A stretch of 62,533 nucleotides of DNA, counting the filler, from Basidiobolus ranarum (taxonomy: Eukaryota): assembly GCA_040143965.1 (NCBI GenBank). It is 39 parts of 39 records of this genome, joined end to end, with 100 filler letters (N's around TTAATTAATTAA, not from the genome) between each part and the next. Parts side by side here need not be neighbours in the genome. Positions count along the whole stretch, not along the records: positions 11,275 to 12,783 come from JASJQH010011845.1; positions 12,884 to 14,392 come from JASJQH010011846.1; 37 more parts are not named here. One strand, 5' to 3'. Under the pieces are notes generated by a model. It was not told the DNA's origin, made no database searches, and saw nothing but the letters and a program-made list of their open reading frames with translations. Shown in pieces: positions 1 through 62,533 of the stretch; the stretch's first letter is position 1, and each line of letters begins with the position of its first letter. The position numbers and the translations under genes are program-made.

Positions 1-871
1 ATCAGAGATATTCATGACTTCCATGTGGTGTGAAATTTGAGAATTTCCACATTGAATATTGACAGAGTTGGTGACTCCTATTCTTGGGGCAGAAACATCT
101 TTGGCAGCAAGAATAATGTTTCCAGGTTGCTTTTCTATTTCCAAATTGAGTTCTTCAGCTACTGTGGGTGAGACAATAGAGTAGGTAGATCCAGTATCCA
201 AGAGTGCCATGTATTGGTGACCATTAGGTTTTAAGAGTACTTCAATAGCTTTAAGGCAGTTGGTGAATTGCTTCTTATTGTTGACAGTGGCAATTTTGGC
301 TGAACAGTAAAAGAGATTCTGGTAGTCTTGAACCATAAGTTCTTCATAAGTTTCTTCAAAACTTGTGAAATATTCTGCAGTAGTAACTTCCAGTTGAGAT
401 GACAGGTGCTCTATGACCAAGTTCATTGCATTTAATGCAGCAGTCAGCAGCATAGGGATTTTCTGTCTTGGCAATTGGTTGGTTTGGCTTGCCAGATGTT
501 GAGTTTGACTTGTTTGCTTTGTTGGCTAAAGTTTAACAATCAATGGTAGTATGGGAACCTTTCCCATGAAGTTGGCAGTATGTTCAACTTGAGTTATTCC
601 TAGCAGCATTGGTGTTTTGGGAACTTGATTGATAAGGTTGGCAGTGAGCAGAGTAAGTAGTACTACTTGTAGCAGCATGCATGGAGGCAATGACTTCCTG
701 TAGGTCTTGTCTTTGCTCTTCATCAGCTCTTGATTGAAGAAGGGAAGTGTACTCCAAAACATGTGCATCTTTCTCAGACATAAGTTGCCTAAGTTGTCGG
801 GATATGTTTTCATAGGCTGCTCTGGCATCATCAAGGATGTTGAGGCTTACAGTACTGGTAGGTGAGGCCAT
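1..871 (-). mobile_element. Ty3/gypsy gag-protease fragment (decayed)
   Basis: Minus strand encodes aspartyl protease YMALLDTGSTYSIVS (about 170-215) and knuckle-like YCQLHGKGSHTTIDC (about 537-580); in-frame stops. Confidence 0.85.
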
Positions 872-1064
872 GTTGGGTTGGTGGTTGAATGTAATGGAAT
901 TCAACGAAAAAAATGTTGTGTCCAAGAGAAAAGTGGATAAAAAGTCTTGAACTTTACTGAACCAAAGAAACAGTTAAGTGCAGAATCTTAGAACTGTTTA
1001 AGCAGGATATATCAGCAGAGCAGATCTAACTAATATATGTCTTGGGAATAGCAGTGGGTTGCTA

Positions 1065-1351
1065 TGTTACGGTAGAGAGTAGGTTTGCTAGGCAGCTAGG
1101 CTTGGTGTTCTGTAGGTGCTAGTGGATACTAGGCTTGGATAGAAATGAGAGAGGAATATTGAATTTGTTGAGAAACACTGAGAAATGTTGCAATCCTATA
1201 TTTGTTGAGACACACACTAAACCAACAGGTTCAGTTAGCTTAATTTATACTTTTTGATAGCAAAGTGAATTAGTCAGCAGCAAGATATTAGACTTGTTCC
1301 ATTGGACCAGGTCAGATTGTGCCGCTCAATCCAGCCTGCTAGTACACCATC
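1065..1351 (-). repeat. Probable 5' LTR of the gypsy element, cut by a CMC terminus
   Basis: Begins TGTTA upstream of gag; segment GCTCAATCCAGCCTGCTA recurs near 40312, where it runs on to a TAACA end (40379). Confidence 0.55.
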
Positions 1352-1402
1352 CCCTAACACAAATTTGAGGATTGTTAACGTAGGAAAACCGTCACAATTT
1401 TA
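1352..1402 (+). mobile_element. CMC/CACTA terminus A
   Basis: CCCTAACACAAATTTGAGGATTGTT; recurs at 7559, 41501 and 60682, and inverted at 13556, 24515, 24657 and about 50751. Confidence 0.8.
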
Positions 1403-1512
1403 TGTTGAAGTTTATTGTCTTTATCATATTTATTATCTCTATCTTTATACACCTAACTATTTCATATATCACATATTAGTTAGTCAACATTATTTAGTCA
1501 AATATCACTTAG
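1403..1512 (+). repeat. LTR family C, partial
   Basis: TGTTGAAGTTTATTGTCTTTATCATA start, identical family to the full solo LTR at 11444-11821. Confidence 0.85.
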
Positions 1513-1612
1513 NNNNNNNNNNNNNNNNNNNNNNNNNNNNNNNNNNNNNNNNNNNNTTAATTAATTAANNNNNNNNNNNNNNNNNNNNNNNNNNNNNNNN
1601 NNNNNNNNNNNN
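1513..1612. other. Artificial contig spacer (first of 38 identical spacers, about every 1.6 kb, last at 60934-61033)
   Basis: N44-TTAATTAATTAA-N44 gives stops in all six frames; contig lengths fall monotonically from 1512 to 1500 bp. Confidence 0.99.
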
Positions 1613-2994
1613 AATCGCTACTTTTATCGAAGTTTCTGGGGAGCATACTTCATTGAGGAGTATATATTTATACAATTTGTAGTAGCAATGATACAAGAAT
1701 GTGATCAATTCCAAAGATTCGGTTATAAATCTGCTTCCAGATACAATAATAGTAGCGAGAGATCCGATAATAGTGAGACTTTCATTTTGCTAGCATTAGT
1801 ACGTCATTATGGCAGTATTCCGAGTTTAATTCATGTACATATGAATTTCATCATCAGAGTGGGTTTTTGGCGCGATTTAAAAGCAACTTGGTGTATATAA
1901 CATAGGAAGATTGATGCTCTCATTTTCAACAGGCGAGAGGATTTTCTGGGTCAGCTATACTTGATTATAAGTACCTAATTGTTGTTCATATGAAATCTTA
2001 CTGTGATGAGTGGGCACAAGTGAATTTTTCCAGTTGTAAAGTAAATGAGAACTTACGTACTTTAAAAATGAATTAATACAACGCATGAAGTGAACGCAGC
2101 AATAGTCAGTAGAGTATTTAGATCATTACTTGAAGGTGAACACATTTTAAGCGAGGTAGTTAAATGAAATAGCCTAATACTGCGACGCCTTTAGCTAGAA
2201 AGAAGCAAAGTTGGTTAATATTGCATTCAGATTGCTTCAGGTAGTAATCATCACTGAATAAATGGAATCTAGCCAACAGTGACGGGTAAGATATATTCGA
2301 AATTACAATCAAGTCATTGTGCCAAAGACAATGGAAAACCCATGTTATTATATGCACTTTATTTCACACACGTCATTACTATAAATAATTACTACTCTAG
2401 GCTCCAAATGTTTGCAAATCAACATGTTCAGTATTTAACAAGGCAGTAGGGTCATTGTGGAATATAACTCTAATTCTAGAATAGATTTAGATAACTTTGC
2501 CAGCATATCGTAGGGTGTGGAATATTATCGGTATGGAATATTATTGCATTAAGCTGGGGACTGGTAGGATTGACATAAAAATACATTATCAAGATTAAAT
2601 AGAGATTCTATCTAAGGTTGGTGTTGTGGGGAAGTGTTCTAGATCTCGCTCACAAACCTTATTTCCTTATTTAGCAATATAAACCGTTCCAACCTTGCTT
2701 ACTACTTTAGGAACTGATCTTTCTAATATTCCGATAAGTATGTCCATTCAATGGAGATTCTTCGTTCATTCAATAGTGATTCCTATCGAGATTGCTGCTG
2801 TATGGTGATTATCTTCCATTGGGCGATGGGTTTTGGAGTATCTGAGCATTGGTTAAACCTTGGTATTCCAGGCCTGTCTATCCTATTCTGATTTCAATTT
2901 GAGAATATTTGATTTCCGTCCAAAGTAATCCGGATGTTGTATGGCAACTGCGTATAAATACCGTCCACATCATTCCAGAGAAGTACACAAAATC

Positions 2995-3123
2995 ATGAAG
3001 CTCTACAATTTATTCACTGCCGTTTTCGCTTTTTCCGGGGTTGCTTTCTCCTTTGATGCTAATGTACTACTCGCTTTAGTTAACCAGCAACGTCAACTGG
3101 TCGGTGCTCCAGCCTTGACCATT
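2995..3123 (+). CDS. Secreted CAP/SCP-domain protein, 5' fragment
   Basis: Signal peptide MKLYNLFTAVFAFSGVAFS, then LLALVNQQRQLVGAPAL (CAP N-terminal helix); TATAAA about 40 bp upstream; cut by contig end. Confidence 0.7.
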
Positions 3124-3234
3124 NNNNNNNNNNNNNNNNNNNNNNNNNNNNNNNNNNNNNNNNNNNNTTAATTAATTAANNNNNNNNNNNNNNNNNNNNN
3201 NNNNNNNNNNNNNNNNNNNNNNNATAGCATACAA

Positions 3235-3307
3235 GGACTGGTAGCTCAGTGGTTAGAGCACCTTGCTAGAGTGAAGGAGGTCCCAGGTTCAAATCCTGGC
3301 CAGACCA
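3235..3307 (+). tRNA. tRNA-like sequence (anticodon position AGA, short variable loop), probably part of a mobile repeat
   Basis: Cloverleaf GGACTGG/CCAGACC, D arm GCTC/GAGC, T arm CCAGG-TTCAAAT-CCTGG; A and B boxes intact; mismatches at 3:70 and 31:39; no T4 terminator. Confidence 0.8.
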
Positions 3308-3333
3308 ATATTTCTCCCTAAATAATTTCAATA

Positions 3334-3665
3334 GAAATTTGGTAAATAGCAAATTATTTCTTAGTAGTTAGCTTATTCATATACCAATTACTTAGCACTC
3401 AATTCTGCCATTCAAAAACATCTGTTCCTTGCTCTAATTGATACAAATAGCATTAGATTACTTTTACTAGTTTTCCTATTTTCTCAAAATTGCTCCAAAT
3501 CACCTCAAATTTTTGCCCATGTTTACCGGCATGTGTGTTATGATCAATGCATGTCCAATAGTAACCTATAAATGAAACATATTCAAAATAATAAAACAAA
3601 AGTGTAGAATTCATAAATACAAGTTGTTTCTATAACATTTTGAAATCCTGTAAGTGCTTTTATCA
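3334..3665 (+). repeat. LTR family B (first bases missing)
   Basis: Aligns by eye to 3928-4278 and 26887-27237; ends TTTATCA. Confidence 0.8.
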
Positions 3666-3927
3666 ATTCCTTCCATTGATCTCCTGAAGTAACTTTGAAG
3701 TCATCTGTTCTCCATAGCATATGGTCTTTCTTAACCATATAAGGCTGCATTGTAGGTGATTGCAATCTTTACTGCCTGTTTTTTGATGTCTGAGGCTTCA
3801 TAGTTTACACTCATTGTGGTTCTTTTGCTCAACCCTTTGACCAAGTTTTGCACTTGGTCTAGCTGATGCATACTAGTGTTCTGGCCCATCAAGCCTTAGA
3901 ACTGGTAGATGTAATCTATTTCAACTT

Positions 3928-4278
3928 TGTTGAAATTAGATAAATAGCAACTCATGATTTAGTAGGTAGCTTATTCATATTTGGATTACTTAGCATGCAA
4001 TTCTGACATTCAAAAAAGTGTGTTTATTGATCAAGTTGATATTTCTATCAATTAGATCACTTTTACCAATTCTCACTATTTCTCAAATCTTCTCCAAATC
4101 ATCTCAAATTTTCACCCATGCTTAACATGCATGTTTGTTTTGATCAGAGCATGTCCTATAGTCTAATCTCTTAGTAAACTATTAATAGGACATATATAAT
4201 TACATAGAACCCAAGTGTCTAACCTACAAATACAAACCTTGTCCAAAACACTTCCAAATCACCTGAGAACTTTTATCA
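3928..4278 (+). repeat. Solo LTR, family B
   Basis: TGTTGAAATTAGATAAATAGC...TTTTATCA, flanked by near-TSD AACTT/ATCTT. Confidence 0.8.
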
Positions 4279-4834
4279 ATCTTTTACTTGCTGCAGCTAT
4301 GAAAGTTTTCTTCTAAGTAGTGGCTCCTGATGCAGTGGTTCAAATGCATCTTAAATCTTGCAGCTAAACTGTTCCCAAGTTGTGAATGGTGATTTTTCTC
4401 CTATTGCTACTACTATGGCTCTGTTTGGATAACACTGAAGGGCTGCAAGAATCAGATAGGATGCTGCATAGTATAGCATGCTGTCATCTTCACCTCTGTT
4501 GGCCTTAAAGGCATTTGCTCACAGGCTATAAAGTCGGGACTACTGGGTAATGATTGGTTCTAGAGCAAATCTCAATTTGTATGTTTCCAACATGAGAGAT
4601 ATTCTACTTCTGGGCAGATAATTGGTTGTCACTGCTACCAATATTTTAATTCTTAATTAGCGAAGAATTGCAGGGTATTGAGTAAGCTAGGATTATATCA
4701 ACTAAAGCTGGCCTGAAGTTTATTGAGAGAGATANNNNNNNNNNNNNNNNNNNNNNNNNNNNNNNNNNNNNNNNNNNNTTAATTAATTAANNNNNNNNNN
4801 NNNNNNNNNNNNNNNNNNNNNNNNNNNNNNNNNN

Positions 4835-5157
4835 CATCAGAGGATCATCAGAGAACCATCACAATATTGGTGGCTTGCATTCTGCCAGGGATTTTGATGG
4901 TGTGATGGTGGTTTCTTGACAGTATGATTATGGTAATCATACATATTAAAATATTGATCTGCACATTTGGCATGCATTATTTAATTTCCAGCAATTTTTG
5001 CAAAAAACTAATTTTTCAATGGCAAATTACTGGGTTTACTGCTTTAAGAATTTGATTTAATATGCATGCTTTTATTTAGATATTTAAGGCTTTGTATTCC
5101 AGCCATAATGGGAATCAATAAATACAAGAATCTGTTGTGTTTGGTCTCTACATATGT
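4835..5157 (-). mobile_element. CMC subterminal region B
   Basis: Matches 7286-7558, 41178-41500 and 53084-53450; ACCATCA/TGATGGT motifs. Confidence 0.75.
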
Positions 5158-5159
5158 AG

Positions 5160-6344
5160 AAGTATTTGGGAGCCTGTTGGAAGTAGTTTGGAGAAATAGT
5201 GAAATTGATGGTTTCACTTATTGATTAATTGAGTATACAATTGACATTAATAGTTTTGTCAAGATGTATACAAACTAACATGTAGAATGTGTTAAGGAAG
5301 GTCCCAGAAGCATGTGTTCAGAGTTTGGGGCTTCTAGGACAAGTTTGAAAAAATATGTATACCAAGAACTTCTAAGTTGGTAAAATTATTCTAAAAAAAT
5401 TCCAACTGAGAAAAATGGATAATACCCAAGAATTATGACATAACTAAGTACTAAGCTAAGTATGGCCATATAGGTGTTTAGGCAATGCTAATTTCAACAC
5501 TCTCCCTCAACTAAATAGTCATATAAAAGAATCCTCAGGAAGTTCTAAATTTCTCAAATTTCTGTCTAGCTAATGGTCAGGTTAATATATCAGCATTCAT
5601 GTCTGCAGTAGAGCAGTAAGTTAAGTCAATAAACCTATTCTCTATAGTCTCCCTAATGAAGTGATGCTTAATATATATGCTTGCTTCTATTACAAAATAT
5701 GGGATTTTTAGTTAATTTGATATAACTTTAAATATCTTGAAATATGGTAGTTGGTTAATTTTAAGAATAACCCAAATATGTTAAGAGTTTTCTTAACCAT
5801 ATTTATTCTTTTCTTGCTTCACAAGGAGCCATGTATTCTGCTTTGGTTGTTGAAAGTTCTATGGCTACTTGTTTCTTTGAATTCCAAGCAATAGCTCCTT
5901 TACAGCAAAGTAATAAGTATCCTATTGTAGGTCTTTTGTCTTCAATATCTCTTCCCCAATTTGCACCTGAGTATCTTATCAGATCAAAGTTTGATCCCAA
6001 ATTTGTATATTTTAAGCACAGATCCACAGTATCTTTCAAATATCTAAAAATCTGCTTTACTGCTATAATTTGATTAGATCCATAATTTTGAACATACTAG
6101 CACATAACTCCCACAGAATATGTAATATCTGGCCATGTTCCAACCAAATATCAAACTACCAACCATAGATTGATAAGGAAATTTGTGACTTTCATTTGAA
6201 TCCAAAACATTCAATTGGAGCCATTTTTGGTTGCGTTAAGATTTGTCTCCATTGGTGTAGATACTGGATTATATTCTTCCACTTCAAACTTCTTCAGCAG
6301 ATCTAGGATATACTTAGACTGGTTTAAAGTGGTTGTTCTGATAG
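5160..6344 (-). mobile_element. Copia RT C-terminus/RNase H, PPT and 3' LTR family A (5160-5499)
   Basis: YSGANWG...GAIAWNSKKQ...LSTTKAEY; PPT GAGGGAGAG abuts TGTTGAAATTAGCATTGCC. Confidence 0.92.
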
Positions 6345-6444
6345 NNNNNNNNNNNNNNNNNNNNNNNNNNNNNNNNNNNNNNNNNNNNTTAATTAATTAA
6401 NNNNNNNNNNNNNNNNNNNNNNNNNNNNNNNNNNNNNNNNNNNN

Positions 6445-7191
6445 ATAGTTTGGCCTAATTTGTGTGTGTGATAATCTGATGGTATTTTTAGGAACGCTGC
6501 AAGACAGACTTCTTGGTTAGATAGATCAAGATATGCAGTATTATTGTTTTAGCCATGGGGTAATCTATTCAAGCAATGACATATCTATTTGTGGCTGGAA
6601 ATTTGTTTACTGTATATTGGGGATATGTTGGCTGAATTCTTTATTGATATATTTGCTAAAATCCAAGAGCTTATTCTCATTGTGAATGGTAACAAGAGTC
6701 AGCTATTTGCCAAGTATCAGTGCTATTCAAAGTTTCAGATTTTTAGCAATTTTTCCACCATTAGTTTGCTGGTAAAGCATATTGATGTTGTGGAGTTATG
6801 TCTAATCAGTCAAATATGTGCATATGTATAGACTAAACACAACAAGATTCTTTTACTTTTTGAGTCTTGTTATGGCTGGAATACAAAGCCTAAAATATCT
6901 AAATAAAGACATGCATATTAGTTTGAATTTCTACAGCAGTGAACCCAGTGTTTGCCATTTGAAAATTAGATTTTTGCAAAAATTGCCAGATATCAAATAA
7001 CACCGGCCAAATTTAAGGATCACTATATCAACATGTATGAGTACCATCAAAATGCTATCAAGAGACCACCATCACACCATCAAAATCCCTGGCAGAATGC
7101 AAGCCACCAATATTGTGATGGTTCCCTGTCAGTTTTGCTATTTTTGAAGGTTGATTCAATCTGGATTGAAACAATTTTATTTTTGTTAGTG
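6445..7191 (+). mobile_element. CMC transposase C-terminal region plus terminus B
   Basis: Homologous to 53084-53790 (inverted); ends ATTTTTGTTAGTG, an inverted CCCTAACAAAAAT variant. Confidence 0.7.
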
Positions 7192-7227
7192 TCTAGCAAG
7201 CAGCTCTAACCACTGAGCTACCAGTCC
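7192..7227 (-). pseudogene. 5' half of the tRNA-like repeat, truncated by a CMC terminus
   Basis: Reverse complement reads GGACTGGTAGCTCAGTGGTTAGAGCTGCTTGCTAGA; upstream flank ATTGCATGCAA resembles ATAGCATACAA of the other copies. Confidence 0.8.
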
Positions 7228-7285
7228 TTGCATGCAATGCCTATATTGCTCGGGAACCTTAACCTACTCTGTCAATGCATGGTAC

Positions 7286-7954
7286 CCCTAACAAGAAGAA
7301 AGTCAATTTGATCTGGATTGGATCCATCATTAAAAATTGCAAAACCATCAGAAAACCATCACAATATCAGTGGCTTGCTTGCTGCCATGGATTTTGATGG
7401 TTTGATGGTGGTTTCTTGATGAGATGGTATTCATACATGTTGAAATACTGATCCTCAAAATTGGCATGCATTATTCAATATCCAGCAATTTTTGTAAAAA
7501 TATAATTTTCAAATGGCAAATTACTGGGTTTACTGCTGTAGGAATTCAAATTGATATGCCCTAACAGAAATTTGAGGATTGTTATTGTAGGAAAACCGTC
7601 ACAATTTTAATCCATTTGGGATTGACCATTTAAATATCAGCATAAAATTGTCAAGTTAGATTTGATTTTAATCAATTTTTTCAGTTTCAGGAGTGAAATT
7701 TCAAGATCTCACAAAATAGTTGCAAATGATTGGCTAAAATCTCAGAGAACTATGGATCAACACATGTGCAAAAAATGTAACTCAAATTTTACACAATTAC
7801 CACTTGAACACTAATTTGTCACCTTTGAAATCCCTAGTCTCTTTGATATATTCTCCTGAATATTTTTATAGAGTTCTTCATACCCAAGGTTTAGCTCATA
7901 CCCAACACGAGTTTGTGTCAATATCTCCATCAAAGCCCACCATTGTATTAACGT
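7286..7954. mobile_element. CMC terminus B (7286) with terminus A (7559) and ORF2 3' end nested inside
   Basis: CCCTAACAAG at 7286 and CCCTAACAGAAAT at 7559; 7810-7954 is the reverse complement of 13165-13310. Confidence 0.8.
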
Positions 7955-8054
7955 NNNNNNNNNNNNNNNNNNNNNNNNNNNNNNNNNNNNNNNNNNNNTT
8001 AATTAATTAANNNNNNNNNNNNNNNNNNNNNNNNNNNNNNNNNNNNNNNNNNNN

Positions 8055-8165
8055 TCTACTATATAAGTCACCATATACTCTTAAGAATAAAGTAACTAAA
8101 ACACACTATCATAAGTTGCTTCTAATACTCAAAGTCTATCCCCATTATGTCAAGATCCTCCAACA
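8055..8165 (+). repeat. LTR family D, 3' part
   Basis: Ends GTCAAGATCCTCCAACA, as in 57844-58160. Confidence 0.8.
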
Positions 8166-8917
8166 AATTTCAATGTTAAGAAGTGAATTAATTTTTCTCC
8201 TAGCTCCATCTTTGAGTTAATGAAGTGTCTTCTTAGAAATATGATGTTGGCAGCACAACATGCTTTGTAGATGTCTTCCAAAGTTTTCCATACCTTCTTA
8301 GCAGTTTTGACTCTTAAACATTGAATTAGAAATATGTCATTAAGACAAATTGTGTTAAGGCACTTGGTTCTTTTTTAACCTGGAGTCAAATTAGGTTACA
8401 GATAGATGTTCATTGTCTTCTACCACAGTGTCTCAAAATATTTTTTTTGCAGCAGCATTTTCACTTGAATTTTCCAAGCTTGATAATTGGTTCCATCCAA
8501 CCTTTCTTAAGAGGGAAAGGTTTTGGAAGTCTGAGAAGTAGGTATTGCAGAGAGTGGAAGCTTGAGGCTTACAACCTGTTAAAGTATTTTGGGAGCATGT
8601 TGGAAGTGGCTTAGAGAATTAGAAAATTGGTGGTATACACTTATTGATTTATTGAGTATTCAGTTGATATTTATAGTTTTGTCAAGATGTAAACAAACTA
8701 ATGTGTAGAATGTGTCAAGAAAGGTACTAGAAACATGTACACAAAGTTCAGGGCTCCTAGCACTAGTTGGAAAATCAATATATCTGAGAACTTCCAAGTT
8801 GGGAAAAATAATCTAAGTAAATTGAGAATAATGGGTGATATCTAAGTGAATTATAGGATAACAAAATACTAAGCTATATATGACTATATAGGTGTTTAGG
8901 CAATGCTAATTTCAACA
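8166..8917 (-). mobile_element. Copia 5' end: LTR-A (8577-8917), PBS and gag start
   Basis: TGTTGAAATTAGC...TTTAACA, then GGTTGTAAGCC PBS and RLDGTNYQAWKI gag motif. Confidence 0.88.
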
Positions 8918-9664
8918 TCTACTCAACAAATCAGCTAGTAAAGATAACAAATTCTTGTGGTTCTCTGAACCACTTCCAACAAACTGCCAAAATACTTGCA
9001 CAAAAGTGGTTGAATCACAATCATATTTATATCAAAACTTAAAGCTAAATTTATTAATACTATTCGTTATGCAAAGAAATTAAAAGAATATCATCATACA
9101 AGCTATTTATAATTGTCACAACCAACGCACCTATTCTACAGCCATTTCAGCAACGTTTGACGCAGAGAAAAACCTCAAATTAATTAGTTGGTAGTGGTGA
9201 CAATGTGGTAAATCATGATCTCTGGATTGCTCATCGAAATGCTTTCAATAGAGAACATAATCAGCTTCACTGCTGGCGGGGATGTCACTTCATTCGAGGT
9301 ACGTTAATGGCATCATCCTTTTGATACTTTGTGTATCTGAATCTGAAGCAACGTCAACAGGATCACTCCAAGATTGGCTCAATTTTTTTAAACTCATGGA
9401 AAGCGGAGTTGTCTGTTCATAAATTTTAAGACCTGTTGGATCACAACCTTTTGTCTCAGCAGCTGAACTCCGCAGGAGAGGATAGACACATGGAGACAAT
9501 CCCTTAACTACAACTATCATTTGGTTGTTAAGTCGTGCGTTTTCCTCATCTTGAGACACATCAANNNNNNNNNNNNNNNNNNNNNNNNNNNNNNNNNNNN
9601 NNNNNNNNTTAATTAATTAANNNNNNNNNNNNNNNNNNNNNNNNNNNNNNNNNNNNNNNNNNNN

Positions 9665-9976
9665 GCCTTCAGTATTCATAGCACTTTCTGGCCAGGTCTT
9701 GGCATTACCCCACCATTGGGTGTGGTAGCAGGTAAGTTGATAGTAGCGAGCATCAGCCCAATCAGTACATTGGCCATTATCAAAGCGAAACTGAAGAGGA
9801 CAGGCGTAGAGGTCTGTAAGCCCTGGGAGCTCACCATGTAAGTCAGCTACTGCAGTATTGTTCAGTGTTGAGGAGTTTATAGATTTCTCCGAAGTTGGAA
9901 GAGCTTGCACAGCCAGGCTAAAGAAGCTAGCAGCGGCCAAAATGGCACAAGACAAGATGGAGGAGGTTCTAACCAT
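9665..9976 (-). CDS. Secreted CHAP-domain protein (putative peptidoglycan amidase/peptidase), 5' fragment
   Basis: Signal peptide MVRTSSILSCAILAAASFFSLAVQA; FDNGQCTDWADARY...WWGNAKTW matches the CHAP GQCT..WGNA..W motif; TATATAA about 45 bp upstream. Confidence 0.8.
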
Positions 9977-11064
9977 TTTGATATTTGGATAATCAGACCA
10001 ACAACAATTAACGACGCTTATATATCCAAGCGTCCGTTGCAACATCCATATTTAACCAATCCTCTTAGGGTCTCCTGTTGAACCAGGCTCGAATTTCAAT
10101 CTGGATTTGGAAATTGTGGATTAGATCAAGATTCGAGCAATAGCATTCAATCGAATTTTCAATCGAATGTTCAAAAGATCTATAGTTGGCAGCTCTTAAA
10201 TATTGGTTAGCAGTTCTATGTGATTGGAAATCCGCGGGCTAACTTCAACCTATCAGAAAAATTCACTGATTCTGAAACCCTGATCCAAACCCGGTTTTCT
10301 AAAACTTACAATAATTTAGATCTAGGCTTGGAAATATCCATTTCATGGGATAATCATCTAAAGAGAGTTGTAGAGATCAGGGCAGTTACCAATCTTGATG
10401 CCATTACAACGGCCATATATATCCACATCAAATCACTGGCTTTTGCGTTAATCCTGCTTTGTTGCTAAATCAGCATTGTGGGAGAGTCAGCGGTTGATAG
10501 TAGCCATTATGGATAATGTAACGCTTACTTTGGGAATTGAATGTTAACATGAAAGGATTTATTTAAGCAATTAAGCAGGTTACGAAGTGCTCACTGCGCT
10601 TGATACCTCAAATATATTTACTACCTTAGCTCTCACAAATATATTTACTACCTTTGCTCTAATGGTTCAGGTCGGCGCTCAGTCAACAGTATGCAAGAAT
10701 GAGTTTATTATTAAACATATTCAATTCACGAGCAAAACTATAATAACAAAAAGTACTACTTGGAATTCCCAAATCTAACCCTAACCCTCTTATTTTCCAT
10801 CTAAACGGAAATAACCAAACTGATTCTATCATAAAGAGGATTGAGCTTGATCCCATTTTGAAGATCAAAGATATGATCCTTCGTTTGAGTTGTGGGTCCA
10901 ATACCCAGTTGAGCTCATATTTTATATATGTTTGTAGTTTTGGACAGATAGTTGGAAGCTTACAATGAAGGGCCTCTAGTTGATATTATTTCTAATCTGA
11001 TGTAAACTATTATCTAAAGGCAAACATATATTTATCCATGAACAAAATTTTACATACATTTCCA

Positions 11065-11174
11065 TTAAAGTATTTGGGAGCCTGTTGGAAGTGGTTTGGA
11101 GAATTAGAGGAATTGGTGGTTTTCACTTATTGATTTATTGAGTAGAAAGTTGACATTTATAGTTTTGTCAAGAT
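11065..11174 (-). repeat. LTR family A, 3' part
   Basis: TTAAAGTATTTGGGAGCCTGTTGGAAGTGG, as at 8577. Confidence 0.85.
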
Positions 11175-11274
11175 NNNNNNNNNNNNNNNNNNNNNNNNNN
11201 NNNNNNNNNNNNNNNNNNTTAATTAATTAANNNNNNNNNNNNNNNNNNNNNNNNNNNNNNNNNNNNNNNNNNNN

Positions 11275-12040
11275 AATTCCCTTGTTGTAATAATTCTATC
11301 CAAATTTTCTACAGAGGGTTGTTCAGTAGTAGGCAAAGAAGCCATTTTGGAAGTTGATGGTCTTGACGGTGTTTTGGTTGAACTTTGCTCAACTATTGAT
11401 TTGGTACATAATTGGGGGATTACAATCTTTTGACTTGCACTATTATTGGGAAAATATGGGCTGGTTGGAGGAACTTTAGAAAAGTGGAGTTGTGAGTAGC
11501 TTTGTGAGATAATTGTTTATTGTCAAGAAATAAAGCATTTATAATTTTTGGTGGAAATACAGAAAACTAAGACTAGGGTTGTGTTCAGAACATCTGTGGG
11601 AGTAAAATGAGCTATTTTTAGGGCAATTTGGACAAGTTTGAAATTTCCAATATGGAATTGCTAATTCTCATATTATTCACATATGTATTTAATATATGTT
11701 CTGATTTTCAGCTAAGTGATATTTGACTAAGTAATGTTAACTAACTTATATATGATATATGAAATACTTAGGTGTATAAAGATAGAGATAATAAATATGA
11801 TAAAGACAATAAACTTCAACAACTATTGCTGGAAAGGAACACATCTGGTAAATTGATTAATGCTTCATCATTACTTGAGTTAGTTTCTGGAATGTTAATG
11901 CCTTCCAAAGTGGATAGTGGATTGCTAGACTGCTCATCAATTAAGTCCTCTGTTCTTGCTGGTTTTTTTCCTCTTGTGCCAGCAGGCTTTGGCTTGGAAG
12001 CCAATTTTGACTTAGATTTTGAGCGCTTTTTGAATGGCAT
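11275..12040 (-). mobile_element. CMC ORF2 5' part (basic N-terminus), interrupted by a solo LTR
   Basis: MPFKKRSKSKSKLASKPKP...; continues past the LTR as in the uninterrupted copies at 51888 and 62059. Confidence 0.8.
11444..11821 (-). repeat. Complete solo LTR, family C (378 bp), 5-bp TSD ACTAT
   Basis: ACTAT at 11439-11443 and 11822-11826; removing the LTR restores the ORF2 sequence. Confidence 0.93.
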
Positions 12041-12251
12041 TGAAATTTTCAGATGGTAAACTTGGTGTAATGAAATTGCTTAGAAACAGCATATAATAAA
12101 CCAAAATTGCCATCCATTACTGGAAATATCTTGTAAATCCCCTGATGACTCATCTGTGAAACCATCTCAGAATCACCTCATGACATTGATGGGCTAAACC
12201 TAAAATACCACCCTTACATGGGAGGTGCTCTTTTTCTACAATACCCTTCTC

Positions 12252-12783
12252 ATGCCGCAACACAAACATTTAAAGAAGCCCTGCTATTGTTGTCACAAAT
12301 TCTTGTGCTATGAGAGCTAAAGGCTTCATAGAAAAAATAATCACAAGCATGGTCACTGTACAAAGTCACCAGCTGCACAACGCCTGGTGTATAACAACAG
12401 TAATAAGTACACTAAATCAACTTTAGTTTTGCCCATTGAGTCCACTGACTGTAGTTGGCCTCAAAGTTTTGGTAACACTGCCAAATGTCAAGATACTGTG
12501 GAGTTACCACAGTTATATGAAAAGAATGGTTTAGGTCAAAATGCAACTTTAGTCAAACTAGTAAGTCCAGACAACTTTGAGGACTTGCTGCTAGATATTG
12601 ACCTTAGTTATTCCAGTACCAATGGTAGTATATCAGAAGTTGAAGAAGAAGATGATGGTTTTGTTATGGACTCTTTGTTATTGGCAAACATTAGTCCACT
12701 CATAACACTTACTGTAAAGGAAGCAGCTGTGATTATTGAGGAGTGGAGAGTTCAATCCAATCTTAGCAACCAGGTGTTTATTG
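12252..12783 (+). mobile_element. CMC transposase N-terminal region
   Basis: MPQHKHLKKPCYCCHKFLC...IIEEWRVQSNLSNQVF; joined to the CPNGC Transposase_21 region in contigs 61034-62533 and 43414-44917. Confidence 0.8.
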
Positions 12784-12883
12784 NNNNNNNNNNNNNNNNN
12801 NNNNNNNNNNNNNNNNNNNNNNNNNNNTTAATTAATTAANNNNNNNNNNNNNNNNNNNNNNNNNNNNNNNNNNNNNNNNNNNN

Positions 12884-13556
12884 TAAAGGCAAGCAAAAAG
12901 CCGCACAAACACCACAAAGCTCCCTCAGTAGTGTCACACTACAAGGATGTGTGAAAATAGTAAAAGTAATTGAGGAGTATTTTCAAAAGTATGAAGGGAA
13001 AGACACAGTGCAAGTATCCAGAAAGTTGCTTCAGAAGAAGAACATTCAACTTGACTTTCAGTCAGGTGTTGACCATGCAGATATTTGGGAAGAACTTCAT
13101 ACAGAGTGTCACAATATTGCAGGGTTTCTGCCAGATAGCTGGAAGAATGTTGATTCAGCAATGTTAATACAATGGTGGGCTTTGATGGAGATATTGATAC
13201 AAACTTGTGTTGGATATGAACTAAACCTTGGATATGAAGAACTCTGTAAAAATATTCAGCAGAATATATCAAAGGAACAAGGAATTCCAAAGGTGACAAA
13301 TTAGAATTCAAGTGGTAAATGTGTAAAATTTGAGTTACATTTTTTGCACATGCATTAATCCATAGTTTGCAAAAACTGTAGCCAATCATGTGCAACTATT
13401 TTGCATGATCTTGAAATTTCACTCCTGAAACTGAAGAAATTGATTAAATTCAAATCTAACTTGATGATTTCATGACATTAAGTAAATGGTCAATCACAAA
13501 TGAATTAAAATTGTGTTGGTTTTCCTACAATAACAATCCTCAAATTTCTGTTAAGG
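12884..13556 (+). mobile_element. CMC ORF2 C-terminus (stop 13304) and terminus A
   Basis: Open frame ending KEQGIPKVTN; about 250 bp later CCTCAAATTTCTGTTAAGG. Confidence 0.78.
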
Positions 13557-14183
13557 TACCATTTTGTTTGCCATGGGGCAATCTGTTTGAGCAATGACAT
13601 ATCTACTTGAGGTAGGACATTTGTTGACTACAAATTGCAAACATTTTGGCAGAATTCTTTATTGAAATTTGCCAAAATGCAAGAGCTTATTATCATTGTT
13701 ACATTAATATGAGTCAGCTATTTGCCCTGTGTGAGTTCTATTTCTGAAAATACTCCTCAACTACTTTTACTATTTTCATATGTCTCAATAATGTGACACT
13801 ACTCAGGGTGCTTTGTGGTGTTTGTGTGGTATTTGCTTGTCTTTAATGTCAGGTATAATTTAAAAACTTTAAAAAGTACTACTTGAGGTTGGAGAGCCAT
13901 GAGTTTTATTTGCTGGTGTTTTGGCTTGTTGAGAGATGCCAGGTGTTGGATAAACTTCCAAATTGAAAACTCTCTCAACCAGTGTACCTGGTTCCATGGT
14001 GAAACTAAGCTTTTTTGCCAGTATATCTGACTCTGGAAATGCACATCTTGGTAATGTTGTGAAGATTTCAGTAAGTGGGAGAGTAGAGCCTAAACTCACT
14101 GGCTCCTTTGCTTTTCCCTTTGGTTTACCAACTTCCTGCTCCTTGAGTACTTCTTTAGCTGCTTTTCTTTCTTTTCCAAGTCT
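13557..14183. mobile_element. Further CMC fragments: transposase C-terminus (+) fused to ORF2 middle (-)
   Basis: 13560-13740 matches 6545-6730; 13745-14183 matches 59005-59333 and 12884-12995 inverted. Confidence 0.7.
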
Positions 14184-14989
14184 ATGATTGTCATGATTCT
14201 TATCTTGGCATACTGTTCCACTACAAATAGAACTTCTCTATTATTAGATTATGACATCATATCTGCTGTGCCATCTCTTCTTGGCAATCTTGTGTTAGTT
14301 CATCCAGATTACCATATATGGAAGTCATGTTCTTTGGAACATTCCACAAAACCTAACCAATCATGTCATCCCACACATAGTGTATTTATGCCNNNNNNNN
14401 NNNNNNNNNNNNNNNNNNNNNNNNNNNNNNNNNNNNTTAATTAATTAANNNNNNNNNNNNNNNNNNNNNNNNNNNNNNNNNNNNNNNNNNNNATCGCAAG
14501 AGTCTTTAGCAAAAGAGATAGTGTAAGAATAATAGCAGCATCTAGTAGACACTCACATAGCCATGCAGATGTATCTTTATATATTAACAGTACATTCTTT
14601 GCCTTTCAGGCAATCCGGTGGCAAATGAAAACACTGTGCATAGGATCCAGATGCCCCAGGTGTCAGCAATATTTCTACTTCAATCTTGCTCAAAAGTGCT
14701 TTGGCTTCAAGGATACTGTTGCCCTTTTTCAGTTCCATAGTCAAAAAGCACTAAAGTTAAGGCTGGCAGCCTTGATTTTGGCCATCAGACCTGAGTTGTT
14801 ATGAATATTACATTGAAGTGTAAGTAATATAAATCTATTAATTTCCCTTTCCATATCAAGCTGTTTTCATGCAATTGACAAAATTTTGGTACATTTATCC
14901 CCACAAGATTAATAGTTCTTTCTCTATATTAAATTTGTAAGCACTATATGATATTCCCAATAAAGATTCTGAAAGCCTAACCATAAGTT

Positions 14990-15950
14990 ATACCAGTGAA
15001 GTTTAAAATGGCAGAGTGCAATCCAGTATCTAACTCAATGGAGACAAATCTTAACTGGACAAAATATGGCTTAAATCAGATATTTTTGGATTCAAATGAA
15101 AGCCAGAAATTTTCTTAGCAATGTAAGGTTGGTAGTTTAATATATATCATGGTTGGAACATGGCCAGATATTGCATATTCTGTAGGAGCTATGTGGCAAT
15201 ATCTTTAAAATTAAAGGAATGATCAAATCATTGCAGCTAAGCAGATTCTCAGATATTTGAAAGGTATTGGGGATCTGGGCTTAAAATACATAAATTCTGG
15301 ATCAAACTTTGATCAGATGGGATATTCAGATGCAAATTGGGGAAGAGATATTTAAGACAGGAGATCTACAAAAGGATACTTATTTCTTTGCTGTAATGGA
15401 GCTATTTCTTGGAATTGAAAGAAACAACCTATCAAAGCACTTTAAACAACAGAAGCAGAATACATGGCTGTCTTTGGAGCAACAAAAGAAGTAATATATT
15501 TAAAAAAACTCTTAACAGATTTAGGTTATTCTCAAAATTCACCAACTACAATATTTCAAGATAATCAAAGATGTATCAAATTAGCTAAATATCCCATGTT
15601 TCATAATAGAAGCAAACATATAAATATTAAGCATCACTTCATTGGAGAGATTAAAGAAAATAAGTTTATTGACTTAACTTATTGCTCAACAAAAGACATG
15701 ATGGCTGATATATTAAGCAAACCATTAGCTAGGCAGAAATTTGAGCAATTTAGACCTTACTTAGGATCAGTTTATACAAGTATTTAGTTGAGGGAGAGTG
15801 TTGAAATTAGCATTGCCTAAACATCTATATAGCCATATATAGCTTAGTATTTACGTATCATATATTTCACAAAGATGTTATCCATTGTTCTCAATTGGAA
15901 CTGCAAATATTTTTACCAACTTAGAGGTTCTCTGATATATAGATTTCCAT
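14990..15950 (+). mobile_element. Copia RT C-terminus/RNase H, PPT and LTR-A start (15799)
   Basis: GTWPDIA, YSDANWG, FQDNQRCI, RSKHINIKHHF, MMADILSKPL; GAGGGAGAG|TGTTGAAATTAGC. Confidence 0.93.
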
Positions 15951-16820
15951 AACGTTTACTCAAGTATGATATAGTGGACTTCTATATAATTATCAAAGAA
16001 GNNNNNNNNNNNNNNNNNNNNNNNNNNNNNNNNNNNNNNNNNNNNTTAATTAATTAANNNNNNNNNNNNNNNNNNNNNNNNNNNNNNNNNNNNNNNNNNN
16101 NTTATATTGAGATAGGAGGTATATCAAACTTAGAACACTGATTTGGTGATTAAACAACACTTACCATAACATCTACCAATATATTAGCGTATAGATTGAT
16201 CCAATGCTAATTACAAAAGCCAACTATAAAATGGTTACTACTGATGGTGATAAAATGACTCGTGCTACGTGTACTCAAGTATATTACTGGAAAGGTGCTC
16301 ACAGGAATGGCACTAACTCACGTAAAGACTGTCTTCATTGTCAATGCAAGTGGAGTATCTGGATATTGATTGATGGTGGATTTGTTTGATTCTTTAAATT
16401 ATGGGATTGTGTCAATGCTACATACAGTTTAGCTTATGTGGGAGAACTGACGGTAGACTAGGTTAGGTTGTTGTATAAAATCGGGATGGGAAGTAAACAA
16501 GTATTTTATTTTCATTACTTATTGAAGCATTCATTGAATGCCCTTTTGCCTTGTCTGATTGGTGTATTATATTGTCGTGTAGATAACTGTCTTTTGAATA
16601 CGAACATGAGATGGTTGAGGCAATGCTAACATTAATATCATTACCTTTAAACCTACTAGGGCCTCTGTAGAAGAAATCAATAGAATTGTTCGTACTTTGG
16701 AGCTTTAGATGGTTTATTGCGTCATGCTTGATATTAATGAATACAAAGTAATTATCTGCCGAGGGCAAATGTATTAGCAAGTCATGTATCTTATTCTCAA
16801 TCAATAATGTTCACTAACTG

Positions 16821-17086
16821 TCAGGGTATAGCGTTTGATGAGCCTGTACCATCTATTTCCTGTGCATCGTTACTCTCATTGTGGAACTCTGAGTCTGATG
16901 CTTGAGACTGTAAAGTATCTCCAGAGCTAAAATTGTCTCCAGGTGGTGTTGGAGAAACATCCATGCGAACCTCAGAATCCTGTGGCATTTCATTCCCTCC
17001 TGGTGTAATATCATTCACTCCATTAGACCAAGAAGCGACAACTTCTCCCTGGTCAGATTTTATTCCACTACCTTCAACTTCAAAGC
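16821..17086 (-). CDS. Possible terminal exon of an unknown host gene (acidic/Ser-rich)
   Basis: Open frame FEVEGSGIKSDQGEVVASWSNGVND... after a TAG acceptor-like site; no family recognised. Confidence 0.3.
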
Positions 17087-17942
17087 TAGGTAATGAGTAT
17101 ATGGTATGCTAATCTTATCTCTAATCACATCTACTACACCTTGATTCAGATTTGTATATGGTATATTTGTATATGGTTCGGAATAGATGATTTACACCAA
17201 TTTACTAGCGGTTTTTGAGCTAAGGCTAATCCATCCTTGAACATGTATAGTGCGGCATAAAAACACTCAAAAACATTCAGGTAGCTAGAGATTTTAATGT
17301 ATCATATCTAATTGGTGTATCGGTTGATATGATAAGATGCGTGTGACTAACAAACCTTACTCGATAAACAGCGTTAGGGAAACAATATTCAGAGACTCTT
17401 CAGGGGTTAGGGTTAGAGACTCTTCAATATGTTACCTCTAGAAATTTTATTATTTATTGTGTATATCATGAGCAATCACTCTCTTGCAAAGTTTCTGCGA
17501 CACATTCACTTGATTTCACACGTCGAAGTTGTAACCCAGAGTTAAATACCGCAGTATATTTGCATTTCCCATCCGAGCATTGGAAACTGCGAACCCTTGG
17601 TGGTAAAATTNNNNNNNNNNNNNNNNNNNNNNNNNNNNNNNNNNNNNNNNNNNNTTAATTAATTAANNNNNNNNNNNNNNNNNNNNNNNNNNNNNNNNNN
17701 NNNNNNNNNNATATAAGGCTAATAAAACTGGTTTTGTCTTATCTGACCTGAAGTAGATATTATAGTCAGCATTACTACAACTTTTGTACTAGTATTGATA
17801 TAGTAACATATTATTCAGTTATTGCACAAAAATGAAAATCACATACATTTAAGGATCACTTTTCCATGTATATGAGGCAATTCTCATAGAATGAAAGTCA
17901 TCATTAGCATTTCTCTTGAATACTGTCCATCTAGTATTGACT

Positions 17943-18430
17943 ATGTTCATAACGTTTACTACATCACTTCTCCTTCTTGGCATTTCTTCTACCATAATGG
18001 CTCATATGGAATTGGTAGATCCTGCTCCTTGCAAGTCAAAGTTCAACCCATTCTACAAAGGGGACTTGGTTGACTATGACATGTCCGCTCCACTCAATGA
18101 TGGGGTAAGTGAATCTCTATATACTCTCCTCGTTCATGACCAAGGCTGTTTATGCTGCTGAGGCCTCTTGACCCTGTATTCCTGAAGTAAATGGATTCCA
18201 TAGGATATAGAGTCAGAAACATATTCATCAACCAGTGGATGTTGTCAGTGCCACAACCTCAGACCCAGCTCCAGCCAGAGCCTAAGCAATCCTCCTCAAA
18301 ATGTGAGATCAAATGCCTCGGTGGACCAGACTACCAAATCTGTGGTAATGGTGGAGCCACACCCTTCCGTATGAAATGCTCACCTGGTACTAACTGTCAT
18401 ATAGTTGATGGCCAAGCTGGATGCTTCTAA
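17943..18430 (+). pseudogene. AA11 LPMO paralog, catalytic core missing, with Cys-rich CBM19-like tail
   Basis: Signal peptide, then His1 HMELVDPAP (18003); GTAAGT donor at 18105; only about 200 bp to the CEIKCLGGPDYQICGNG...CSPGTNC tail. Confidence 0.65.
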
Positions 18431-18806
18431 GTGCTATAAGATTTACTTTTATTAACTTGAATATTGTATGTACTCATTTAGACCGGCGAGATATCAGTGT
18501 ATTTCATTGTATAGAGATCTTTTTCAACATAAATATTTAGGAAATGAATTCCGATCTGTCCATTCATTATCAAATAAAGCAACCATGTTGTAGTGATATA
18601 TTTACATCGTGCAAATCACATCGTTGATCATTTGAAAACTCCTATTACAACGAAGGAAGATCAAGCAGGGGGGTAAATTTCATACAATTTTACTGGAAGG
18701 ATATGCATTGTTTTTCATTAATTTAGGAGTAATTCACAAGCACCTCTATAAAGAGCGAAGATCACTGTTCTTTCCCCCGATTAACCGGCTTCGGCTACCA
18801 TCATAT

Positions 18807-19219
18807 ATGTCTTTAAAATTTTTGACTTCCACTTTTTTACTTCTAAGCAGTTGTTCTATCATTATGGGACACATGGAGATGGTGAACCCCACTCCGCGTA
18901 GATCAAAGTATCATACGGTGAATACTAGTAATGAAATTGATTATGATATGACCTCCCCATTAGATGAAGAGGTGAGATTTAATAATACTATATATCTTCA
19001 AATGATAGTTCGCTAACGTATTATATCACTATAAACCTATACAGAGACCATATCCATGCCGTGGCTACGGAGAAGGTCCAAGTGTTGCAACATTCACTCC
19101 TGGCAACTCCATCCGAGTCAAGTTGGCAGGCAGTGCTTCCCATAACGGTGGCCACTGTCAATTCTCACTCTCTATTGATGGAGGAAAAACAGTTGTCGTA
19201 ATGAAAACAGTGAGAGGGG
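18807..19219 (+). CDS. AA11 lytic polysaccharide monooxygenase, 5' fragment, intron 18972-19044
   Basis: Signal peptide, then HMEMVNPTPR; GTGAGA...GCTAAC...CAG intron; exon 2 in frame RPYPCRGY...GSASHNGGHCQFSLS; TATAAA upstream. Confidence 0.88.
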
Positions 19220-19319
19220 NNNNNNNNNNNNNNNNNNNNNNNNNNNNNNNNNNNNNNNNNNNNTTAATTAATTAANNNNNNNNNNNNNNNNNNNNNNNNN
19301 NNNNNNNNNNNNNNNNNNN

Positions 19320-20827
19320 TATTTGACTAAGTAATGTTAACTAACTTGGATGTGATATATGAAATAGTTAGGGGGATAAAGATAAATATAACAAATATGA
19401 TAAAGACAATAAACTTCAACACTTCAGACCAGATAGGACAAGACCAGTTTCATTAGCCTCTTATGTGGATGATATTATTATAGCAACCAATGATTTAACA
19501 ACTTTGGAGAGAACTAAATTCAGCTTATCTGCCAAATTCTAAATGACTAATCTTGGTGAAATGACACACAATCTTTAAACCCAAATTAAGATGGATGGTA
19601 CTACCAAGACAATAACAATAAAAAGCAGTTGAAGTATGTCCCAGATATACTTAAAAAGTGTAAAGTGCAAGATTTAAACCAATATCTACCTCAATGGAGA
19701 CAAGTCTTGACTGAACCAAAAATATACCAGAACAGACATTTGTGGATGCAAATAAATGCTAAAAACTTCCTTATCAATGTAGGGTTGGTAGTTTCATGTA
19801 TATCATGGTTGGAACACAGTCAAATATTGCATATTCTGGAGGAGTTGTGTGCCAATATTTTAATAATGATGGATTCAATCAAATCATGGCAGTTAAGTGG
19901 ATTTTCAAATAATTCAAAGGTACTATGGATTTGTGCTTAAAATACACATATTCTGGATCAAACAATAATATGATGGGATATTCAAATATAAATTGTAGAA
20001 GAGATATTCAAGACAGGAGATCTAACACTAGATACTTATTTCTTCGATGCAATGGAGCTATTTCTTGATACTGAAAGAAATAACCTACCTTAGCACTTTC
20101 AACAACAGAAGCAGAATATATGGCTGCATGTGAAGCAACATAAGAAGCAACATAGTTAAGAAAGCCCAAGCAGATATAGACTTTTCTCAAAATTCACCAA
20201 CTCAACATTTCAAGATAATTAAAGTGGTAGTAGATTAGCTAGAAATCCTACATCTCATAATAGAAGCAAGTATGTAGAAATTAGACATCATTTATGAGAT
20301 AGACTCTAGAGAATAAGCTTATTGATTTAACATATTGATCTACATAAGGTATGATCACTGATATATTAATCAAACCATTAGCTAGACATAAATTTGAGAA
20401 ATTTAGAGCTTCCTCAGTAATAGCCTATATGACTATTTAGTTGAGGGAGAGTGCTGAAATCTGCACTGCCTAAGCATCTATATAGTCTCTAGTTATCTTA
20501 TATTTCACCAAGTTATTACCTATTATTCTGTTGAAGTTTATTGCCTTCATCATATCTGTTATCTCTATCTTTATATACCAAACTATTTCATATATCTTAT
20601 ATAAGTTAGTTAACATTTCTTAGTTGAATATCACTTAACTGAAAATTGGAACATAATTTTTATATGTATGAGAATAATGTGAGAATTAGCAATTCCATAT
20701 TGGAAATTTCAAACTTGTCTAAATTGCCCCAAAGATAGCTCATTTTACTCCCACAGATGTTCTGAACACAACCCCAGTGTTAGTTTTCTGTATTTCCACC
20801 AAAAAGTATAAATGCTTTATTTCTGGA
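19320..20827 (+). mobile_element. Decayed copia RT/RNase H with PPT, LTR-A stub (20452) and LTR-C pieces at both ends
   Basis: YVDDIII, ALSTTEAEYMA, DILIKPL; TGTTGAAGTTTATTG at 20529; inverted LTR-C end at about 19421. Confidence 0.9.
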
Positions 20828-20927
20828 NNNNNNNNNNNNNNNNNNNNNNNNNNNNNNNNNNNNNNNNNNNNTTAATTAATTAANNNNNNNNNNNNNNNNN
20901 NNNNNNNNNNNNNNNNNNNNNNNNNNN

Positions 20928-22435
20928 CTTGAAGTATATGCAGTGATCAGCTTTGCTACAATGGAAAAGATGTTTCATGAAGATCTGATTGATTTTGGTA
21001 TTCCATGCACAAGGAGCCTGTTTCAGACCATATAGACTTCTCTGTAGTTTGCATACTTGATTTTCTTTTCCTTTTGCAATATATCCCTCTGGTTGATCCA
21101 TGTATATCATCAATTTCTCCATTAAAAAATGCTATATTGACATCCATTTGTTCAATCAGCATTCCTTGGTGGGTAGCAATGGCTAGGATTACTCTGATTG
21201 AGATAAATTTAGCATTGGGAGAAAATGTTTCATCATAGTCAATGCCATATTTCTGAGCATAGCCTTTTACTACTAATCTTGCTTTGTACCAGTTGATAGA
21301 TCCATCTGAGTTAAGTTTCAGTTTCAGCAACCATCTATTACCGATAGTTTTTCTTCCAGTAGGTAAGTCCACAAGGATCCATGTGTTATTCTTGATTAGG
21401 GAGTAAATTTCATCATCAGTGGCTTTTCTCCATTCTGTCACTTCATCAGATTTCAGAGCTTGTGTCAAATTTTCTGGTTCACAAAATGCTATATGTGTAG
21501 CTCTATTCCACCCTTTTTCTGAATTGAAGCTGTTAATTTTATGCTTTGATTTGAGACATCCAAAGTCCTTGGTAGAATGGTCAGATGTTTCACTTACAGG
21601 ATATTTCTGATTTCCACTCAGTAGGATGTCTGAGACATGATTGCCTGAATTTTGTGATTGATTGAATACTTGTTGTGATTGATTGCATACTTTCAATAAT
21701 TGATGGCATCCAATATCAGCCAAATTGAGAGTAAGATATTTCTTAGGTATGTGATTGGTCAGAAAATTATTGCCTTGTTTCTGAGCCCAATTTCCTGCTT
21801 CCTGATTGGCTGGAAAAATATTCTTTTTCTGATCACCATATTTTTTATTGGCAGAGATAATATGCAGATTTCCAGAAGCCAATTCCAAATTGCTAGTATC
21901 CTCAGAGTAATTATCAGGTTTTCTGGTATAAATTGGTGCATTTCCAATGCTGCCTGATGTTTCACTACTTATATAGGTGCTTGATTCCAGAATATTATAT
22001 AATAGTTTGTTCTCCTTGGTTTCAGTACTTGTAGTGAAGTTTGAGACAGGATTATTGCTTGTCAGTTTTCTGCTAGGAATATTCACCACAGGGATTGGTA
22101 ATGATTTGAGCTTTGTCATATATTCATTGGTGGCTGATGTTTTAGATCTTGTCTCAGATGTGATATTTTCTAAATCTGGATAATGATGATAGATAATTTC
22201 AGATTCCAAATCTGGTCTAATTTGAGTATCTATTTCCAATGTATCATTTTCCAAGTTGGTTTCTGTACCTGTTAGCTCAAGATTGGTTTCAGAACTTGTT
22301 AACTCAGAATTTGAGTTATTGAGAAATTGATTTTCAGCCAAAATCAAATTCCCTTGATTAGAAGATTTGAGATTTTCTTCAATGAATATAGTATCTCTGG
22401 AGTTGATGATTTGATTTGTGCCAGCAATTAGGAGA
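20928..22435 (-). mobile_element. Copia integrase tail, linker and RVT_2 reverse transcriptase
   Basis: SRDTIFIEE, NNTWILVDLP, YKARLVVKGYAQKYGIDYDETFSP, QMDVNIAF, LYGLKQAP. Confidence 0.95.
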
Positions 22436-24143
22436 NNNNNNNNNNNNNNNNNNNNNNNNNNNNNNNNNNNNNNNNNNNNTTAATTAATTAANNNNNNNNN
22501 NNNNNNNNNNNNNNNNNNNNNNNNNNNNNNNNNNNTATATATCACTCTTATATCTGTACATTCATACACTTACTGTAGCTAAAATCAATGTCATCTCCGA
22601 ATTTGTTCTAATATCAACAACTGTTTGTGTCTAATAGCAAGGTTCCAATGATAACATGCTTGATCATAGCTAATTGCCTGATCTCTCAAACGGAAGGGTG
22701 TCACTTTCATGTAGATTGGAGTCTCCTCAACCTCTCCATGTCTGATATCCATCTCATCTTCAACGTTGTGGCTACCATATCTGCGGATATCTCGTTCAAC
22801 GGAATATCTTGCTTCTTCACCTAAAGTCATCTGATTCATATTAAGTATTACCATATCCATACTTTGACACATTTCCGATCAATCTAATATGGAGTGGAGT
22901 GAAATGGAATGAAGTGCAATAGGTTTGTGATTGGGTTGAGTAGACACACGAGAGGCGGATGGCAAGGAGTAAGGATTGTTTGGAGAGAGTAATCGAGTTA
23001 CTTGGTTTTACTGCCGCTTTGGCAAGATGGCTTATTCAATGAGAAAAGTTAAGCTGAATAAAGTTGAAACTGAGCACCCAATGATTTGACGGAGCACAAT
23101 ACGTATGTGAATATACAGATATATGTATATATATGTATGCGTGTGTAAGATTGCAATGAGTGACTAAGTGATTCTTGGTTAGATTGACTATATGTTGTGG
23201 TGGCTGGAGCAGAATTGCGAATTTGCGGTTTGTAATGCTGAAGATTAGTGAGTACGAGATGCCATACACCCACACACATATATATATATATGCAAGGATA
23301 GCCTGTACACCAAATCGAACCTGGTCAGTGCCTAACTTCGATGGATCGAACGAAATGATGAGTGTAATTCGTCGTCATGATGCATTCGTAAATGGCACTA
23401 AGCTACACTTCGTAAGCAATTGGTTAGTGACTAGCAAGAATTGAGCATAAAAGCGTGTGTGTGAATGTGAGTGCCAGTGTGTGGAGAGTGAGGTGAGGTG
23501 AGGTAAGTGAGATGCTAAACATGACATCAGGATTACTATAAAAGCTAGCATTGGTGGATTAGTGTTTGTTTGAATGATTCAAGAATGAGAATGTTGTAAT
23601 GGATTGCATGGTTAATCCATCATCAATTAGGAATGGTTCGCCCTAGAACTTGGGATACACATTGCATCGAAGTGAGTCTAAACAAAAGGAGACAAGGTGA
23701 GGTTGAGTGATCAAATGATACAATGGTACAATCTGCATATTGGTCTCAGTTTGTTTGCTATCGTTATTGATGTCTTTTTTTGCTCATCATGATTGGTGAA
23801 GGTGATTATGGCAGTGATCATAGTGATGATTGTGACGGCTTCAGTGGTGGAGGGAGTAACGCGGAGGGAGAGTGATAATGGTAGTGGTAGTGGCAGCAGC
23901 AGCAATAATGAGAGGTATTCAAATGGATGTTGTCAGATCCTTCGCATGATTCCACGTAATTGGTGCACAACACACACTACTGCTCTGGAGGCTAATCACC
24001 AAACTCGATTATTAACAGCAGTCTTGTTACCTGGGATTACGCTNNNNNNNNNNNNNNNNNNNNNNNNNNNNNNNNNNNNNNNNNNNNTTAATTAATTAAN
24101 NNNNNNNNNNNNNNNNNNNNNNNNNNNNNNNNNNNNNNNNNNN

Positions 24144-25540
24144 ATGGAGATGTTGACACAAAGTCATGCTGGGTATGAGCTAAACCTTGGGAATAAAGAA
24201 CTCTATAAAATTATTCAGGAAAATATATCAAAGAGACTAGGGATTTCAAAGGTGACAAATTAGCATTCAAGTGGTAATTGCGTAAATTTTGAGTTATGTT
24301 TTTTGAACATGTGTTGATCCATAGTACTCTGAGACTGTAGCCAATCATGCGCAACTATTCTGTGAGATCTTGAAGTTTCACTCTTGAAACTGAAAAAATT
24401 GAGTAAAATCAAATCTAACTTGACAATTTTATGACAGTAAGTAAACGGTCAACCCCAAATGGATTAAAATTGTGACGGTTTTCCTACAATAGCAATCCTC
24501 AAATTTCTGTTAGGGGAGTCTTATAGGACCCAGCCATGGTAATTGACAGATCAAATCTTACTTGACAATTTTATAATGGTAAGTAAAAGGTCAATCCCAA
24601 ATGAATTAAAATTGTGACAGTTTCCCTACAATAGGAATTCTCCAATTTCTGTTAGGGAAAACACCTGTTGCAATTGGAGGGCTGGGAGTTTTATTTGCTG
24701 GTAATTAGCTTGTTGATAGTTGGCAGATCTTGGATAAACCTCAGACTTTGCACTCATCAAATTGACACACTTGGTTGCATAGTAAAGCAGGCCTTTTTGC
24801 CAGTACCACTGCTCATATACCTGACTGTGGAAATAAAAGTCTATATAATGGTGTCAGAGATTTGGTACATTGAACAGCCCAAAATCACAGGCTCCTTTGC
24901 TTTTCCCTTGGTTTTACTAACTTCCTGTGGACTGAGTACATCTTTGGCTGCTGTTCTTTCTTTTCCAAGTAAAAAATTGGGCACATTTTTGAGATGTTTG
25001 ATAAATAGGCCTATACTTGCCTAATTGCCATTTGTGTGCAAAACCCAAAATAAGTCAAGAACCTTCTGAGTAATGCCTGGTCTTTGATTTTTCTACAATT
25101 GGCTCAAATTGAGATGATTTTGGCCTAAATTTGGCATCATTTGCAAAAAGTTAAACCAATCATCATCTAAGCAAGTGAGAGTAGCTCTAATATTCAGAGT
25201 CTGTTGGTTTGCTGGTTTTCCTATTCAATTTCTACTTTCATGTGCCTACCAATTTTGGGTTGTTGTTTATGCTTCAAGGTCCATCACATAAGCTGCTCTG
25301 CTAGAGTGTCTTGATGACATTCATCAGTGTAGTGTTGGACTATTTACAATTCCATCTGAGAATGTATGGAGGGAGCAGCATGTTGCGGTAGCTCAAGTAC
25401 AGCATTCTGAAGATCTTGTATCACAGTTGAGTGACTCTCTAACTAATCATTAGTTGCTTCCAAACACTGCATCAAATGCAATATTGCTGCATTCTTGCTT
25501 ATCATAGCTTGTATGGCAGCTTTTAGTTTTTACTCATGAT
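24144..25540. mobile_element. Nested CMC fragments: two terminus-A copies (end 24515 and 24657) and ORF2 (-)
   Basis: Two TTTCTGTTAGGG ends; 24660-25540 matches 52270-52929 and 59005-59333 inverted. Confidence 0.78.
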
Positions 25541-25651
25541 TGTTGAAGTTTATTGTCTTTATCATATTTATTATCTCTATCTTTATACACCTAATTATTT
25601 CATATATCACATATAAGTTAGTTAACATTACTTAGTCAAATATCACTTAGC
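25541..25651 (+). repeat. LTR family C, partial
   Basis: TGTTGAAGTTTATTGTC start. Confidence 0.85.
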
Positions 25652-25751
25652 NNNNNNNNNNNNNNNNNNNNNNNNNNNNNNNNNNNNNNNNNNNNTTAAT
25701 TAATTAANNNNNNNNNNNNNNNNNNNNNNNNNNNNNNNNNNNNNNNNNNNN

Positions 25752-27237
25752 AGTAGCTAGTTTAGCTCCATTAGATCAATCCTGGCACTCTCAGCCATCC
25801 ATAACCTTGATCTACATTAAATGGATGTAAAAACAGCCTTTCTGAATGGAAATCCAGAAGAAGAGATCAATATGGAGAAACCAGATGGATTTGTTGACCC
25901 AAAACATCCTGACATGGTCTGTAAAAAGCAAAAATTGCTCTATGTACTCAGGCAAGCACCAAGGTCATGGCACAATATGACAGATAACTATTTGGAATCT
26001 CTGGAATTCCAAAAATGCACAGCAGATAAACCCAATCAGAAGCTTATGCTGAATCAGTCTAGATACATCCCAGACATCCTAAAATGCTTAAACATGGAGA
26101 ATTGGAAGCCTGTATCAACACCAATGGAACCCAATGTGAAATAAATTAAAATTTCATCTGATCTGGCCCAAAATGACTCAAATCAAAGCTGGGAGTTTCC
26201 TTATCAATTCATGGTTTGTAGTTTAATGTATACAATGGTTGGAACATGTCCAGACATTGCTGTGGCAGTGGGAACTGTCAGCAAATACCTCAAAAACTCA
26301 GGATCTGAGCACAAAACTGCAGTAAAACAAATATTCAGGTATTTGAGAGAAACTGTAGATCTAGTTCTGGAATACTCTGCCACTCCTGATGCACAAAATA
26401 TTGAAGGCTACCATGATGCAGACTGGGGAAGAAACCTTGATGATAGAAGATTGACAACTGGATACACTTTTCTCTATGGTGATGGAACCATAACTTGGAA
26501 TAGTAAGAAGCAACCAACAAAAACACTTTTGACTACAGAAGCAGAGTATATGGCTGTCTCTGCTACTACACAAGAAGCTATGTGGTTGAGGAAGTTCTTT
26601 ACAGATTTAGGATATAGGCAAAATCCTGCTATTACTGTATTTGAAGATAATCAAAGTTGTATTTCATCAGCTAAAAACCTTACATTTCATGCTAAAACAA
26701 AACATATATATATTAGTCATCATTTATTTAGAGAAGCAATAGAGAATGATATAATTGAACTTGTCTATCACCCTATGGAAGAAATGATAGCTGATATCTT
26801 AACACAACCTTTAGCTAAAGCACAATTTGAATTATTAAATATAACTTAGGTTTAAGAGAAATATAAAATAATTAGTTGAGTGGGAATGTTGAAATTAGGT
26901 AAAAGCAACTCATTATTTAGTAGTTAGTTTATTCATATTCTGATTGTTTAGCACTCAATTCTGTTATTCAAAAATGTGTGTTTATTGCTCTAATTGATAG
27001 AAATATCAATGAGATCACTTTTACCAATTTTTACTATTTTCTCAAACCTTTGCCAAATCACCTTAAATTTTCACCCATGCTTAACAGGCATGTTTGTTAT
27101 GATCTAAGCATGTCCAATAGTCCTATTTCATAGTAAACTATAAATAAGACATATTCAATTCAATAAAACTTAAGTGTCTAATTCACAAATCCAAATCTTG
27201 TCCAAAACACTTCCAAATCCCCTAAACACTTTTATCA
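25752..27237 (+). mobile_element. Copia RT/RNase H, PPT and 3' LTR family B (26887-27237)
   Basis: MDVKTAFLNG, QAPRSW, DADWG, FEDNQSCI, MIADILTQPL; GAGTGGGAA|TGTTGAAATTAGG. Confidence 0.95.
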
Positions 27238-27358
27238 GTTTTTGCTCTAAACATGGAANNNNNNNNNNNNNNNNNNNNNNNNNNNNNNNNNNNNNNNNNN
27301 NNTTAATTAATTAANNNNNNNNNNNNNNNNNNNNNNNNNNNNNNNNNNNNNNNNNNNN

Positions 27359-28555
27359 ATATCTTGTTACACAAGCTCCTGAATATCTCAAACAATTGAT
27401 TTACTTTTCTACTATAAAAGTCACCATATACTCTTAAGAATAAAGTTACTAACACACATTATTATAAGTTGCTTCTAAAACTCAAAGTCTACCCCCATTA
27501 TGTCAAGATCCTCCAACAGAAATTAATAGATGGCTGTGAGAAAACAGAACCTCTAAATATCATAGTATCTGGAAGAGACAAGTTGGTTGCATACAGAAGT
27601 GAGCAAGCAACCTCTGCTTTATAAATAAGTCAAAGCAATAATGTAATGCTAACCTTGGAAGATTCTGATATATTTTCTCATTTATGACAAACAAAGTTCA
27701 AATGGAGCAACTGAACACAACTATTCAGTGTATAAAATTGGATGGAATCAACTATCAAGTTTGGGAAATTAAGACAAAAATGTTGCTGCAAGAAAAAGGA
27801 CTATGGAATACTGTTGTAGGATAAGAAACTAATGCAAAATTATCTGCAACTAAAGTTAATTTCAGGTCAAAGAAGAGAAACATCCCTTTTACACATTGTG
27901 TCTTAATGTAAAAAGAAATTGCTAACTCAATATTCAAGAGCCAATGTTGCCTGCAAGGTATGTAAAGCCTTGGACAACACAGACCAAAATGTTCTGTTGC
28001 CAACAAAATACTTCTAAGAAGACAATTCTTTGTTACATTAATGAAGCCAGGAGAAAACATTACATCACTAATAGATATAGTCACCATGTTAATTGACAAA
28101 ATAGAATATATTGAAGTACATATCACTGATCAGGGTATCATAGTCACAGTCCCAAACAGCCTGCCAGACATGTATCAGAGTCTAGCAATGGCTTTAAAAT
28201 CCAGAAGCCAGATTTTACATTAAGTTATATTTCAGTCAGACTCCTAGATAAGGACTTTTGCAAATCAGGATCCAATGAAGAGAATGCAGACAATGCTTTA
28301 GTAGGCCATGGAAACCTCCCTTTAAAGGTCAAATGCACTTTAAGAAGAAATGTCAACACTCTCAATTACTATAAAAGAAATGGCCAATAAAGCAAAGATT
28401 CTGTAAAAAATAATGCAAAGGAAGAAAACTATGCTGAATCTGGTAATGTGTTACCAATAATGTTAGCTTGTTTACATCTGCTCTACTTGATTAGTCAGGA
28501 TGTATTGTAACTGATCAGAATGGATATTATTAAGCCTTAGAAGAAAAGAATCAGA
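27359..28555 (+). mobile_element. LTR-D end (to 27518) and decayed copia gag
   Basis: CCTCCAACA LTR end; gag motifs KLDGINYQVWEIK and SLPDMYQSL; SGCIVTDQNG. Confidence 0.85.
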
Positions 28556-28556
28556 G

Positions 28557-28865
28557 TGTCAGTTGCACTCTCTGGGCTAACTCTAACTGTAGTTCTTGCC
28601 TCTTCAACCAGAGTAGAAGCTTCATCTCTTTCAACTGGCCATTGCCATGGTTGCATTCCAATATGTGTTGGAGCAAGTTGTATACCTTGAGGCTCGCATT
28701 TGGCAGTTCTTGCCTCTTCAACCATGGTAGAAGCTTCATCTCTTTTGACTGGCTGCCGTGACCTCTGTTGCATGGCAGAACGCGTCGGAGCATATTGTCT
28801 ACCTTGAGGTTTGTGTTTGACTGTTGTGGCTTCTTCAAGCTCAGTAAGAGCTTCACTATCTCTCT
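28557..28865 (-). repeat. Coding-type tandem repeat (114-120 bp units), KEX2-processed repeat peptide-like
   Basis: GTTCTTGCCTCTTCAACC at 28592 and 28706; open minus frame with (K/E)RDEAST.VEEART..K..PQG units. Confidence 0.6.
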
Positions 28866-29469
28866 NNNNNNNNNNNNNNNNNNNNNNNNNNNNNNNNNNN
28901 NNNNNNNNNTTAATTAATTAANNNNNNNNNNNNNNNNNNNNNNNNNNNNNNNNNNNNNNNNNNNNAATCCACTTTTGTAATGGCCGTTTTCAGGGATCCT
29001 GCTAAAAGACCCTAATCCCGAAAAAAAAATCCCATCTCAAATAGAAGTTTTAGATATATACAGTTGGAAATAATAGTAACCTAGACTCTATGTATAGATT
29101 ATTCAGATGCTAAACGGAATCTTGGTAATCAATGTATAAAATCAAGCAGTCTGCATACACTTTTTCTAATGCTAACCGGGATTGTTTCCAATAATTTGAA
29201 AAAATAAACCTTTGAATTTGGAAAATATTTTACTAATTGATTGTGATTTTATGTGTAGAAATGACAGTTTCCATTAGTGTATGCATATCTGGCCTTCCTC
29301 CATTTTTTAACCAGGTCTAGTGGCTTAACCACGGTTGAGATTTCTGCGAGTATGTATAGGTTCTATGAACTCGTCGCTAGAAAAGTCTGAAGGTTGATCA
29401 ATGTTACAATTGTTGAAATGAACATAGCCTAAACTTCTATTATATTTCAATAAGATATCACCATTCTCA

Positions 29470-29683
29470 ATCAGAATTTACCTGGAAGTTCTCAGATGTA
29501 TAGATTTTTCATGCTTGTTCTAGAGGTCCCAAACCTTGTACACATGTACATAGGAGCTTCTTTAACACATTCTATATGTTTTCTGTCTACCCCTTGACAA
29601 AACTATAAATGTCAACTTTCACTCAATAAATCAATAAATGAAAACCACCAATTCTTCTAGTTCTCCAAGTCACTTCTAACAAC
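29470..29683 (+). repeat. LTR family A fragment
   Basis: GAAGTTCTCAGATGTATAGATTTTTC...GAAAACCACCAATT. Confidence 0.8.
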
Positions 29684-30572
29684 AATAAGAGTACCCATAG
29701 AGATTTCTTTTGATTCTATTTGCTTGATGTGGATCAGTATTTATCTGACAATATTAAATTTAATGTTAGCAATTCCTCGTTTGTACAATAATCCTAACGG
29801 ATGAAGAGATAAACGGATAATAACGCATCGTTTTACTAGTTGTAATGATAATCAGAGTTCCTAAGATATCAAAGTCGATTTTATTACATGCTATTAGCTA
29901 ATGATCAATTATGGTTGCTGATCCAACAAACAGCTCATTAGAAAGTATTCCTATATATGTTAATGAGCACTATTTTGATTGCACGTAGGATTAGTAAACT
30001 CACTGCAAATATCGCCTATTGAAAAAGGGTACGATTAGTCAAAGTACAATACTACTGGTGAGCGAACTTTGATTATTAACAATTTCGAATTTTCTAAAGT
30101 TATAAAATATCTTACACATCATTTAATACTAGAATAACTCAACTTAGAAGCAACTTGGACTGGAGTGATTGTGAAGTACAACGAAGAAGTAGGCCAATGT
30201 AATTTGGAGCATATTCAACTGAAATGTAATACGCTTTTATGTTGGAGTGGTTCTTCAGAAATACATGAGCTTTAAGTATTGCTGTCTAGGATTCATCCAC
30301 TACTTCAGTGGTATCTTATCAGACAATTAATACACCATTCTAACGCTAGATAACTTGGCAGAGTTAGGATTGTGTATATGGTAGCTCTATTATGTACTTT
30401 AAATTGAGAGTTGAGTAAGTTAGGGTGGTGCATTATATAGTAAGTGAAATATTCTGCTGTGGGCTAACAAGTNNNNNNNNNNNNNNNNNNNNNNNNNNNN
30501 NNNNNNNNNNNNNNNNTTAATTAATTAANNNNNNNNNNNNNNNNNNNNNNNNNNNNNNNNNNNNNNNNNNNN

Positions 30573-32078
30573 AAAATCTATATATCTGAGAACTTCTAAG
30601 TTGGTAAAAATATTCTAAGTAAATTCCGATTGAGAATAATTGATAATATCTTAGTGAATTATAAGATAACTAAGTACTAAGCTGTATATGACTATATAGG
30701 TGTTTAGGCAATGCTAATTTCAACAGAAATGTGGTTGTAACAGAAGATCACTTGTTCATATCTGCTCTATCTATGACATCCAACAAGGATTCTCAGATGT
30801 GGTATATTGATTCTGAAGCCTCTCAACATTTCACAAATGAAAATCATTGGTTTGTGGATTATAAAGAAAACCTAATGAGAAAAGATTTCATGGGAGATCA
30901 CTGTACATTGGATGCCTTTGGAATGGGAACAATTCAAGTAATTTTAACTGGTGCTTCTGAAGAGAAAGCAAATACTTCTAAGGATATACTACATGTTCCA
31001 GATATTGACAAGAATTTAATATCTTCAGGCAAGACCATGTTGGAAGGGCTAAAAGTCAATTTTGATAAGTCAGGATTCATCATCATTTATCAAAATGGGA
31101 AATATTTAGCTTTGGGGAAAAAGGATCAGAACTGATACACACTTACATATAATCCAAGAGGTTTATATGTAAACATAAGTTATTCCAATCTACAAACTGC
31201 TCAATTATAGCATAAGAAATTTGGCCATGTTGGATTTGATTACTTCAGCAAAGTGATCAAAAATTGCCCATTTTCTGGAATTCAAATTAATCCCCAACCA
31301 AATTAAAGATTAGTGAGGGATGGATCTATGGAAAACAAGCCAGACAATCATTCAAGGGCTTTGGTTTAATCAAATCTGTCAAAAAATTGGATCTAATTCA
31401 CTCAGATTTGTGTGGACTTACACAAAATCAATCTTAAGGTGGAAAAAGATTTTTAATCACATTTATTGATGGTTATACAAGATACACTTGGGTCTACTTT
31501 ATGCAAGGAAAAGAATAAGCTCTCTCTATCTTTAAAGATTTTGAAACACTTGTGGAGACTGAAATTATAACTAAAATCTAGGAAAACATACTGATAATGG
31601 TGGAGAATATGCTTCAACCCTATTTAAGCACTTTTGCAAAGTTCATGGAATTAAGCAAGAAACTACTGCCCCTATTCTCCTCAGCAAAACGCAGTTGCTG
31701 AAAGAGCTTATAGTACTAAAATAGAAATGGCAAGATCTATGATAAATGCACCAAATTTATCTCATAATTTTTGGGCAGAATATGTTGCCATAGCTGTATA
31801 TCTGAAGAATAGGAGTTTCACTATAAGTCTGCTTAACTCTACACAATAGCAAGCATTGTTTGGAGTTAAACCTGACATATAACATATGAGGATCTTTGGA
31901 TACATTGCTTATTTCAAAATTATGACCCAAAATCTGTTGAAATTAGCATTGCCTAAACACCTATATTGTCATATATAGCTTAGTACTTAGTTATCTTATA
32001 ATTCACTAAGATATTATCAATTATTCTCAATTGGAATTTACTCAGAATATTTTTACTAACTTAGAAGTTCTCAGATAT
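30573..32078 (+). mobile_element. Copia protease-integrase (30726-31934) bounded by two independent LTR-A ends
   Basis: WYIDSEASQH, HKKFGH, LIHSDLCG, TDNGGEY, PQQNAVAER; LTR-A inverted end at 30725 and start at 31935. Confidence 0.93.
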
Positions 32079-32178
32079 NNNNNNNNNNNNNNNNNNNNNN
32101 NNNNNNNNNNNNNNNNNNNNNNTTAATTAATTAANNNNNNNNNNNNNNNNNNNNNNNNNNNNNNNNNNNNNNNNNNNN

Positions 32179-32781
32179 AGCGATTCATTGATGGTAATCT
32201 ACTCTCATCGTTATTTCAGACGGGATCAGCCAAATGATTATTACCTTGTTCAACGTGTGAAGAATCCATATTCCCGAACCAAGGTAGCATCTCTGATGCC
32301 AGAGGTAGGGGCAAGTACAATCGCTAAGCCGACCTCACTTCCTGCTTCACCTGCATCATCACTCTCATCAGCAATATCCTTATGTCCCACTATCTGCGCT
32401 CAACCAATATCTCAGGATGGAGCTGGACTGGTATGCACTGAAGCATCAGTGGGGCATTGCTTGAATTGCAGTTTACTTAGACAAGAGATAGAATTAATGA
32501 GTAAACTGATTAAGTATTACACGTCTCTAGTAAACGGATTAGCGATATTGGATACCCCAGTAAATGAAAGTTCACTATCATTACAAACTCCTATTGCCTC
32601 AAATTTTCAAGAAATTGGGATCTCAGATAGGTCTTTACTGTTCTCCACAGACGTCCCATCCTTCCTTGATATGTCATTGAGCCTGGAATCTAATTACAAT
32701 CCTATCCTTTACCCTAACAATTACTCTCATGCTTCATCGCTTGTAAATACTTCATTACTCTCGAAAACAGGAACTTTATGA
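32179..32781 (+). CDS. Putative HSF-type transcription factor, 3' fragment
   Basis: YSHRYFRRDQPNDYYLVQR resembles the end of the HSF DNA-binding domain (F.HP.F.R..P.LL..I.R); Ser/Pro-rich tail; CpG retained. Confidence 0.5.
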   Translation, partial: SDSLMVIYSHRYFRRDQPNDYYLVQRVKNPYSRTKVASLMPEVGASTIAKPTSLPASPASSLSSAISLCPTICAQPISQDGAGLVCTEASVGHCLNCSLLRQEIELMSKLIKYYTSLVNGLAILDTPVNESSLSLQTPIASNFQEIGISDRSLLFSTDVPSFLDMSLSLESNYNPILYPNNYSHASSLVNTSLLSKTGTL

Positions 32782-33784
32782 TAAATCTTTGAATATTCTG
32801 TATGCAAGCCAATATTCAGTTCATAATGATGGCAAAAATAATATTTCCTCTCCGTTGCATCGCTTTTTGCTAATAAAACAAATTTCTACAAATATAATTG
32901 CTAATAATATGAGTGCAGCCTACCATGGTCATTTAATGAGGTTTTGTTTTGATAAAGTAATCTATGTACGAGAAACTAATGTTGTCCAATTTGGTTTGCC
33001 GTGAGAATAGACATGCATATGCGCACACGTAATAGTGAATCTCTTCATTCCACTTTCAAGATGAGCCTCTAACCATTCAGAAAAACCCCGTGTTGACAAA
33101 TTTCATTTTATGGCAAAGGCATCATCCATATTCTATTTTTAGTACATTTGTTGCTGGACTAAATTCATTCACTTGAGACAGCCAAACACAAAGGAAATCA
33201 AACACGAAGATTAACAGCATTAACTACAACCACACACATGCCTAAATACAGTCTAATCTCGATGAAGTTCTGTGTCAAACAAAAATCCTTTGCTAAAGCC
33301 ATCGTGATCAAATGCTAGTGCTTACATTAGGTCTACCGAGTCTACAGAACAATCAACTCGATGAATTCCATTTACCCCCCTCGTTAAAAATTAACATTTA
33401 TTTTAATACATTTCAAGTTACTGCCAAATTGAGAGCAATGATCGGGATAGAAGATAGTGGAAGTGTTTTCGTTAAAGGAGAAAGGTAAAACAGTGGAATA
33501 CAGAGATGATAACATGTCTGGATCCTCGAAATCTCGATAGTTGGTGGTTTTACTCCCAATGCTCATAGTTCGCTGAACATAAACTTGTAATACTCAATAG
33601 TTTTACTTAGATAAGCTTTTTCTTGAGCGAGAATTTTGCAATCCCAACAGTTGTGAGTTACCATATTTTCATACCTTATTTCACNNNNNNNNNNNNNNNN
33701 NNNNNNNNNNNNNNNNNNNNNNNNNNNNTTAATTAATTAANNNNNNNNNNNNNNNNNNNNNNNNNNNNNNNNNNNNNNNNNNNN

Positions 33785-35290
33785 GGCTTTAGCACTTTGT
33801 AGATTCTCCTTTCATAGTTTCCCATAGCGTTCCTTTCTTGGTACCATACTCTTAATCATTTGTCAGTGGTCATTAGCACTTCATAAACTCATGTGTCAGC
33901 ATTCTTTAGCACTGCGTAAACTCTGCATTAAGTATTTCTCATACCCATCGTCGTTTGTCAGTTGTCTTTAGCACTGCGTGAATTCTCTTTTTAGTGTGTC
34001 CATACCGTTCGTTTCTTGGCAGAGTAACAATTTTGCGGTACTATTGTTTCCTCTACCCGTTGTTTCTTGACACCATACCTTTTGACATTTATCAGTATTC
34101 TTACGCACTTTGTAGACTCTGCTTGAAGTATTTCCCATAGTCAGCAGGCTTTAGCTCTTAGTAGACTTCGCTATTAGTGTTTCCCGTACCCGACATTTGC
34201 TATCACCATACCCTTCATCATTTTTCAATAGTATTTAGCGCTTTGTAGACTTTTCTTAAAGTGTTGCTCATACCCATCGTTTGTTATCACCATACCCTTT
34301 ATCATTTGTGAGCAATTCTTAAGACTCGTAAACTCTTTTACAAGTGATTCCCATACCGCTTGGTTTTTGGCACCATACTTTTCTCTTTTATCAATACGTT
34401 TTTGCACTTTGTAGCACCTGCTTTGAATGTATCCCAGCACTTTGTGGACTCTACTTTAAGTGCTTTCCATACCCATGGTTTCTTGGCACCATACTCTGTT
34501 TCCCATACCAGTAGCTTCTTGGCACCATATGCTTCGTCATTTGTCAGTAGTCTTAACTTACATACCTGCCGTTTCTTGGCACCATACCCTTTGGCATTTA
34601 TCAATGGTCTTTAGCTGCTCGTAGACTCTACTTTAAGTGTTTTCCATACCCGTCGTTTGTGGCATCATACTCTTCATCGTTTGTCAGCGATCTTTAGCTC
34701 TTCGTATACTCTCCATTAAATGTTTCACACACCCTTCGTTTGTGGCACCATACTCTTCATTGTTTGCCAGTGGTTTTTAGCTCTTCGTATACTCTCAATT
34801 AAGTGTTTCACGTACCCGTCGTTATTGGGACCATACTCTTCATTGTTTGTCAGTGATCTTTAGCTCTTCATATACTCTCCATTAAGTGTTTCACAGACCC
34901 GTCGTTTGTGGCACCATACTCTTCATCGCTTGTCAGCGATCTTTAGCTCTTCGTATACTCTCCATTAAATGTTTCACACACCCTTCGTTTGTGGCACCAC
35001 ACTCTTCATCGTTTGCCAGTGATCTTTAGCTCTCCGTATACTCTCCATCAAGTGTTTCCATACCCGTCGTTATTGGCACCATACTCTTCATCGTTTGCCA
35101 GGGTTTTTAGCTCTTTGTATACTCTCCTATAAGTGTCTCCCATACCCGTCGTTTTTGGCACCAGACTCTTCATCATTATTCAGTGGTCTTTAGCTCTCCG
35201 TAAACTCTCCTATAAATATTTCCCATAACGCTCATTCCTTGGCACCCTACCGTTACCATAACTTTAATCGTTTGCAAGCAGTCTTTACCA
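33785..35290. repeat. 82-83 bp tandem satellite
   Basis: Unit starts at 34651, 34734, 34817, 34900, 34983, 35065 and 35147; core TGGCACCATACTCTTCATCGTTTG; degenerate copies fill the left half. Confidence 0.93.
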
Positions 35291-36995
35291 NNNNNNNNNN
35301 NNNNNNNNNNNNNNNNNNNNNNNNNNNNNNNNNNTTAATTAATTAANNNNNNNNNNNNNNNNNNNNNNNNNNNNNNNNNNNNNNNNNNNNTGAATCCAGC
35401 TCAAAGTTCTCCAGAGTGGTGCTGGATCAATAATATCAAAAGGTACGTTTTCCTCTGTATATCTTTCGTCCTCAATTTGCATTCAAGTAACAATATAATA
35501 GCAGATCTGATCACCAGACCTGTACTAAGGATTCTGACTGTCTTTTCGATAATACTTCCTGTGCCAAAAATCACTGCGCTCTCTTTTAACTCGATCAGCA
35601 TATTTAACTCAATATTCGCATGCAAGGCAATAAATAAATAAGATATCTTTCTATGGAATACCATTCTATGAAATATAAATACGAAAAGAGTTGCTTATCG
35701 AGATTGGTACTATTCTCTTGTTCTGATAAAGATGGAGTTTTCATAGACTATCAAATAGTAATTATGGTCTGAATAAAAGAATGCTTAACAAAGCTTGTAC
35801 TAATACTAAGTATATGTTAGCATGGTGGTTACACATGACCCGTAAGATACTGCAGAAAATTGTGCAAAAAAAGGATATTTAGATACAGAGATCTTCTGGC
35901 TAGTTAGTTATTACCATCGCTAGTGCAAGACGAGGTTCTTCACTCTCAAAGCACAGGCAATTTAATTAGCATAAGCTTCAGAATATATTAGGACTTTAAG
36001 CAGCATACCGATTGGAGTAGCCGTAATACGTTTATTCAACAAAGCTGCTACTATCACTGCCGTAATGGTATGTCTACAACATCTTCACTGTGGGTCCAAT
36101 ACATATACAGTTCAATAAATATCAGTTTCTTGATAGGTGGTGAGTACATGTGATACATACACATAGACTTTATTTGAGTATCTCAATTTTATTATGCACC
36201 ACTCTGATCAATCGAGGAAGTAAGAGTATTCATTTGACAATGATTAAAACGAGCTTCCTGCTTTTGTCCTAAACTCTTTGAAGGAATAGTTTCACGTGAA
36301 CTTCTGTCCAGCCCAACTCAGATGGAAGCATAGAATTCTGTTGTAGAACATAACGCGTTTCAATAATATACTTTGTTTTGTAGCTACCTGGTTACTAATT
36401 TGCAAACAGGCTTGCTTGACTCACCTAAACTCGATTAAACTAGTGCACTCCGGTGTGTGTGGGCAACGCCAGTTGGATCTTGATAGTAATCTCCATATTT
36501 ATATTGTGATTCAATAGTTTAACACATGACTATCAACCAAAAATACCATATAAAAGCGCCTTCCAATGTGTAGTTCAGTATACAAACATCCACTACACTC
36601 TGGAGTCATTGTCCGACATTTCCGCTATTCAGTCTTCAGCTTGTTGGTATCTCGAAGAAGGCACTCCATTATGACATCTGACTGAAAGTTTCCACCTTGA
36701 TCGCGGAAATTGTTCAGGGGCAGGAATTCTATCTTAGAACCCTTCAATATCAACCAATGGAGTATTGTTAGAGCATTATTCGATATAGCCGTAATCAATA
36801 CTGAATAAAGGAATGTTTGATAAAATCGGATTTATATTCATATGTTATGAATATTATACGAGCTACTGTAAAGTGAAACGTAAAGGTAAATCAACNNNNN
36901 NNNNNNNNNNNNNNNNNNNNNNNNNNNNNNNNNNNNNNNTTAATTAATTAANNNNNNNNNNNNNNNNNNNNNNNNNNNNNNNNNNNNNNNNNNNN

Positions 36996-37700
36996 GCAAA
37001 GAAGGGTGCATACCCGGGCTTTGAGGGGACATATCGTAGGCATCTACGTAACCCGATGATCGAGCTTCCGATGCCAGCCGAGGACGTTATAGAGGGTGTG
37101 GATGCAGTGATCGTAAGCCATACTCACAGCGACCACTGGGACGATGTGGCTCAGGAGCTACTTCCCAAAGGCATCCCTCTGTTTGTACAGCATGAAATCG
37201 ATGCTCAAATCATTCGTGCACAGGGATTCATCAATGTTCACGTCTTGGGTGAAAACACAGTGTTTGAGGGCATCCGCTTGGAAAAGACGGGGGGACAGCA
37301 TGGTACAGACTCTATGTACTCCTCACATGTCCTTGCGGAGAAGCTTGGCGAGGTAATGGGCATTGTCTTTCAGGCACCCGGCTCGAAAACCGTATACATT
37401 GCCGGTGATACCGTGTGGAACAGCGAAGTTGATATGGCCATAGCTAAGTTCAAACCGGATGTGATCGTTCTGAATACTGGTGATGCTCGTGTGACTGGCT
37501 TCAGCGGCTCCATCATCATGGGTAAGGAGGACACACTCCATGCGTACCAAGCTGCGCCGAACGCAACTGTTGTTGCTGTGCATATGGATGCCATCAATCA
37601 TACAGCATTAAGCCGCGAGGAGCTACGAGAATATGTAAAACAGACTGGTATTCAGGATCGTGTATTAATCCCTGCTGATGGTGAAATTTTGAAGCTTTGA
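36996..37700 (+). CDS. MBL-fold metallo-hydrolase (bacterial UlaG/YddR-like, Lactamase_B_2/3), 5' truncated
   Basis: Open from contig start AKKGAYPGFEG; SHTHSDHWD, YIAGDT, VAVHMDAINH; no introns. Confidence 0.92.
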   Translation, partial: AKKGAYPGFEGTYRRHLRNPMIELPMPAEDVIEGVDAVIVSHTHSDHWDDVAQELLPKGIPLFVQHEIDAQIIRAQGFINVHVLGENTVFEGIRLEKTGGQHGTDSMYSSHVLAEKLGEVMGIVFQAPGSKTVYIAGDTVWNSEVDMAIAKFKPDVIVLNTGDARVTGFSGSIIMGKEDTLHAYQAAPNATVVAVHMDAINHTALSREELREYVKQTGIQDRVLIPADGEILKL

Positions 37701-38060
37701 CCCATTTTAGTTTTAGGTTATTTATTTAATACACGTCACCCTCATATTTTCTGCTGAAGTGTACAAAGAATCTCATTTCGCATTGAGTAATAACAATCTG
37801 TATGGCAACTCCAATTTACCGCAGAATAAATTAAGTTCTAGTATTTTCAATATTATTTTACTTTTAAGGGGTCATGTGTAGTATTGAAATCTGGTATTTG
37901 ATGGACAATCAGCAATTACCAAATTGTTAAGGTAAACCGTGTGGCTACCTGGAAATACAGAGTGGAGTGGCCATATCAGAGGTATATATATCTAAGTATT
38001 AAGGGATAAGATATATAAGTGCGGCTGCACAGTCAACCTGATTCAATACTGGGTTCTATG

Positions 38061-38478
38061 TGTTAAAGTATTTTGGGAGCCTGTTGGAAGTGTTTGAGAA
38101 CTAGAGAAATTGGTGGTTTTGACCTTTTGATTTGATGAGTAGAGAGTGCAATTTATAGTTTTGTCCAGATATAAATAAGCAAACAATTAGAATGTATTAA
38201 AGAAGGTATTAAGAGCATGTGTGCAAAGTTTGGGGCCTTTAAAATAAGTTTGAGAAAAGTACATATATAAGAACCTCCAAAGTAGGTAGAAGTATTTCAG
38301 GTAAATTCCAAATGGGAATAGTGAGTGATATCTTAGTAAATACAGAATAACTATATACTCAGCCATGTTTATGTTGAAGTTTATTGTCTTTATCATATTT
38401 GTTATCTCTATCTTTATACATCTAACTATTTCATATATCATATATAAGTTAGTTAACATTACTTAGTCAAATATCACT
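38061..38478. repeat. LTR-A (-, 38061-38371) interrupted by LTR-C (+, 38372-38478)
   Basis: TGTTAAAGTATTTTGGGAGCCTG and TGTTGAAGTTTATTGTC. Confidence 0.85.
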
Positions 38479-38600
38479 AATAGATAAGCACAAAATTCAG
38501 NNNNNNNNNNNNNNNNNNNNNNNNNNNNNNNNNNNNNNNNNNNNTTAATTAATTAANNNNNNNNNNNNNNNNNNNNNNNNNNNNNNNNNNNNNNNNNNNN

Positions 38601-40105
38601 TTGGTTGTGGAGACCGCCAAAGCAGGTTTAGCCCTATATCTCCAATACCGTCCAGAGAAGCAAACCGTTCATGCGATCATGATCCCCCGCTCCCCCGCCG
38701 ATCATTTCGGGGGAGTCCGGGGGGTGTTACCCAATGGCGAGCCTGATGAAAAGGTTCAGATTATAGCACCCGAAGGGTTTCTGGAGCATGCTGTTAGTGA
38801 GAATGTGTTTGCAGGAAACGCAATGCGGCGCCGAGCTCATTACATGTACGGAAACTTTATACCAAAATCGGATCGCGGCCATGTCGACGTAGGCTTGGGC
38901 AAAGCACTCGCAGGCGGCAGGCAGTCTCTTTTGTCACCCAATGATTTAATTTCACGAACCGGCGAAAAGCGCATTATCGACGGTGTTGAATTTGAGTTTC
39001 AAATGGCCAATTGTACGGAGGCTCCTTGTGAGATGATCATATATTTGCCTCAGCTTCGCGCTCTCTGCGGTGCTGAAGTCATGACGCATAATATGCATAA
39101 CCTCTATACTCTACGTGGAGCGGAGATCCGAGATGCCGTTCAATGGTGGAAGACGATTCATGAAGCAATTAACATATTTTTGCATAGATCTGATGTTATC
39201 TTTGCTCAACATCATTGGCCAATCTGGGGACAAGAGAATATAGGCCGCTTCTTGACGAAGCAAAGAGATCTTTACAAATATCTTCATGACGAAACGCTGC
39301 GTTTGATGAATCACGGACTGAACATGAATGAAATTGCCAACACAATAGTGCTACCTCCAGCTCTCAGCCAAGAATGGTACAATCGTGGTTACTACGGAAC
39401 GACCTCACATAATGTTCGTGGCATTTATCAACGATACTTGGGATTCTACTCTTCGAATCCCGCCGAGTTAGACCCGCTTCCTCCAGTTGAAGAATCTCGT
39501 AGATATGTGGATTTTATGGGCGGTGCCGATGCTGTTGTCGACAGGGCCCAGACTTGCTTCAACCAAGGCGAGTATAAATGGGTGGCTCGCGTTCTTAGCC
39601 ACGTCATGTATACTGAGCCAGATCATACTTCAGCCCGCAAATTGCTCGCTGATACATTTGAACAACTAGGGTACCAAGCCGAAGCGGCCACATGGCGTAA
39701 TGAGTACCTGTCCGCTGCGACCGAACTGCGTATGGGTCTCCCAAAGATCAAGGCGAAGGGTCAAGATCTGGACTTTATTCAAGCTATGACGCTTGAAATG
39801 TTGTTTGACTATCTTGGTGTTCGCTTGAATGGCCCCAAGGCTGATGGCCTTAAATTTGCTATTGATTTTCGATTCGAAGGGCCATTGAGCAGTGCTGATC
39901 CACATCGTATTATAGCGATGGTCCAGAACTCCGTCCTAGTGTATACTCTAGTTTTTACTGATGGTATCGGCCATATTACTGCTGATGTTATTGTTTCATT
40001 GCCTCGCCCTGTATTTGTCGGGCTGTGTTTTGGGTCAATTCAGCTAGAGAAAGCTTCCGCCTCGGGTATGATCAAGATGCAAGGGGATCAAACCATCTTA
40101 CAGAC
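38601..40105 (+). CDS. Alkyl/aryl sulfatase, SdsA1/BDS1 family (MBL, dimerisation and SCP-2-like domains), both ends truncated
   Basis: DHFGGVRG, EAPCEM, HNLYTLRGAEIRD, FAQHHWP, RGYYGTTSHN, EQLGYQAE, FDYLGVRLNGPKA; 500 codons without intron. Confidence 0.95.
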
Positions 40106-41177
40106 NNNNNNNNNNNNNNNNNNNNNNNNNNNNNNNNNNNNNNNNNNNNTTAATTAATTAANNNNNNNNNNNNNNNNNNNNNNNNNNNNNNNNNNNNNNN
40201 NNNNNTTTGATCTCTTCTGGTCTTGAATCATTACATATGTGGTACTTGCAAAAACTCTGAGATTAGCCACATCAGGTTTACTTCCAAACCAAGCTTTGGT
40301 AAGATCATGTTGCTCAATCTAGCCTGCTAACACACTATCTGGTACACTCTGTCAGCTATCATGGCTAGGTTCTATAACACTTGGTTGGACACTATAAGGA
40401 ACAATACGGCACCGTCACACCACAATTGGACACCCTGATTTTTTTGAAAATATTGTTCCAGCTTGTACCAAGTTTCTCAATTTAGTATTGTAAAATTAAG
40501 GTTTTGGTTAACTGACAATGCAAGTTCATCCTCTAGTTTGTAACTTCCCAAATTTTGCATGTTTAACAATAAAAAACTTGTAATGTAACCTACCCAATCA
40601 AACTTATAACCCAGACATTCAAATGTTTTTAGGCCAATCATTTGTCTCCCACTCACACAATATCACAATCATCCATTGGGCCCAATGGCTCTGGCACCAT
40701 GAATCACCTGTAGTTTTGGCACGCCCATAACAAATCACAGCACTTGATGATGGATTGATCTACAGTATAATAGTGATGATCAGGATTGCCTGATTCATCA
40801 TTTTTAGACCGGCAAATTATTCATTCAATCATGTAAGTTTCTAAATGGGTGAGAATATGAATGGATTGAGCCATATCAAGCCAACATAGCTGCACAAGCC
40901 TTTTATTGAAACACATTTTTCATTTATTTGTAGTGAAACCACTTTTATTAATAGGCTCTGATTGACTTTCTTGATATATGACAACTTCACATTGATAGTG
41001 CTTCATAAAGACATATACAATCATGATCTAACTTTAGTGATATATGCAAGATTTAACTGTAATCAATACCAATTACAAATGATTCATTAAACAGTAAAGA
41101 GAGGATAATGTAAGTATTAACAAGAGCACTCAGCAGTTGCCTGGGTTCAAAGTAGTACATGCTGATTTACTTCTATT

Positions 41178-41709
41178 CTCTAACAAAAATAAAATCAATT
41201 TGATATAGATTGGATCCACCCTCTGAAATAGAAACATCATCAGAGAATCATCACCATATTGGTGGCTTGCATTCTGCTAAGAATTTTGATGGTGTGATGG
41301 TGGTTTCCTGATGGTATTTTGACAGTATTCATACATGTAAAATATTGATCCTCCAATTTGGCATGCATTAGTCAATATCCGGCAGTTTTTGCAAAAATCT
41401 AATTTTTGAATGGCAAATTACTGGGTTTACTGCTGTACCAATTCAAATTGATATGCATGCCTTGATTTAGATATTTTAGGTTTTGTATTCAAGCCATAAT
41501 CCCTAACACAAATTTGAGGATTGTTACTGTAGAAATCCATCATAATTTTAATCCATTTGGGATTGACCATTTACTTACCATCATAAAATCATCAAGTTAG
41601 ATTTGATTTTAATCAATTCTTTCAGTTTCAGTAGTGAAATTTCAACATCTCACAAAATAGTGGCAAATGATTAAATAAAATCCCAGAGAACTATGAATCA
41701 ACACATGTG
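41178..41709. mobile_element. CMC terminus B (41178) with nested terminus A (41501)
   Basis: CTCTAACAAAAAT and CCCTAACACAAAT. Confidence 0.8.
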
Positions 41710-42129
41710 NNNNNNNNNNNNNNNNNNNNNNNNNNNNNNNNNNNNNNNNNNNNTTAATTAATTAANNNNNNNNNNNNNNNNNNNNNNNNNNNNNNNNNNN
41801 NNNNNNNNNGCTGGCACATATAGATCTCCTCTGCAAGCTTGTCATTGAAAAAAACTGTTTTAACTTCCATTTGATATGTAATAAACTGATATATAGCTGA
41901 AATTGCTAAAATCAATCTAATTGAATTAAACTTTGCTATAGTAATGAGGGCTATTTCTCATCAGATTTAATCTCCTGGTTTCAGATAAGTATATTACAAC
42001 TTCTGGTAGTGTATTGCACACTTTGTTAGGCAAAATTTGGTTGAAGGTCCACAGAAATGCTACTTTCTTCATTGTTGTGGTTTGAATCAATTTGAATGAT
42101 TGGGTCAGGAGAAAATTGAATTTTGTCAT

Positions 42130-43313
42130 CATCAGAGATCATTTAATTTAAAAAATATCAGTTTCATTGAGCATAACATCCCTGTACTTGATTAACTTGG
42201 AAATATGGTATCATAGACTCTGTAGGTCTCAGTTAGAGCACAATAACCCAGAAATATGCATTCCTTATAGTTTTTGTCAAATTTAGACTAATATTTGGTC
42301 ATAATTTTGACATAATCAATTCATCCACTGACCCTCAAGCATTTTACATTGGGTTAACTCCAAGCTAAGCTTGATATGGTGTAGAGTTAGACAGACTGCT
42401 TAAAAGCTTCAATTCTTTAGATATTCAGCTGTAGCAACCAATTCCACCCAAAACTTATGAGATAAGTTTTCTGCATTTATCTTAGATTTTGCCATCTCTG
42501 TTATAGTCCTGTTAGCACTTCCAGCAACTTCATTTTGTTAAGGTGAATCAGAAGCACTAGTTTCTTGCTTAATTGCTTGAACTTTGCAAAAATGCCTAAA
42601 AAGTGTTGAAGTGTATTCCCCACTATTATGCATACTTAGCTTCTTTACTTTAGTTCCAGTTTCAGTCGCCACAAGTGTTTTAAAATCCCTATAGATAGAG
42701 AGAGCCTCCTCTTTTCTGTCCACAAAGTAGACCCAAGTGTATCTTGTGTAATCATCAATAAATGTGATTAATATCTTTTTCTTTGTAAGCATAAATTTTG
42801 CATAGATCCACACATTTCTGAACAAATTAGATCCAATTTTTTGACAAATTTGATTAAACAAGGTCTCTTAAATGGTTGCCTGGCTTGTTTTCCATATATA
42901 AAACCCTCACAAATTTCCATTTTGGTTGGGGGGTTAATTTGAATTCTAGAAATTAAATAATTTTTGATCATTTTGCTCAAATAAGCAAGTCCAATATGGC
43001 CAAATCTCTTATGCCATGATTGAATGATTTCTTGATTGGAATGACTTTTATTTACACGTAAACCTCTTGGATTATATGTAAGTTGGTATAGGTTCTGGTC
43101 CTTTTCTCCCAGAGCTAAATAATGGCCATTTTGAGCAGTCATGATGCTTCTTGACTTATCAAAATTGAATTTAGCCCTTCTGTGATGGCCTTGCATACAA
43201 ATATTGAATTCTTGGCAATATCTGGAACATGTAGTACATCTTTGAAAGTATATACTTTCTCTTCAGTAGCTCCAGTTGAATTGACTTCACCTGTTCCCAT
43301 TCCAATATCATCC
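42130..43313 (-). mobile_element. Copia GAG-pre-integrase and integrase (decayed)
   Basis: WHKRFGH, CEGFIYGKQAR, FIDDYTRYTWVYF, NSGEY. Confidence 0.92.
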
Positions 43314-43413
43314 NNNNNNNNNNNNNNNNNNNNNNNNNNNNNNNNNNNNNNNNNNNNTTAATTAATTAANNNNNNNNNNNNNNNNNNNNNNNNNNNNNNN
43401 NNNNNNNNNNNNN

Positions 43414-44820
43414 AGAATCCTAAAAAACGATTTTTGCCAAAAAGCTAAAATTGGTTCAAGCAAATCCACTCAGCACTGATAGGAGTCATCTATTTGTGTC
43501 TGCCCTATCAATAACCACTAAAGAAGACTAAGAAACATGGTATATTGATTTGGGAGCTTCCCAGTATATGTCAAACAAGAAAGATTGGTTTTTAGCTTAA
43601 CACCAATCCAAATAAGGAAAGTGTATGTAGGTGATGACTATACACTAGATGCAATTGGTGTTGAAATAAAGTAAATAGCAGCTTATTATTTGGTAGTTAG
43701 ATTATTCATATTCTGACAACTTGGCACTCAATTCTGTGATTGCAAAACATGTGCTTATTGCCGTAATTGATAGAAATATCAATTAGATCACTTTTACCAA
43801 TTTTCAGTATTTTCTCAAAACTTCTCCAAGTCACCTCAAATTTTCACCCATGCTTAACAGGCAAACTTGTTGTAATCTTAGCCCATCTAGTAGTCCTAGT
43901 TCATAATAAATTACAACTAGAACACATTCAATTCAATAAAACATAAGTGTCTAATTCACAAATCCAAATCTTGTTCAATATTAGAAATTATTGGCATTTG
44001 CTATATATTCTTGGAGTTCCCAATGGAGTGCACCTGCATTGAAATGATGCTCCATGTGCAATTGTCAGTATTGCTGTATGCAAATCTGAGTAACTATGAA
44101 CCATTTTCCAACTATGTTATTGTTGAAGTTTATTTCCCTAATCACATATATTACCCAGATATATGTATACCTAACTATTTCATATGACACAATAAAGTTA
44201 GTCAATATTATTTAGACAAGTATTGCTTAGGTGGAAATGAGAACATAAGCTTTATGTATATGTGAATTATCTGAGAATTAGCAATTTTGTACTGGAACTT
44301 TCATTGCATTAGTCCACTCATAATGCTTACAGTGATGGAAGCAGCTTTGATTATTGGGGAGTGGAGAGTTCAATCCAATCTTAGCAACCAGGTGTGTACT
44401 GGTTTCCTTACACTTTCACCAAAGTTGATTGGCAGGTGAAAACCACTGGTCAGTTATATGACTTAGATTCCTTCAGTAATTTAATGATCTTCAAGTCAAG
44501 ATGGCTGTTTGCTTTGACTGATGATCTGAAAAACCTAAAGTCATGAGCTGTTTGTGCACAATTGGCAAGCTCTGAATCAGGTAAATATCATTCTTATTTG
44601 CCATATATACCATTGATTCCTTGTCTTAAAGCTTTGATAAAATCACCAAAATATAGATCATTAATCCAATACCAAAGTACTTGCCATAAATCCAATGGTA
44701 ATACAATATACTTGATGTATTATATTACCAAAATCTGAAAAGTCAAGGTTTCATTGAGAACACATATGATCATGCATTTGCATTTATGTTTTATGGGCTC
44801 TACCCAAAGAAATATACCAT
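43414..44820 (+). mobile_element. Mosaic: copia protease, LTR-B (43658), CMC transposase pieces, LTR-C (about 44121)
   Basis: WYIDLGASQY; TGTTGAAATAAAG; LEFPME; EWRVQSNLSNQV and YQNLKSQGF. Confidence 0.8.
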
Positions 44821-45513
44821 TCTAGTTGTTTCAGAGTATAAGCAGCAACTATAACTTCAATATCTTAAGGGGTTTGTGAGGTGTACAAGGGGTGCAATAA
44901 TCATGGTTTAATAACTCNNNNNNNNNNNNNNNNNNNNNNNNNNNNNNNNNNNNNNNNNNNNTTAATTAATTAANNNNNNNNNNNNNNNNNNNNNNNNNNN
45001 NNNNNNNNNNNNNNNNNCCTTCCTTAGCACATTCTACACATTAGCTTGTTTACATTGTAACAAAACTATAAGTTTCAACTTTCTATTGAATCTATCAACA
45101 GGTGAAAACCACCAATTTCTCCAATTCTCCAAACCACTTCCAACAGGCTCCAAAATAGTTTAACAAGTTATAAGCCCCAAACTTGCCCTCTCAGTAATGT
45201 CTACTTCTTAAATTTATGCAACTGTTCCCTCTTGTTTCCTGCACCAAAGTAGGTTGTGAATCAGGTAGAATCAGTTTTGACATGATATGTACCTACCATA
45301 TATATCTATGATGTTAGACTTAATAGGATTCAATCAGAATTAGGAACCTTTTTACAATATGGGTTAGATTTCAAAGTTAATTTCCCATAGTGTGATCAAG
45401 CATAATGCATTCCACATTGAGCCATTTTGATATGTCTATCTAATAATTTGATTCAGTTCAAACTATGATTAACTTTATTGATGCAGCTTATTATATGATT
45501 TCCATGCAGGTAC

Positions 45514-46320
45514 TGTTGATATTAGCATTGCCTAAGCACCTATATAGTCATATATAGCTTAGTACTTAGTTATCTTATAATTCAACATGATAGCATCCAT
45601 TATTTTCAATTGGAATTTTCTTGGAATATTTTTACCTACCTAGAAGTTCTCACATGTATAGATTTTTCAAACTTGTACTAGAAGCACCCAAACTTGCACA
45701 CATGTTCCTGGGACCTTCCTTAACATATTCAACATGTCGCATTGCTTACATCATGACAAAACTATATATGTCAACTTTCTACTCAACCTATCAATAAGCA
45801 AATACCATCAATTTCTCTATTTCACCAAACCACTACCAACAGGCTCTCAAATACTTTAACAGGCTATGAGCCTCAAGCTTGCACTCTCTGTAATGTATAC
45901 TTCTCAAACTTATGGCACTTTTCCCTCTTTTGAAAAATTGGATGGAACCAATTATCAAGTTTGCAAAATTAAAATGAAAATGCAGCTGCAAGAAAAAGAA
46001 CTATGGGACACTGTTGTAGGAGAAGAAACCAATGCAAAACTATCAGAAACTAAAGTTTTACTCCAGGTTCAAAAAGAACAAAGTGCCTATGGGGCAATTT
46101 ATCTCACTGTTGAAGACAACTTGTTAATACAATGTTCAAGAGCTAAAACTGCCAGGAAGGTATGGAAACCTTGGAAGACATTTACTAAACAAGTTCTGCT
46201 CCCAACAAGATGTATCTAAAAAGACAATTCTTAAGTTAAACATGAAGCCAAGAAGAGACATTAAATAACTAATTAACAGAGTCACTACTTTGGTGGATGA
46301 AATGGAATGCATTGGATCTG
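45514..46320 (+). mobile_element. Copia 5' end: full LTR-A (45514-45861), PBS (45862-45872) and gag
   Basis: TGTTG...TTTAACA|GGCTATGAGCC; EKLDGTNYQVCKIKMKMQLQEKELW; a second LTR-A/PBS lies at 45018-45180. Confidence 0.92.
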
Positions 46321-46620
46321 GATGGTTTCTTGCTATCAAATATACTGTTGGAAAGGCTTTCTGGCCAATAGTTTTAATTAACTTATATTTTCCTCCTTCT
46401 GAACTGTAAAAGAGTCATAATATTTTGATACTATCCATCATATCTGTACCTAAATCACCAGTGCTTATAGATAGCTTCTTGGAGCCTTTGATTGTGGAAT
46501 TTGAATGGTTATCTAATGGGNNNNNNNNNNNNNNNNNNNNNNNNNNNNNNNNNNNNNNNNNNNNTTAATTAATTAANNNNNNNNNNNNNNNNNNNNNNNN
46601 NNNNNNNNNNNNNNNNNNNN

Positions 46621-48012
46621 ACTTGAGTTAGTTTCTGGCATATTAATGCCTTTCAAAGTGGATTGTGGATTGCTAGACTGCTCATCAATTAAGTCCTCTG
46701 TTCTTGCTGGTTTTTTTCCTTTTGTGCCAGCAGGCTTTGGCTTGGAAGCCAATTTTGATTTTGATTTTGAATGCTTTTTGAATGGCATTGAAATTTTCAG
46801 ATGGTAAGCTTGGTGTAATGAAATTGCTTAGAAACAGTTTATAATAAACCAAAATTGCCATCCATTACTGGAAATATTTTGTAAATCCCCTGATGACTCA
46901 TTTATGACACCATCTCAGAATCAGCTGATCATGTTGATGAGCTATACCTAAAATGCCACCCTTACATAGGAGGTGTTCTTTTTTCTACAATATTCTTCAC
47001 ATGCCACAACACAAATGTTTAAAGAAGCCCTGCTAATATTGTCACAAATTCTTGTGCTATGAAAGCTGGAGGCTTCTTAGAAAAAATAATCACAAGCATG
47101 ATCACTGTACTTAGCCACCAGCTGCACAAAGCCTGGTGTATAACAACAGTAATAAGTGTACTAAATCAACTTTAGTTTTGCCTATAGAGTCCATTGACTC
47201 TACTTTGCCTCAAAGTTTTGGTAACACTGTCAAAAGTCAAGATACCATGGAGTTACCATAGTTATATGACCAGAACAATGTGGGTAGAAATGCAACTTTG
47301 GTTGAACCAGTAAGTCCAGATAACTTTGAGGACTTGATGCTAGATGTTGACCTTAGTTGTTCCAGTACAAATGGTAGTATATCAAAAGTTGAAGAAGAAG
47401 ACAATGGTTTTGCTATGGACTCTTTGTTATTGGCAAACATTAGTCCACTCATAACATTGTATATACTCAAGTGGAATCTTGAAAAGATTTCTCCCTGATA
47501 AGTATTGGCAACATTGGTAGTTGTTTGTTGATATTGTTAATGTATTCTTATGGCATCAACTTACATTGGCAGATCTCAGGCAGATACAGCAACTGTGTGA
47601 AGAATTTGTAAATCAATATGAAAAACTTCATTACAGATTTAAAGAAGATAGACTAAATCTATGCTGGTATTTAATATGTTCCCTGCTGCATCTTTCACAA
47701 TGCTTAGAGATTATAGGCCCTTGCTATACATTCTGGGAGTTCCCAATGGAGCACATCTATGGTTAAATGATGCTCCATATGAAATTGTCAGTATTACCAT
47801 ATGCTAATCTGATTAACAATATATCAGCAAAATCATTGATGGATGTAATGCAATGGGTTAAGGAGACTCCAGAGTATATTAACCTTCCAACAAAGGGCTC
47901 TTTTCAATGTGCTCATGGTTTTTTGCATTGTTTAAGCATAATAAAAACAACAAAGCCCAATCCATGGACACAGAGAAAGTACCTCCATAATTTGGACTAA
48001 TTTGTTTGTGTG
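46621..48012. mobile_element. CMC divergent pair: ORF2 (-, ATG 46788) and internally deleted transposase (+, ATG 47001) with DUF4218-like region
   Basis: SLLHLSQCLEIIGPCYTFWEFPMEH; LTR-D inserted from about 48013. Confidence 0.85.
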
Positions 48013-48599
48013 TGTTGGAGGATCTTGACATAATGGGGTAGACTTTGAGTATTAGAAGCAACTTATGATAGTGAGTTTTAGTTAGTTTATTCTTAAGAGT
48101 ATATGGTGACTTATATAGTAGAANNNNNNNNNNNNNNNNNNNNNNNNNNNNNNNNNNNNNNNNNNNNTTAATTAATTAANNNNNNNNNNNNNNNNNNNNN
48201 NNNNNNNNNNNNNNNNNNNNNNNCTTAGAAGTTCAAATATGCATACACTAACTACTTAATAATAATTTGCTATTTTCCTAATTTCAACAAAATCCTAGGT
48301 TTTATTGTCCTTATGTGAAGAAAACTCTTCAAATATTGCTTTTTGTAATAATTTTGATCCTTGACACTCCAGAACTTGATCTAGAGTCTGTGGCATGTTG
48401 CAGAAAGCTACTTAAACAGATGAATTGTCATTGAAAGTGTTCACCAGCTCCCTTATTGTTTCTATGTCTGGGTGAACTTCTTGTTTTGAATCATCCACTG
48501 ACATTATTGGGACTAGAATTCCAGATCAACAGGGCTCAGATAAAGCTAGAATTTTGTCAGACCCTTCCTCAATAGTGCTGATTGTGTTTTCTGGATCAA

Positions 48600-49130
48600 G
48601 GACTGTGATTCAAGGTGAAAATTTTGAATTTTGTTAAATATCACATGAATGCACTTAATAAACTTCTAAGTTTTGGTAACAAACAGTTTGTAGGCCTTTG
48701 ATCCATCCCAGTAACCAAGAAATATGCCTTTTTGGCTTTTAGGCTCCAATTTAGAGCATTTTTGAGCTAGATTTTGGCAAAATGCTGAGCATCCAACAAT
48801 CCTGTGATGATCCACACTTGGTTTTGATCCATATAGGGCTTCAAATGGAGTAGACTTTTGTAGCAATCTTGTTGGGAACCAGTTTTTCATATAGACCCCA
48901 GTGGAGACAGATTCATACCAGTATTAGAAATCTAACTTTTGATCATATAACATTGTTCCAGCCATCTCCACTATGGTCCTATTATCACATTCTGCAACTC
49001 ATTTTGCTGAGGAGGATAATGTACAGGAGTTTGCTGCTTAATTTGATGTATAGAACAAAATTAACAAAGTCTTTAGAGCAATATTTTCCACTATTATCAC
49101 TCCCCAGTACCCTCATTTTTTGTACTGATT
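48600..49130 (-). mobile_element. Copia integrase C-terminal region
   Basis: SDNSGKY, TPFEALYGSKP, KLEPKSQKGIFLGY. Confidence 0.88.
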
Positions 49131-49174
49131 CTTTCACCAATACATACAATGATATTAGCTTTAATAAAATATTC

Positions 49175-49726
49175 ACCCATCTGAACCCCTTTAGATAACC
49201 ATTCAAATACTGCAATCAAAGGCTCCAAGAAGCTATCTATAAGCACTGGTGATTTAGGTCCAGATATGATGGATAGTATCAAAATATTATGACTCTTATA
49301 CCATTCAGAAGGAGGAAGATTTAAGTTGATTAAAATTATTGGCCAGCAAGCCTTTCCAATGGTATATTTGTTTAGTAAGAAACCATCCAGAGCCAATGCA
49401 AATGCATGATCATATGTGTTCTCAAAGAAACCTTGACTTTTCAGATTCTGGTAGTGATATCCATCAAGTATATCAGTAATACCATCAGCTTTATGGTGAG
49501 TACTTTGGTATTGGATCAATGATCTATATTTGGGTGATTTCATCAAAACTCTGAGATGGGTAATTAATGGTATGTAAGCTGAATATGAACAATATTTACC
49601 TGATTCAGCGATTGCCAATTGTGTGGAAACAGTACATGACTTCAGGTTTTTCAGATCACCGGTGAAAGCCAAACAACCATTTGGACATGAAGGCAGTTTA
49701 ATTACTGAAGGATTATAAGTCATACA
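49175..49726 (-). mobile_element. CMC Transposase_21 (TnpD-like) core
   Basis: CPNGCLAF, YIPL, DILDG, LALDGF, WPIILINLNLPP, GPKSP, SFLEPL; also at 46340-46520. Confidence 0.92.
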
Positions 49727-49826
49727 NNNNNNNNNNNNNNNNNNNNNNNNNNNNNNNNNNNNNNNNNNNNTTAATTAATTAANNNNNNNNNNNNNNNNNN
49801 NNNNNNNNNNNNNNNNNNNNNNNNNN

Positions 49827-50751
49827 TCTTGACAAAACTATAAATGTCAACTTTCTACTCAATAAATCAACAAGTGAAAACCACCAATTCCTCTAATTCT
49901 CCAAACCACTTCCAACAGGCTCCCAAATACTTTAACACTAACTATTTCATATATCACATATAAGTTAACATTATTTAGTCAAATATCACTTAACTGCAAA
50001 TTGGAATATGTATTTTATATATGTGAATATTGTGAGAATTAGCAATTCCATATTGGAAATTTCAAAAATTGTGCAAATAGCCCCAAAGATAGCTCATTTT
50101 ATTCCCACAGATGTTCTGAACACAACCCCAGTGTTAGTTTTCTGTATTTTGCTCAAAATGTATAAATGCTTTATTTCTGGACAAGAAATAATTATCTCAC
50201 AAAAGCTATTCACAACTGTACTTTTCTAAAGTTCCTCTAAACAGACCATATTTTCCCAAAAAACACTGTATTTACATCCACAGAATTGGATTATATTGGT
50301 CATCAAGTTAAGTATGGATATGCTCCAGTTTTGTCACAATATATTAAAAGATTGATGTCATGATTATTACTTTGTTTAGATTTGTATACAAACTAAATAA
50401 AGTGTACCCCACTTGGTGCTTTTCATCCCCCTAACGCTAACCCTAATATTCAGGAGAATATATCACAGAAACTAGGGATTTCAAAGGTGACAAATTAGAA
50501 TTCAATGGGTTAATGCATAAAATTTGAGTTACATTTTTCACAGATGTTGTTGATCCATAGCTTTCTGAGACTATAGCCAATCATGTGCAACTCTTTTGCA
50601 TGATCTTCAAATTTTGCTCCTGAAACTGAAAAAATTGATTAAAATTAAATCTAACTTGACAATTTTATGATGGTGAGTATATAGTCAATCCAAAATGGTT
50701 TAAAATTGTGATGGTTTTATTTTGATAATGATCTTCAAATTTCTGTTAAGC
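49827..50751 (+). mobile_element. LTR-A end, LTR-C body, CMC ORF2 end and terminus A
   Basis: CCCAAATACTTTAACA; CATATTTTCCCAA; CAAATTTCTGTTAAG. Confidence 0.78.
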
Positions 50752-51244
50752 ATTATGTCCTGGAGAGGTTCCCACTTGACTGATCTTTCATCTTGCTTGT
50801 GAATACTGCTAGGAGATCTTGAAGTTGGAAAGTTCACTTCTTTATAGAACAAGCTGAGAAGCCCTTGCTTGCCTAGAGGGAATACTTAGTGGACCTTTGA
50901 CAACAATATCTCCAGAAACTCACTCCTTTTATGTTTTATGTTAATCCTGGTCTCATTCCACTAATTTCTATTAATGACATACCATTTTTGCCATTTTTGC
51001 TCCTTCCCACTCCACTTAACAGTGTCTTAGACTCTACTGACTTAACTTCTCTACTTTGCAACATTCATACCAATACTCCAGAACTTCACACTTGAATTAC
51101 AAAACTATAAAAGTATCTACAGCTTCTTTGTTTTTTTCAAATAAAGATTCCACCTGTTGGTGACTGTCTCCCACTAATCCTGCTCACATTTGTAGTATGC
51201 ATTGGAAGGTGTACAGTCTATTGAAATTATTTAGGGAGAAATAT

Positions 51245-51317
51245 TGGTCTGGCCAGGATTTGAACCTGGGGCCTCCTTCACTCTAGCAAGGTGCTCTAAC
51301 CACTGAGCTACCAGTCC
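51245..51317 (-). tRNA. tRNA-like sequence, second full copy
   Basis: One substitution (variable loop) relative to 3235-3307; both flanks shared. Confidence 0.8.
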
Positions 51318-51428
51318 TTGTATGCTATNNNNNNNNNNNNNNNNNNNNNNNNNNNNNNNNNNNNNNNNNNNNTTAATTAATTAANNNNNNNNNNNNNNNN
51401 NNNNNNNNNNNNNNNNNNNNNNNNNNNN

Positions 51429-52929
51429 ACAGTATCTTGACTTATGGAAGTGTTACAAAACTTTGATGCAAAGTACAGTCAGTGGACTCAGTGGGCAAAA
51501 CTAAAGTTGATTTTGAGGACTTATTATTGTTGATATTCACCAGGCTTTGTGCAGCTGGTGTCTTTATACAGTGTCTGTGCTTGTTATTATTTTTTCTATA
51601 AAGCCTCCAGCTTTCATAGTACAGGAATTTGTGACAATACTAGTAGTGTTTCTTTAAATGTTTGTGTTGCAGCATGCAAAGGATATTGTGGAAAAATGAA
51701 CACCTATTACACAAGGGTGGTATCTTAGGGATAGCCTATCAATATCATCAGCTGATTCTGAGACAGTATCACAGATGAGTTGTCTGGGGATTCACAAGAT
51801 ATTTCCAGTAATGAATGGCAATGTTGGTTTATTATAAGCTGTTTCTAAGCAATTTCATTACACCAAGTTTGCCATCTGAAAATTTCAAAACCATTCAAAA
51901 AGCATTCAAAACCTAAATCAAAATCAGCTTCAAAGCCAAAGCCTGCAGGCACAAAAGGAAAAAAACCAGCAAGCACAGAGGACTTGATTGATGAGCAGTC
52001 TAGCAATACACTATCCACTTTGGAAGGTATTAATATGCTGGAAACTAACTCAAGTAATGATGAAGCATTAATCAATTTACCAGATGTGTTCCTTTCCAGA
52101 GATAGTGCAAGTGAAGAGATTGTAATCCCCCAATTACATAGTAAATCAATAGTTGAGCAATGTTCAACCAAGACACCATAAAGACCATCAACTTCCAGAG
52201 TGGCTACTTTGCCCAATATTGAACAACCTTCCACAGAAGATTTTGATAGAATTATTACAACAAGGGAATTTTAGACAGAACACCATGATGATTTGTATGC
52301 AATCATAAGTAAAAAATACAAAGTTGCTATACAGGTCATGACAAGTAATAATGCTGCAATATTGCAATTAATGCAGTGCTTGGAGACAGCTAGTCAACAG
52401 TTAGAGAGTCACTCAACAATGATACAAGACCTTCAGAATGCTGTACTTGAGCTACAGCAACATGCTGCTCCCTCCATCCATTCTCATACAGAATTTCATG
52501 CAATCCCACACCTTACATAATGAACATCACCATGAAAATCTAGCAGAGCAGAGTAGGGGTAAGACTATTAAGCCTACACAATCACCTGAAATTGCTTGGG
52601 CACATGAAAGTAGAAATCTCATAGGAAAACCAGCAAACCAAGAGACTCTGCATGTCAGAGCTGCTGTCACTTGCTCTGATGATGAGTAGTTTAACATTTT
52701 AGAAATTGTGTAGAATCTTACCCAAAATCACCTGGATTTGAGTCAATTGTGGAAAAATCCAAAAACCAAGCATTACTCTGAAGGTTCTTGACTTATTTCA
52801 TGTGGCTTATCTTGGGTTTTTGCAAGCAAATGCCAATTGGCCTAGTATAGGCCTATTCACAAAACATCTCAAAAATATACGCAATTATTGACTTGGAAAA
52901 GAAAGAAAAGCAGCTAGAGAAGTAATTAA
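51429..52929. mobile_element. CMC divergent pair: transposase start (-, ATG 51675) and ORF2 (+, from about 51888)
   Basis: PFKKHSKPKSK...LQLMQCLETASQQLESHSTMIQDLQNAVLELQQ. Confidence 0.82.
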
Positions 52930-53083
52930 NNNNNNNNNNNNNNNNNNNNNNNNNNNNNNNNNNNNNNNNNNNNTTAATTAATTAANNNNNNNNNNNNNNN
53001 NNNNNNNNNNNNNNNNNNNNNNNNNNNNNGTTGAGTGACTCTCTAACTGTTGACTAGTTGCTTCCAAATGCTGCATTAATACT

Positions 53084-53790
53084 CCCTAATAAAAATACAA
53101 TTGATTTGAACCGGATTGGATCCACTCTACAAAAAAGCAAAACTGTCAGAGAACCATCAAAATATAGATGGCTTCATTCTGTCAGGGATTTTGATGGTGT
53201 TATGGCAGTTTCTTGTCAGTATTTTGATAGTATTCAAACATGTTAAGATATTGATCATCATTTTTGGCATGCATTATTCAATATTGGCAAATTTTTGCAA
53301 AAATCTAATTTTCAAATGGCAAATCACTGGGTTTACTGCTGTAGGTATTTGAATGAATATGCATGCCTTCATTTAGATATTTTAGGCTTTGTATTCCAGC
53401 CATAATGAGAATCAAAAAAACATGAATCTTGTTGTGTTTAGCCTCCACATATGCATGTACTTGACAGATTAGATATAACTCCACAACATCAATATGCTTT
53501 ACCAGCAAACCAACATTGGAAACATTCCTAAACATCTGAAATTTTGAATAGCACTGACACTTGGCAAATAGCTGACTTTTGTTACCATTCACAATGAGAA
53601 TAAGCTCTTGGATTTTGGCAAATTTCAATAAAGAATTCAGCCAATATATCCTCAACTTGTAGTCAACATATGTCCTGCCACAAGTAGATGTGTCATCGCT
53701 TGAATAAAATATCCCATAGCTAAAACAATAATACTGCATATCTTGATCTATCTCACCAAGAAGTCTGTGTTAAAGCTTTCCTAAAATACC
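53084..53790 (-). mobile_element. CMC terminus B and transposase C-terminus
   Basis: CCCTAATAAAAAT; ORF 53305-53739 homologous to 6533-6930. Confidence 0.75.
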
Positions 53791-54630
53791 ATTATAGTGG
53801 GATAGCATTGCTACCCACTGGCAGGTTGACTCATTTCCACTCCAAGCTCATATCATTACAATTGCACTATTTCTATTTTATTATCCATATTTGACTTACC
53901 CATATTTTCTAGTCAATCATATCACAACATTAGTATTATCCCCTATTATTTCAGATTTATCAGTATTAACCCCCATTAGCCCTATTATTTTCTGGAAAAT
54001 TCAACTATCTTCCATAACATTCCACAAGATTCTTGGAATATTTGATGATTGATTGAGTTTTGTCCAATCAAAACTTGATTTTGCAAGAACATTCCATGGC
54101 TTTCTGGGTTATTCTACAATCTTTTGGAGCATTCCATAGATTACTAACCTTATGATTTATGATGATATCATAACCCCAGATCCCCACCAATAGCATTCTC
54201 TGGAACTTTCCGGAAATTCTCATTAGTAATCATATCTATCTTCAGAAAAGTAAAAACAGGAGCCTTATCTTTTCAAATAAAAATCATCCTGGTTTTTAAC
54301 TAACAATTACTACTTGTGATCACCCCTCATTTTCATCACTGCTTATGAGACCTTTGAAGAGGAAGCTCAAGAGAGAATACTAGGGGCAGTTACAGGCTAC
54401 TGTGTGACTAGAAAGGACTTGACCAGCTCAAAGGAAGTACAGACAGGTAGGTGTTATATTTCTGATACTTTATATTTTTCCCTAGCTTTGTCTGCATAGG
54501 CAAGGAACTTTTCATATCCTTGGATACATCNNNNNNNNNNNNNNNNNNNNNNNNNNNNNNNNNNNNNNNNNNNNTTAATTAATTAANNNNNNNNNNNNNN
54601 NNNNNNNNNNNNNNNNNNNNNNNNNNNNNN

Positions 54631-55185
54631 GAAATTACTAGAAACAGCTTATGATAAACCAAAATTGCCATATATTACCAGAAATATCTTTTAAATCCCC
54701 TGATGACTCATCTGTGACACCGTCTCAGAATCAGCCTATGATATTGATGGGCTATACCTAAAATATCACCCATACATGGAAGGTGTTCTTTTATCTACAA
54801 TATCCTTCTCATGCCGCAACACAAATGTTTAAAGAAGCCCTGCTATTATTGTTGCCAATTCTTGTGCTATGAAAGCCGGAGGCTTCATGGAAGCAATAAT
54901 CACAAGCATGGTCACTGTACAAAGCTACCAAGGGCATGTATATTAACTCAAATTCTTACAGCAGTTAACCCAGTAATTGGCCATTCAAAAATTATATTTT
55001 TGCAAAAATTGCCAGTAATTAAAAAGCATGCCATATAATTGCATGAATTCCATCAAGAAACTGTTGTCCTACCATCAAAATTGCTGGCGGAATGCAAGCC
55101 ACCAATATTGTGACAGTTCTCTGATGGTTTTGCAATTTTAAAGGGTGGATCCAATTTGGATCAAATCAATTTAATTTTGTTAGAG
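54631..55185 (+). mobile_element. Deleted CMC derivative: transposase start (54811) joined directly to terminus B
   Basis: MPQHKCLKKPCYYCC runs into subterminal B, ending TTTTGTTAGAG. Confidence 0.75.
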
Positions 55186-55714
55186 TTAAATGTGACAACT
55201 AGTTGTTTGAAAGACAACAACAAAGAAAGTCAGCACCTTTCTACTCTCCCACTTCAACTACTTTCCAAGCTCATTCCCTTCTAATATAAAATACAACTCA
55301 AGCAGATGACCCAATGAAAATTGATGGAACTTGGTTTAGAAAGCTTAGCCCTGTGGAGGAAAATTCATGCCATCAAGTGAACCTATGCCTCTATTGTGGA
55401 GCACCTGGACATGTAGCCAGAAACTGTCCAAAAAACAATCCTGATTTAAGATCAACAACAGGCAAGCAGAAGAGAACTCTCCTCATCCATTAGAAAACTT
55501 CGATGCCTAGCTGCAATAAGAGGCATGCAGTTAGGCCAACCACTGTCAAAAATGCTTCTTCATCATACATTGCAATCTCTGCAGTCATACCAGTCATTGA
55601 AGCTGCCCATTACAATCATGCTACCCAATTCCTAGTCAATAAAGCAACTGCACTTCTTGATTTTAGTACTTGCTCCAGTTTCATTGACTCTGCCTTTGTC
55701 AAATTCAACTCTAT
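55186..55714 (+). mobile_element. Ty3/gypsy gag knuckle and protease fragment
   Basis: DDPMKID...LCLYCGAPGHVARNCP; ALLDFSTCSSFID. Confidence 0.85.
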
Positions 55715-56131
55715 CCCAAACAAAAGTAAAATAAATTTGATCTGGATTGGATCCATCCTTCAGGATTGCAGAACCTTCAGAGAATCATCACAATATTGGC
55801 AGCATGCATTCTGGCAGGGATTGTGATGGTAAGACAGTGGCTTCATGATGGTATTTTGATGGTATTCATACATAGTGGAAAATTGATATTCATATTTGGC
55901 ATGTGTTATTTCACTTCCAACAATTTTTGCAAAAAACTAATTTTCAAATAGCAAATTGCTGGGTTAACTGTTGTAGGAATTTAAATTAATATGCATGCCT
56001 TTATTTATGTTAAAATTAGATAAATAGCAACTCATTATTTAGTAGTTAGTTTATTCATATTCTGATTATTTAGTACTCAGTTCTGTCATTCAAAAACGTG
56101 TGTTTATTGCTCTAATTGATAGAAATATCAA
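55715..56131. mobile_element. CMC terminus B, then LTR-B (56008)
   Basis: CCCAAACAAAAG; TGTTAAAATTAGATAAATAGC. Confidence 0.78.
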
Positions 56132-56231
56132 NNNNNNNNNNNNNNNNNNNNNNNNNNNNNNNNNNNNNNNNNNNNTTAATTAATTAANNNNNNNNNNNNN
56201 NNNNNNNNNNNNNNNNNNNNNNNNNNNNNNN

Positions 56232-56472
56232 TGACATTTATAGTTTTGTCAAGATGTAAGCAAACTAATGTGTAGAATGTGTTAAGGAAGGTCCCAGGAA
56301 CATGTGTGCAAAGTTTGGGGCTTCTAGCACAAGTTTGAAAAATCTATATATCTAAGAACTTCTAAGTAAATACCAATTGAGAATAATGGATAACATCTTA
56401 GTGAATTATAAGATAACTAAGTACTAAGCTATATATGACTATATAGGTGCTTAGGCAATGCTAATTTCAACA
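56232..56472 (-). repeat. LTR family A
   Basis: Ends GGCAATGCTAATTTCAACA. Confidence 0.88.
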
Positions 56473-57177
56473 GCTACAGCATCCCTGCGCAAAAGAATAA
56501 GCGTTTACTTGAGATGACTGGTTTAGAAAAGGGAGTATAGACAAAGTTACCAATGGGGCCCTGAAGACTGTAAATAGAACTAAAGATCGCGTTATTATTG
56601 GTGGAATAACCTACTGCAATAACAAACTTTAGCTGTCGTCCAGGCTTGTACACCTCCATTATAATTGTTCCTTCGCTGTAAAATAATAACTAGATACAGT
56701 TTGGACATCATAGAAGAAAACAAATGAAAAAGAAAATGCACTAATCAGTGATTAAGTTTAAGACCCCACAATTCTTGGAGTTAAATTTCGCTTAGGGTTA
56801 AGGTTTATCAACAATATTGGTAAGTAGATTTCCTAAAGAGTGATAATGAGGACTGTTCTAATGATGGCTGCTTTGCCGTTCAGTATAATATCCCATGAAT
56901 AGATTGATTAGAGTTAAACATGAATGGAAATCATCAGACGACCACACCAGATCCTAATTGGGCATACTTATTCTCTCTACCACTATATCTTTGGTTCACA
57001 CTCATGCCTTGGAAACAGCAATAAAGCTTTTGATCGCTCAGAAAACTGTTAACCTAGGTTGGTGATATATGTTTACTCTACCGTAACAATACTGTTCTTG
57101 AAAACCATAGAAATCATATTTTCCAAATGTTTATTTAATTGATAAATATAAGATACAGGCCGCTGTGTCATATAAAA

Positions 57178-57732
57178 CTAAGAATGATATACAAACGTAG
57201 CGACAAATATTCCATAGAATTGCTGAGCAATTATCATGCCAGTAAAAGCTATCAGGCCACCAAGCAAGCCGCTTTGGAGATTAAAGCTGAAGGACGTTGT
57301 TTGAGGAGCATGTAGGCCAAAAGAGTTGGGGATATCGGAGTCATCCTTTGTATAATATTTGGCAAAGAAGTCATTCTGTAGCCGCAGAACTTTATTAAAT
57401 GCCAAAACAACTCGAAGCTCGTATTCTCTCTCTAGTTTTAGTGTGCTTACTGCCCAAATCAAAGTGGATTCAACAAAATCAAGAAGAGCAGAAATATGGA
57501 TGTATTCTACACTAATCTTGGACTTCTTTCCGGGGATATCAGTGTGAATCTTTGCAACCCAATCCAGGTATTTGCTCATATGCTCATCATAAGGGTTTAT
57601 CAAGAGACGACTAATAGAGCACGTCAACACATCCTTTCGATACTTTATCTGCGAGCTATTCACATCAAGTTCACAAATGTCCTCAACAATCTTCCCGGCA
57701 TAATCTTCGTGGCGAGTAGCCATGGTTTGCCA
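57178..57732 (-). CDS. Fungal protoglobin (globin-sensor) domain protein, 5' truncated, hydrophobic C-terminal tail
   Basis: QIKYRKD, YLDWVAKIHT, VEYIHISALLDFVE, AFNKVLRLQNDFFAKYY. Confidence 0.8.
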   Translation of the reverse strand, partial: WQTMATRHEDYAGKIVEDICELDVNSSQIKYRKDVLTCSISRLLINPYDEHMSKYLDWVAKIHTDIPGKKSKISVEYIHISALLDFVESTLIWAVSTLKLEREYELRVVLAFNKVLRLQNDFFAKYYTKDDSDIPNSFGLHAPQTTSFSFNLQSGLLGGLIAFTGMIIAQQFYGIFVATFVYHS

Positions 57733-57843
57733 NNNNNNNNNNNNNNNNNNNNNNNNNNNNNNNNNNNNNNNNNNNNTTAATTAATTAANNNNNNNNNNNN
57801 NNNNNNNNNNNNNNNNNNNNNNNNNNNNNNNNTTAAGGGAAGG

Positions 57844-58160
57844 TGTTGGATAATTAATCTTTATTCAACATCTTAGTTAACTTTAGTTATGATACATATA
57901 TCAGAAACAGAAAGCAACGTATCTATAGCCCCTATATTCTAAAGAGGAATATCTCTATATCTATATAACAAGTATGTCTTATTATCCCCGCTTATCTATT
58001 ATATCTTATTACACAAACTCCTGAATATCTCAGACAATTGATTTACTCTTCTACTATATAAGTCACCATATACTCTTAAGAATAAACTAACTAAAACACA
58101 CTATCATCAGTGGCTTCTAATACTCAAAGTCTAACCCCATTATGTCAAGATCCTCCAACA
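57844..58160 (+). repeat. Complete LTR family D (317 bp) preceded by a PPT
   Basis: AAGGGAAGG|TGTTGGA...TCCAACA. Confidence 0.88.
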
Positions 58161-58820
58161 AATTATGTATTTGGTAGACTTCTGGATGAAGATTCATGCA
58201 AATCAAGACTCAACCAAAAGAATGAAGAAAATGCTTTTATAAGCTATGGGAAACCTTCCTATTCAAGTCAAAAGTGCCTTAAGAAGAAAAGTAACACATT
58301 CTGTGATTACTGTAAAAGAACTGGCCATATGAGCAAAGATTGCTTTAAAAGAATTGCAAAAGAAAAATGTACTGAATCTGGAAATGTGGTTACAACAGAA
58401 GATCACTTGTTCATATCTGCTCTATCTATGACTATCAACAAGGATTCTCAGACATGGTGTATTGGTTCTGGAGCTTCCCAACATTTCACCAATGAAAAAC
58501 ATTGGTTTGTGGAATATGAAGAAATCCCAATTAGAAAGGTTTTCATGGGAGATGACCGCACATTGGACTCTATTGGAATGGGAACAATTCAAGTCAATTT
58601 AACTGGAGCTTCTGAAGAGAAAGTATATACTTTGAAGAATGTACTGCATGTTCCAGATATTGCCAATATCTTAATATCCATATGCAAGGCCACCTCAGAA
58701 TGGCCAAAATTCAATTTTGATAAGTCAGGATGCACCATCACTGATCAAAATGGGAATTATTTAGCTCCGGGAGAAAAGTATCAAAACTTATACAAACTTA
58801 CATATAATCCAAGAGGTTTA
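58161..58820 (+). mobile_element. Copia gag knuckle and protease
   Basis: CDYCKRTGHMSKDC; WCIGSGASQH; LKNVLHVP. Confidence 0.92.
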
Positions 58821-58822
58821 AA

Positions 58823-59333
58823 GTGTGTGAAATCTGTCCCAAAATCCCCTTGATTTTAGCAAATTGTAAAAAAACCAGAAACCAAGCATTACTTTGAATG
58901 TTCTTGACTTATTTCATGTGGGTTATCTGGGGTTTTGCAAGCAAATGGCAATTGGGCTAGTATAGACCTATTCATGAAACATCTCATAAATGTATGCAAT
59001 TATTGACTTGGAAATGAAAGAAAAGCAGCTAAAGAAGTACTCAAGCAGCAGGAAGTTGCTAAACCAAATCAAAAAGCAAAGGAGCTAGTAAATTTAAGTG
59101 CTACTATCCCACTTACCAAATTCTTCACACCATTACACAGATATGTATTTGCCAAGTTAGATATCCTGGCAAAAAACTTAATTTTACCATTTAACCTGGT
59201 ACACCAGTTGGAAGAGTGCTAAATTTGGAAGTTTCTCCAACACCTGGCACCTCTCAACAAGCCAAAACACCAGCAAATAGAACTCAAGGCTCTCCTACCT
59301 CAACTGATACTTTTCAAAGTTCTGAAACTAGCC
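58823..59333 (+). mobile_element. CMC ORF2 middle part
   Basis: Overlaps 52720-52929 and 13860-14183 (inverted). Confidence 0.72.
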
Positions 59334-59433
59334 NNNNNNNNNNNNNNNNNNNNNNNNNNNNNNNNNNNNNNNNNNNNTTAATTAATTAANNNNNNNNNNN
59401 NNNNNNNNNNNNNNNNNNNNNNNNNNNNNNNNN

Positions 59434-60681
59434 GCTTCTTGAGCTGATTCCAGGGTAGACAACATCTATCAGAAATTCAAGGCATTTGACAAGGTCTTCA
59501 GTGTTGATTGGTTTGAGAAGAACATCTTGATAGTTGTGTAGTTGGTTAAAGATTATTCCAAACATAGTATGGATTTTGGTCTTCATCTTGGTAAAGAACT
59601 GTCCCTAACCCAACATTAGATGCATCAGTAGCAACAAAGAAAGGCTTGGAAAAGTCAGGATAAGATAGAGTAGGAGCTAGAAGAAGCATTGTGCATTGTG
59701 AATCAAAGGCTTGATCATGTACTTTGGTCCAAACTGAGAGTAGGTTTCCATTATGCCATAAGGAATCAAGTGGTGCACTTAGAGTAGAGAAAAGTGGCAT
59801 ATATTCCCTGAAATAGTTGAAGACTACAAGGTAGTGTTGAAGCTGTTTAGTGGTAGTGGGCTTAGGCCAATCCTTGATGTTGACTAACTTGAAAGGATCC
59901 AATTGGTGGCCTGTAGGAGTAACAATAACACCAAGTAGATTGATTTTGAGGCAAGCAAAGCTTCATTTTTCAGCTTTCAGGATAAGTCCAGCAGAAGTAA
60001 GACTGTTTATAGTATCAGTAACATGGGTTGAATGATCAGCCCTATCAGTTGAGAAAATGATAAAATCATCAACATACATTAAGGCATAGCTAGCATCTTT
60101 GAGAATGATGGTCATAACTCTTTAAAACTTGCTGATCAGTCTCATGAGTCCAAAGGGTGCTCCTTGGAACATCTATTGCATGTTTCTCCATGTGAAAGCG
60201 GTCTTGTTTTGGTGGTCTGAATGAATCTGAAATTGGTGATAAGCATCTTTTAAATCCATTTTAGAAAATACTTGTGCTCCTGAGAGTGAGGAAAAGATGT
60301 CATTGAACCTAGGGATAGGAAATTTATCATCCTGTTGTTGTTTGTTTAGAGTTCTTGGATCTCAACATGCTCTTTTTAGCATAAGATTTCCTTCCAAATC
60401 CTTCTTTGGTGCTAAATTCAAAGTGCTGTCAAAGGTAGTGTTGACAGGTTTTTGAGTGATAATGCTATTATCAGCCCTTTTCTGTACCACTTCATCAACT
60501 AAAGGTTGTAGCATATGTGCACTTGGATATTGTCTTCTCCAAGTGGTTTCTCTAAGAGGTGTTTCCAAGGTAACAAGAGACTCTGGTTTTGTGCAGAAGC
60601 TGTTTTTTGGGATCTTCTGGTTTCTCTCAATTACAGGTTGAATGGCAACTTTGACAGAGTTGGCATATGCTTGGAAGGAAG
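59434..60681 (-). mobile_element. Ty3/gypsy RT and RNase H (decayed)
   Basis: FSKMDLKDAYHQ, KTAFTW, APFGL, YVDD, ATDASNVGLG; followed by CMC terminus A (60682) and LTR-C (60718-60933). Confidence 0.95.
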
Positions 60682-61033
60682 CCCTGACAGAAATTTGAGG
60701 ATTGTTATTGTAGGAAATGTTGAAGTTTATTGTCTTTGCCATATTTGTTATCTCTATCTTTATACACCTAACTATTTCATATATCACATATAAGTTAGTT
60801 AACATTACTTAGTCAAATATCGCTTAGCTGAAAATCGGAACATATATTATATATATATGTGAATAATGTGAGAATTAGCAATTCCATATTGGAAATTTCA
60901 AACTCATCCAAATTGCCCCAAAGATAGCTCATTNNNNNNNNNNNNNNNNNNNNNNNNNNNNNNNNNNNNNNNNNNNNTTAATTAATTAANNNNNNNNNNN
61001 NNNNNNNNNNNNNNNNNNNNNNNNNNNNNNNNN

Positions 61034-62533
61034 ATATTTGGATGGATTCATCAACACTTTAAGATGGGGAATCAATGGTATGTAAGCCAAATATGAATGA
61101 TATTTACCAGATTCCTTGATTGCAATTGTGTACAAACAGTACATGACTTCAGGTTTCTCAGATTACTAGTGAAAGTCAAGCAACCATTTGGACATGAAAG
61201 TAGTTTAATTACTGAAGGATTATTAGTCATAATGTTGACAAGTGCTTTCCACTTGTACCAGATCTGTGGCAAGCAACAGTTGCCAATCAACTGTGGTAAA
61301 AGTGTAAGAAAACCAATAAATACCTGGTTGCTAAGATTGGATTGAACTCTCCATTCCTCAATAATGAAAGTTGCTTCCTTTACAGTAAGTGTTGTGAGTG
61401 GACTAATTTTTGCCAATTACAAAGAGTCCATAACAAAACCATCATCTTCTTCTTCAACCTCAGATAGACTACCATTGGTTCTGGAATAACCAAGGTCAAT
61501 ATCTAGCAGGAAGTCCTCAAAATTGTCTGGACTCACTGTTTTGACCAAAGTTACATTTTGACCTACATCATTCTGGTCATGTAACTGTGGTTACTCCACA
61601 GTATCTTGACTTTTGGCAGTGTTACCAAAACTTAGAGGCAAACTACAGTTGGTTGACTTAATGGGCAAAACTAAAGTTGATTTAGTGTACTTATAACTGT
61701 TGTTATACACCAGGCTTTGTGCAGCTGGTGGCTTTGTACATCAACCATGCTTGTGCTAATTTTTTCTATGAAGCCTCTGGCTTTCATTGCACCAGACTTT
61801 GCAACAATAATAGCAGGGCTTCTTTAGATGCTTGTGTTGTGGCATGAGAAGGATATTGTCGCAAAAAGAAAACCTCCCACAAAAGGGTGGTATTTTAGGT
61901 ATGGCCCATCAATATCATTAGTTGATTCTGGGATGGTGTCACAGATGAGTCATCAGGGGATTTAGAAGATATTTCCAGTAATGAATGGCAATGATGGTTT
62001 ATTATAAGCTGTTTCTAAGCTACTTTATTACACCAAGTTTACCATCTGAAAATAATCAATGCTATTCAAAAAGTATTTAAAATCCAAGTCAAAATTGGCT
62101 TCCAAGCCAAAGCCTGCTGTCACAAAAGGAAAAAAACCAGCAGGAACAGAGGTTGTAATTGATGAGCAGTCTAGTAATCCCTATCCACTTTGGAAGGCAT
62201 TAACATGCTGGAAACTAACTCAAGTAATGATGAAGTATTAATCAATTTACCATATGTGTTCCTTTCCAGCAATAGGGCAAGTGAAGAGATTGCAATCCCC
62301 CAATTATGTAGTAAATCAATAGTTGAGCAAAGTTTAACCAAAACACCATCAAGACCATCAACTTCCAAAATGGCTACTTTGCCCACTATTGAACAACCCT
62401 CCATAGAAAATTTGGATCAAATTATTACAACAAGGGAATTGCAGGCAGAACACTGTAATGATTTGTATGCAATTATAAGTAAAAACTAAGAAGTACCTAT
62501 ACAGGCCATGACAAGCAATAACACCGCAATATT
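61034..62533. mobile_element. CMC divergent pair: transposase (-, ATG 61845, through CPNGC) and ORF2 (+, ATG 62059)
   Basis: Links the MPQHK N-terminus to the Transposase_21 region; same layout as contigs at 11275, 46621 and 51429. Confidence 0.87.

Follow-up and report, generated by a model that had tools for sequence, protein, structure and literature searches.

A tRNA-like sequence in Basidiobolus ranarum as the probable 3' end of a Helenus-type LTR

What is a sequence that both tRNA finders call 'tRNA-Ser(AGA)', yet whose copies go on matching each other beyond the tRNA on both sides? We asked this of a window of 62,533 nucleotides from the genome of Basidiobolus ranarum, the window being the whole stretch of DNA that was analysed. 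The initial annotation had proposed a tRNA-like cassette carried inside an LTR, in the manner of Helenus and linked to copia retrotransposons.

Helenus elements are TRIMs with tRNA-derived sequence in their LTRs (TRIMp3; Kojima 2024, PMC10886601). In that paper, a whole element measures 311-1263 bp and has two LTRs around a short internal part with PBS and PPT. The fungal members comprise 113 families in Pucciniales and a few Agaricomycetes, for which section 3.2 of the text names three hosts and Table 1 lists two. They are described as copia-dependent, with 5-bp TSDs, and as a source of numerous false tRNA calls, tRNA-Ser-AGA among them. Their LTRs start with TGTTG, carry the tRNA-like part in sense orientation near the 3' end and close with a short tail ...ACA or ...ATA, and many of their internal parts open with the iMet anticodon-loop PBS GGTTATGAGCC. 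Pol III transcription was proposed from motif conservation, and no evidence was reported that the tRNA-like part primes reverse transcription. SINE2 insertions into LTRs are the proposed origin, and an age of roughly 130 My is proposed for the fungal elements in Pucciniales. The name Helenus is kept for elements of TRIM size, 'not a few LTRs' in Repbase containing tRNA-like pieces (PMC10886601).

The repeated unit and its tRNA-like part

The window consists of 39 contigs of 1500-1512 bp each, ordered by size and joined by runs of N around TTAATTAATTAA (for example the linker at 3124-3223); the order of the contigs has no biological meaning. Overall G+C is ~33%, and repeats are common to nearly all contigs. 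In 76 stop-to-stop ORFs, Pfam matched copia and gypsy retrotransposon domains and one tnp2/CACTA transposase; it also identified an alkyl sulfatase, a protoglobin and an MBL-fold ORF. Two B. meristosporus proteins match the protoglobin, at 75% and 68% identity, and the contig of the protoglobin also has a piece of a copia LTR (family A, described below); fungal LTR pieces are likewise found in the contig of the MBL-fold ORF (36996-37700). The alkyl-sulfatase ORF (501 aa, 38601-40105) is uninterrupted and fills a contig of ~40% G+C, and over 87% of its length it shows 100% identity with a protein named as Basidiobolus ranarum. Its next named relatives are from Mucoromycota (68% and below) and many bacteria (~50-55%), and the ORF possibly represents a bacterial-type gene that early-diverging fungi have had for a long time.

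The unit under study was found three times in the window. Full copy 1 (+ strand) has an 11-nt leader (3224-3234), a 73-nt tRNA-like part (3235-3307) and a 26-nt tail (3308-3333) that ends in the repeat terminus ...TAATTTCAATA, the putative 3' end of an LTR. Full copy 2 lies on the - strand at 51219-51328 (leader 51318-51328, tRNA-like part 51245-51317, tail 51219-51244). The third copy (7192-7238, - strand) is truncated to the leader and tRNA-like positions 1-36, of which 43/47 nt are identical. ARAGORN, Rfam and the comparison of copies thus confirmed the placement of the 73-nt sequence at 3235 (+), 51245 (-) and, half-truncated, at 7192 (-) in the initial annotation.

The two full copies have 112 nt in common (the 11 nt before the tRNA-like part, its 73 nt and 26-28 nt after it), of which 111 are identical and the sole mismatch is T/C at position 58. 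They remain identical through ...TAAATAATTTCAATAGA and then diverge. The leader belongs to the repeat, being identical in copy 2 (11/11) and matching at 9/11 positions in the truncated copy, and the 26-nt tail is shared too, which bears out the claim that the repeated unit is larger than the tRNA. What is visible of the unit is its last 110 nt. Both unit-bearing contigs also hold the LTR families A and B. Taken with the Basidiobolus matches of two genes, the protoglobin and the alkyl sulfatase, this makes a Basidiobolus-like fungus (Zoopagomycota) the most likely host of the unit.

The third copy is cut in the anticodon loop by a CACTA-like repeat (6913-7191, - strand), whose terminus CACTAACAAAAATAAAAT abuts it. 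A second, inverted copy of this repeat lies at 7283-7559, 93 nt from the first. This non-autonomous repeat has the terminus C(A/C)CTAACAAAAATAAAAT, and its two head-to-head copies bracket the truncated tRNA-like copy; it also occurs in the contigs at 53030-, 40206- and 54631-. A tnp2-type transposase fragment is located at 49100-49726.

We then considered whether the tRNA-like part could be a tRNA gene. ARAGORN made two 73-nt 'tRNA-Ser(aga)' calls, at 3235-3307 (+) and 51245-51317 (-), and each full copy scored 58.6 bits with the Rfam tRNA model, whose gathering score is 29. Boxes A (TAGCTCAGTGG) and B (GGTTCAAATCC) are both intact, and the motifs TAGCT..TGG and GGTTC agree with box A (TRGCY...YGG) and box B (GGTTC) of Helenus. 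Despite the Ser(AGA) call, the variable loop has 5 nt and there is no long variable arm, and the stems contain two mismatches, A3-A70 and a G-G. Because of the absent arm and the two mismatches, the tRNA-like part is predicted to be unable to work as a tRNA-Ser. A genuine tRNA-Ser has a long variable arm, intact stems and a downstream Pol III terminator, and none of these was found here. The AGA anticodon (Ser) instead sits in a class-I structure, an isotype disagreement of the kind by which the tRNA-like part of Helenus is recognized as not being a functional tRNA. The 26-nt tail contains no TTTT and no A-run, so the earlier statement that there is neither a T4 terminator nor poly-A holds. 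No 5S rRNA match was found in the window by Rfam, at the gathering score or at E<=1.

The unit terminus, local copia LTRs and assembly break points

The unit terminus ...TTTCAATA lies 26 nt after the tRNA-like part and ends in TA, as opposed to the canonical CA. The terminal TAATTTCAATA is the reverse complement of TATTGAAATTA, which matches the local copia LTR start TGTTGAAATTA at 10/11 positions. This match is present in both full copies, and we therefore agree with the initial annotation that the terminus mirrors the copia LTR termini of the window. With up to one mismatch, the TGTTGAAATTA motif has 18 matches in the window, where 5.2 are expected. Inspection of these showed that seven start LTR family A (TGTTGAAATTAGCATTGCC...), five start family B (TGTTGAAATTAGGTAAATAGC...), two are the ends of the unit and four are unclassified. 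From ~8e-5 chance matches per base, the odds of a chance match within 2 nt of a repeat boundary are ~4e-4.

The orientation of these LTRs is given by contig 17, where family B stands as a 3' LTR (26887-27258, + strand) after a copia RT ORF and the purine tract GAGTGGGAA. Since the ORF and the tract precede it, the orientation of family B is fixed, and with it that of the TGTTGAAATTA terminus. Family A (TGTTGATATTAGC...TACTTTAACA) is found at 45514-45875 (+ strand), followed by the PBS-like GGCTATGAGCCTCAAGC and copia gag, and elements of this family are a candidate class of autonomous partner. In two copies the family A end ...TACTTTAACA is followed by GGTTGTAAGCCTCAAGC or GGCTATGAGCCTCAAGC and copia gag. 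Read as a PBS, the sequence after family A (8055-8917; 45514-45900) is GGTTGTAAGCC or GGCTATGAGCC. The PBSs GGCTATGAGCC and GGTTGTAAGCC match the tRNA-iMet anticodon-loop PBS GGTTATGAGCC at 10/11 and 9/11 positions, and they belong to copia family A, not to the unit itself. This anticodon-loop (half-tRNA) class of PBS is known from Drosophila copia, Ty5 and Copia elements of rust fungi. All protein matches of the copia Pol sequences are at <=57% identity, most of them to plant or unnamed sequences.

In contig 3, the unit is joined directly to a family B copy (3334-3665, + strand) that lacks its first 4 nt (TGTT), so that the unit end abuts family B at its fifth base (...CAATA followed by GAAATTTGG). 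Judging from the sequence of this junction, an insertion 4 nt inside a family B LTR would give such an arrangement, and we presume that this LTR was the insertion target. The sequence that follows copy 2, in contig 32, occurs once in the window.

Two other readings of the unit end were considered and set aside. In one, the unit was read in reverse, as an LTR end plus a PBS copied through the whole primer tRNA; it was rejected because the pol ORF and purine tract of contig 17 orient family B, and because the published Helenus layout fits the sense orientation. In the other, contig 3 would hold an LTR-LTR circle junction, which was dropped since in copy 2 this unit end adjoins unrelated DNA.

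A separate observation concerns the contig at 30573-32078, in which family A starts are inverted near both ends, at 30715 (minus strand) and 31935 (plus strand). Read by eye, its two ends are for the most part reverse complements of each other over the final ~25 nt. This contig represents either two head-to-head elements or a fold-back assembly artefact.

Both full copies of the unit lie at contig ends and begin at the same base. The initial annotation had taken this common break as a mark of the repeat, and the contig ends of the whole window show how it should be read. Eight of the 78 contig ends break 109-112 nt within a repeat that is 96-99% identical in another contig. When TGT[TC][GA] was sought 105-116 nt from every contig end, 10 sites came up, and in five of these (c1_R, c6_L, c16_R, c30_R and c32_L) a real LTR terminus (TGTTG or TGTTA) lies exactly 110-111 nt from the end. 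The remaining five look like chance 5-mers or internal sites. Examples of contig ends 110-111 nt past an LTR terminus are 1403-1512, 8055-8165, 25541-25651, 48013-48123 and 49827-49937. The assembler enters any multi-copy repeat for ~110 nt and then stops. This ~110-nt signature, an assembler effect, can serve to locate the borders of repeats in this assembly, and it also exposes two further LTR families, TGTTGAAGTTTATTGTC and TGTTGGAGGATCTTGAC.

The unit-bearing ends both break 110 nt from ...CAATA. They fit the ~110-nt rule if the repeat ends at ...TTTCAATA (3333 and 51219), which places the terminus independently of the sequence comparison. As both contigs break ~110 nt into the repeat, the repeat continues upstream beyond the contig ends. 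The same break base in both contigs is thus good evidence of repetition, as had been supposed, and no evidence of an element boundary, other contig ends likewise stopping 110-111 nt inside LTRs through the assembler effect. Under a de Bruijn model, the breaking of both the T and the C variant at this point suggests at least two genomic copies of each.

Relatives in metagenome contigs

A 25-mer from the 5' end of the unit retrieved five loci from a metagenome contig collection. Four of these (L001, L003, L004 and L005; 41-45% G+C) contain a homologous pseudo-tRNA-Ser(AGA), identical at 57-61 of 73 positions, with the same CTAGAGT loop as the unit and a similar start of the tail. L002 was rejected as a relative, being an unrelated tRNA cluster. 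A 38-mer of the unit gave no exact matches in the metagenome contig collection, neither a 44-mer nor a 25-mer had an exact match in the genome contig collection, and there were no exact-pattern matches in the viral contig collection. A Pfam scan of the ORFs of the metagenome loci returned nothing useful.

An entire LTR was recognized in L004, where positions 1624-1813 form a 190-bp solo LTR (TGTTGG...CTACA) with CTTGG on each side as a 5-bp TSD. L005 represents that locus again (94% identity across 2.5 kb), so the two count as one independent insertion and the clean TSD case is single. L001 and L003 have a common 168-nt unit that ends in ...TTTTC(C/T)(A/G)ATA. A GCTTG/GCTTG duplication in L001 fits a TGTTGG start, though ambiguously, as L003 shares ~11 nt further upstream. 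In the relatives, the shared sequence begins 54-65 nt before the tRNA +1. Among the five sequences, three of the 22 cloverleaf pairs, in the T-arm and anticodon-stem, are changed on both sides and still paired; these paired changes may be a weak sign of constraint on the cloverleaf fold.

L001 and L003 also share a second repeat, located at 969-1235 of the reverse complement of L001 and 146-411 of L003 and 86% identical over 267 nt. In one of these contigs the second repeat follows the tRNA-like LTR, and in the other it precedes that LTR.

Interpretation and comparison with known systems

We consider that the repeated unit is probably the 3' portion (last 110 bases) of a Helenus-type LTR, its R-U5-like end. 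We base this on the LTR-type terminus, on the sequence that the copies share ahead of the tRNA start, on the solo LTR from the metagenome and on the published LTR layout. These results favor the initial proposal of a copia-linked, tRNA-like cassette in an LTR in the manner of Helenus, with the exception of the common contig break, which does not serve as a boundary. The miniature (TRIM) size of the element, its transcription by Pol III, its copia dependence, its non-autonomy and its use of the local copia integrase are properties that we infer by analogy. The two full copies would be 3' or solo LTRs, because neither of their flanks has a second copy or a PBS-like motif. For copy 2 the ~460 nt that follow were searched and contained neither. 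The PBS motif GGTTATGRGCCCAG had no matches in the window at <=2 mismatches, and TGGTAGCRAGAG had two matches at one mismatch, neither adjoining the unit.

By analogy with Helenus (Kojima 2024, PMC10886601), the 5' LTR, with boxes A and B intact, would recruit RNA polymerase III, and transcription would start near the tRNA-like +1. The tRNA-like part and tail would then act as R-U5, and as the tail is without a T4 terminator, the transcript could extend across the short internal part and into the 3' LTR. A copia element might supply Gag, reverse transcriptase and integrase in trans for copying and insertion, with 5-bp duplications. The two near-identical copies could then be 3' or solo LTRs of recent insertions, one of them 4 nt inside a copia LTR, and the third copy would be older and cut by the CACTA-like element.

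An alternative close to this reading is that the unit comes from a full-length, autonomous LTR retrotransposon, copia or other, whose LTR captured a tRNA-derived piece, and not from a miniature, Pol III-driven element. The tRNA-like pieces in Repbase LTRs (PMC10886601) offer a precedent, the unit terminus resembles those of the local autonomous copia LTRs, and the visible part stops short of the internal region. We nevertheless regard it as unlikely. Four LTR families have starts in the window (A, B and the two at contig ends) and none of them carries the unit, the relatives L001, L003 and L004 are short, LTR-size units (168-190 bp), and the full A and B boxes and the cloverleaf are kept between distant relatives, as in Helenus.

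The remaining alternatives do without an LTR. A tRNA-derived SINE (SINE2) mobilized by a LINE, with an LTR-like 3' end by chance, would also be short, dispersed in three places and headed by a tRNA-like part with A and B boxes, and Helenus itself is proposed to stem from SINE2 insertions into LTRs (PMC10886601). Against this, a SINE2 should begin at its tRNA head, but all three copies already agree over at least 11 nt ahead of the tRNA +1, and in the relatives the common sequence begins 54-65 nt ahead of it. A simple-repeat tail, which the initial annotation had named as a mark that would speak for a SINE, was looked for in the unit tail and is absent, and the tail is not A-rich either. The terminus carries an LTR motif at chance odds of ~4e-4, one relative is bounded by TG...CA and flanked by a fixed 5-bp TSD, and no non-LTR (LINE) reverse-transcriptase domain was found among the 76 ORFs scanned. 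This makes a SINE very unlikely. The unit could also be a low-copy tRNA pseudogene, copied with its flanks by segmental duplication and not mobile, as no more than three copies are seen and the full pair shows 99% identity. Since the flanks diverge completely at 110-112 nt (a sharp LTR-type terminus marks this point on one side), since both contigs were broken in the manner seen at multi-copy LTRs, and since homologous units with unrelated flanks are present in contigs of other organisms, we judge a pseudogene the most improbable of the three alternatives.

Given a Helenus-type LTR, we can ask what its host implies. Helenus is a known kind of element, and a member in Basidiobolus would come from a fungal phylum outside the published host list. 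Searches of titles, abstracts and terms gave no match linking Basidiobolus to Helenus-type elements, and for Helenus they listed Kojima 2024 and one sugar-beet preprint. We put at about even the chance that Basidiobolus (Zoopagomycota) has a Helenus/TRIMp3 lineage that was active recently. It would be the first known from an early-diverging fungus, and it would share its pseudo-tRNA-Ser(AGA) cassette and LTR terminus with the Helenus of rust fungi. If so, the known fungal range of Helenus would widen from Basidiomycota to Zoopagomycota, which bears on whether its origin was ancient, transferred or repeated. In that case the age of fungal Helenus would far exceed the roughly 130 My proposed for Pucciniales, or the elements would have moved between fungal phyla, or they would have been born repeatedly from the same tRNA-derived SINE. 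Such elements inflate tRNA gene counts, as the two 'tRNA-Ser(AGA)' calls here illustrate, and LTR-borne tRNA look-alikes should be masked in annotation before tRNA genes are counted. They also form a class of mobile Pol III promoters, which can rewire nearby transcription.

Other systems resemble the unit in part. Cassandra and Ajax follow the same principle, a Pol III-type small-RNA promoter inside an LTR (PMC10886601), but carry 5S rRNA and not tRNA, and the window has no 5S match. The tRNA-derived SINEs (SINE2), from which the cassette probably descends, also contain boxes A and B in a head derived from a tRNA. Their 5' end, however, is the tRNA head itself, their 3' end is A-rich or a simple repeat, and they rely on LINEs; the unit showed none of these features. 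Among animal elements, the oyster Helenus-2_CGi has the CTAGAGT anticodon loop and a tail containing ttttcaata in common with the unit. It differs in its TGTAG...TTACA termini, 4-bp TSDs and Gypsy-type PBSs, while the unit terminus is of the copia/fungal type.

Fungal Helenus differs from the unit in its hosts (Pucciniales and a few Agaricomycetes vs Basidiobolus, of the Zoopagomycota) and in that the unit is known from its LTR end alone. We compared the unit with the published Helenus consensus sequences by word look-up, in which the long shared words fall in tRNA-conserved arms and could reflect common tRNA ancestry. In the printed passages, an 18-nt search word led to a 21-mer of the 5' half of the unit in Helenus-1_MAec-LTR, Helenus-6_CroRib-LTR and Helenus-15_CroRib-LTR, while Helenus-4 and Helenus-16_CroRib contain a 23-mer of its 3' half (PMC10886601). 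Words from the anticodon, leader and acceptor start (ctggtagctcagtgg, gctagagtg, ctagagtg and gactggtagc) had no matches in the published consensus text, where line wraps can hide matches. The ends are more alike: Helenus-1_MAec-LTR ends in ...ttttctgacatttcaata (tttcaata), its last eight bases identical to those of TTTCAATA, and Helenus-1_HemVas-LTR (116 bp) ends in ...ccttaata, with a TA end as in the unit (PMC10886601). The layout is also common to both: a sense tRNA-like part with the two boxes near the 3' end, then a tail that is short and T-rich and closes with ...ACA or ...ATA. Fungal Helenus and Basidiobolus further have in common false tRNA-Ser-AGA calls and, in the genome, elements with copia-type TGTTG termini and a PBS close to the iMet anticodon-loop type.

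Follow-up and report, generated by a model that had tools for sequence, protein, structure and literature searches.

CHAP is a domain typical of bacteria and phages, and fungi, to our knowledge, lack peptidoglycan. Why, then, does a contig of the fungus Basidiobolus ranarum carry the start of a CHAP gene, where did this gene come from, and what would its product do? The gene fragment lies in a 62,533-nt stretch of DNA (the window), which comprises 39 contigs of 1500–1512 nt each, joined via 38 spacers of the form N50-TTAATTAATTAA-N50. Contig 7, at window positions 9665–11174 (1510 nt), carries the fragment.

The fragment is the 5′ part of a gene whose product, predicted to be secreted, has CHAP (peptidase C51) as its single domain (9665–9976, minus strand); it is recognised by translation and by its identity to the B. 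ranarum protein K7432_004553 (P0028). The gene starts with the ATG at 9976–9974, from which a stop-free frame of 104 codons extends to 9665, where the contig ends. It has no intron within 9665–9976 and corresponds to codons 1–104 of an expected ~179 (the 5′ 58%). The N-terminal segment, residues 1–25 (MVRTSSILSCAILAAASFFSLAVQA; 9902–9976, minus strand), combines a basic n-region, a hydrophobic core, and small residues at −3 and −1, and would serve as a signal peptide, with cleavage likely after VQA and before LP; the same ..QALP or ..ALP context is found again at the N-terminus of many CHAP paralogs. It is followed by a linker of 33 residues (LPTSEKSINSSTLNNTAVADLHGELPGLTDLYA; 9803–9901, minus strand), which contains two N-x-S/T sequons and is weakly conserved in the alignment of paralogs, and then by the beginning of the CHAP domain, 46 residues long (residues 59–104, CPLQFRFDNGQCTDWADARYYQLTCYHTQWWGNAKTWPESAMNTEG; 9665–9802, minus strand). 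Specifically, residues 66–99 (9680–9781, minus strand) match Pfam CHAP, and the predicted nucleophile Cys70, in the motif NGQCTDWA, is encoded by the TGT codon at 9767–9769 (minus strand). An earlier, sequence-only reading of the window had described a signal-like start, a spacer, and the beginning of a CHAP domain, and had placed the catalytic His past the contig end. The gene is present as described, and the place of the His does lie beyond the contig end; the ortholog has this residue, in the motif GHVAVVE.

The match of the fragment to the Pfam CHAP family (PF05257; E = 0.019, 15.9 bits) is below the cut-off of 26 bits, with only HMM positions 7–34 of 81 on the contig, and the CHAP call therefore relies on full-length orthologs. 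The full-length P0028 (179 aa) scores 61.4 bits and the paralog P0002 scores 56.4 bits, while CHAP matches every one of the 38 fungal family members and is the sole Pfam family in each. The fragment keeps all invariant columns of the family (G68, C70, T71, W73, A74, R77, Y78, L81, W88, G90, A92, W95, and A99). Column 70 is Cys in 38/38 members, and its motif aligns with GQCT of the Staphylococcus saprophyticus CHAP structure 2K3A, which is also matched in a sequence search (E 2e-9); in the AF2 model of P0028, a helix begins at residue 69, i.e., by Cys70. Beyond the fragment, His131 is present in 37/38 fungal relatives, position 148 is Asn in 30/37 and Asp in 7/37, and Asn150 is found in all 37 rows that cover it, with positions 148 and 150 aligning with S-E-M-N of 2K3A. 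These data bear out the CHAP identity proposed from the window. In the paralog P0010, Tyr replaces the catalytic His, so not every copy of the family need be an enzyme.

The structural evidence comes from the ortholog P0028. The AF2 model of P0028 (mean pLDDT 81.8) has high values for residues 61–179 (87–98) and low confidence for linker residues 31–60 (44–62), and, together with a Foldseek search, supports a papain-like alpha+beta fold. Foldseek against the PDB gives 17 matches at E ≤ 0.001, all of which are CHAP peptidoglycan hydrolases, including the Staphylococcus aureus amidase 5T1Q, the hub CHAP of phage phi812 (9EUM), 2K3A, LysGH15 (4OLK), LysK CHAPk (4CSH), PcsB (4CGK), and PlyGRCS; the solved CHAP 2LRJ shares the same fold. 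In CHAPs of the staphylococcal SsaA-type and lysin kind (Foldseek E 5e-7 to 1e-4), the positions of the Cys, the His, and the Glu/Asp-x-Asn align with those of the Basidiobolus CHAPs. The solved bacterial and phage CHAPs share only 17–31% identity with the Basidiobolus CHAP, and bacterial and phage CHAP lysins often have wall-binding domains, whereas Pfam finds none in the fungal proteins (38/38).

The same search bears on an alternative that we consider unlikely, namely that a fungal gene of bacterial origin has had its CHAP domain put to another use, such as the processing of wall or surface proteins of the fungus itself, the cleavage of another amide substrate, or the binding and breakdown of peptidoglycan fragments in order to sense bacteria instead of lysing them. 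The absence of peptidoglycan from fungi would suit such a use, and CHAP domains also cut amides other than those of peptidoglycan, with glutathionylspermidine amidase appearing among the fold matches. This amidase is, however, a far weaker match (E about 0.02) than the peptidoglycan hydrolases, and the catalytic residues are kept in 37–38 of the 38 paralogs.

The fragment aligns with P0028 over residues 1–104 of both proteins, ungapped and with the signal peptide included, at 86.5% identity, and with P0029 and P0030 of Basidiobolus meristosporus at 66.7% and 67.0%, in alignments that likewise cover the full fragment with its signal peptide. By sequence, the window gene is thus an ortholog of K7432_004553 and a member of a Basidiobolus CHAP family, and by similarity B. 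ranarum appears nearer to it than B. meristosporus does; as it differs from P0028 at 13.5% of residues, it would come from another strain or species, or be a close paralog. The counterparts in B. meristosporus CBS 931.73, K493DRAFT_389982 and K493DRAFT_299142, have the same architecture and order of parts as the window gene, and these proteins, like K7432_004553, have the extra cysteines at 59 and 83 that the window copy carries; the window copy differs from K7432_004553, which has 179 aa, in ending at residue 104 owing to the contig end. K7432_004553 is named 'Peptidase C51 domain-containing protein' in UniRef, and its relatives are auto-annotated. The family has about 21 paralogs in B. ranarum and about 21 in B. 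meristosporus, and homologs lie on fungal scaffolds of 83–268 kb, where they occur several to a scaffold. P0015 and P0016, which are not CHAP matches, were rejected as homologs; each matches the linker in six stretches, and both were treated as low-complexity or repeat matches. The two comprise a Phytophthora protein and one that shares a cluster with a Durusdinium protein.

Within the family, the subclade of the window gene has gained three cysteines, at positions 59, 83, and 126, and the paralog P0002 has a Ser/Thr-rich end and a hydrophobic tail that resembles a GPI-anchor signal. Both features could be read in favour of a different use of the domain, the tail because it would put P0002 on the fungal surface, as could the loss of the His from P0010.

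The His and the third catalytic residue lie beyond the fragment, so the window copy could be broken downstream. A tblastn search with P0002 against all 39 contigs has contig 7 as its sole match (next match, E = 1.5), and thus finds no remainder of the gene on the other 38. This result, together with the end of the contig inside the gene, the dominance of transposon remnants in the surrounding assembly, and the existence of partial or degenerate family members (P0010, P0052, and P0053), would be compatible with a paralog that is truncated or in decay, either as a pseudogene or through an insertion into the gene, rather than with an intact gene cut by the assembly alone. We judge such decay improbable, as the 104 codons are open and align without a gap to the ortholog, with every invariant column kept, and as each of the 39 contigs ends at about 1.5 kb, so that this assembly is broken up throughout. 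The presence of about 21 similar genes would, moreover, itself be apt to interrupt an assembly. The 3′ part of the window copy is accordingly expected, rather than seen, to be intact.

Upstream of the gene lies an AT-rich flank (9977–11064), in which scans of GC, open reading frames, Rfam, and tRNAs recognise no gene. The GC fraction is 0.484 in the coding part and 0.353 in the rest of the contig (9977–11174, repeat included); the accessible text of PMC7466969 gives a mean gene GC of 0.4865 for B. meristosporus. None of the five open frames in the rest of the contig (57–100 codons) reaches the Pfam cut-off, and neither an Rfam match nor a tRNA is found there. An OMP_b-brl_2 match in the same region was set aside as chance-level (16.9 bits against a cut-off of 26). 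The contig is closed by the start of a dispersed repeat (11065–11174, plus strand; ~110 nt of about 350 nt), identified by its matches to seven of the 38 other contigs (32, 4, 6, 29, 19, 24, and 36) at 85–100% identity; an alignment of the copies shows that the others begin TGTTAAAG. The host repeat that the sequence-only reading had placed at 11065 is therefore real, and it is plausibly an LTR. Ty1/copia and Transposase_21 domains are carried by other contigs of the window. The eukaryotic TATA box of the same reading fared less well: a TATATAA motif is indeed present at 10018–10024 (minus strand), −48 to −42 from the ATG and thus at a promoter-compatible position, yet the window holds 25 such motifs where 23 are expected by chance, so that the match carries no statistical weight and was discarded as uninformative.

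Could contig 7 be bacterial contamination of the fungal assembly? The domain is one usually met in bacteria and phages, the contig is only 1.5 kb long, and the visible part of the gene has no intron; on the contig itself, the link to eukaryotic DNA consists of just the AT-rich flank and the ~110 nt of repeat, and for the homologs it consists of the length of their scaffolds and the presence of several family members on each. Contamination is nonetheless very hard to credit. The gene-free AT-rich flank, about 1.1 kb long, and the repeat common to seven other contigs argue against it, as does the location of homologs on fungal scaffolds as long as 268 kb. The fragment is 86.5% identical to a Basidiobolus protein, whereas P0028 is at most 58% identical to the best 66 prokaryote loci. 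Furthermore, the putative eukaryote-type signal peptide recurs in the fungal orthologs, while in the bacteria the CHAP domain follows an extended N-terminal region that includes a membrane segment. Residence in a fungus, as had been claimed, is supported, and the closest match over the whole fragment is a B. ranarum protein.

To place the family among prokaryotic CHAPs, we searched 185,579 prokaryote species, each represented by a single genome. The best 66 loci are all from Chloroflexota, 51 of them named to Ktedonobacteria taxa, and share 38–58% identity with P0028. The DNA patterns used were derived from the CHAP subfamily itself and the result covers the best 66 loci, so other phyla may hold relatives of lower rank. 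In a profile search, 41 of the 120 matches listed are from Basidiobolus, and the other 79 bear no eukaryote's name. Among the matches listed, the nearest non-fungal relatives are CHAP proteins of Ktedonobacteria (Thermogemmatispora, Dictyobacter, Tengunoibacter, and Ktedonobacteraceae MAGs), which share the motifs GQCT(D/Y)WA..RY, GHVAVVE, TS(N/D)xN, and C-terminal GVSF(I/V)W(H/K) with P0028. These bacterial proteins differ from the fungal ones in their N-terminal parts: they are 280–370 aa long, with a hydrophobic membrane segment in an extended N-terminal region, no cleavable signal peptide, and a C-terminal CHAP domain. They also lack the extra cysteines of the window subclade, and carry the JGI name 'surface antigen'. 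In bacteria, the CHAP domain nearest to the fungal one is therefore carried outside the cytoplasm on a membrane anchor, which speaks against a use of the domain other than on peptidoglycan.

The sequence-only reading had proposed a horizontal origin and a phylogeny against bacterial CHAPs. We ran such a tree, as a quick search with SH-aLRT support only and leaving out P0015, P0016, and P0019 (the last with matches in seven stretches). All 41 fungal rows fall on one side of a branch and the bacteria on the other (SH-aLRT 100), and the row of the window gene is sister to P0028 (SH-aLRT 93) and sits in two starred Basidiobolus clades, one of 5 rows and one of 15. As the tree has no outgroup, it gives two separate groups, fungal and bacterial, and does not resolve nesting within Ktedonobacteria. 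With the fungal rows in one group and the best 66 prokaryote loci all in Chloroflexota, the proposed horizontal origin is borne out, and a bacterial source of the fungal CHAP family is well supported by these sequence comparisons. The tree also contains a Massospora row, which is short and has a long branch.

Taken as a whole, the reading that we consider probable is that of a Basidiobolus nuclear gene, acquired by transfer from a bacterium, for a secreted CHAP hydrolase that cuts bacterial peptidoglycan. The gene would encode a protein of about 179 aa with a signal peptide, a short linker, and one CHAP domain. A membrane-anchored CHAP gene would have entered the fungus in one old transfer from a Ktedonobacteria-like bacterium (Chloroflexota), after which the bacterial cytoplasmic-plus-transmembrane N-terminus would have given way to a eukaryotic signal peptide, and the gene would have multiplied in the fungus, partly in tandem. 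The protein would be secreted, with Cys70 as the nucleophile, paired in the orthologs with His131, Asp/Asn148, and Asn150, and these residues would cut amide bonds in bacterial peptidoglycan, in the stem peptide or between MurNAc and L-Ala. The fungus could benefit through antagonism against, or feeding on, the bacteria of soil, dung, and guts. Secretion, substrate, and biological role are what we infer for this protein; specifically, peptidoglycan hydrolysis is suggested by the fold and the relatives, and the 'secreted bacteriolytic effector' of the sequence-only reading would fit the signal-peptide-like start and the likeness of the modelled fold to peptidoglycan hydrolases.

A broader proposal is that about 20 secreted bacteriolytic CHAPs, all from a single Ktedonobacteria gene whose anchor was swapped for a signal peptide, let Basidiobolus kill or digest bacteria. 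We offer this tentatively, at somewhat under even chances. Some diversified copies would then have gained disulfides, Cys-rich modules, or a GPI-like tail. If the proposal is true, a CHAP battery besides small molecules would shape the gut communities of reptiles and amphibians. In the accessible parts of PMC7466969 and PMC10964425, work on Basidiobolus and gut bacteria has so far centred on secondary metabolites derived from horizontal transfer, and to these a family of some 20 secreted enzymes, folded like peptidoglycan hydrolases, would add antagonism or bacterivory at the level of proteins.

Neither bacterial transfer into Basidiobolus nor a secreted CHAP family in an oomycete is new, and the window gene adds one more member. 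The genome-wide transfer into Basidiobolus is described in the accessible text of PMC7466969, and the CHAP genes may already be among its 806 candidates. Our literature search found no paper joining 'CHAP domain' and Basidiobolus, and its listed matches on Ktedonobacter transfer to fungi held nothing on the CHAP family. The words CHAP, peptidoglycan, lysozyme, and NlpC are all absent from the text of a survey of horizontal transfer in early-diverging fungi (PMC11291939), as is 'peptidoglycan' from the main texts of PMC7466969 and PMC10964425. The 'chap' matches seen in passages of PMC8778642 were rejected as mentions of the domain, being a sentence on 'chaperones' and a journal title in the references. 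As for the oomycete, the passages available from Jiang et al. 2013 (PMC3681718) report a secreted CHAP family of seven genes in Saprolegnia parasitica, e.g., SPRG_15528, which those authors judge to be bacterially acquired and to have grown by repeated duplication. Going by that description, the Basidiobolus family, which is predicted to be secreted, resembles that of Saprolegnia in being expanded and bacterial in origin. Saprolegnia belongs to a different eukaryotic kingdom, so its transfer was presumably independent; its proteins were not among the relatives looked up or the matches listed for the Basidiobolus CHAP.

Other wall-cutting enzymes have followed a comparable path. Dae2 of ticks, of the Tae family, was gained from bacteria and is reported to be antibacterial. 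According to the text available from Metcalf et al. 2014 (PMC4241558), GH25 lysozymes are antibacterial peptidoglycan hydrolases that eukaryotes acquired from bacteria, and the NlpC/P60 proteins of Trichomonas, in the accessible part of PMC10461829, are peptidoglycan hydrolases of bacterial origin with reported antibacterial activity. As far as these sources go, GH25, NlpC/P60, and Tae are enzyme families different from the Basidiobolus CHAP and follow the same logic of a bacterial wall-cutter domesticated by a eukaryote with bacteria around it. As the fragment is only part of a gene and public databases already contain its relatives, the window itself adds little. The Basidiobolus CHAPs would nonetheless offer a clean case of change after transfer, with an anchor exchanged for a signal peptide, a large tandem expansion, and added cysteines, and, as small single-domain lysins, they could be of practical interest.

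On the minus strand of contig 7 (window 9665–11174, 1510 nt), the only source of the window copy of the CHAP gene, an ATG at 9976 opens a frame of 104 codons that is still open where the contig ends at 9665. The product is composed of an N-terminal segment, MVRTSSILSCAILAAASFFSLAVQA, a 33-residue linker containing two N-x-S/T sequons, and the start of a CHAP domain, CPLQFRFDNGQCTDWADARYYQLTCYHTQWWGNAKTWPESAMNTEG. By inspection, MVRTSSILSCAILAAASFFSLAVQA is signal-peptide-like: it begins with basic residues, continues into a hydrophobic core and has small residues at −3 and −1, in agreement with the signal peptide and short spacer described in the sequence-only reading. A Pfam scan of the fragment alone returned CHAP (PF05257) as the sole family (E = 0.019), although at 15.9 bits it falls below the cut-off of 26 bits, because the contig carries only HMM positions 7–34 of 81. 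A search among longer proteins returned a single relative, B. ranarum K7432_013800 (P0002, 219 aa, 60% identity), which contains a full CHAP domain (56.4 bits), and Pfam CHAP was found in all 38 aligned fungal members, so that the domain assignment of the fragment rests on its full-length relatives. The remainder of the gene has no tblastn match on the other 38 contigs of the window. The TATA box that had been noted is present (TATATAA at 10018–10024, 42–48 nt upstream of the ATG) but carries no evidential weight, since the motif occurs in the window no more often than by chance (25 observed, 23 expected).

Judged by BLASTP against all relatives collected, the true ortholog of the fragment is B. 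ranarum K7432_004553 (P0028, 179 aa), 86.5% identical over residues 1–104 of both proteins without a gap, while the B. meristosporus counterparts are 66.7% and 67.0% identical. By the same measure, the fragment comes from a Basidiobolus for which B. ranarum is a closer relative than B. meristosporus. The 179-residue ortholog extends 75 residues past the window copy, with the GHVAVVE histidine among them, which places the catalytic histidine beyond the contig end, as had been noted. A phmmer search against 1.84 billion cluster representatives yielded only 20 matches at E ≤ 0.001, of which 19 were examined: 12 Basidiobolus proteins, nine of them from B. ranarum and three from B. meristosporus, one partial Massospora cicadina protein, two Ktedonobacteria MAG proteins (Dictyobacter and Ktedonobacteraceae), two unnamed proteins, and two matches regarded as spurious, with multi-stretch similarity to the linker. 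A domain search with P0002 gave 88 matches among 90 candidates, 35 from Basidiobolus followed by 53 bacterial or metagenomic proteins at 49–58% identity.

A profile built from 38 fungal members matched 431 of 4525 candidates at E ≤ 1e-5. Among the best 120 of these 431, 41 are from Basidiobolus (21 from B. meristosporus CBS 931.73 and 20 from B. ranarum), and no eukaryote name appears among the other 79; the B. ranarum total also reaches 21 once P0010, a phmmer match, is added. Members lie on scaffolds of up to 268 kb, and several are close neighbours: a 19-kb contig carries K7432_005993, 005994 and 005995, and a 122-kb scaffold carries K493DRAFT_302510, 302513 and 302515. In the aligned fungal members, Cys70 is conserved in 38/38, His131 in 37/38 and Asn150 in 37/37, and position 148 is Asp or Asn. 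The subclade of the window copy has three extra cysteines (positions 59, 83 and 126), present in 12–13 of the 38. In P0010 (B. ranarum K7432_012594), and in no other member of the family, Tyr replaces the catalytic His (DGYVAVVE), and the deposited model of this protein has no signal-peptide-like start; a pseudoenzyme, a pseudogene or an error in the gene model could account for this. Past the CHAP domain of P0002, at about residues 176–219, a Ser/Thr/Asn-rich stretch precedes a hydrophobic C-terminal tail that looks like a GPI-anchor signal, hinting that at least one member may be a surface protein of the fungus and not a released one. In one Basidiobolus subclade (P0008, P0035, P0037 and P0047), a Cys-rich module (CP.GNGLYCG...), for which no Pfam family was reported, lies between signal peptide and CHAP and could be a binding module.

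The AlphaFold2 model of P0028, computed from a 67-sequence alignment, has a mean pLDDT of 81.8, with residues 61–179 at 87–98. Foldseek against the PDB returned 17 matches at E ≤ 0.001, all CHAP peptidoglycan hydrolases, including the S. aureus amidase 5T1Q, the phage phi812 hub CHAP, the S. saprophyticus CHAP 2K3A, LysGH15, LysK CHAPk, PcsB and PlyGRCS, while glutathionylspermidine amidase reached an E of only about 0.02. The sequence match to 2K3A (E = 2e-9) places GQCT, GHVA.VE and S-(E/D)-x-N in register. From the Foldseek matches and the 2K3A match, we take the protein to be a predicted secreted cysteine amidase or endopeptidase acting on bacterial peptidoglycan. It may lyse cells, and candidate roles are defence, feeding or another function. 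The sequence-only reading, a secreted CHAP enzyme as a candidate horizontally acquired antibacterial hydrolase, is judged sound overall.

A scan of prokaryotes (one genome per species, 185,579 species) matched at least 602 stretches, of which at least 268 encode relatives. The best 80 of these reduce to 66 loci, all from Chloroflexota and 38–58% identical to P0028. Specifically, 51 of the 66 bear Ktedonobacteria names (Thermogemmatispora, Dictyobacter, Tengunoibacter, Ktedonosporobacter, Ktedonobacter, Ktedonobacteraceae/Ktedonobacterales MAGs and strain brp13), and the remaining 15 go under the label 'uncultured Chloroflexia' or 'Chloroflexota bacterium'. In the alignment, the bacterial relatives (280–370 aa) have a long N-terminal region with a hydrophobic segment ahead of a C-terminal CHAP, where the fungal members have a signal peptide and linker. 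We performed a quick IQ-TREE search (LG+C20+F+G4, SH-aLRT support alone, no outgroup) with 113 rows comprising the window copy, 20 B. ranarum, 19 B. meristosporus, Massospora, 57 metagenomic or MAG proteins and 15 translated named loci, leaving out P0001 (which duplicates the window copy), the non-CHAP proteins P0015, P0016 and P0019, and cluster mates P0023–P0027. In the unrooted tree, one branch (SH-aLRT 100) divides the 41 fungal from the 72 bacterial rows, and the window copy is sister to P0028 (SH-aLRT 93). The single fungal group is consistent with a single transfer, and a tree without an outgroup says nothing on nesting within Ktedonobacteria; the direction from bacterium to fungus is suggested by a distribution that is wide among bacteria and very narrow among eukaryotes. 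At least six starred B. ranarum/B. meristosporus pairs in the tree indicate that most duplications are older than the split of the two species. An entomophthoralean CHAP fragment from Massospora cicadina (P0018, a partial protein of 111 aa encoded on a 188-kb contig) falls inside the fungal clade on a branch of 1.37, a placement that is unsure because the row is short and long-branched; if the fragment is real, the transfer would be older than Basidiobolus.

The GC content of contig 7 is 0.484 in the coding part versus 0.353 in the rest; a mean of 0.4865 is reported for B. meristosporus genes (PMC7466969). No recognisable gene was found in the 1.1-kb flank, where none of five open frames reached the Pfam cut-off, and no RNA genes were found there. 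The contig terminates in a repeat belonging to the same assembly, and the N-terminus of the fragment is of the fungal, not the bacterial, form. GC, gene-less flank, shared repeat and fungal N-terminus together argue against contig 7 being bacterial contamination, as the repeat had already been taken to do. The repeat, previously called LTR-A at 11065, is a genuine dispersed repeat: its 110 nt at the end of contig 7 (11065–11174) recur on 7 of the 38 other contigs at 85–100% identity, and aligned copies are ~350 nt long, most starting with TGTTAAAG, which fits an LTR without proving one. The flank upstream of the CHAP gene also contains two small tandem duplications, one with 1.9 copies of a 27-nt unit (10609–10660) and one with 2.4 copies of a 12-nt unit (10146–10174).

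Genome-scale bacterial transfer into Basidiobolus has been published, with 806 candidates in B. meristosporus; there, 'GNS bacteria' is the best-hit taxon for one NRPS-like gene in Table 3, and the main text makes no mention of peptidoglycan (PMC7466969). A likewise secreted, bacteria-derived CHAP family of seven genes, expanded through duplication, is described in Saprolegnia parasitica, an oomycete (PMC3681718). Eukaryotes are known to have gained other peptidoglycan hydrolases by transfer. In the literature searched, no paper treating 'CHAP domain' together with Basidiobolus was found, and the window gene is a truncated copy from a family already deposited though undescribed. A short note may be worthwhile on how large the family is, on its one Ktedonobacteria-like origin and on the replacement of the membrane anchor by a signal peptide.

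The 62,533 bases of the window are 39 contigs of 1500–1512 nt in length order, separated by 38 spacers (N50-TTAATTAATTAA-N50), and not a single molecule. The ~1.5-kb contigs are unrelated to each other, and any feature across a spacer or 'neighbourhood' between contigs is an artefact. Repeats are common to most contigs, and many contig ends share ~110 nt with other contigs at 96–99% (for example, contigs 7 and 32, and 32 and 3), as expected if the assembly broke at repeats. Domain matches mark transposon remnants at 20959–22434 (−), 42771–43262 (−), 58095–58850 (+), 30692–31132 (+) and 49100–49726 (−), comprising a Ty1/copia reverse transcriptase (RVT_2), a gag-pre-integrase, two Pol beta-barrel domains and a Transposase_21 (tnp2) fragment. 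Contig 25 (38601–40103, +), with the highest GC in the window (0.477), is a single open frame end to end, in which a dimerisation domain (Alkyl_sulf_dimr, 196.8 bits) and a C-terminal domain (Alkyl_sulf_C, 73.5 bits) mark an alkyl sulfatase, a bacterial-type enzyme that would make the contig either a second transfer candidate or a contaminant. Protoglobins are globins found mainly in archaea and bacteria; a Protoglobin-domain open frame (PF11563, 59.7 bits) lies at 57181–57732 (−) on contig 36, whose first 24 nt match the end of the contig-7 repeat. Contig 24 carries both a metallo-beta-lactamase-fold open frame (36996–37697, +; Lactamase_B_2, 52.4 bits) and a copy of the contig-7 repeat (contig positions 1068–1175), thereby tying a likely host gene to this repeat family.

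Follow-up and report, generated by a model that had tools for sequence, protein, structure and literature searches.

In PIF/Harbinger transposons, the transposase and a Myb/SANT-like protein are both required. The CMC/EnSpm (CACTA) superfamily is marked by a Transposase_21 transposase, termini in CACTA or at least CA..TG, duplications of 2–5 bp at the target (3 bp for EnSpm), and short subterminal repeats in both directions. The two proteins of maize En/Spm, TnpA and TnpD, are described in the available part of PMC1636069 as the products of one transcription unit on one strand, generated by alternative splicing. The available sections of a recent preprint (bioRxiv 10.64898/2026.08.24.746577) present the accessory proteins of Spm/EnSpm elements as diverse and report TnpA-like proteins only from flowering plants; in Arabidopsis ATENSPM6, the accessory protein possesses a TnpA-type double helix-turn-helix and arises from its own start site, not by splicing. 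In the part of Kojima (2025, PMC12730594) accessible to us, the EnSpm families of rust fungi are given ends of the CAC..GTG type and 3-bp duplications, and the gene orientation of multi-gene fungal DNA transposons is stated to vary, opposite orientation being known. For the genus Basidiobolus, "huge expansions of CMC-EnSpm" were reported in two genomes (Muszewska et al. 2017, PMC5751038). The elements were sorted there by transposase domain (Pfam), and the available text of that article mentions neither the ends of the elements, nor a second gene, nor the gene orientation.

Here, we analyzed a stretch of 62,533 nucleotides from Basidiobolus ranarum (hereafter, the window), which consists of 39 unlinked contigs, each of ~1.5 kb, with N linkers between them. 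Our preferred reading, to which we assign a probability of roughly 0.6, is that the window contains decayed, CpG-depleted copies of one abundant cut-and-paste CMC/EnSpm (Transposase_21) family, in which a second gene, ORF2, encodes a nuclear accessory factor whose expression is coupled with that of the transposase. Pieces of the family were found in 18 of the 39 contigs, and all the copies in the window are dead. The observed/expected ratio of CpG was 0.00–0.14 in 26 contigs and at least 0.29 in the remaining 13. The family probably belongs to the same population as the published Basidiobolus CMC-EnSpm expansion. The initial annotation had given positions 11275–13556 for a reconstructable CMC/CACTA transposon. 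Since the contigs are unlinked and joined by N, this interval instead covers parts of two unrelated contigs (11275–12783 and 12884–14392) separated by an artificial N..TTAATTAATTAA..N linker. Both element ends never occur within one contig in any copy, and both genes together with both ends were found at no locus in the window, because every contig is only ~1.5 kb long. Thus, the absence of a single locus linking ORF2, the transposase, and both terminal inverted repeats, which the initial annotation had named as grounds for giving up its model, is literally true in the window; the layout itself was pieced together by tiling from copies in decay, a single deletion derivative, and proteins from databases.

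The divergent ORF2/transposase pair was shown to travel as one unit. Four contigs, starting at 11275, 46621, 51429, and 61034, have ~1 kb in common at 85–91% identity, and in all four the ORF2 and transposase starts face away from each other across 211–213 bp, as had been noticed before. In the first (contig 8), ORF2 starts at 12040 and the transposase ATG is located at 12252, leaving a divergent intergenic spacer of 211 bp (12041–12251), which is presumed to be a bidirectional promoter. The equivalent spacers are 46789–47000 in contig 30 (ORF2 start 46788, transposase ATG 47001; 212 bp), 51676–51887 in contig 33 (ORF2 start 51888, mutated to AAA, and transposase ATG 51675; 212 bp), and 61846–62058 in contig 39 (ORF2 start 62059, transposase ATG 61845; 213 bp). 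A fifth contig (54631) also possesses the spacer and the transposase start. Conservation of the spacer, sought as a sign of a constrained promoter, was 0.87, showing no excess over the flanks (0.90 and 0.86). The majority consensus of the common region contained no stops in 177 transposase codons and one stop in 158 ORF2 codons, and single copies contained 0–5 stops in the transposase segment. ENA lists one contig of 5,233 bp for the database protein P0001 and likewise for P0010; we infer that this size is compatible with the presence of both genes on one contig.

The contigs share ~110-bp ends and are short graph fragments, and nesting and rearrangement among the copies are extensive: contig 9 is composed of three joined pieces, and the transposase parts of contig 28 are out of order. 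These features would also suit a pair that is merely two different repeats lying side by side, or a chimera of short-read assembly. Such an origin is very hard to reconcile with the identical junction in five contigs, whose mutual identity of 81–91% indicates that the junction is older than their divergence, and we consider it highly improbable.

The transposase gene was traced through several copies. Its 5′ part in contig 8 (12252–12783, plus strand; 177 codons with one stop) is in frame with the database transposase P0001 and has a Cys/His-rich start of the form C-x2-C...H-x4-H. In contig 39 (61034–62533, minus strand), residues ~1–270 of the transposase are encoded on the minus strand; beyond the spacer, ORF2 begins at 62059 on the plus strand. 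Contig 30 (46621–48012, plus strand) is an internal-deletion copy, in which the ORF2 start (minus strand, to 46788) and the spacer are followed by transposase residues ~1–155; the sequence then jumps to the equivalent of residues 512–696 of P0001, and the 3′ end of the transposase continues into a different repeat. The catalytic part lies in contig 31 (49133–49723, minus strand) and is 89% identical to that of P0001, an intact relative. The assignment to Transposase_21 (PF02992) made in the initial annotation was borne out by a Pfam match at 49100–49726 on the minus strand (E 5.6e-11; bit score 42.5, cut-off 28.6) and by that of P0001 (E 1.9e-16), whereas DUF4218, proposed along with it, gave no Pfam match. 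Inspection of P0001 by eye revealed CRFC, IHSLLH, and WEFPMER in this order, that is, C(2)C and H(3–4)H motifs ahead of the last catalytic E; the SLLH..WEFPME part is kept, with decay, in contig 30. Residues 345–511 of the transposase are missing from the window. The only relative with a name, from Rhizoctonia, is annotated as "Transposase family tnp2" (33% identity), and a metagenome scan with the transposase profile gave 291 pattern matches, none of which was confirmed, and no loci.

ORF2 comprises ~590 codons, apparently in one exon. In contig 8, its 5′ part (11823–12040, minus strand; ATG at 12040–12038) begins with the Lys/Arg-rich sequence MPFKKRSKSKSK, and 12 of the first 30 residues are Lys or Arg. 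This copy is split by a solo-LTR-like insertion of 370 bp (11453–11822) with a flanking ACTAT duplication, to the left of which ORF2 continues with codons ~74–130 (11275–11452, minus strand). The 370-bp repeat is also present in further contigs. Contig 33 (51429–52929, plus strand) contains the transposase start (minus strand, from 51675 leftward), the spacer, and ~1040 bp of ORF2 on the plus strand, which includes a heptad stretch and the middle motif FHVAY..GLF.KH and has one frameshift and several stops. Contig 16 (24144–25542) has two tips of the ORF2 side, at 24515 and 24657 (minus strand), followed by an ORF2 copy that is more diverged (869 bp; 71–79% identity) and connects the middle part to the N-terminal part. 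The C-terminal 139 codons are found in contig 9 (12885–13304, plus strand) in an intact frame and encode a conserved Trp-rich helical domain; the 3′ untranslated stretch and the ORF2-side terminus follow (13305–13556, plus strand), with the tip CCTTAACAGAAAT at 13556–13544 on the minus strand. The distance from this tip to the ORF2 stop is 252 bp within a single contig. Further along contig 9, a piece of the transposase-side arm (13564–13742) precedes a rearranged second copy of the ORF2 middle part (13740–14392, minus strand). The tiling is based on the overlaps among contigs 9, 37, 16, and 33. In the database proteins P0004 and P0010, a single frame continues from the ORF2 middle part to its C-terminus; P0006 connects the N-terminal with the C-terminal part. 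The basic start, the heptad Leu/Ile/Val stretch, and the Trp-rich C-terminus, all of which had been pointed out before, are present in the sequence.

Both arms terminate in the same 13-bp inverted motif: CCCTAACAGAAAT at the end of the ORF2 arm (n = 8) and CCCTAACAAAAAT-like tips at the end of the transposase-side arm (n = 6). The motif CCCTAACARAAAT, with at most one mismatch, occurs 10 times compared with 0.25 expected, and none of 100 shuffles reached 10. The flanking sequence diverges exactly at the tips, consistent with the short terminal inverted repeats that had been proposed. Tips shared by the two arms also argue against a chimeric pair. Both arms have CCCTAAC as the consensus tip, and CACTAAC was found in 1 of 14 tips; the termini are thus neither CACTA nor CA..TG. 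The transposase-side arm possesses five TGATGGT-like sites (at most one mismatch) 41–150 bp from the tip in both orientations, a number reached in none of 500 shuffles, and no such sites were found on the ORF2-side arm.

The transposase-side arm is represented in contig 34 (53084–54530, plus strand; tip CCCTAATAAAAAT at 53084), where its insertion site is the heptad region of a further ORF2 copy (53030–53083). It is tied to the transposase only by contig 35 (54631–55186, plus strand), a deletion derivative in which the spacer and the first ~41 transposase codons are fused directly to the terminal ~250 bp of that arm, tip included. The retention of the spacer and the far terminus in one derivative is likewise not expected of an assembly chimera. 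In contig 5 (6479–7954), the transposase-side arm extends to a tip at 7191 (minus strand), and a second such tip is found at 7287 (plus strand), followed by an ORF2-side tip at 7559 and the ORF2 C-terminus. At two of the ORF2-side tips, an inverted transposase-side arm adjoins directly, and this suggested that the tips may be part of a long inverted repeat of ~300 bp. This was rejected because the two junctions are unequal (278 and 323 bp) and the six other ORF2-side tips have no inverted terminal arm: five are flanked by unrelated sequences, and that of contig 9 adjoins an interior arm fragment. A preference for TA as the target was also rejected, the two bases before the eight ORF2-side tips being TC, TG, TA, TC, TT, AT, AT, and AG.

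As judged from its sequence, ORF2 is a real, conserved protein-coding gene. A phmmer search of 1.84 billion representatives with ORF2 found six matches; P0009 and P0012 came from profile searches. The closest named relatives are three partial "hypothetical proteins" of Basidiobolus ranarum. The C-terminal domain is found at 26–39% identity in five diverged relatives (P0005, P0007, P0008, P0009, and P0012), all of which are on short contigs, and P0009 also keeps the middle motif (65% over 34 residues). The ratio dN/dS, a check proposed in the initial annotation, ranged from 0.35 to 1.10 over six ORF2 pairs and from 0.39 to 0.71 over eight transposase pairs. No Pfam family was found for any ORF2 segment, covering the whole length, or for its relatives (E up to 0.1–1), in agreement with the earlier description of a second, divergent gene without a recognized family. 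The lack of any recognizable transposon-related domain would suit a passenger, i.e. a captured host gene or gene fragment that serves no function in the element, on the model of Pack-type CACTA; host-sequence capture by CACTA elements is documented in the available part of PMC2528002. The conservation of the C-terminal domain in the five diverged relatives, one of which has the same block order, is opposed to this explanation, as are the dN/dS of 0.35 between ORF2 subfamilies and the fixed spacing from the transposase start in all four copies. In addition, none of the only six relatives is a longer named cellular protein. We regard a passenger as distinctly improbable.

Structural analyses gave little indication of the fold. 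A profile search of PDB sequences with ORF2 gave a best match at E 0.046; this match, polyubiquitin, was taken as chance. Structure prediction had been proposed as a check, and two AlphaFold2 runs on the C-terminal domain yielded no confident fold (mean pLDDT 51.0 and 50.0 with 8- and 10-row alignments). The Foldseek comparison of this model with the PDB, for which the model is too poor to carry meaning, gave no match at E ≤0.001 (best E 2.5). In the Atlas, P0005 (model pLDDT 0.44) had no feature matches, and all its structural rows were below the bar (TM 0.36–0.51 by query and 0.11–0.42 by row). A metagenome scan with the ORF2 domain profile gave 341 pattern matches, none confirmed, and no loci. 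The predicted complex of the transposase and the ORF2 C-terminal part scored 0.00, which carries no weight either way.

The full element would be ~5–6 kb long. From the left, it would consist of the terminus CCCTAACAGAAAT, ~250 bp, ORF2 (~590 codons) reading toward that end, the spacer of 211–213 bp, the transposase gene (at least ~757 codons) in the opposite direction, and an arm, ≥283 bp long, that contains the TGATGGT-like repeats and ends in the inverted terminus CCCTAACAAAAAT. The spacer may act as a bidirectional promoter that couples the expression of both genes. The Lys-rich, nuclear-import-like start, the heptad stretch for dimerization, and the two conserved helical blocks led us to read ORF2 as a putative nuclear accessory factor, which would aid the transposase by binding either the subterminal DNA of the element or the transposase itself. 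Its role may be analogous, though not homologous, to that of TnpA in En/Spm or the Myb-like protein in PIF/Harbinger.

By analogy with VANC of VANDAL elements or with TnpA at the methylated Spm promoter, ORF2 might instead be a regulator or anti-silencing factor, which binds cognate copies and counters silencing by cytosine methylation. The extreme CpG depletion in 26 of the 39 contigs makes heavy methylation of the copies by the host probable, and with it selection for a counter-measure. Anti-methylation genes have been repeatedly acquired by fungal DNA transposons, according to the accessible text of PMC12730594. In fungi, the Spm transposase usually carries the DNA-binding domain as a fusion (bioRxiv 10.64898/2026.08.24.746577, available sections); the present transposase has its own Cys/His-rich start, and a separate binder may thus be dispensable for cutting. 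Against this, ORF2 shows no match to TET/JBP or to another Pfam family anywhere along its length, and the import signal, heptads, and helical domain are equally suited to a cofactor, so that we consider a regulatory or anti-silencing function unlikely.

The element resembles maize En/Spm and other plant CACTA elements in its Transposase_21 DDE transposase, its short terminal inverted repeats, and a second element-encoded protein that lacks a catalytic domain, and it may resemble them also in subterminal motifs, which here are repeated on one of the two arms. It differs in that its two genes are on opposite strands with starts 211–213 bp apart and in that its termini are CCCTAAC instead of CACTA. 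No Pfam family resembles the ORF2 sequence, which is therefore not TnpA-like, and ORF2 shares neither transcription unit nor strand with the transposase. ATENSPM6 belongs to the same superfamily and likewise produces its accessory protein from a separate start; it is, in contrast, of plant lineage, its accessory protein is of the TnpA type, and the available sections of the preprint describe no divergent arrangement for it. Fungal EnSpm/Plavaka elements and the TET/JBP EnSpm families of rust fungi share with the present element a fungal host, a Transposase_21-type transposase in which C(2)C and H(3–4)H motifs precede the last catalytic E (as noted by eye in P0001), and extra non-transposase genes. 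Unlike the latter families, as they are described in the accessible part of Kojima (2025, PMC12730594), the element ends in CCC..GGG and its ORF2 is not a TET/JBP dioxygenase, no such family being found in the ORF2 segments or relatives. PIF/Harbinger serves as a working analogy, with two separate genes, the second of which encodes a non-catalytic nuclear protein. Its transposase belongs to another superfamily, and no Myb/SANT match was obtained in ORF2 with Pfam (E up to 1).

The CMC-EnSpm expansion in Basidiobolus is already published, with only transposase domains counted so far, and the divergent two-gene architecture was not found in the literature as far as the cited sources were available. 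Lineage-specific extra genes are common in the CMC/EnSpm superfamily, and the element, although genuine, is a rather ordinary version of an established type of transposon, which opens no long-standing question. If the divergent layout is true, it would provide a concrete model (ends, arms, and two genes) for annotating the repeat-rich genomes of Basidiobolus, and would add another accessory protein without known relatives to the cases in which separate partners evolve repeatedly in cut-and-paste transposons. More tentatively, and with less than even confidence, ORF2 may found an undescribed family of accessory proteins whose helical fold is an orphan and which occurs only in the CMC-type elements of early-diverging fungi resembling Basidiobolus. 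Such proteins would be co-expressed with the transposase, with one bidirectional promoter of 211 bp serving both genes, and would be required for transposition or to evade silencing by methylation. The "second protein" solution known from En/Spm and PIF/Harbinger would then have been invented independently in this family.

The start of ORF2 (the second gene of the transposon family) and the ATG of the transposase are divergently oriented in all four contigs that have about 1 kb in common at 85–91% identity (contigs 8 and 30 in plus orientation, contigs 33 and 39 in minus orientation). The two starts lie at 12040 and 12252 in contig 8 (spacer of 211 bp), at 46788 and 47001 in contig 30 (212 bp), at 51888, where the ATG is mutated to AAA, and 51675 in contig 33 (212 bp), and at 62059 and 61845 in contig 39 (213 bp). 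These coordinates bear out the initial annotation, which had described divergent starts 211–213 bp apart in four contigs. Contig 35 also carries the spacer and the transposase start. A 370-bp insertion with an ACTAT duplication breaks the ORF2 of contig 8 (11453–11822); several other contigs contain the inserted repeat. The same LTR-like repeat follows the first ~50 bp of the ORF2-side arm (the DNA adjoining the terminus on that gene's side) at 1352–1403 and 60682–60733; the two contigs with this junction are only 84% identical, indicating that the composite junction is itself repeated.

The pattern CCCTAACARAAAT occurs 10 times with at most one mismatch, against 0.25 expected, and none of 100 shuffles reached 10. 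Allowing two substitutions gave 13 matches, comprising eight ORF2-side tips, three transposase-side tips, and two unrelated sites; three further, degenerate transposase-side tips were recognized from alignments. The outer flanks are unrelated from copy to copy and the inner sequences align, which identifies the tips as true element ends. Their consensus is CCCTAAC, in contrast to the CACTA of the elements of that name, and CACTAAC was found in one of 14 tips. The initial observation is real and far beyond chance. The terminal six bases of all tips (e.g. 7559, 24515, and 41501), CCCTAA, are identical to a single unit of the common telomere repeat; the likeness is probably a coincidence, because only one unit is present. 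The transposase-side arm contains five TGATGGT-like sites in both orientations, 41–150 bp from the tip, a count reached in none of 500 shuffles, and the same site count found none on the ORF2-side arm.

Rather than being read from one locus, the layout of the element is pieced together from dead copies by tiling. The 62,533 bases consist of 39 separate contigs of 1,500–1,512 bp each, joined by linkers (N..TTAATTAATTAA..N), and the range 11275–13556, as given initially, runs from contig 8 (11275–12783) across a linker into contig 9 (12884–14392), two contigs that are not genomic neighbours. Both ends of one copy were found together in none of the 39 contigs, and no single locus within the window links ORF2, transposase, and both TIRs. 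In contig 9, 252 bp separate the ORF2 stop (13302–13304) from the ORF2-side tip (13556); contigs 5, 16, and 32 have part of this arrangement, and in contig 26 the same arm extends no further than 173 bp from the tip. The C-terminal part of ORF2 is joined to the middle part by a 105-bp overlap inside contig 9 and, independently of that contig, by two related database proteins, P0004 and P0010, which read straight from one into the other. The middle part is joined to the N-terminal part via contigs 37, 16, and 33, and in another relative, P0006, a deletion brings N- and C-terminal parts into a single frame. Contig 33 has one apparent change of frame, which comparison with P0006 resolves to a 1-bp insertion, and thus no intron is needed. 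By this tiling the ORF2 ATG lies ~2,012 bp from the tip, corresponding to ~586 codons. On the other side, the sole direct tie of arm to gene is contig 35, where the transposase breaks off at codon ~41 and the terminal ~250 bp of the transposase-side arm, with its tip, follow immediately. For both P0001, a database relative of the transposase, and P0010, a single ENA contig of 5,233 bp is reported as the source; the predicted two-gene span of ~4.5 kb would fit that length, were the contig the same.

Pieces of the family are present in 18 of the 39 contigs. The contig 34 tip interrupts another copy of ORF2 in its heptad region, ORF2-side tips lie within transposase-side arms in contigs 5 and 26, and 7 bp lie between that of contig 9 and a fragment of such an arm, showing that the family often lands in itself. 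ORF2-side tips at 7559 and 41501 come directly after 278 or 323 bp of an inverted transposase-side arm (7287–7558 and 41178–41500), and contigs 5 and 35 each have a facing pair of transposase-side tips, with 96 and ~525 bp between them. These arrangements suggest that the family often inserts into itself or that the transposase-side arm has given rise to a short derivative family. A tRNA-like fragment (7192–7286) lies between two transposase-side tips.

The transposase frame opens with a Cys/His-rich start (MPQHK.LKKPCYYC.KF...) in all five copies and continues in frame into the region matching P0001, an intact protein of 698 residues that is 89% identical to contig 31. Pfam identified Transposase_21, as initially annotated, in the window piece 49100–49726 (E 5.6e-11) and in P0001 (E 1.9e-16); the DUF4218 also claimed was absent from both at E up to 1. 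By eye, P0001 has CRFC and HSLLH ahead of WEFPMER, which are the motifs listed for this clade by Kojima (PMC12730594). In a tblastn search of the window, residues 1–344 of P0001 matched contigs 39, 31, 28, 29, 8, and 30 and residues 512–696 matched contigs 30 and 28, with no counterpart of residues 345–511. Contig 30 is an internal-deletion copy, jumping from residue ~95 to 512.

The C-terminal 139 codons of ORF2 (12885–13304) form an open frame. A phmmer search against 1.84 billion representatives found only six proteins, and profile searches gave one match (P0009) among 8,000 scored candidates of greater length and 10 among 2,440 near-length proteins. Three relatives at 69–80% identity, P0003, P0004, and P0013, bear the name 'hypothetical protein K7432_..., partial [Basidiobolus ranarum]', and Basidiobolus or a close relative is probably the source of the window. 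Five others (P0005, P0007, P0008, P0009, and P0012) share only 26–39% identity with the C-terminal part and keep the motifs Y-F, C..L.K, D.WE..N..WH, GYPP..W, and L.EWW.L.E. In P0009 the middle motif is retained as well (FHVAY.GFL.AN..W..IGLF.KH.KN.R.Y, with 65% identity to contig 33 over 34 residues), and an unconserved Lys/Ser-rich linker sets the conserved blocks apart. The dN/dS between the two ORF2 subfamilies (contigs 16 and 33) is 0.35; on small counts of 46–122 codons, six ORF2 pairs range from 0.35 to 1.10 and eight transposase pairs from 0.39 to 0.71. The majority consensus of the common region has no stop in 177 transposase codons and one in 158 ORF2 codons, and single copies have 0–5 stops in the transposase segment. 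Taken together, the open frame, the diverged relatives, dN/dS, and the consensus show that ORF2 is a conserved coding gene travelling with the transposase.

No segment along the whole length of ORF2 matched a Pfam family, a PDB sequence search gave nothing better than E 0.046, and the Atlas yielded nothing usable. Two structure predictions have five helices with pLDDT of only 51 and 50, and the Foldseek result therefore carries no meaning. The Lys-rich start and coiled-coil-like segment noted initially hold up: 12 of the first 30 residues are Lys or Arg, and a heptad stretch has L/I/V at every seventh residue (LQLMQCLETASQQLESHSTMIQDLQNAVLELQQ). From these features and two conserved helical blocks, we infer that ORF2 is a nuclear accessory factor, probably dimeric, which might bind DNA, bind the transposase, or counter silencing. 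A 2026 preprint (bioRxiv 10.64898/2026.08.24.746577) reports that fungal Spm elements usually have their DNA-binding domain fused to the transposase, and that TnpA-like proteins are restricted to flowering plants. Since the transposase here has its own Cys/His-rich N-terminus, in addition to that pattern, a regulatory role may be slightly favoured over a pure end-binding role.

The CpG observed/expected ratio is sharply bimodal, at most 0.14 in 26 of the 39 contigs and 0.29–0.98 in the other 13. The low-CpG contigs are mostly repeat mosaics with mutual matches, and the bimodality fits a CpG decay driven by methylation and directed at repeats. Copies differ mainly by transitions (G>A 54, A>G 49, C>T 46, and T>C 40 of 315 differences). 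Decayed retroelement pieces (20956–22434, minus; 25821–26849, plus; 58095–58853, plus; 59546–59962, minus; 1–525, minus), both Ty1/copia-like (RVT_2, Pol beta-barrel) and Ty3/gypsy-like (RT_RNaseH_2, aspartyl protease), occupy much of the remaining window, nested with the transposon copies. Apparently ordinary genes are found among the higher-CpG contigs: a metallo-beta-lactamase-fold protein (contig 24, 36996–37700), an alkyl sulfatase (contig 25, 38601–40105; Alkyl_sulf_dimr, E 2.6e-58; GC 0.48, CpG observed/expected 0.98), and an open frame with a Protoglobin domain (57178–57732, minus; E 4.5e-16) in a contig of normal CpG content. Contigs 24 and 25 are outliers in composition within the window; they could carry ordinary genes, or represent contamination or bacterial-like acquisitions. 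Contigs 3 and 32 have a 112-bp overlap at 99%, and the same tRNA-Ser (AGA) lies at an end of each (3235–3307, plus, and 51245–51317, minus); overlaps of ~110 bp are common to many contig ends, as expected of assembly-graph fragments.

The only literature found with both Basidiobolus and EnSpm was the survey of Muszewska et al. (PMC5751038), which reports very large expansions of CMC-EnSpm elements in two Basidiobolus genomes and, in the portion available, classes elements by transposase domain and makes no mention of ends, second gene, or orientation. No description of this layout was found in the papers covered on divergent or opposite orientation in CACTA/EnSpm elements; the supplements of these papers may contain families of this kind. 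According to Kojima 2025 (PMC12730594), fungal DNA transposons of several superfamilies bear extra genes, sometimes opposite to the transposase. The element is best classed as a family of the CMC/EnSpm type whose ends, CCCTAAC, are atypical and whose second gene is divergent and lineage-specific.
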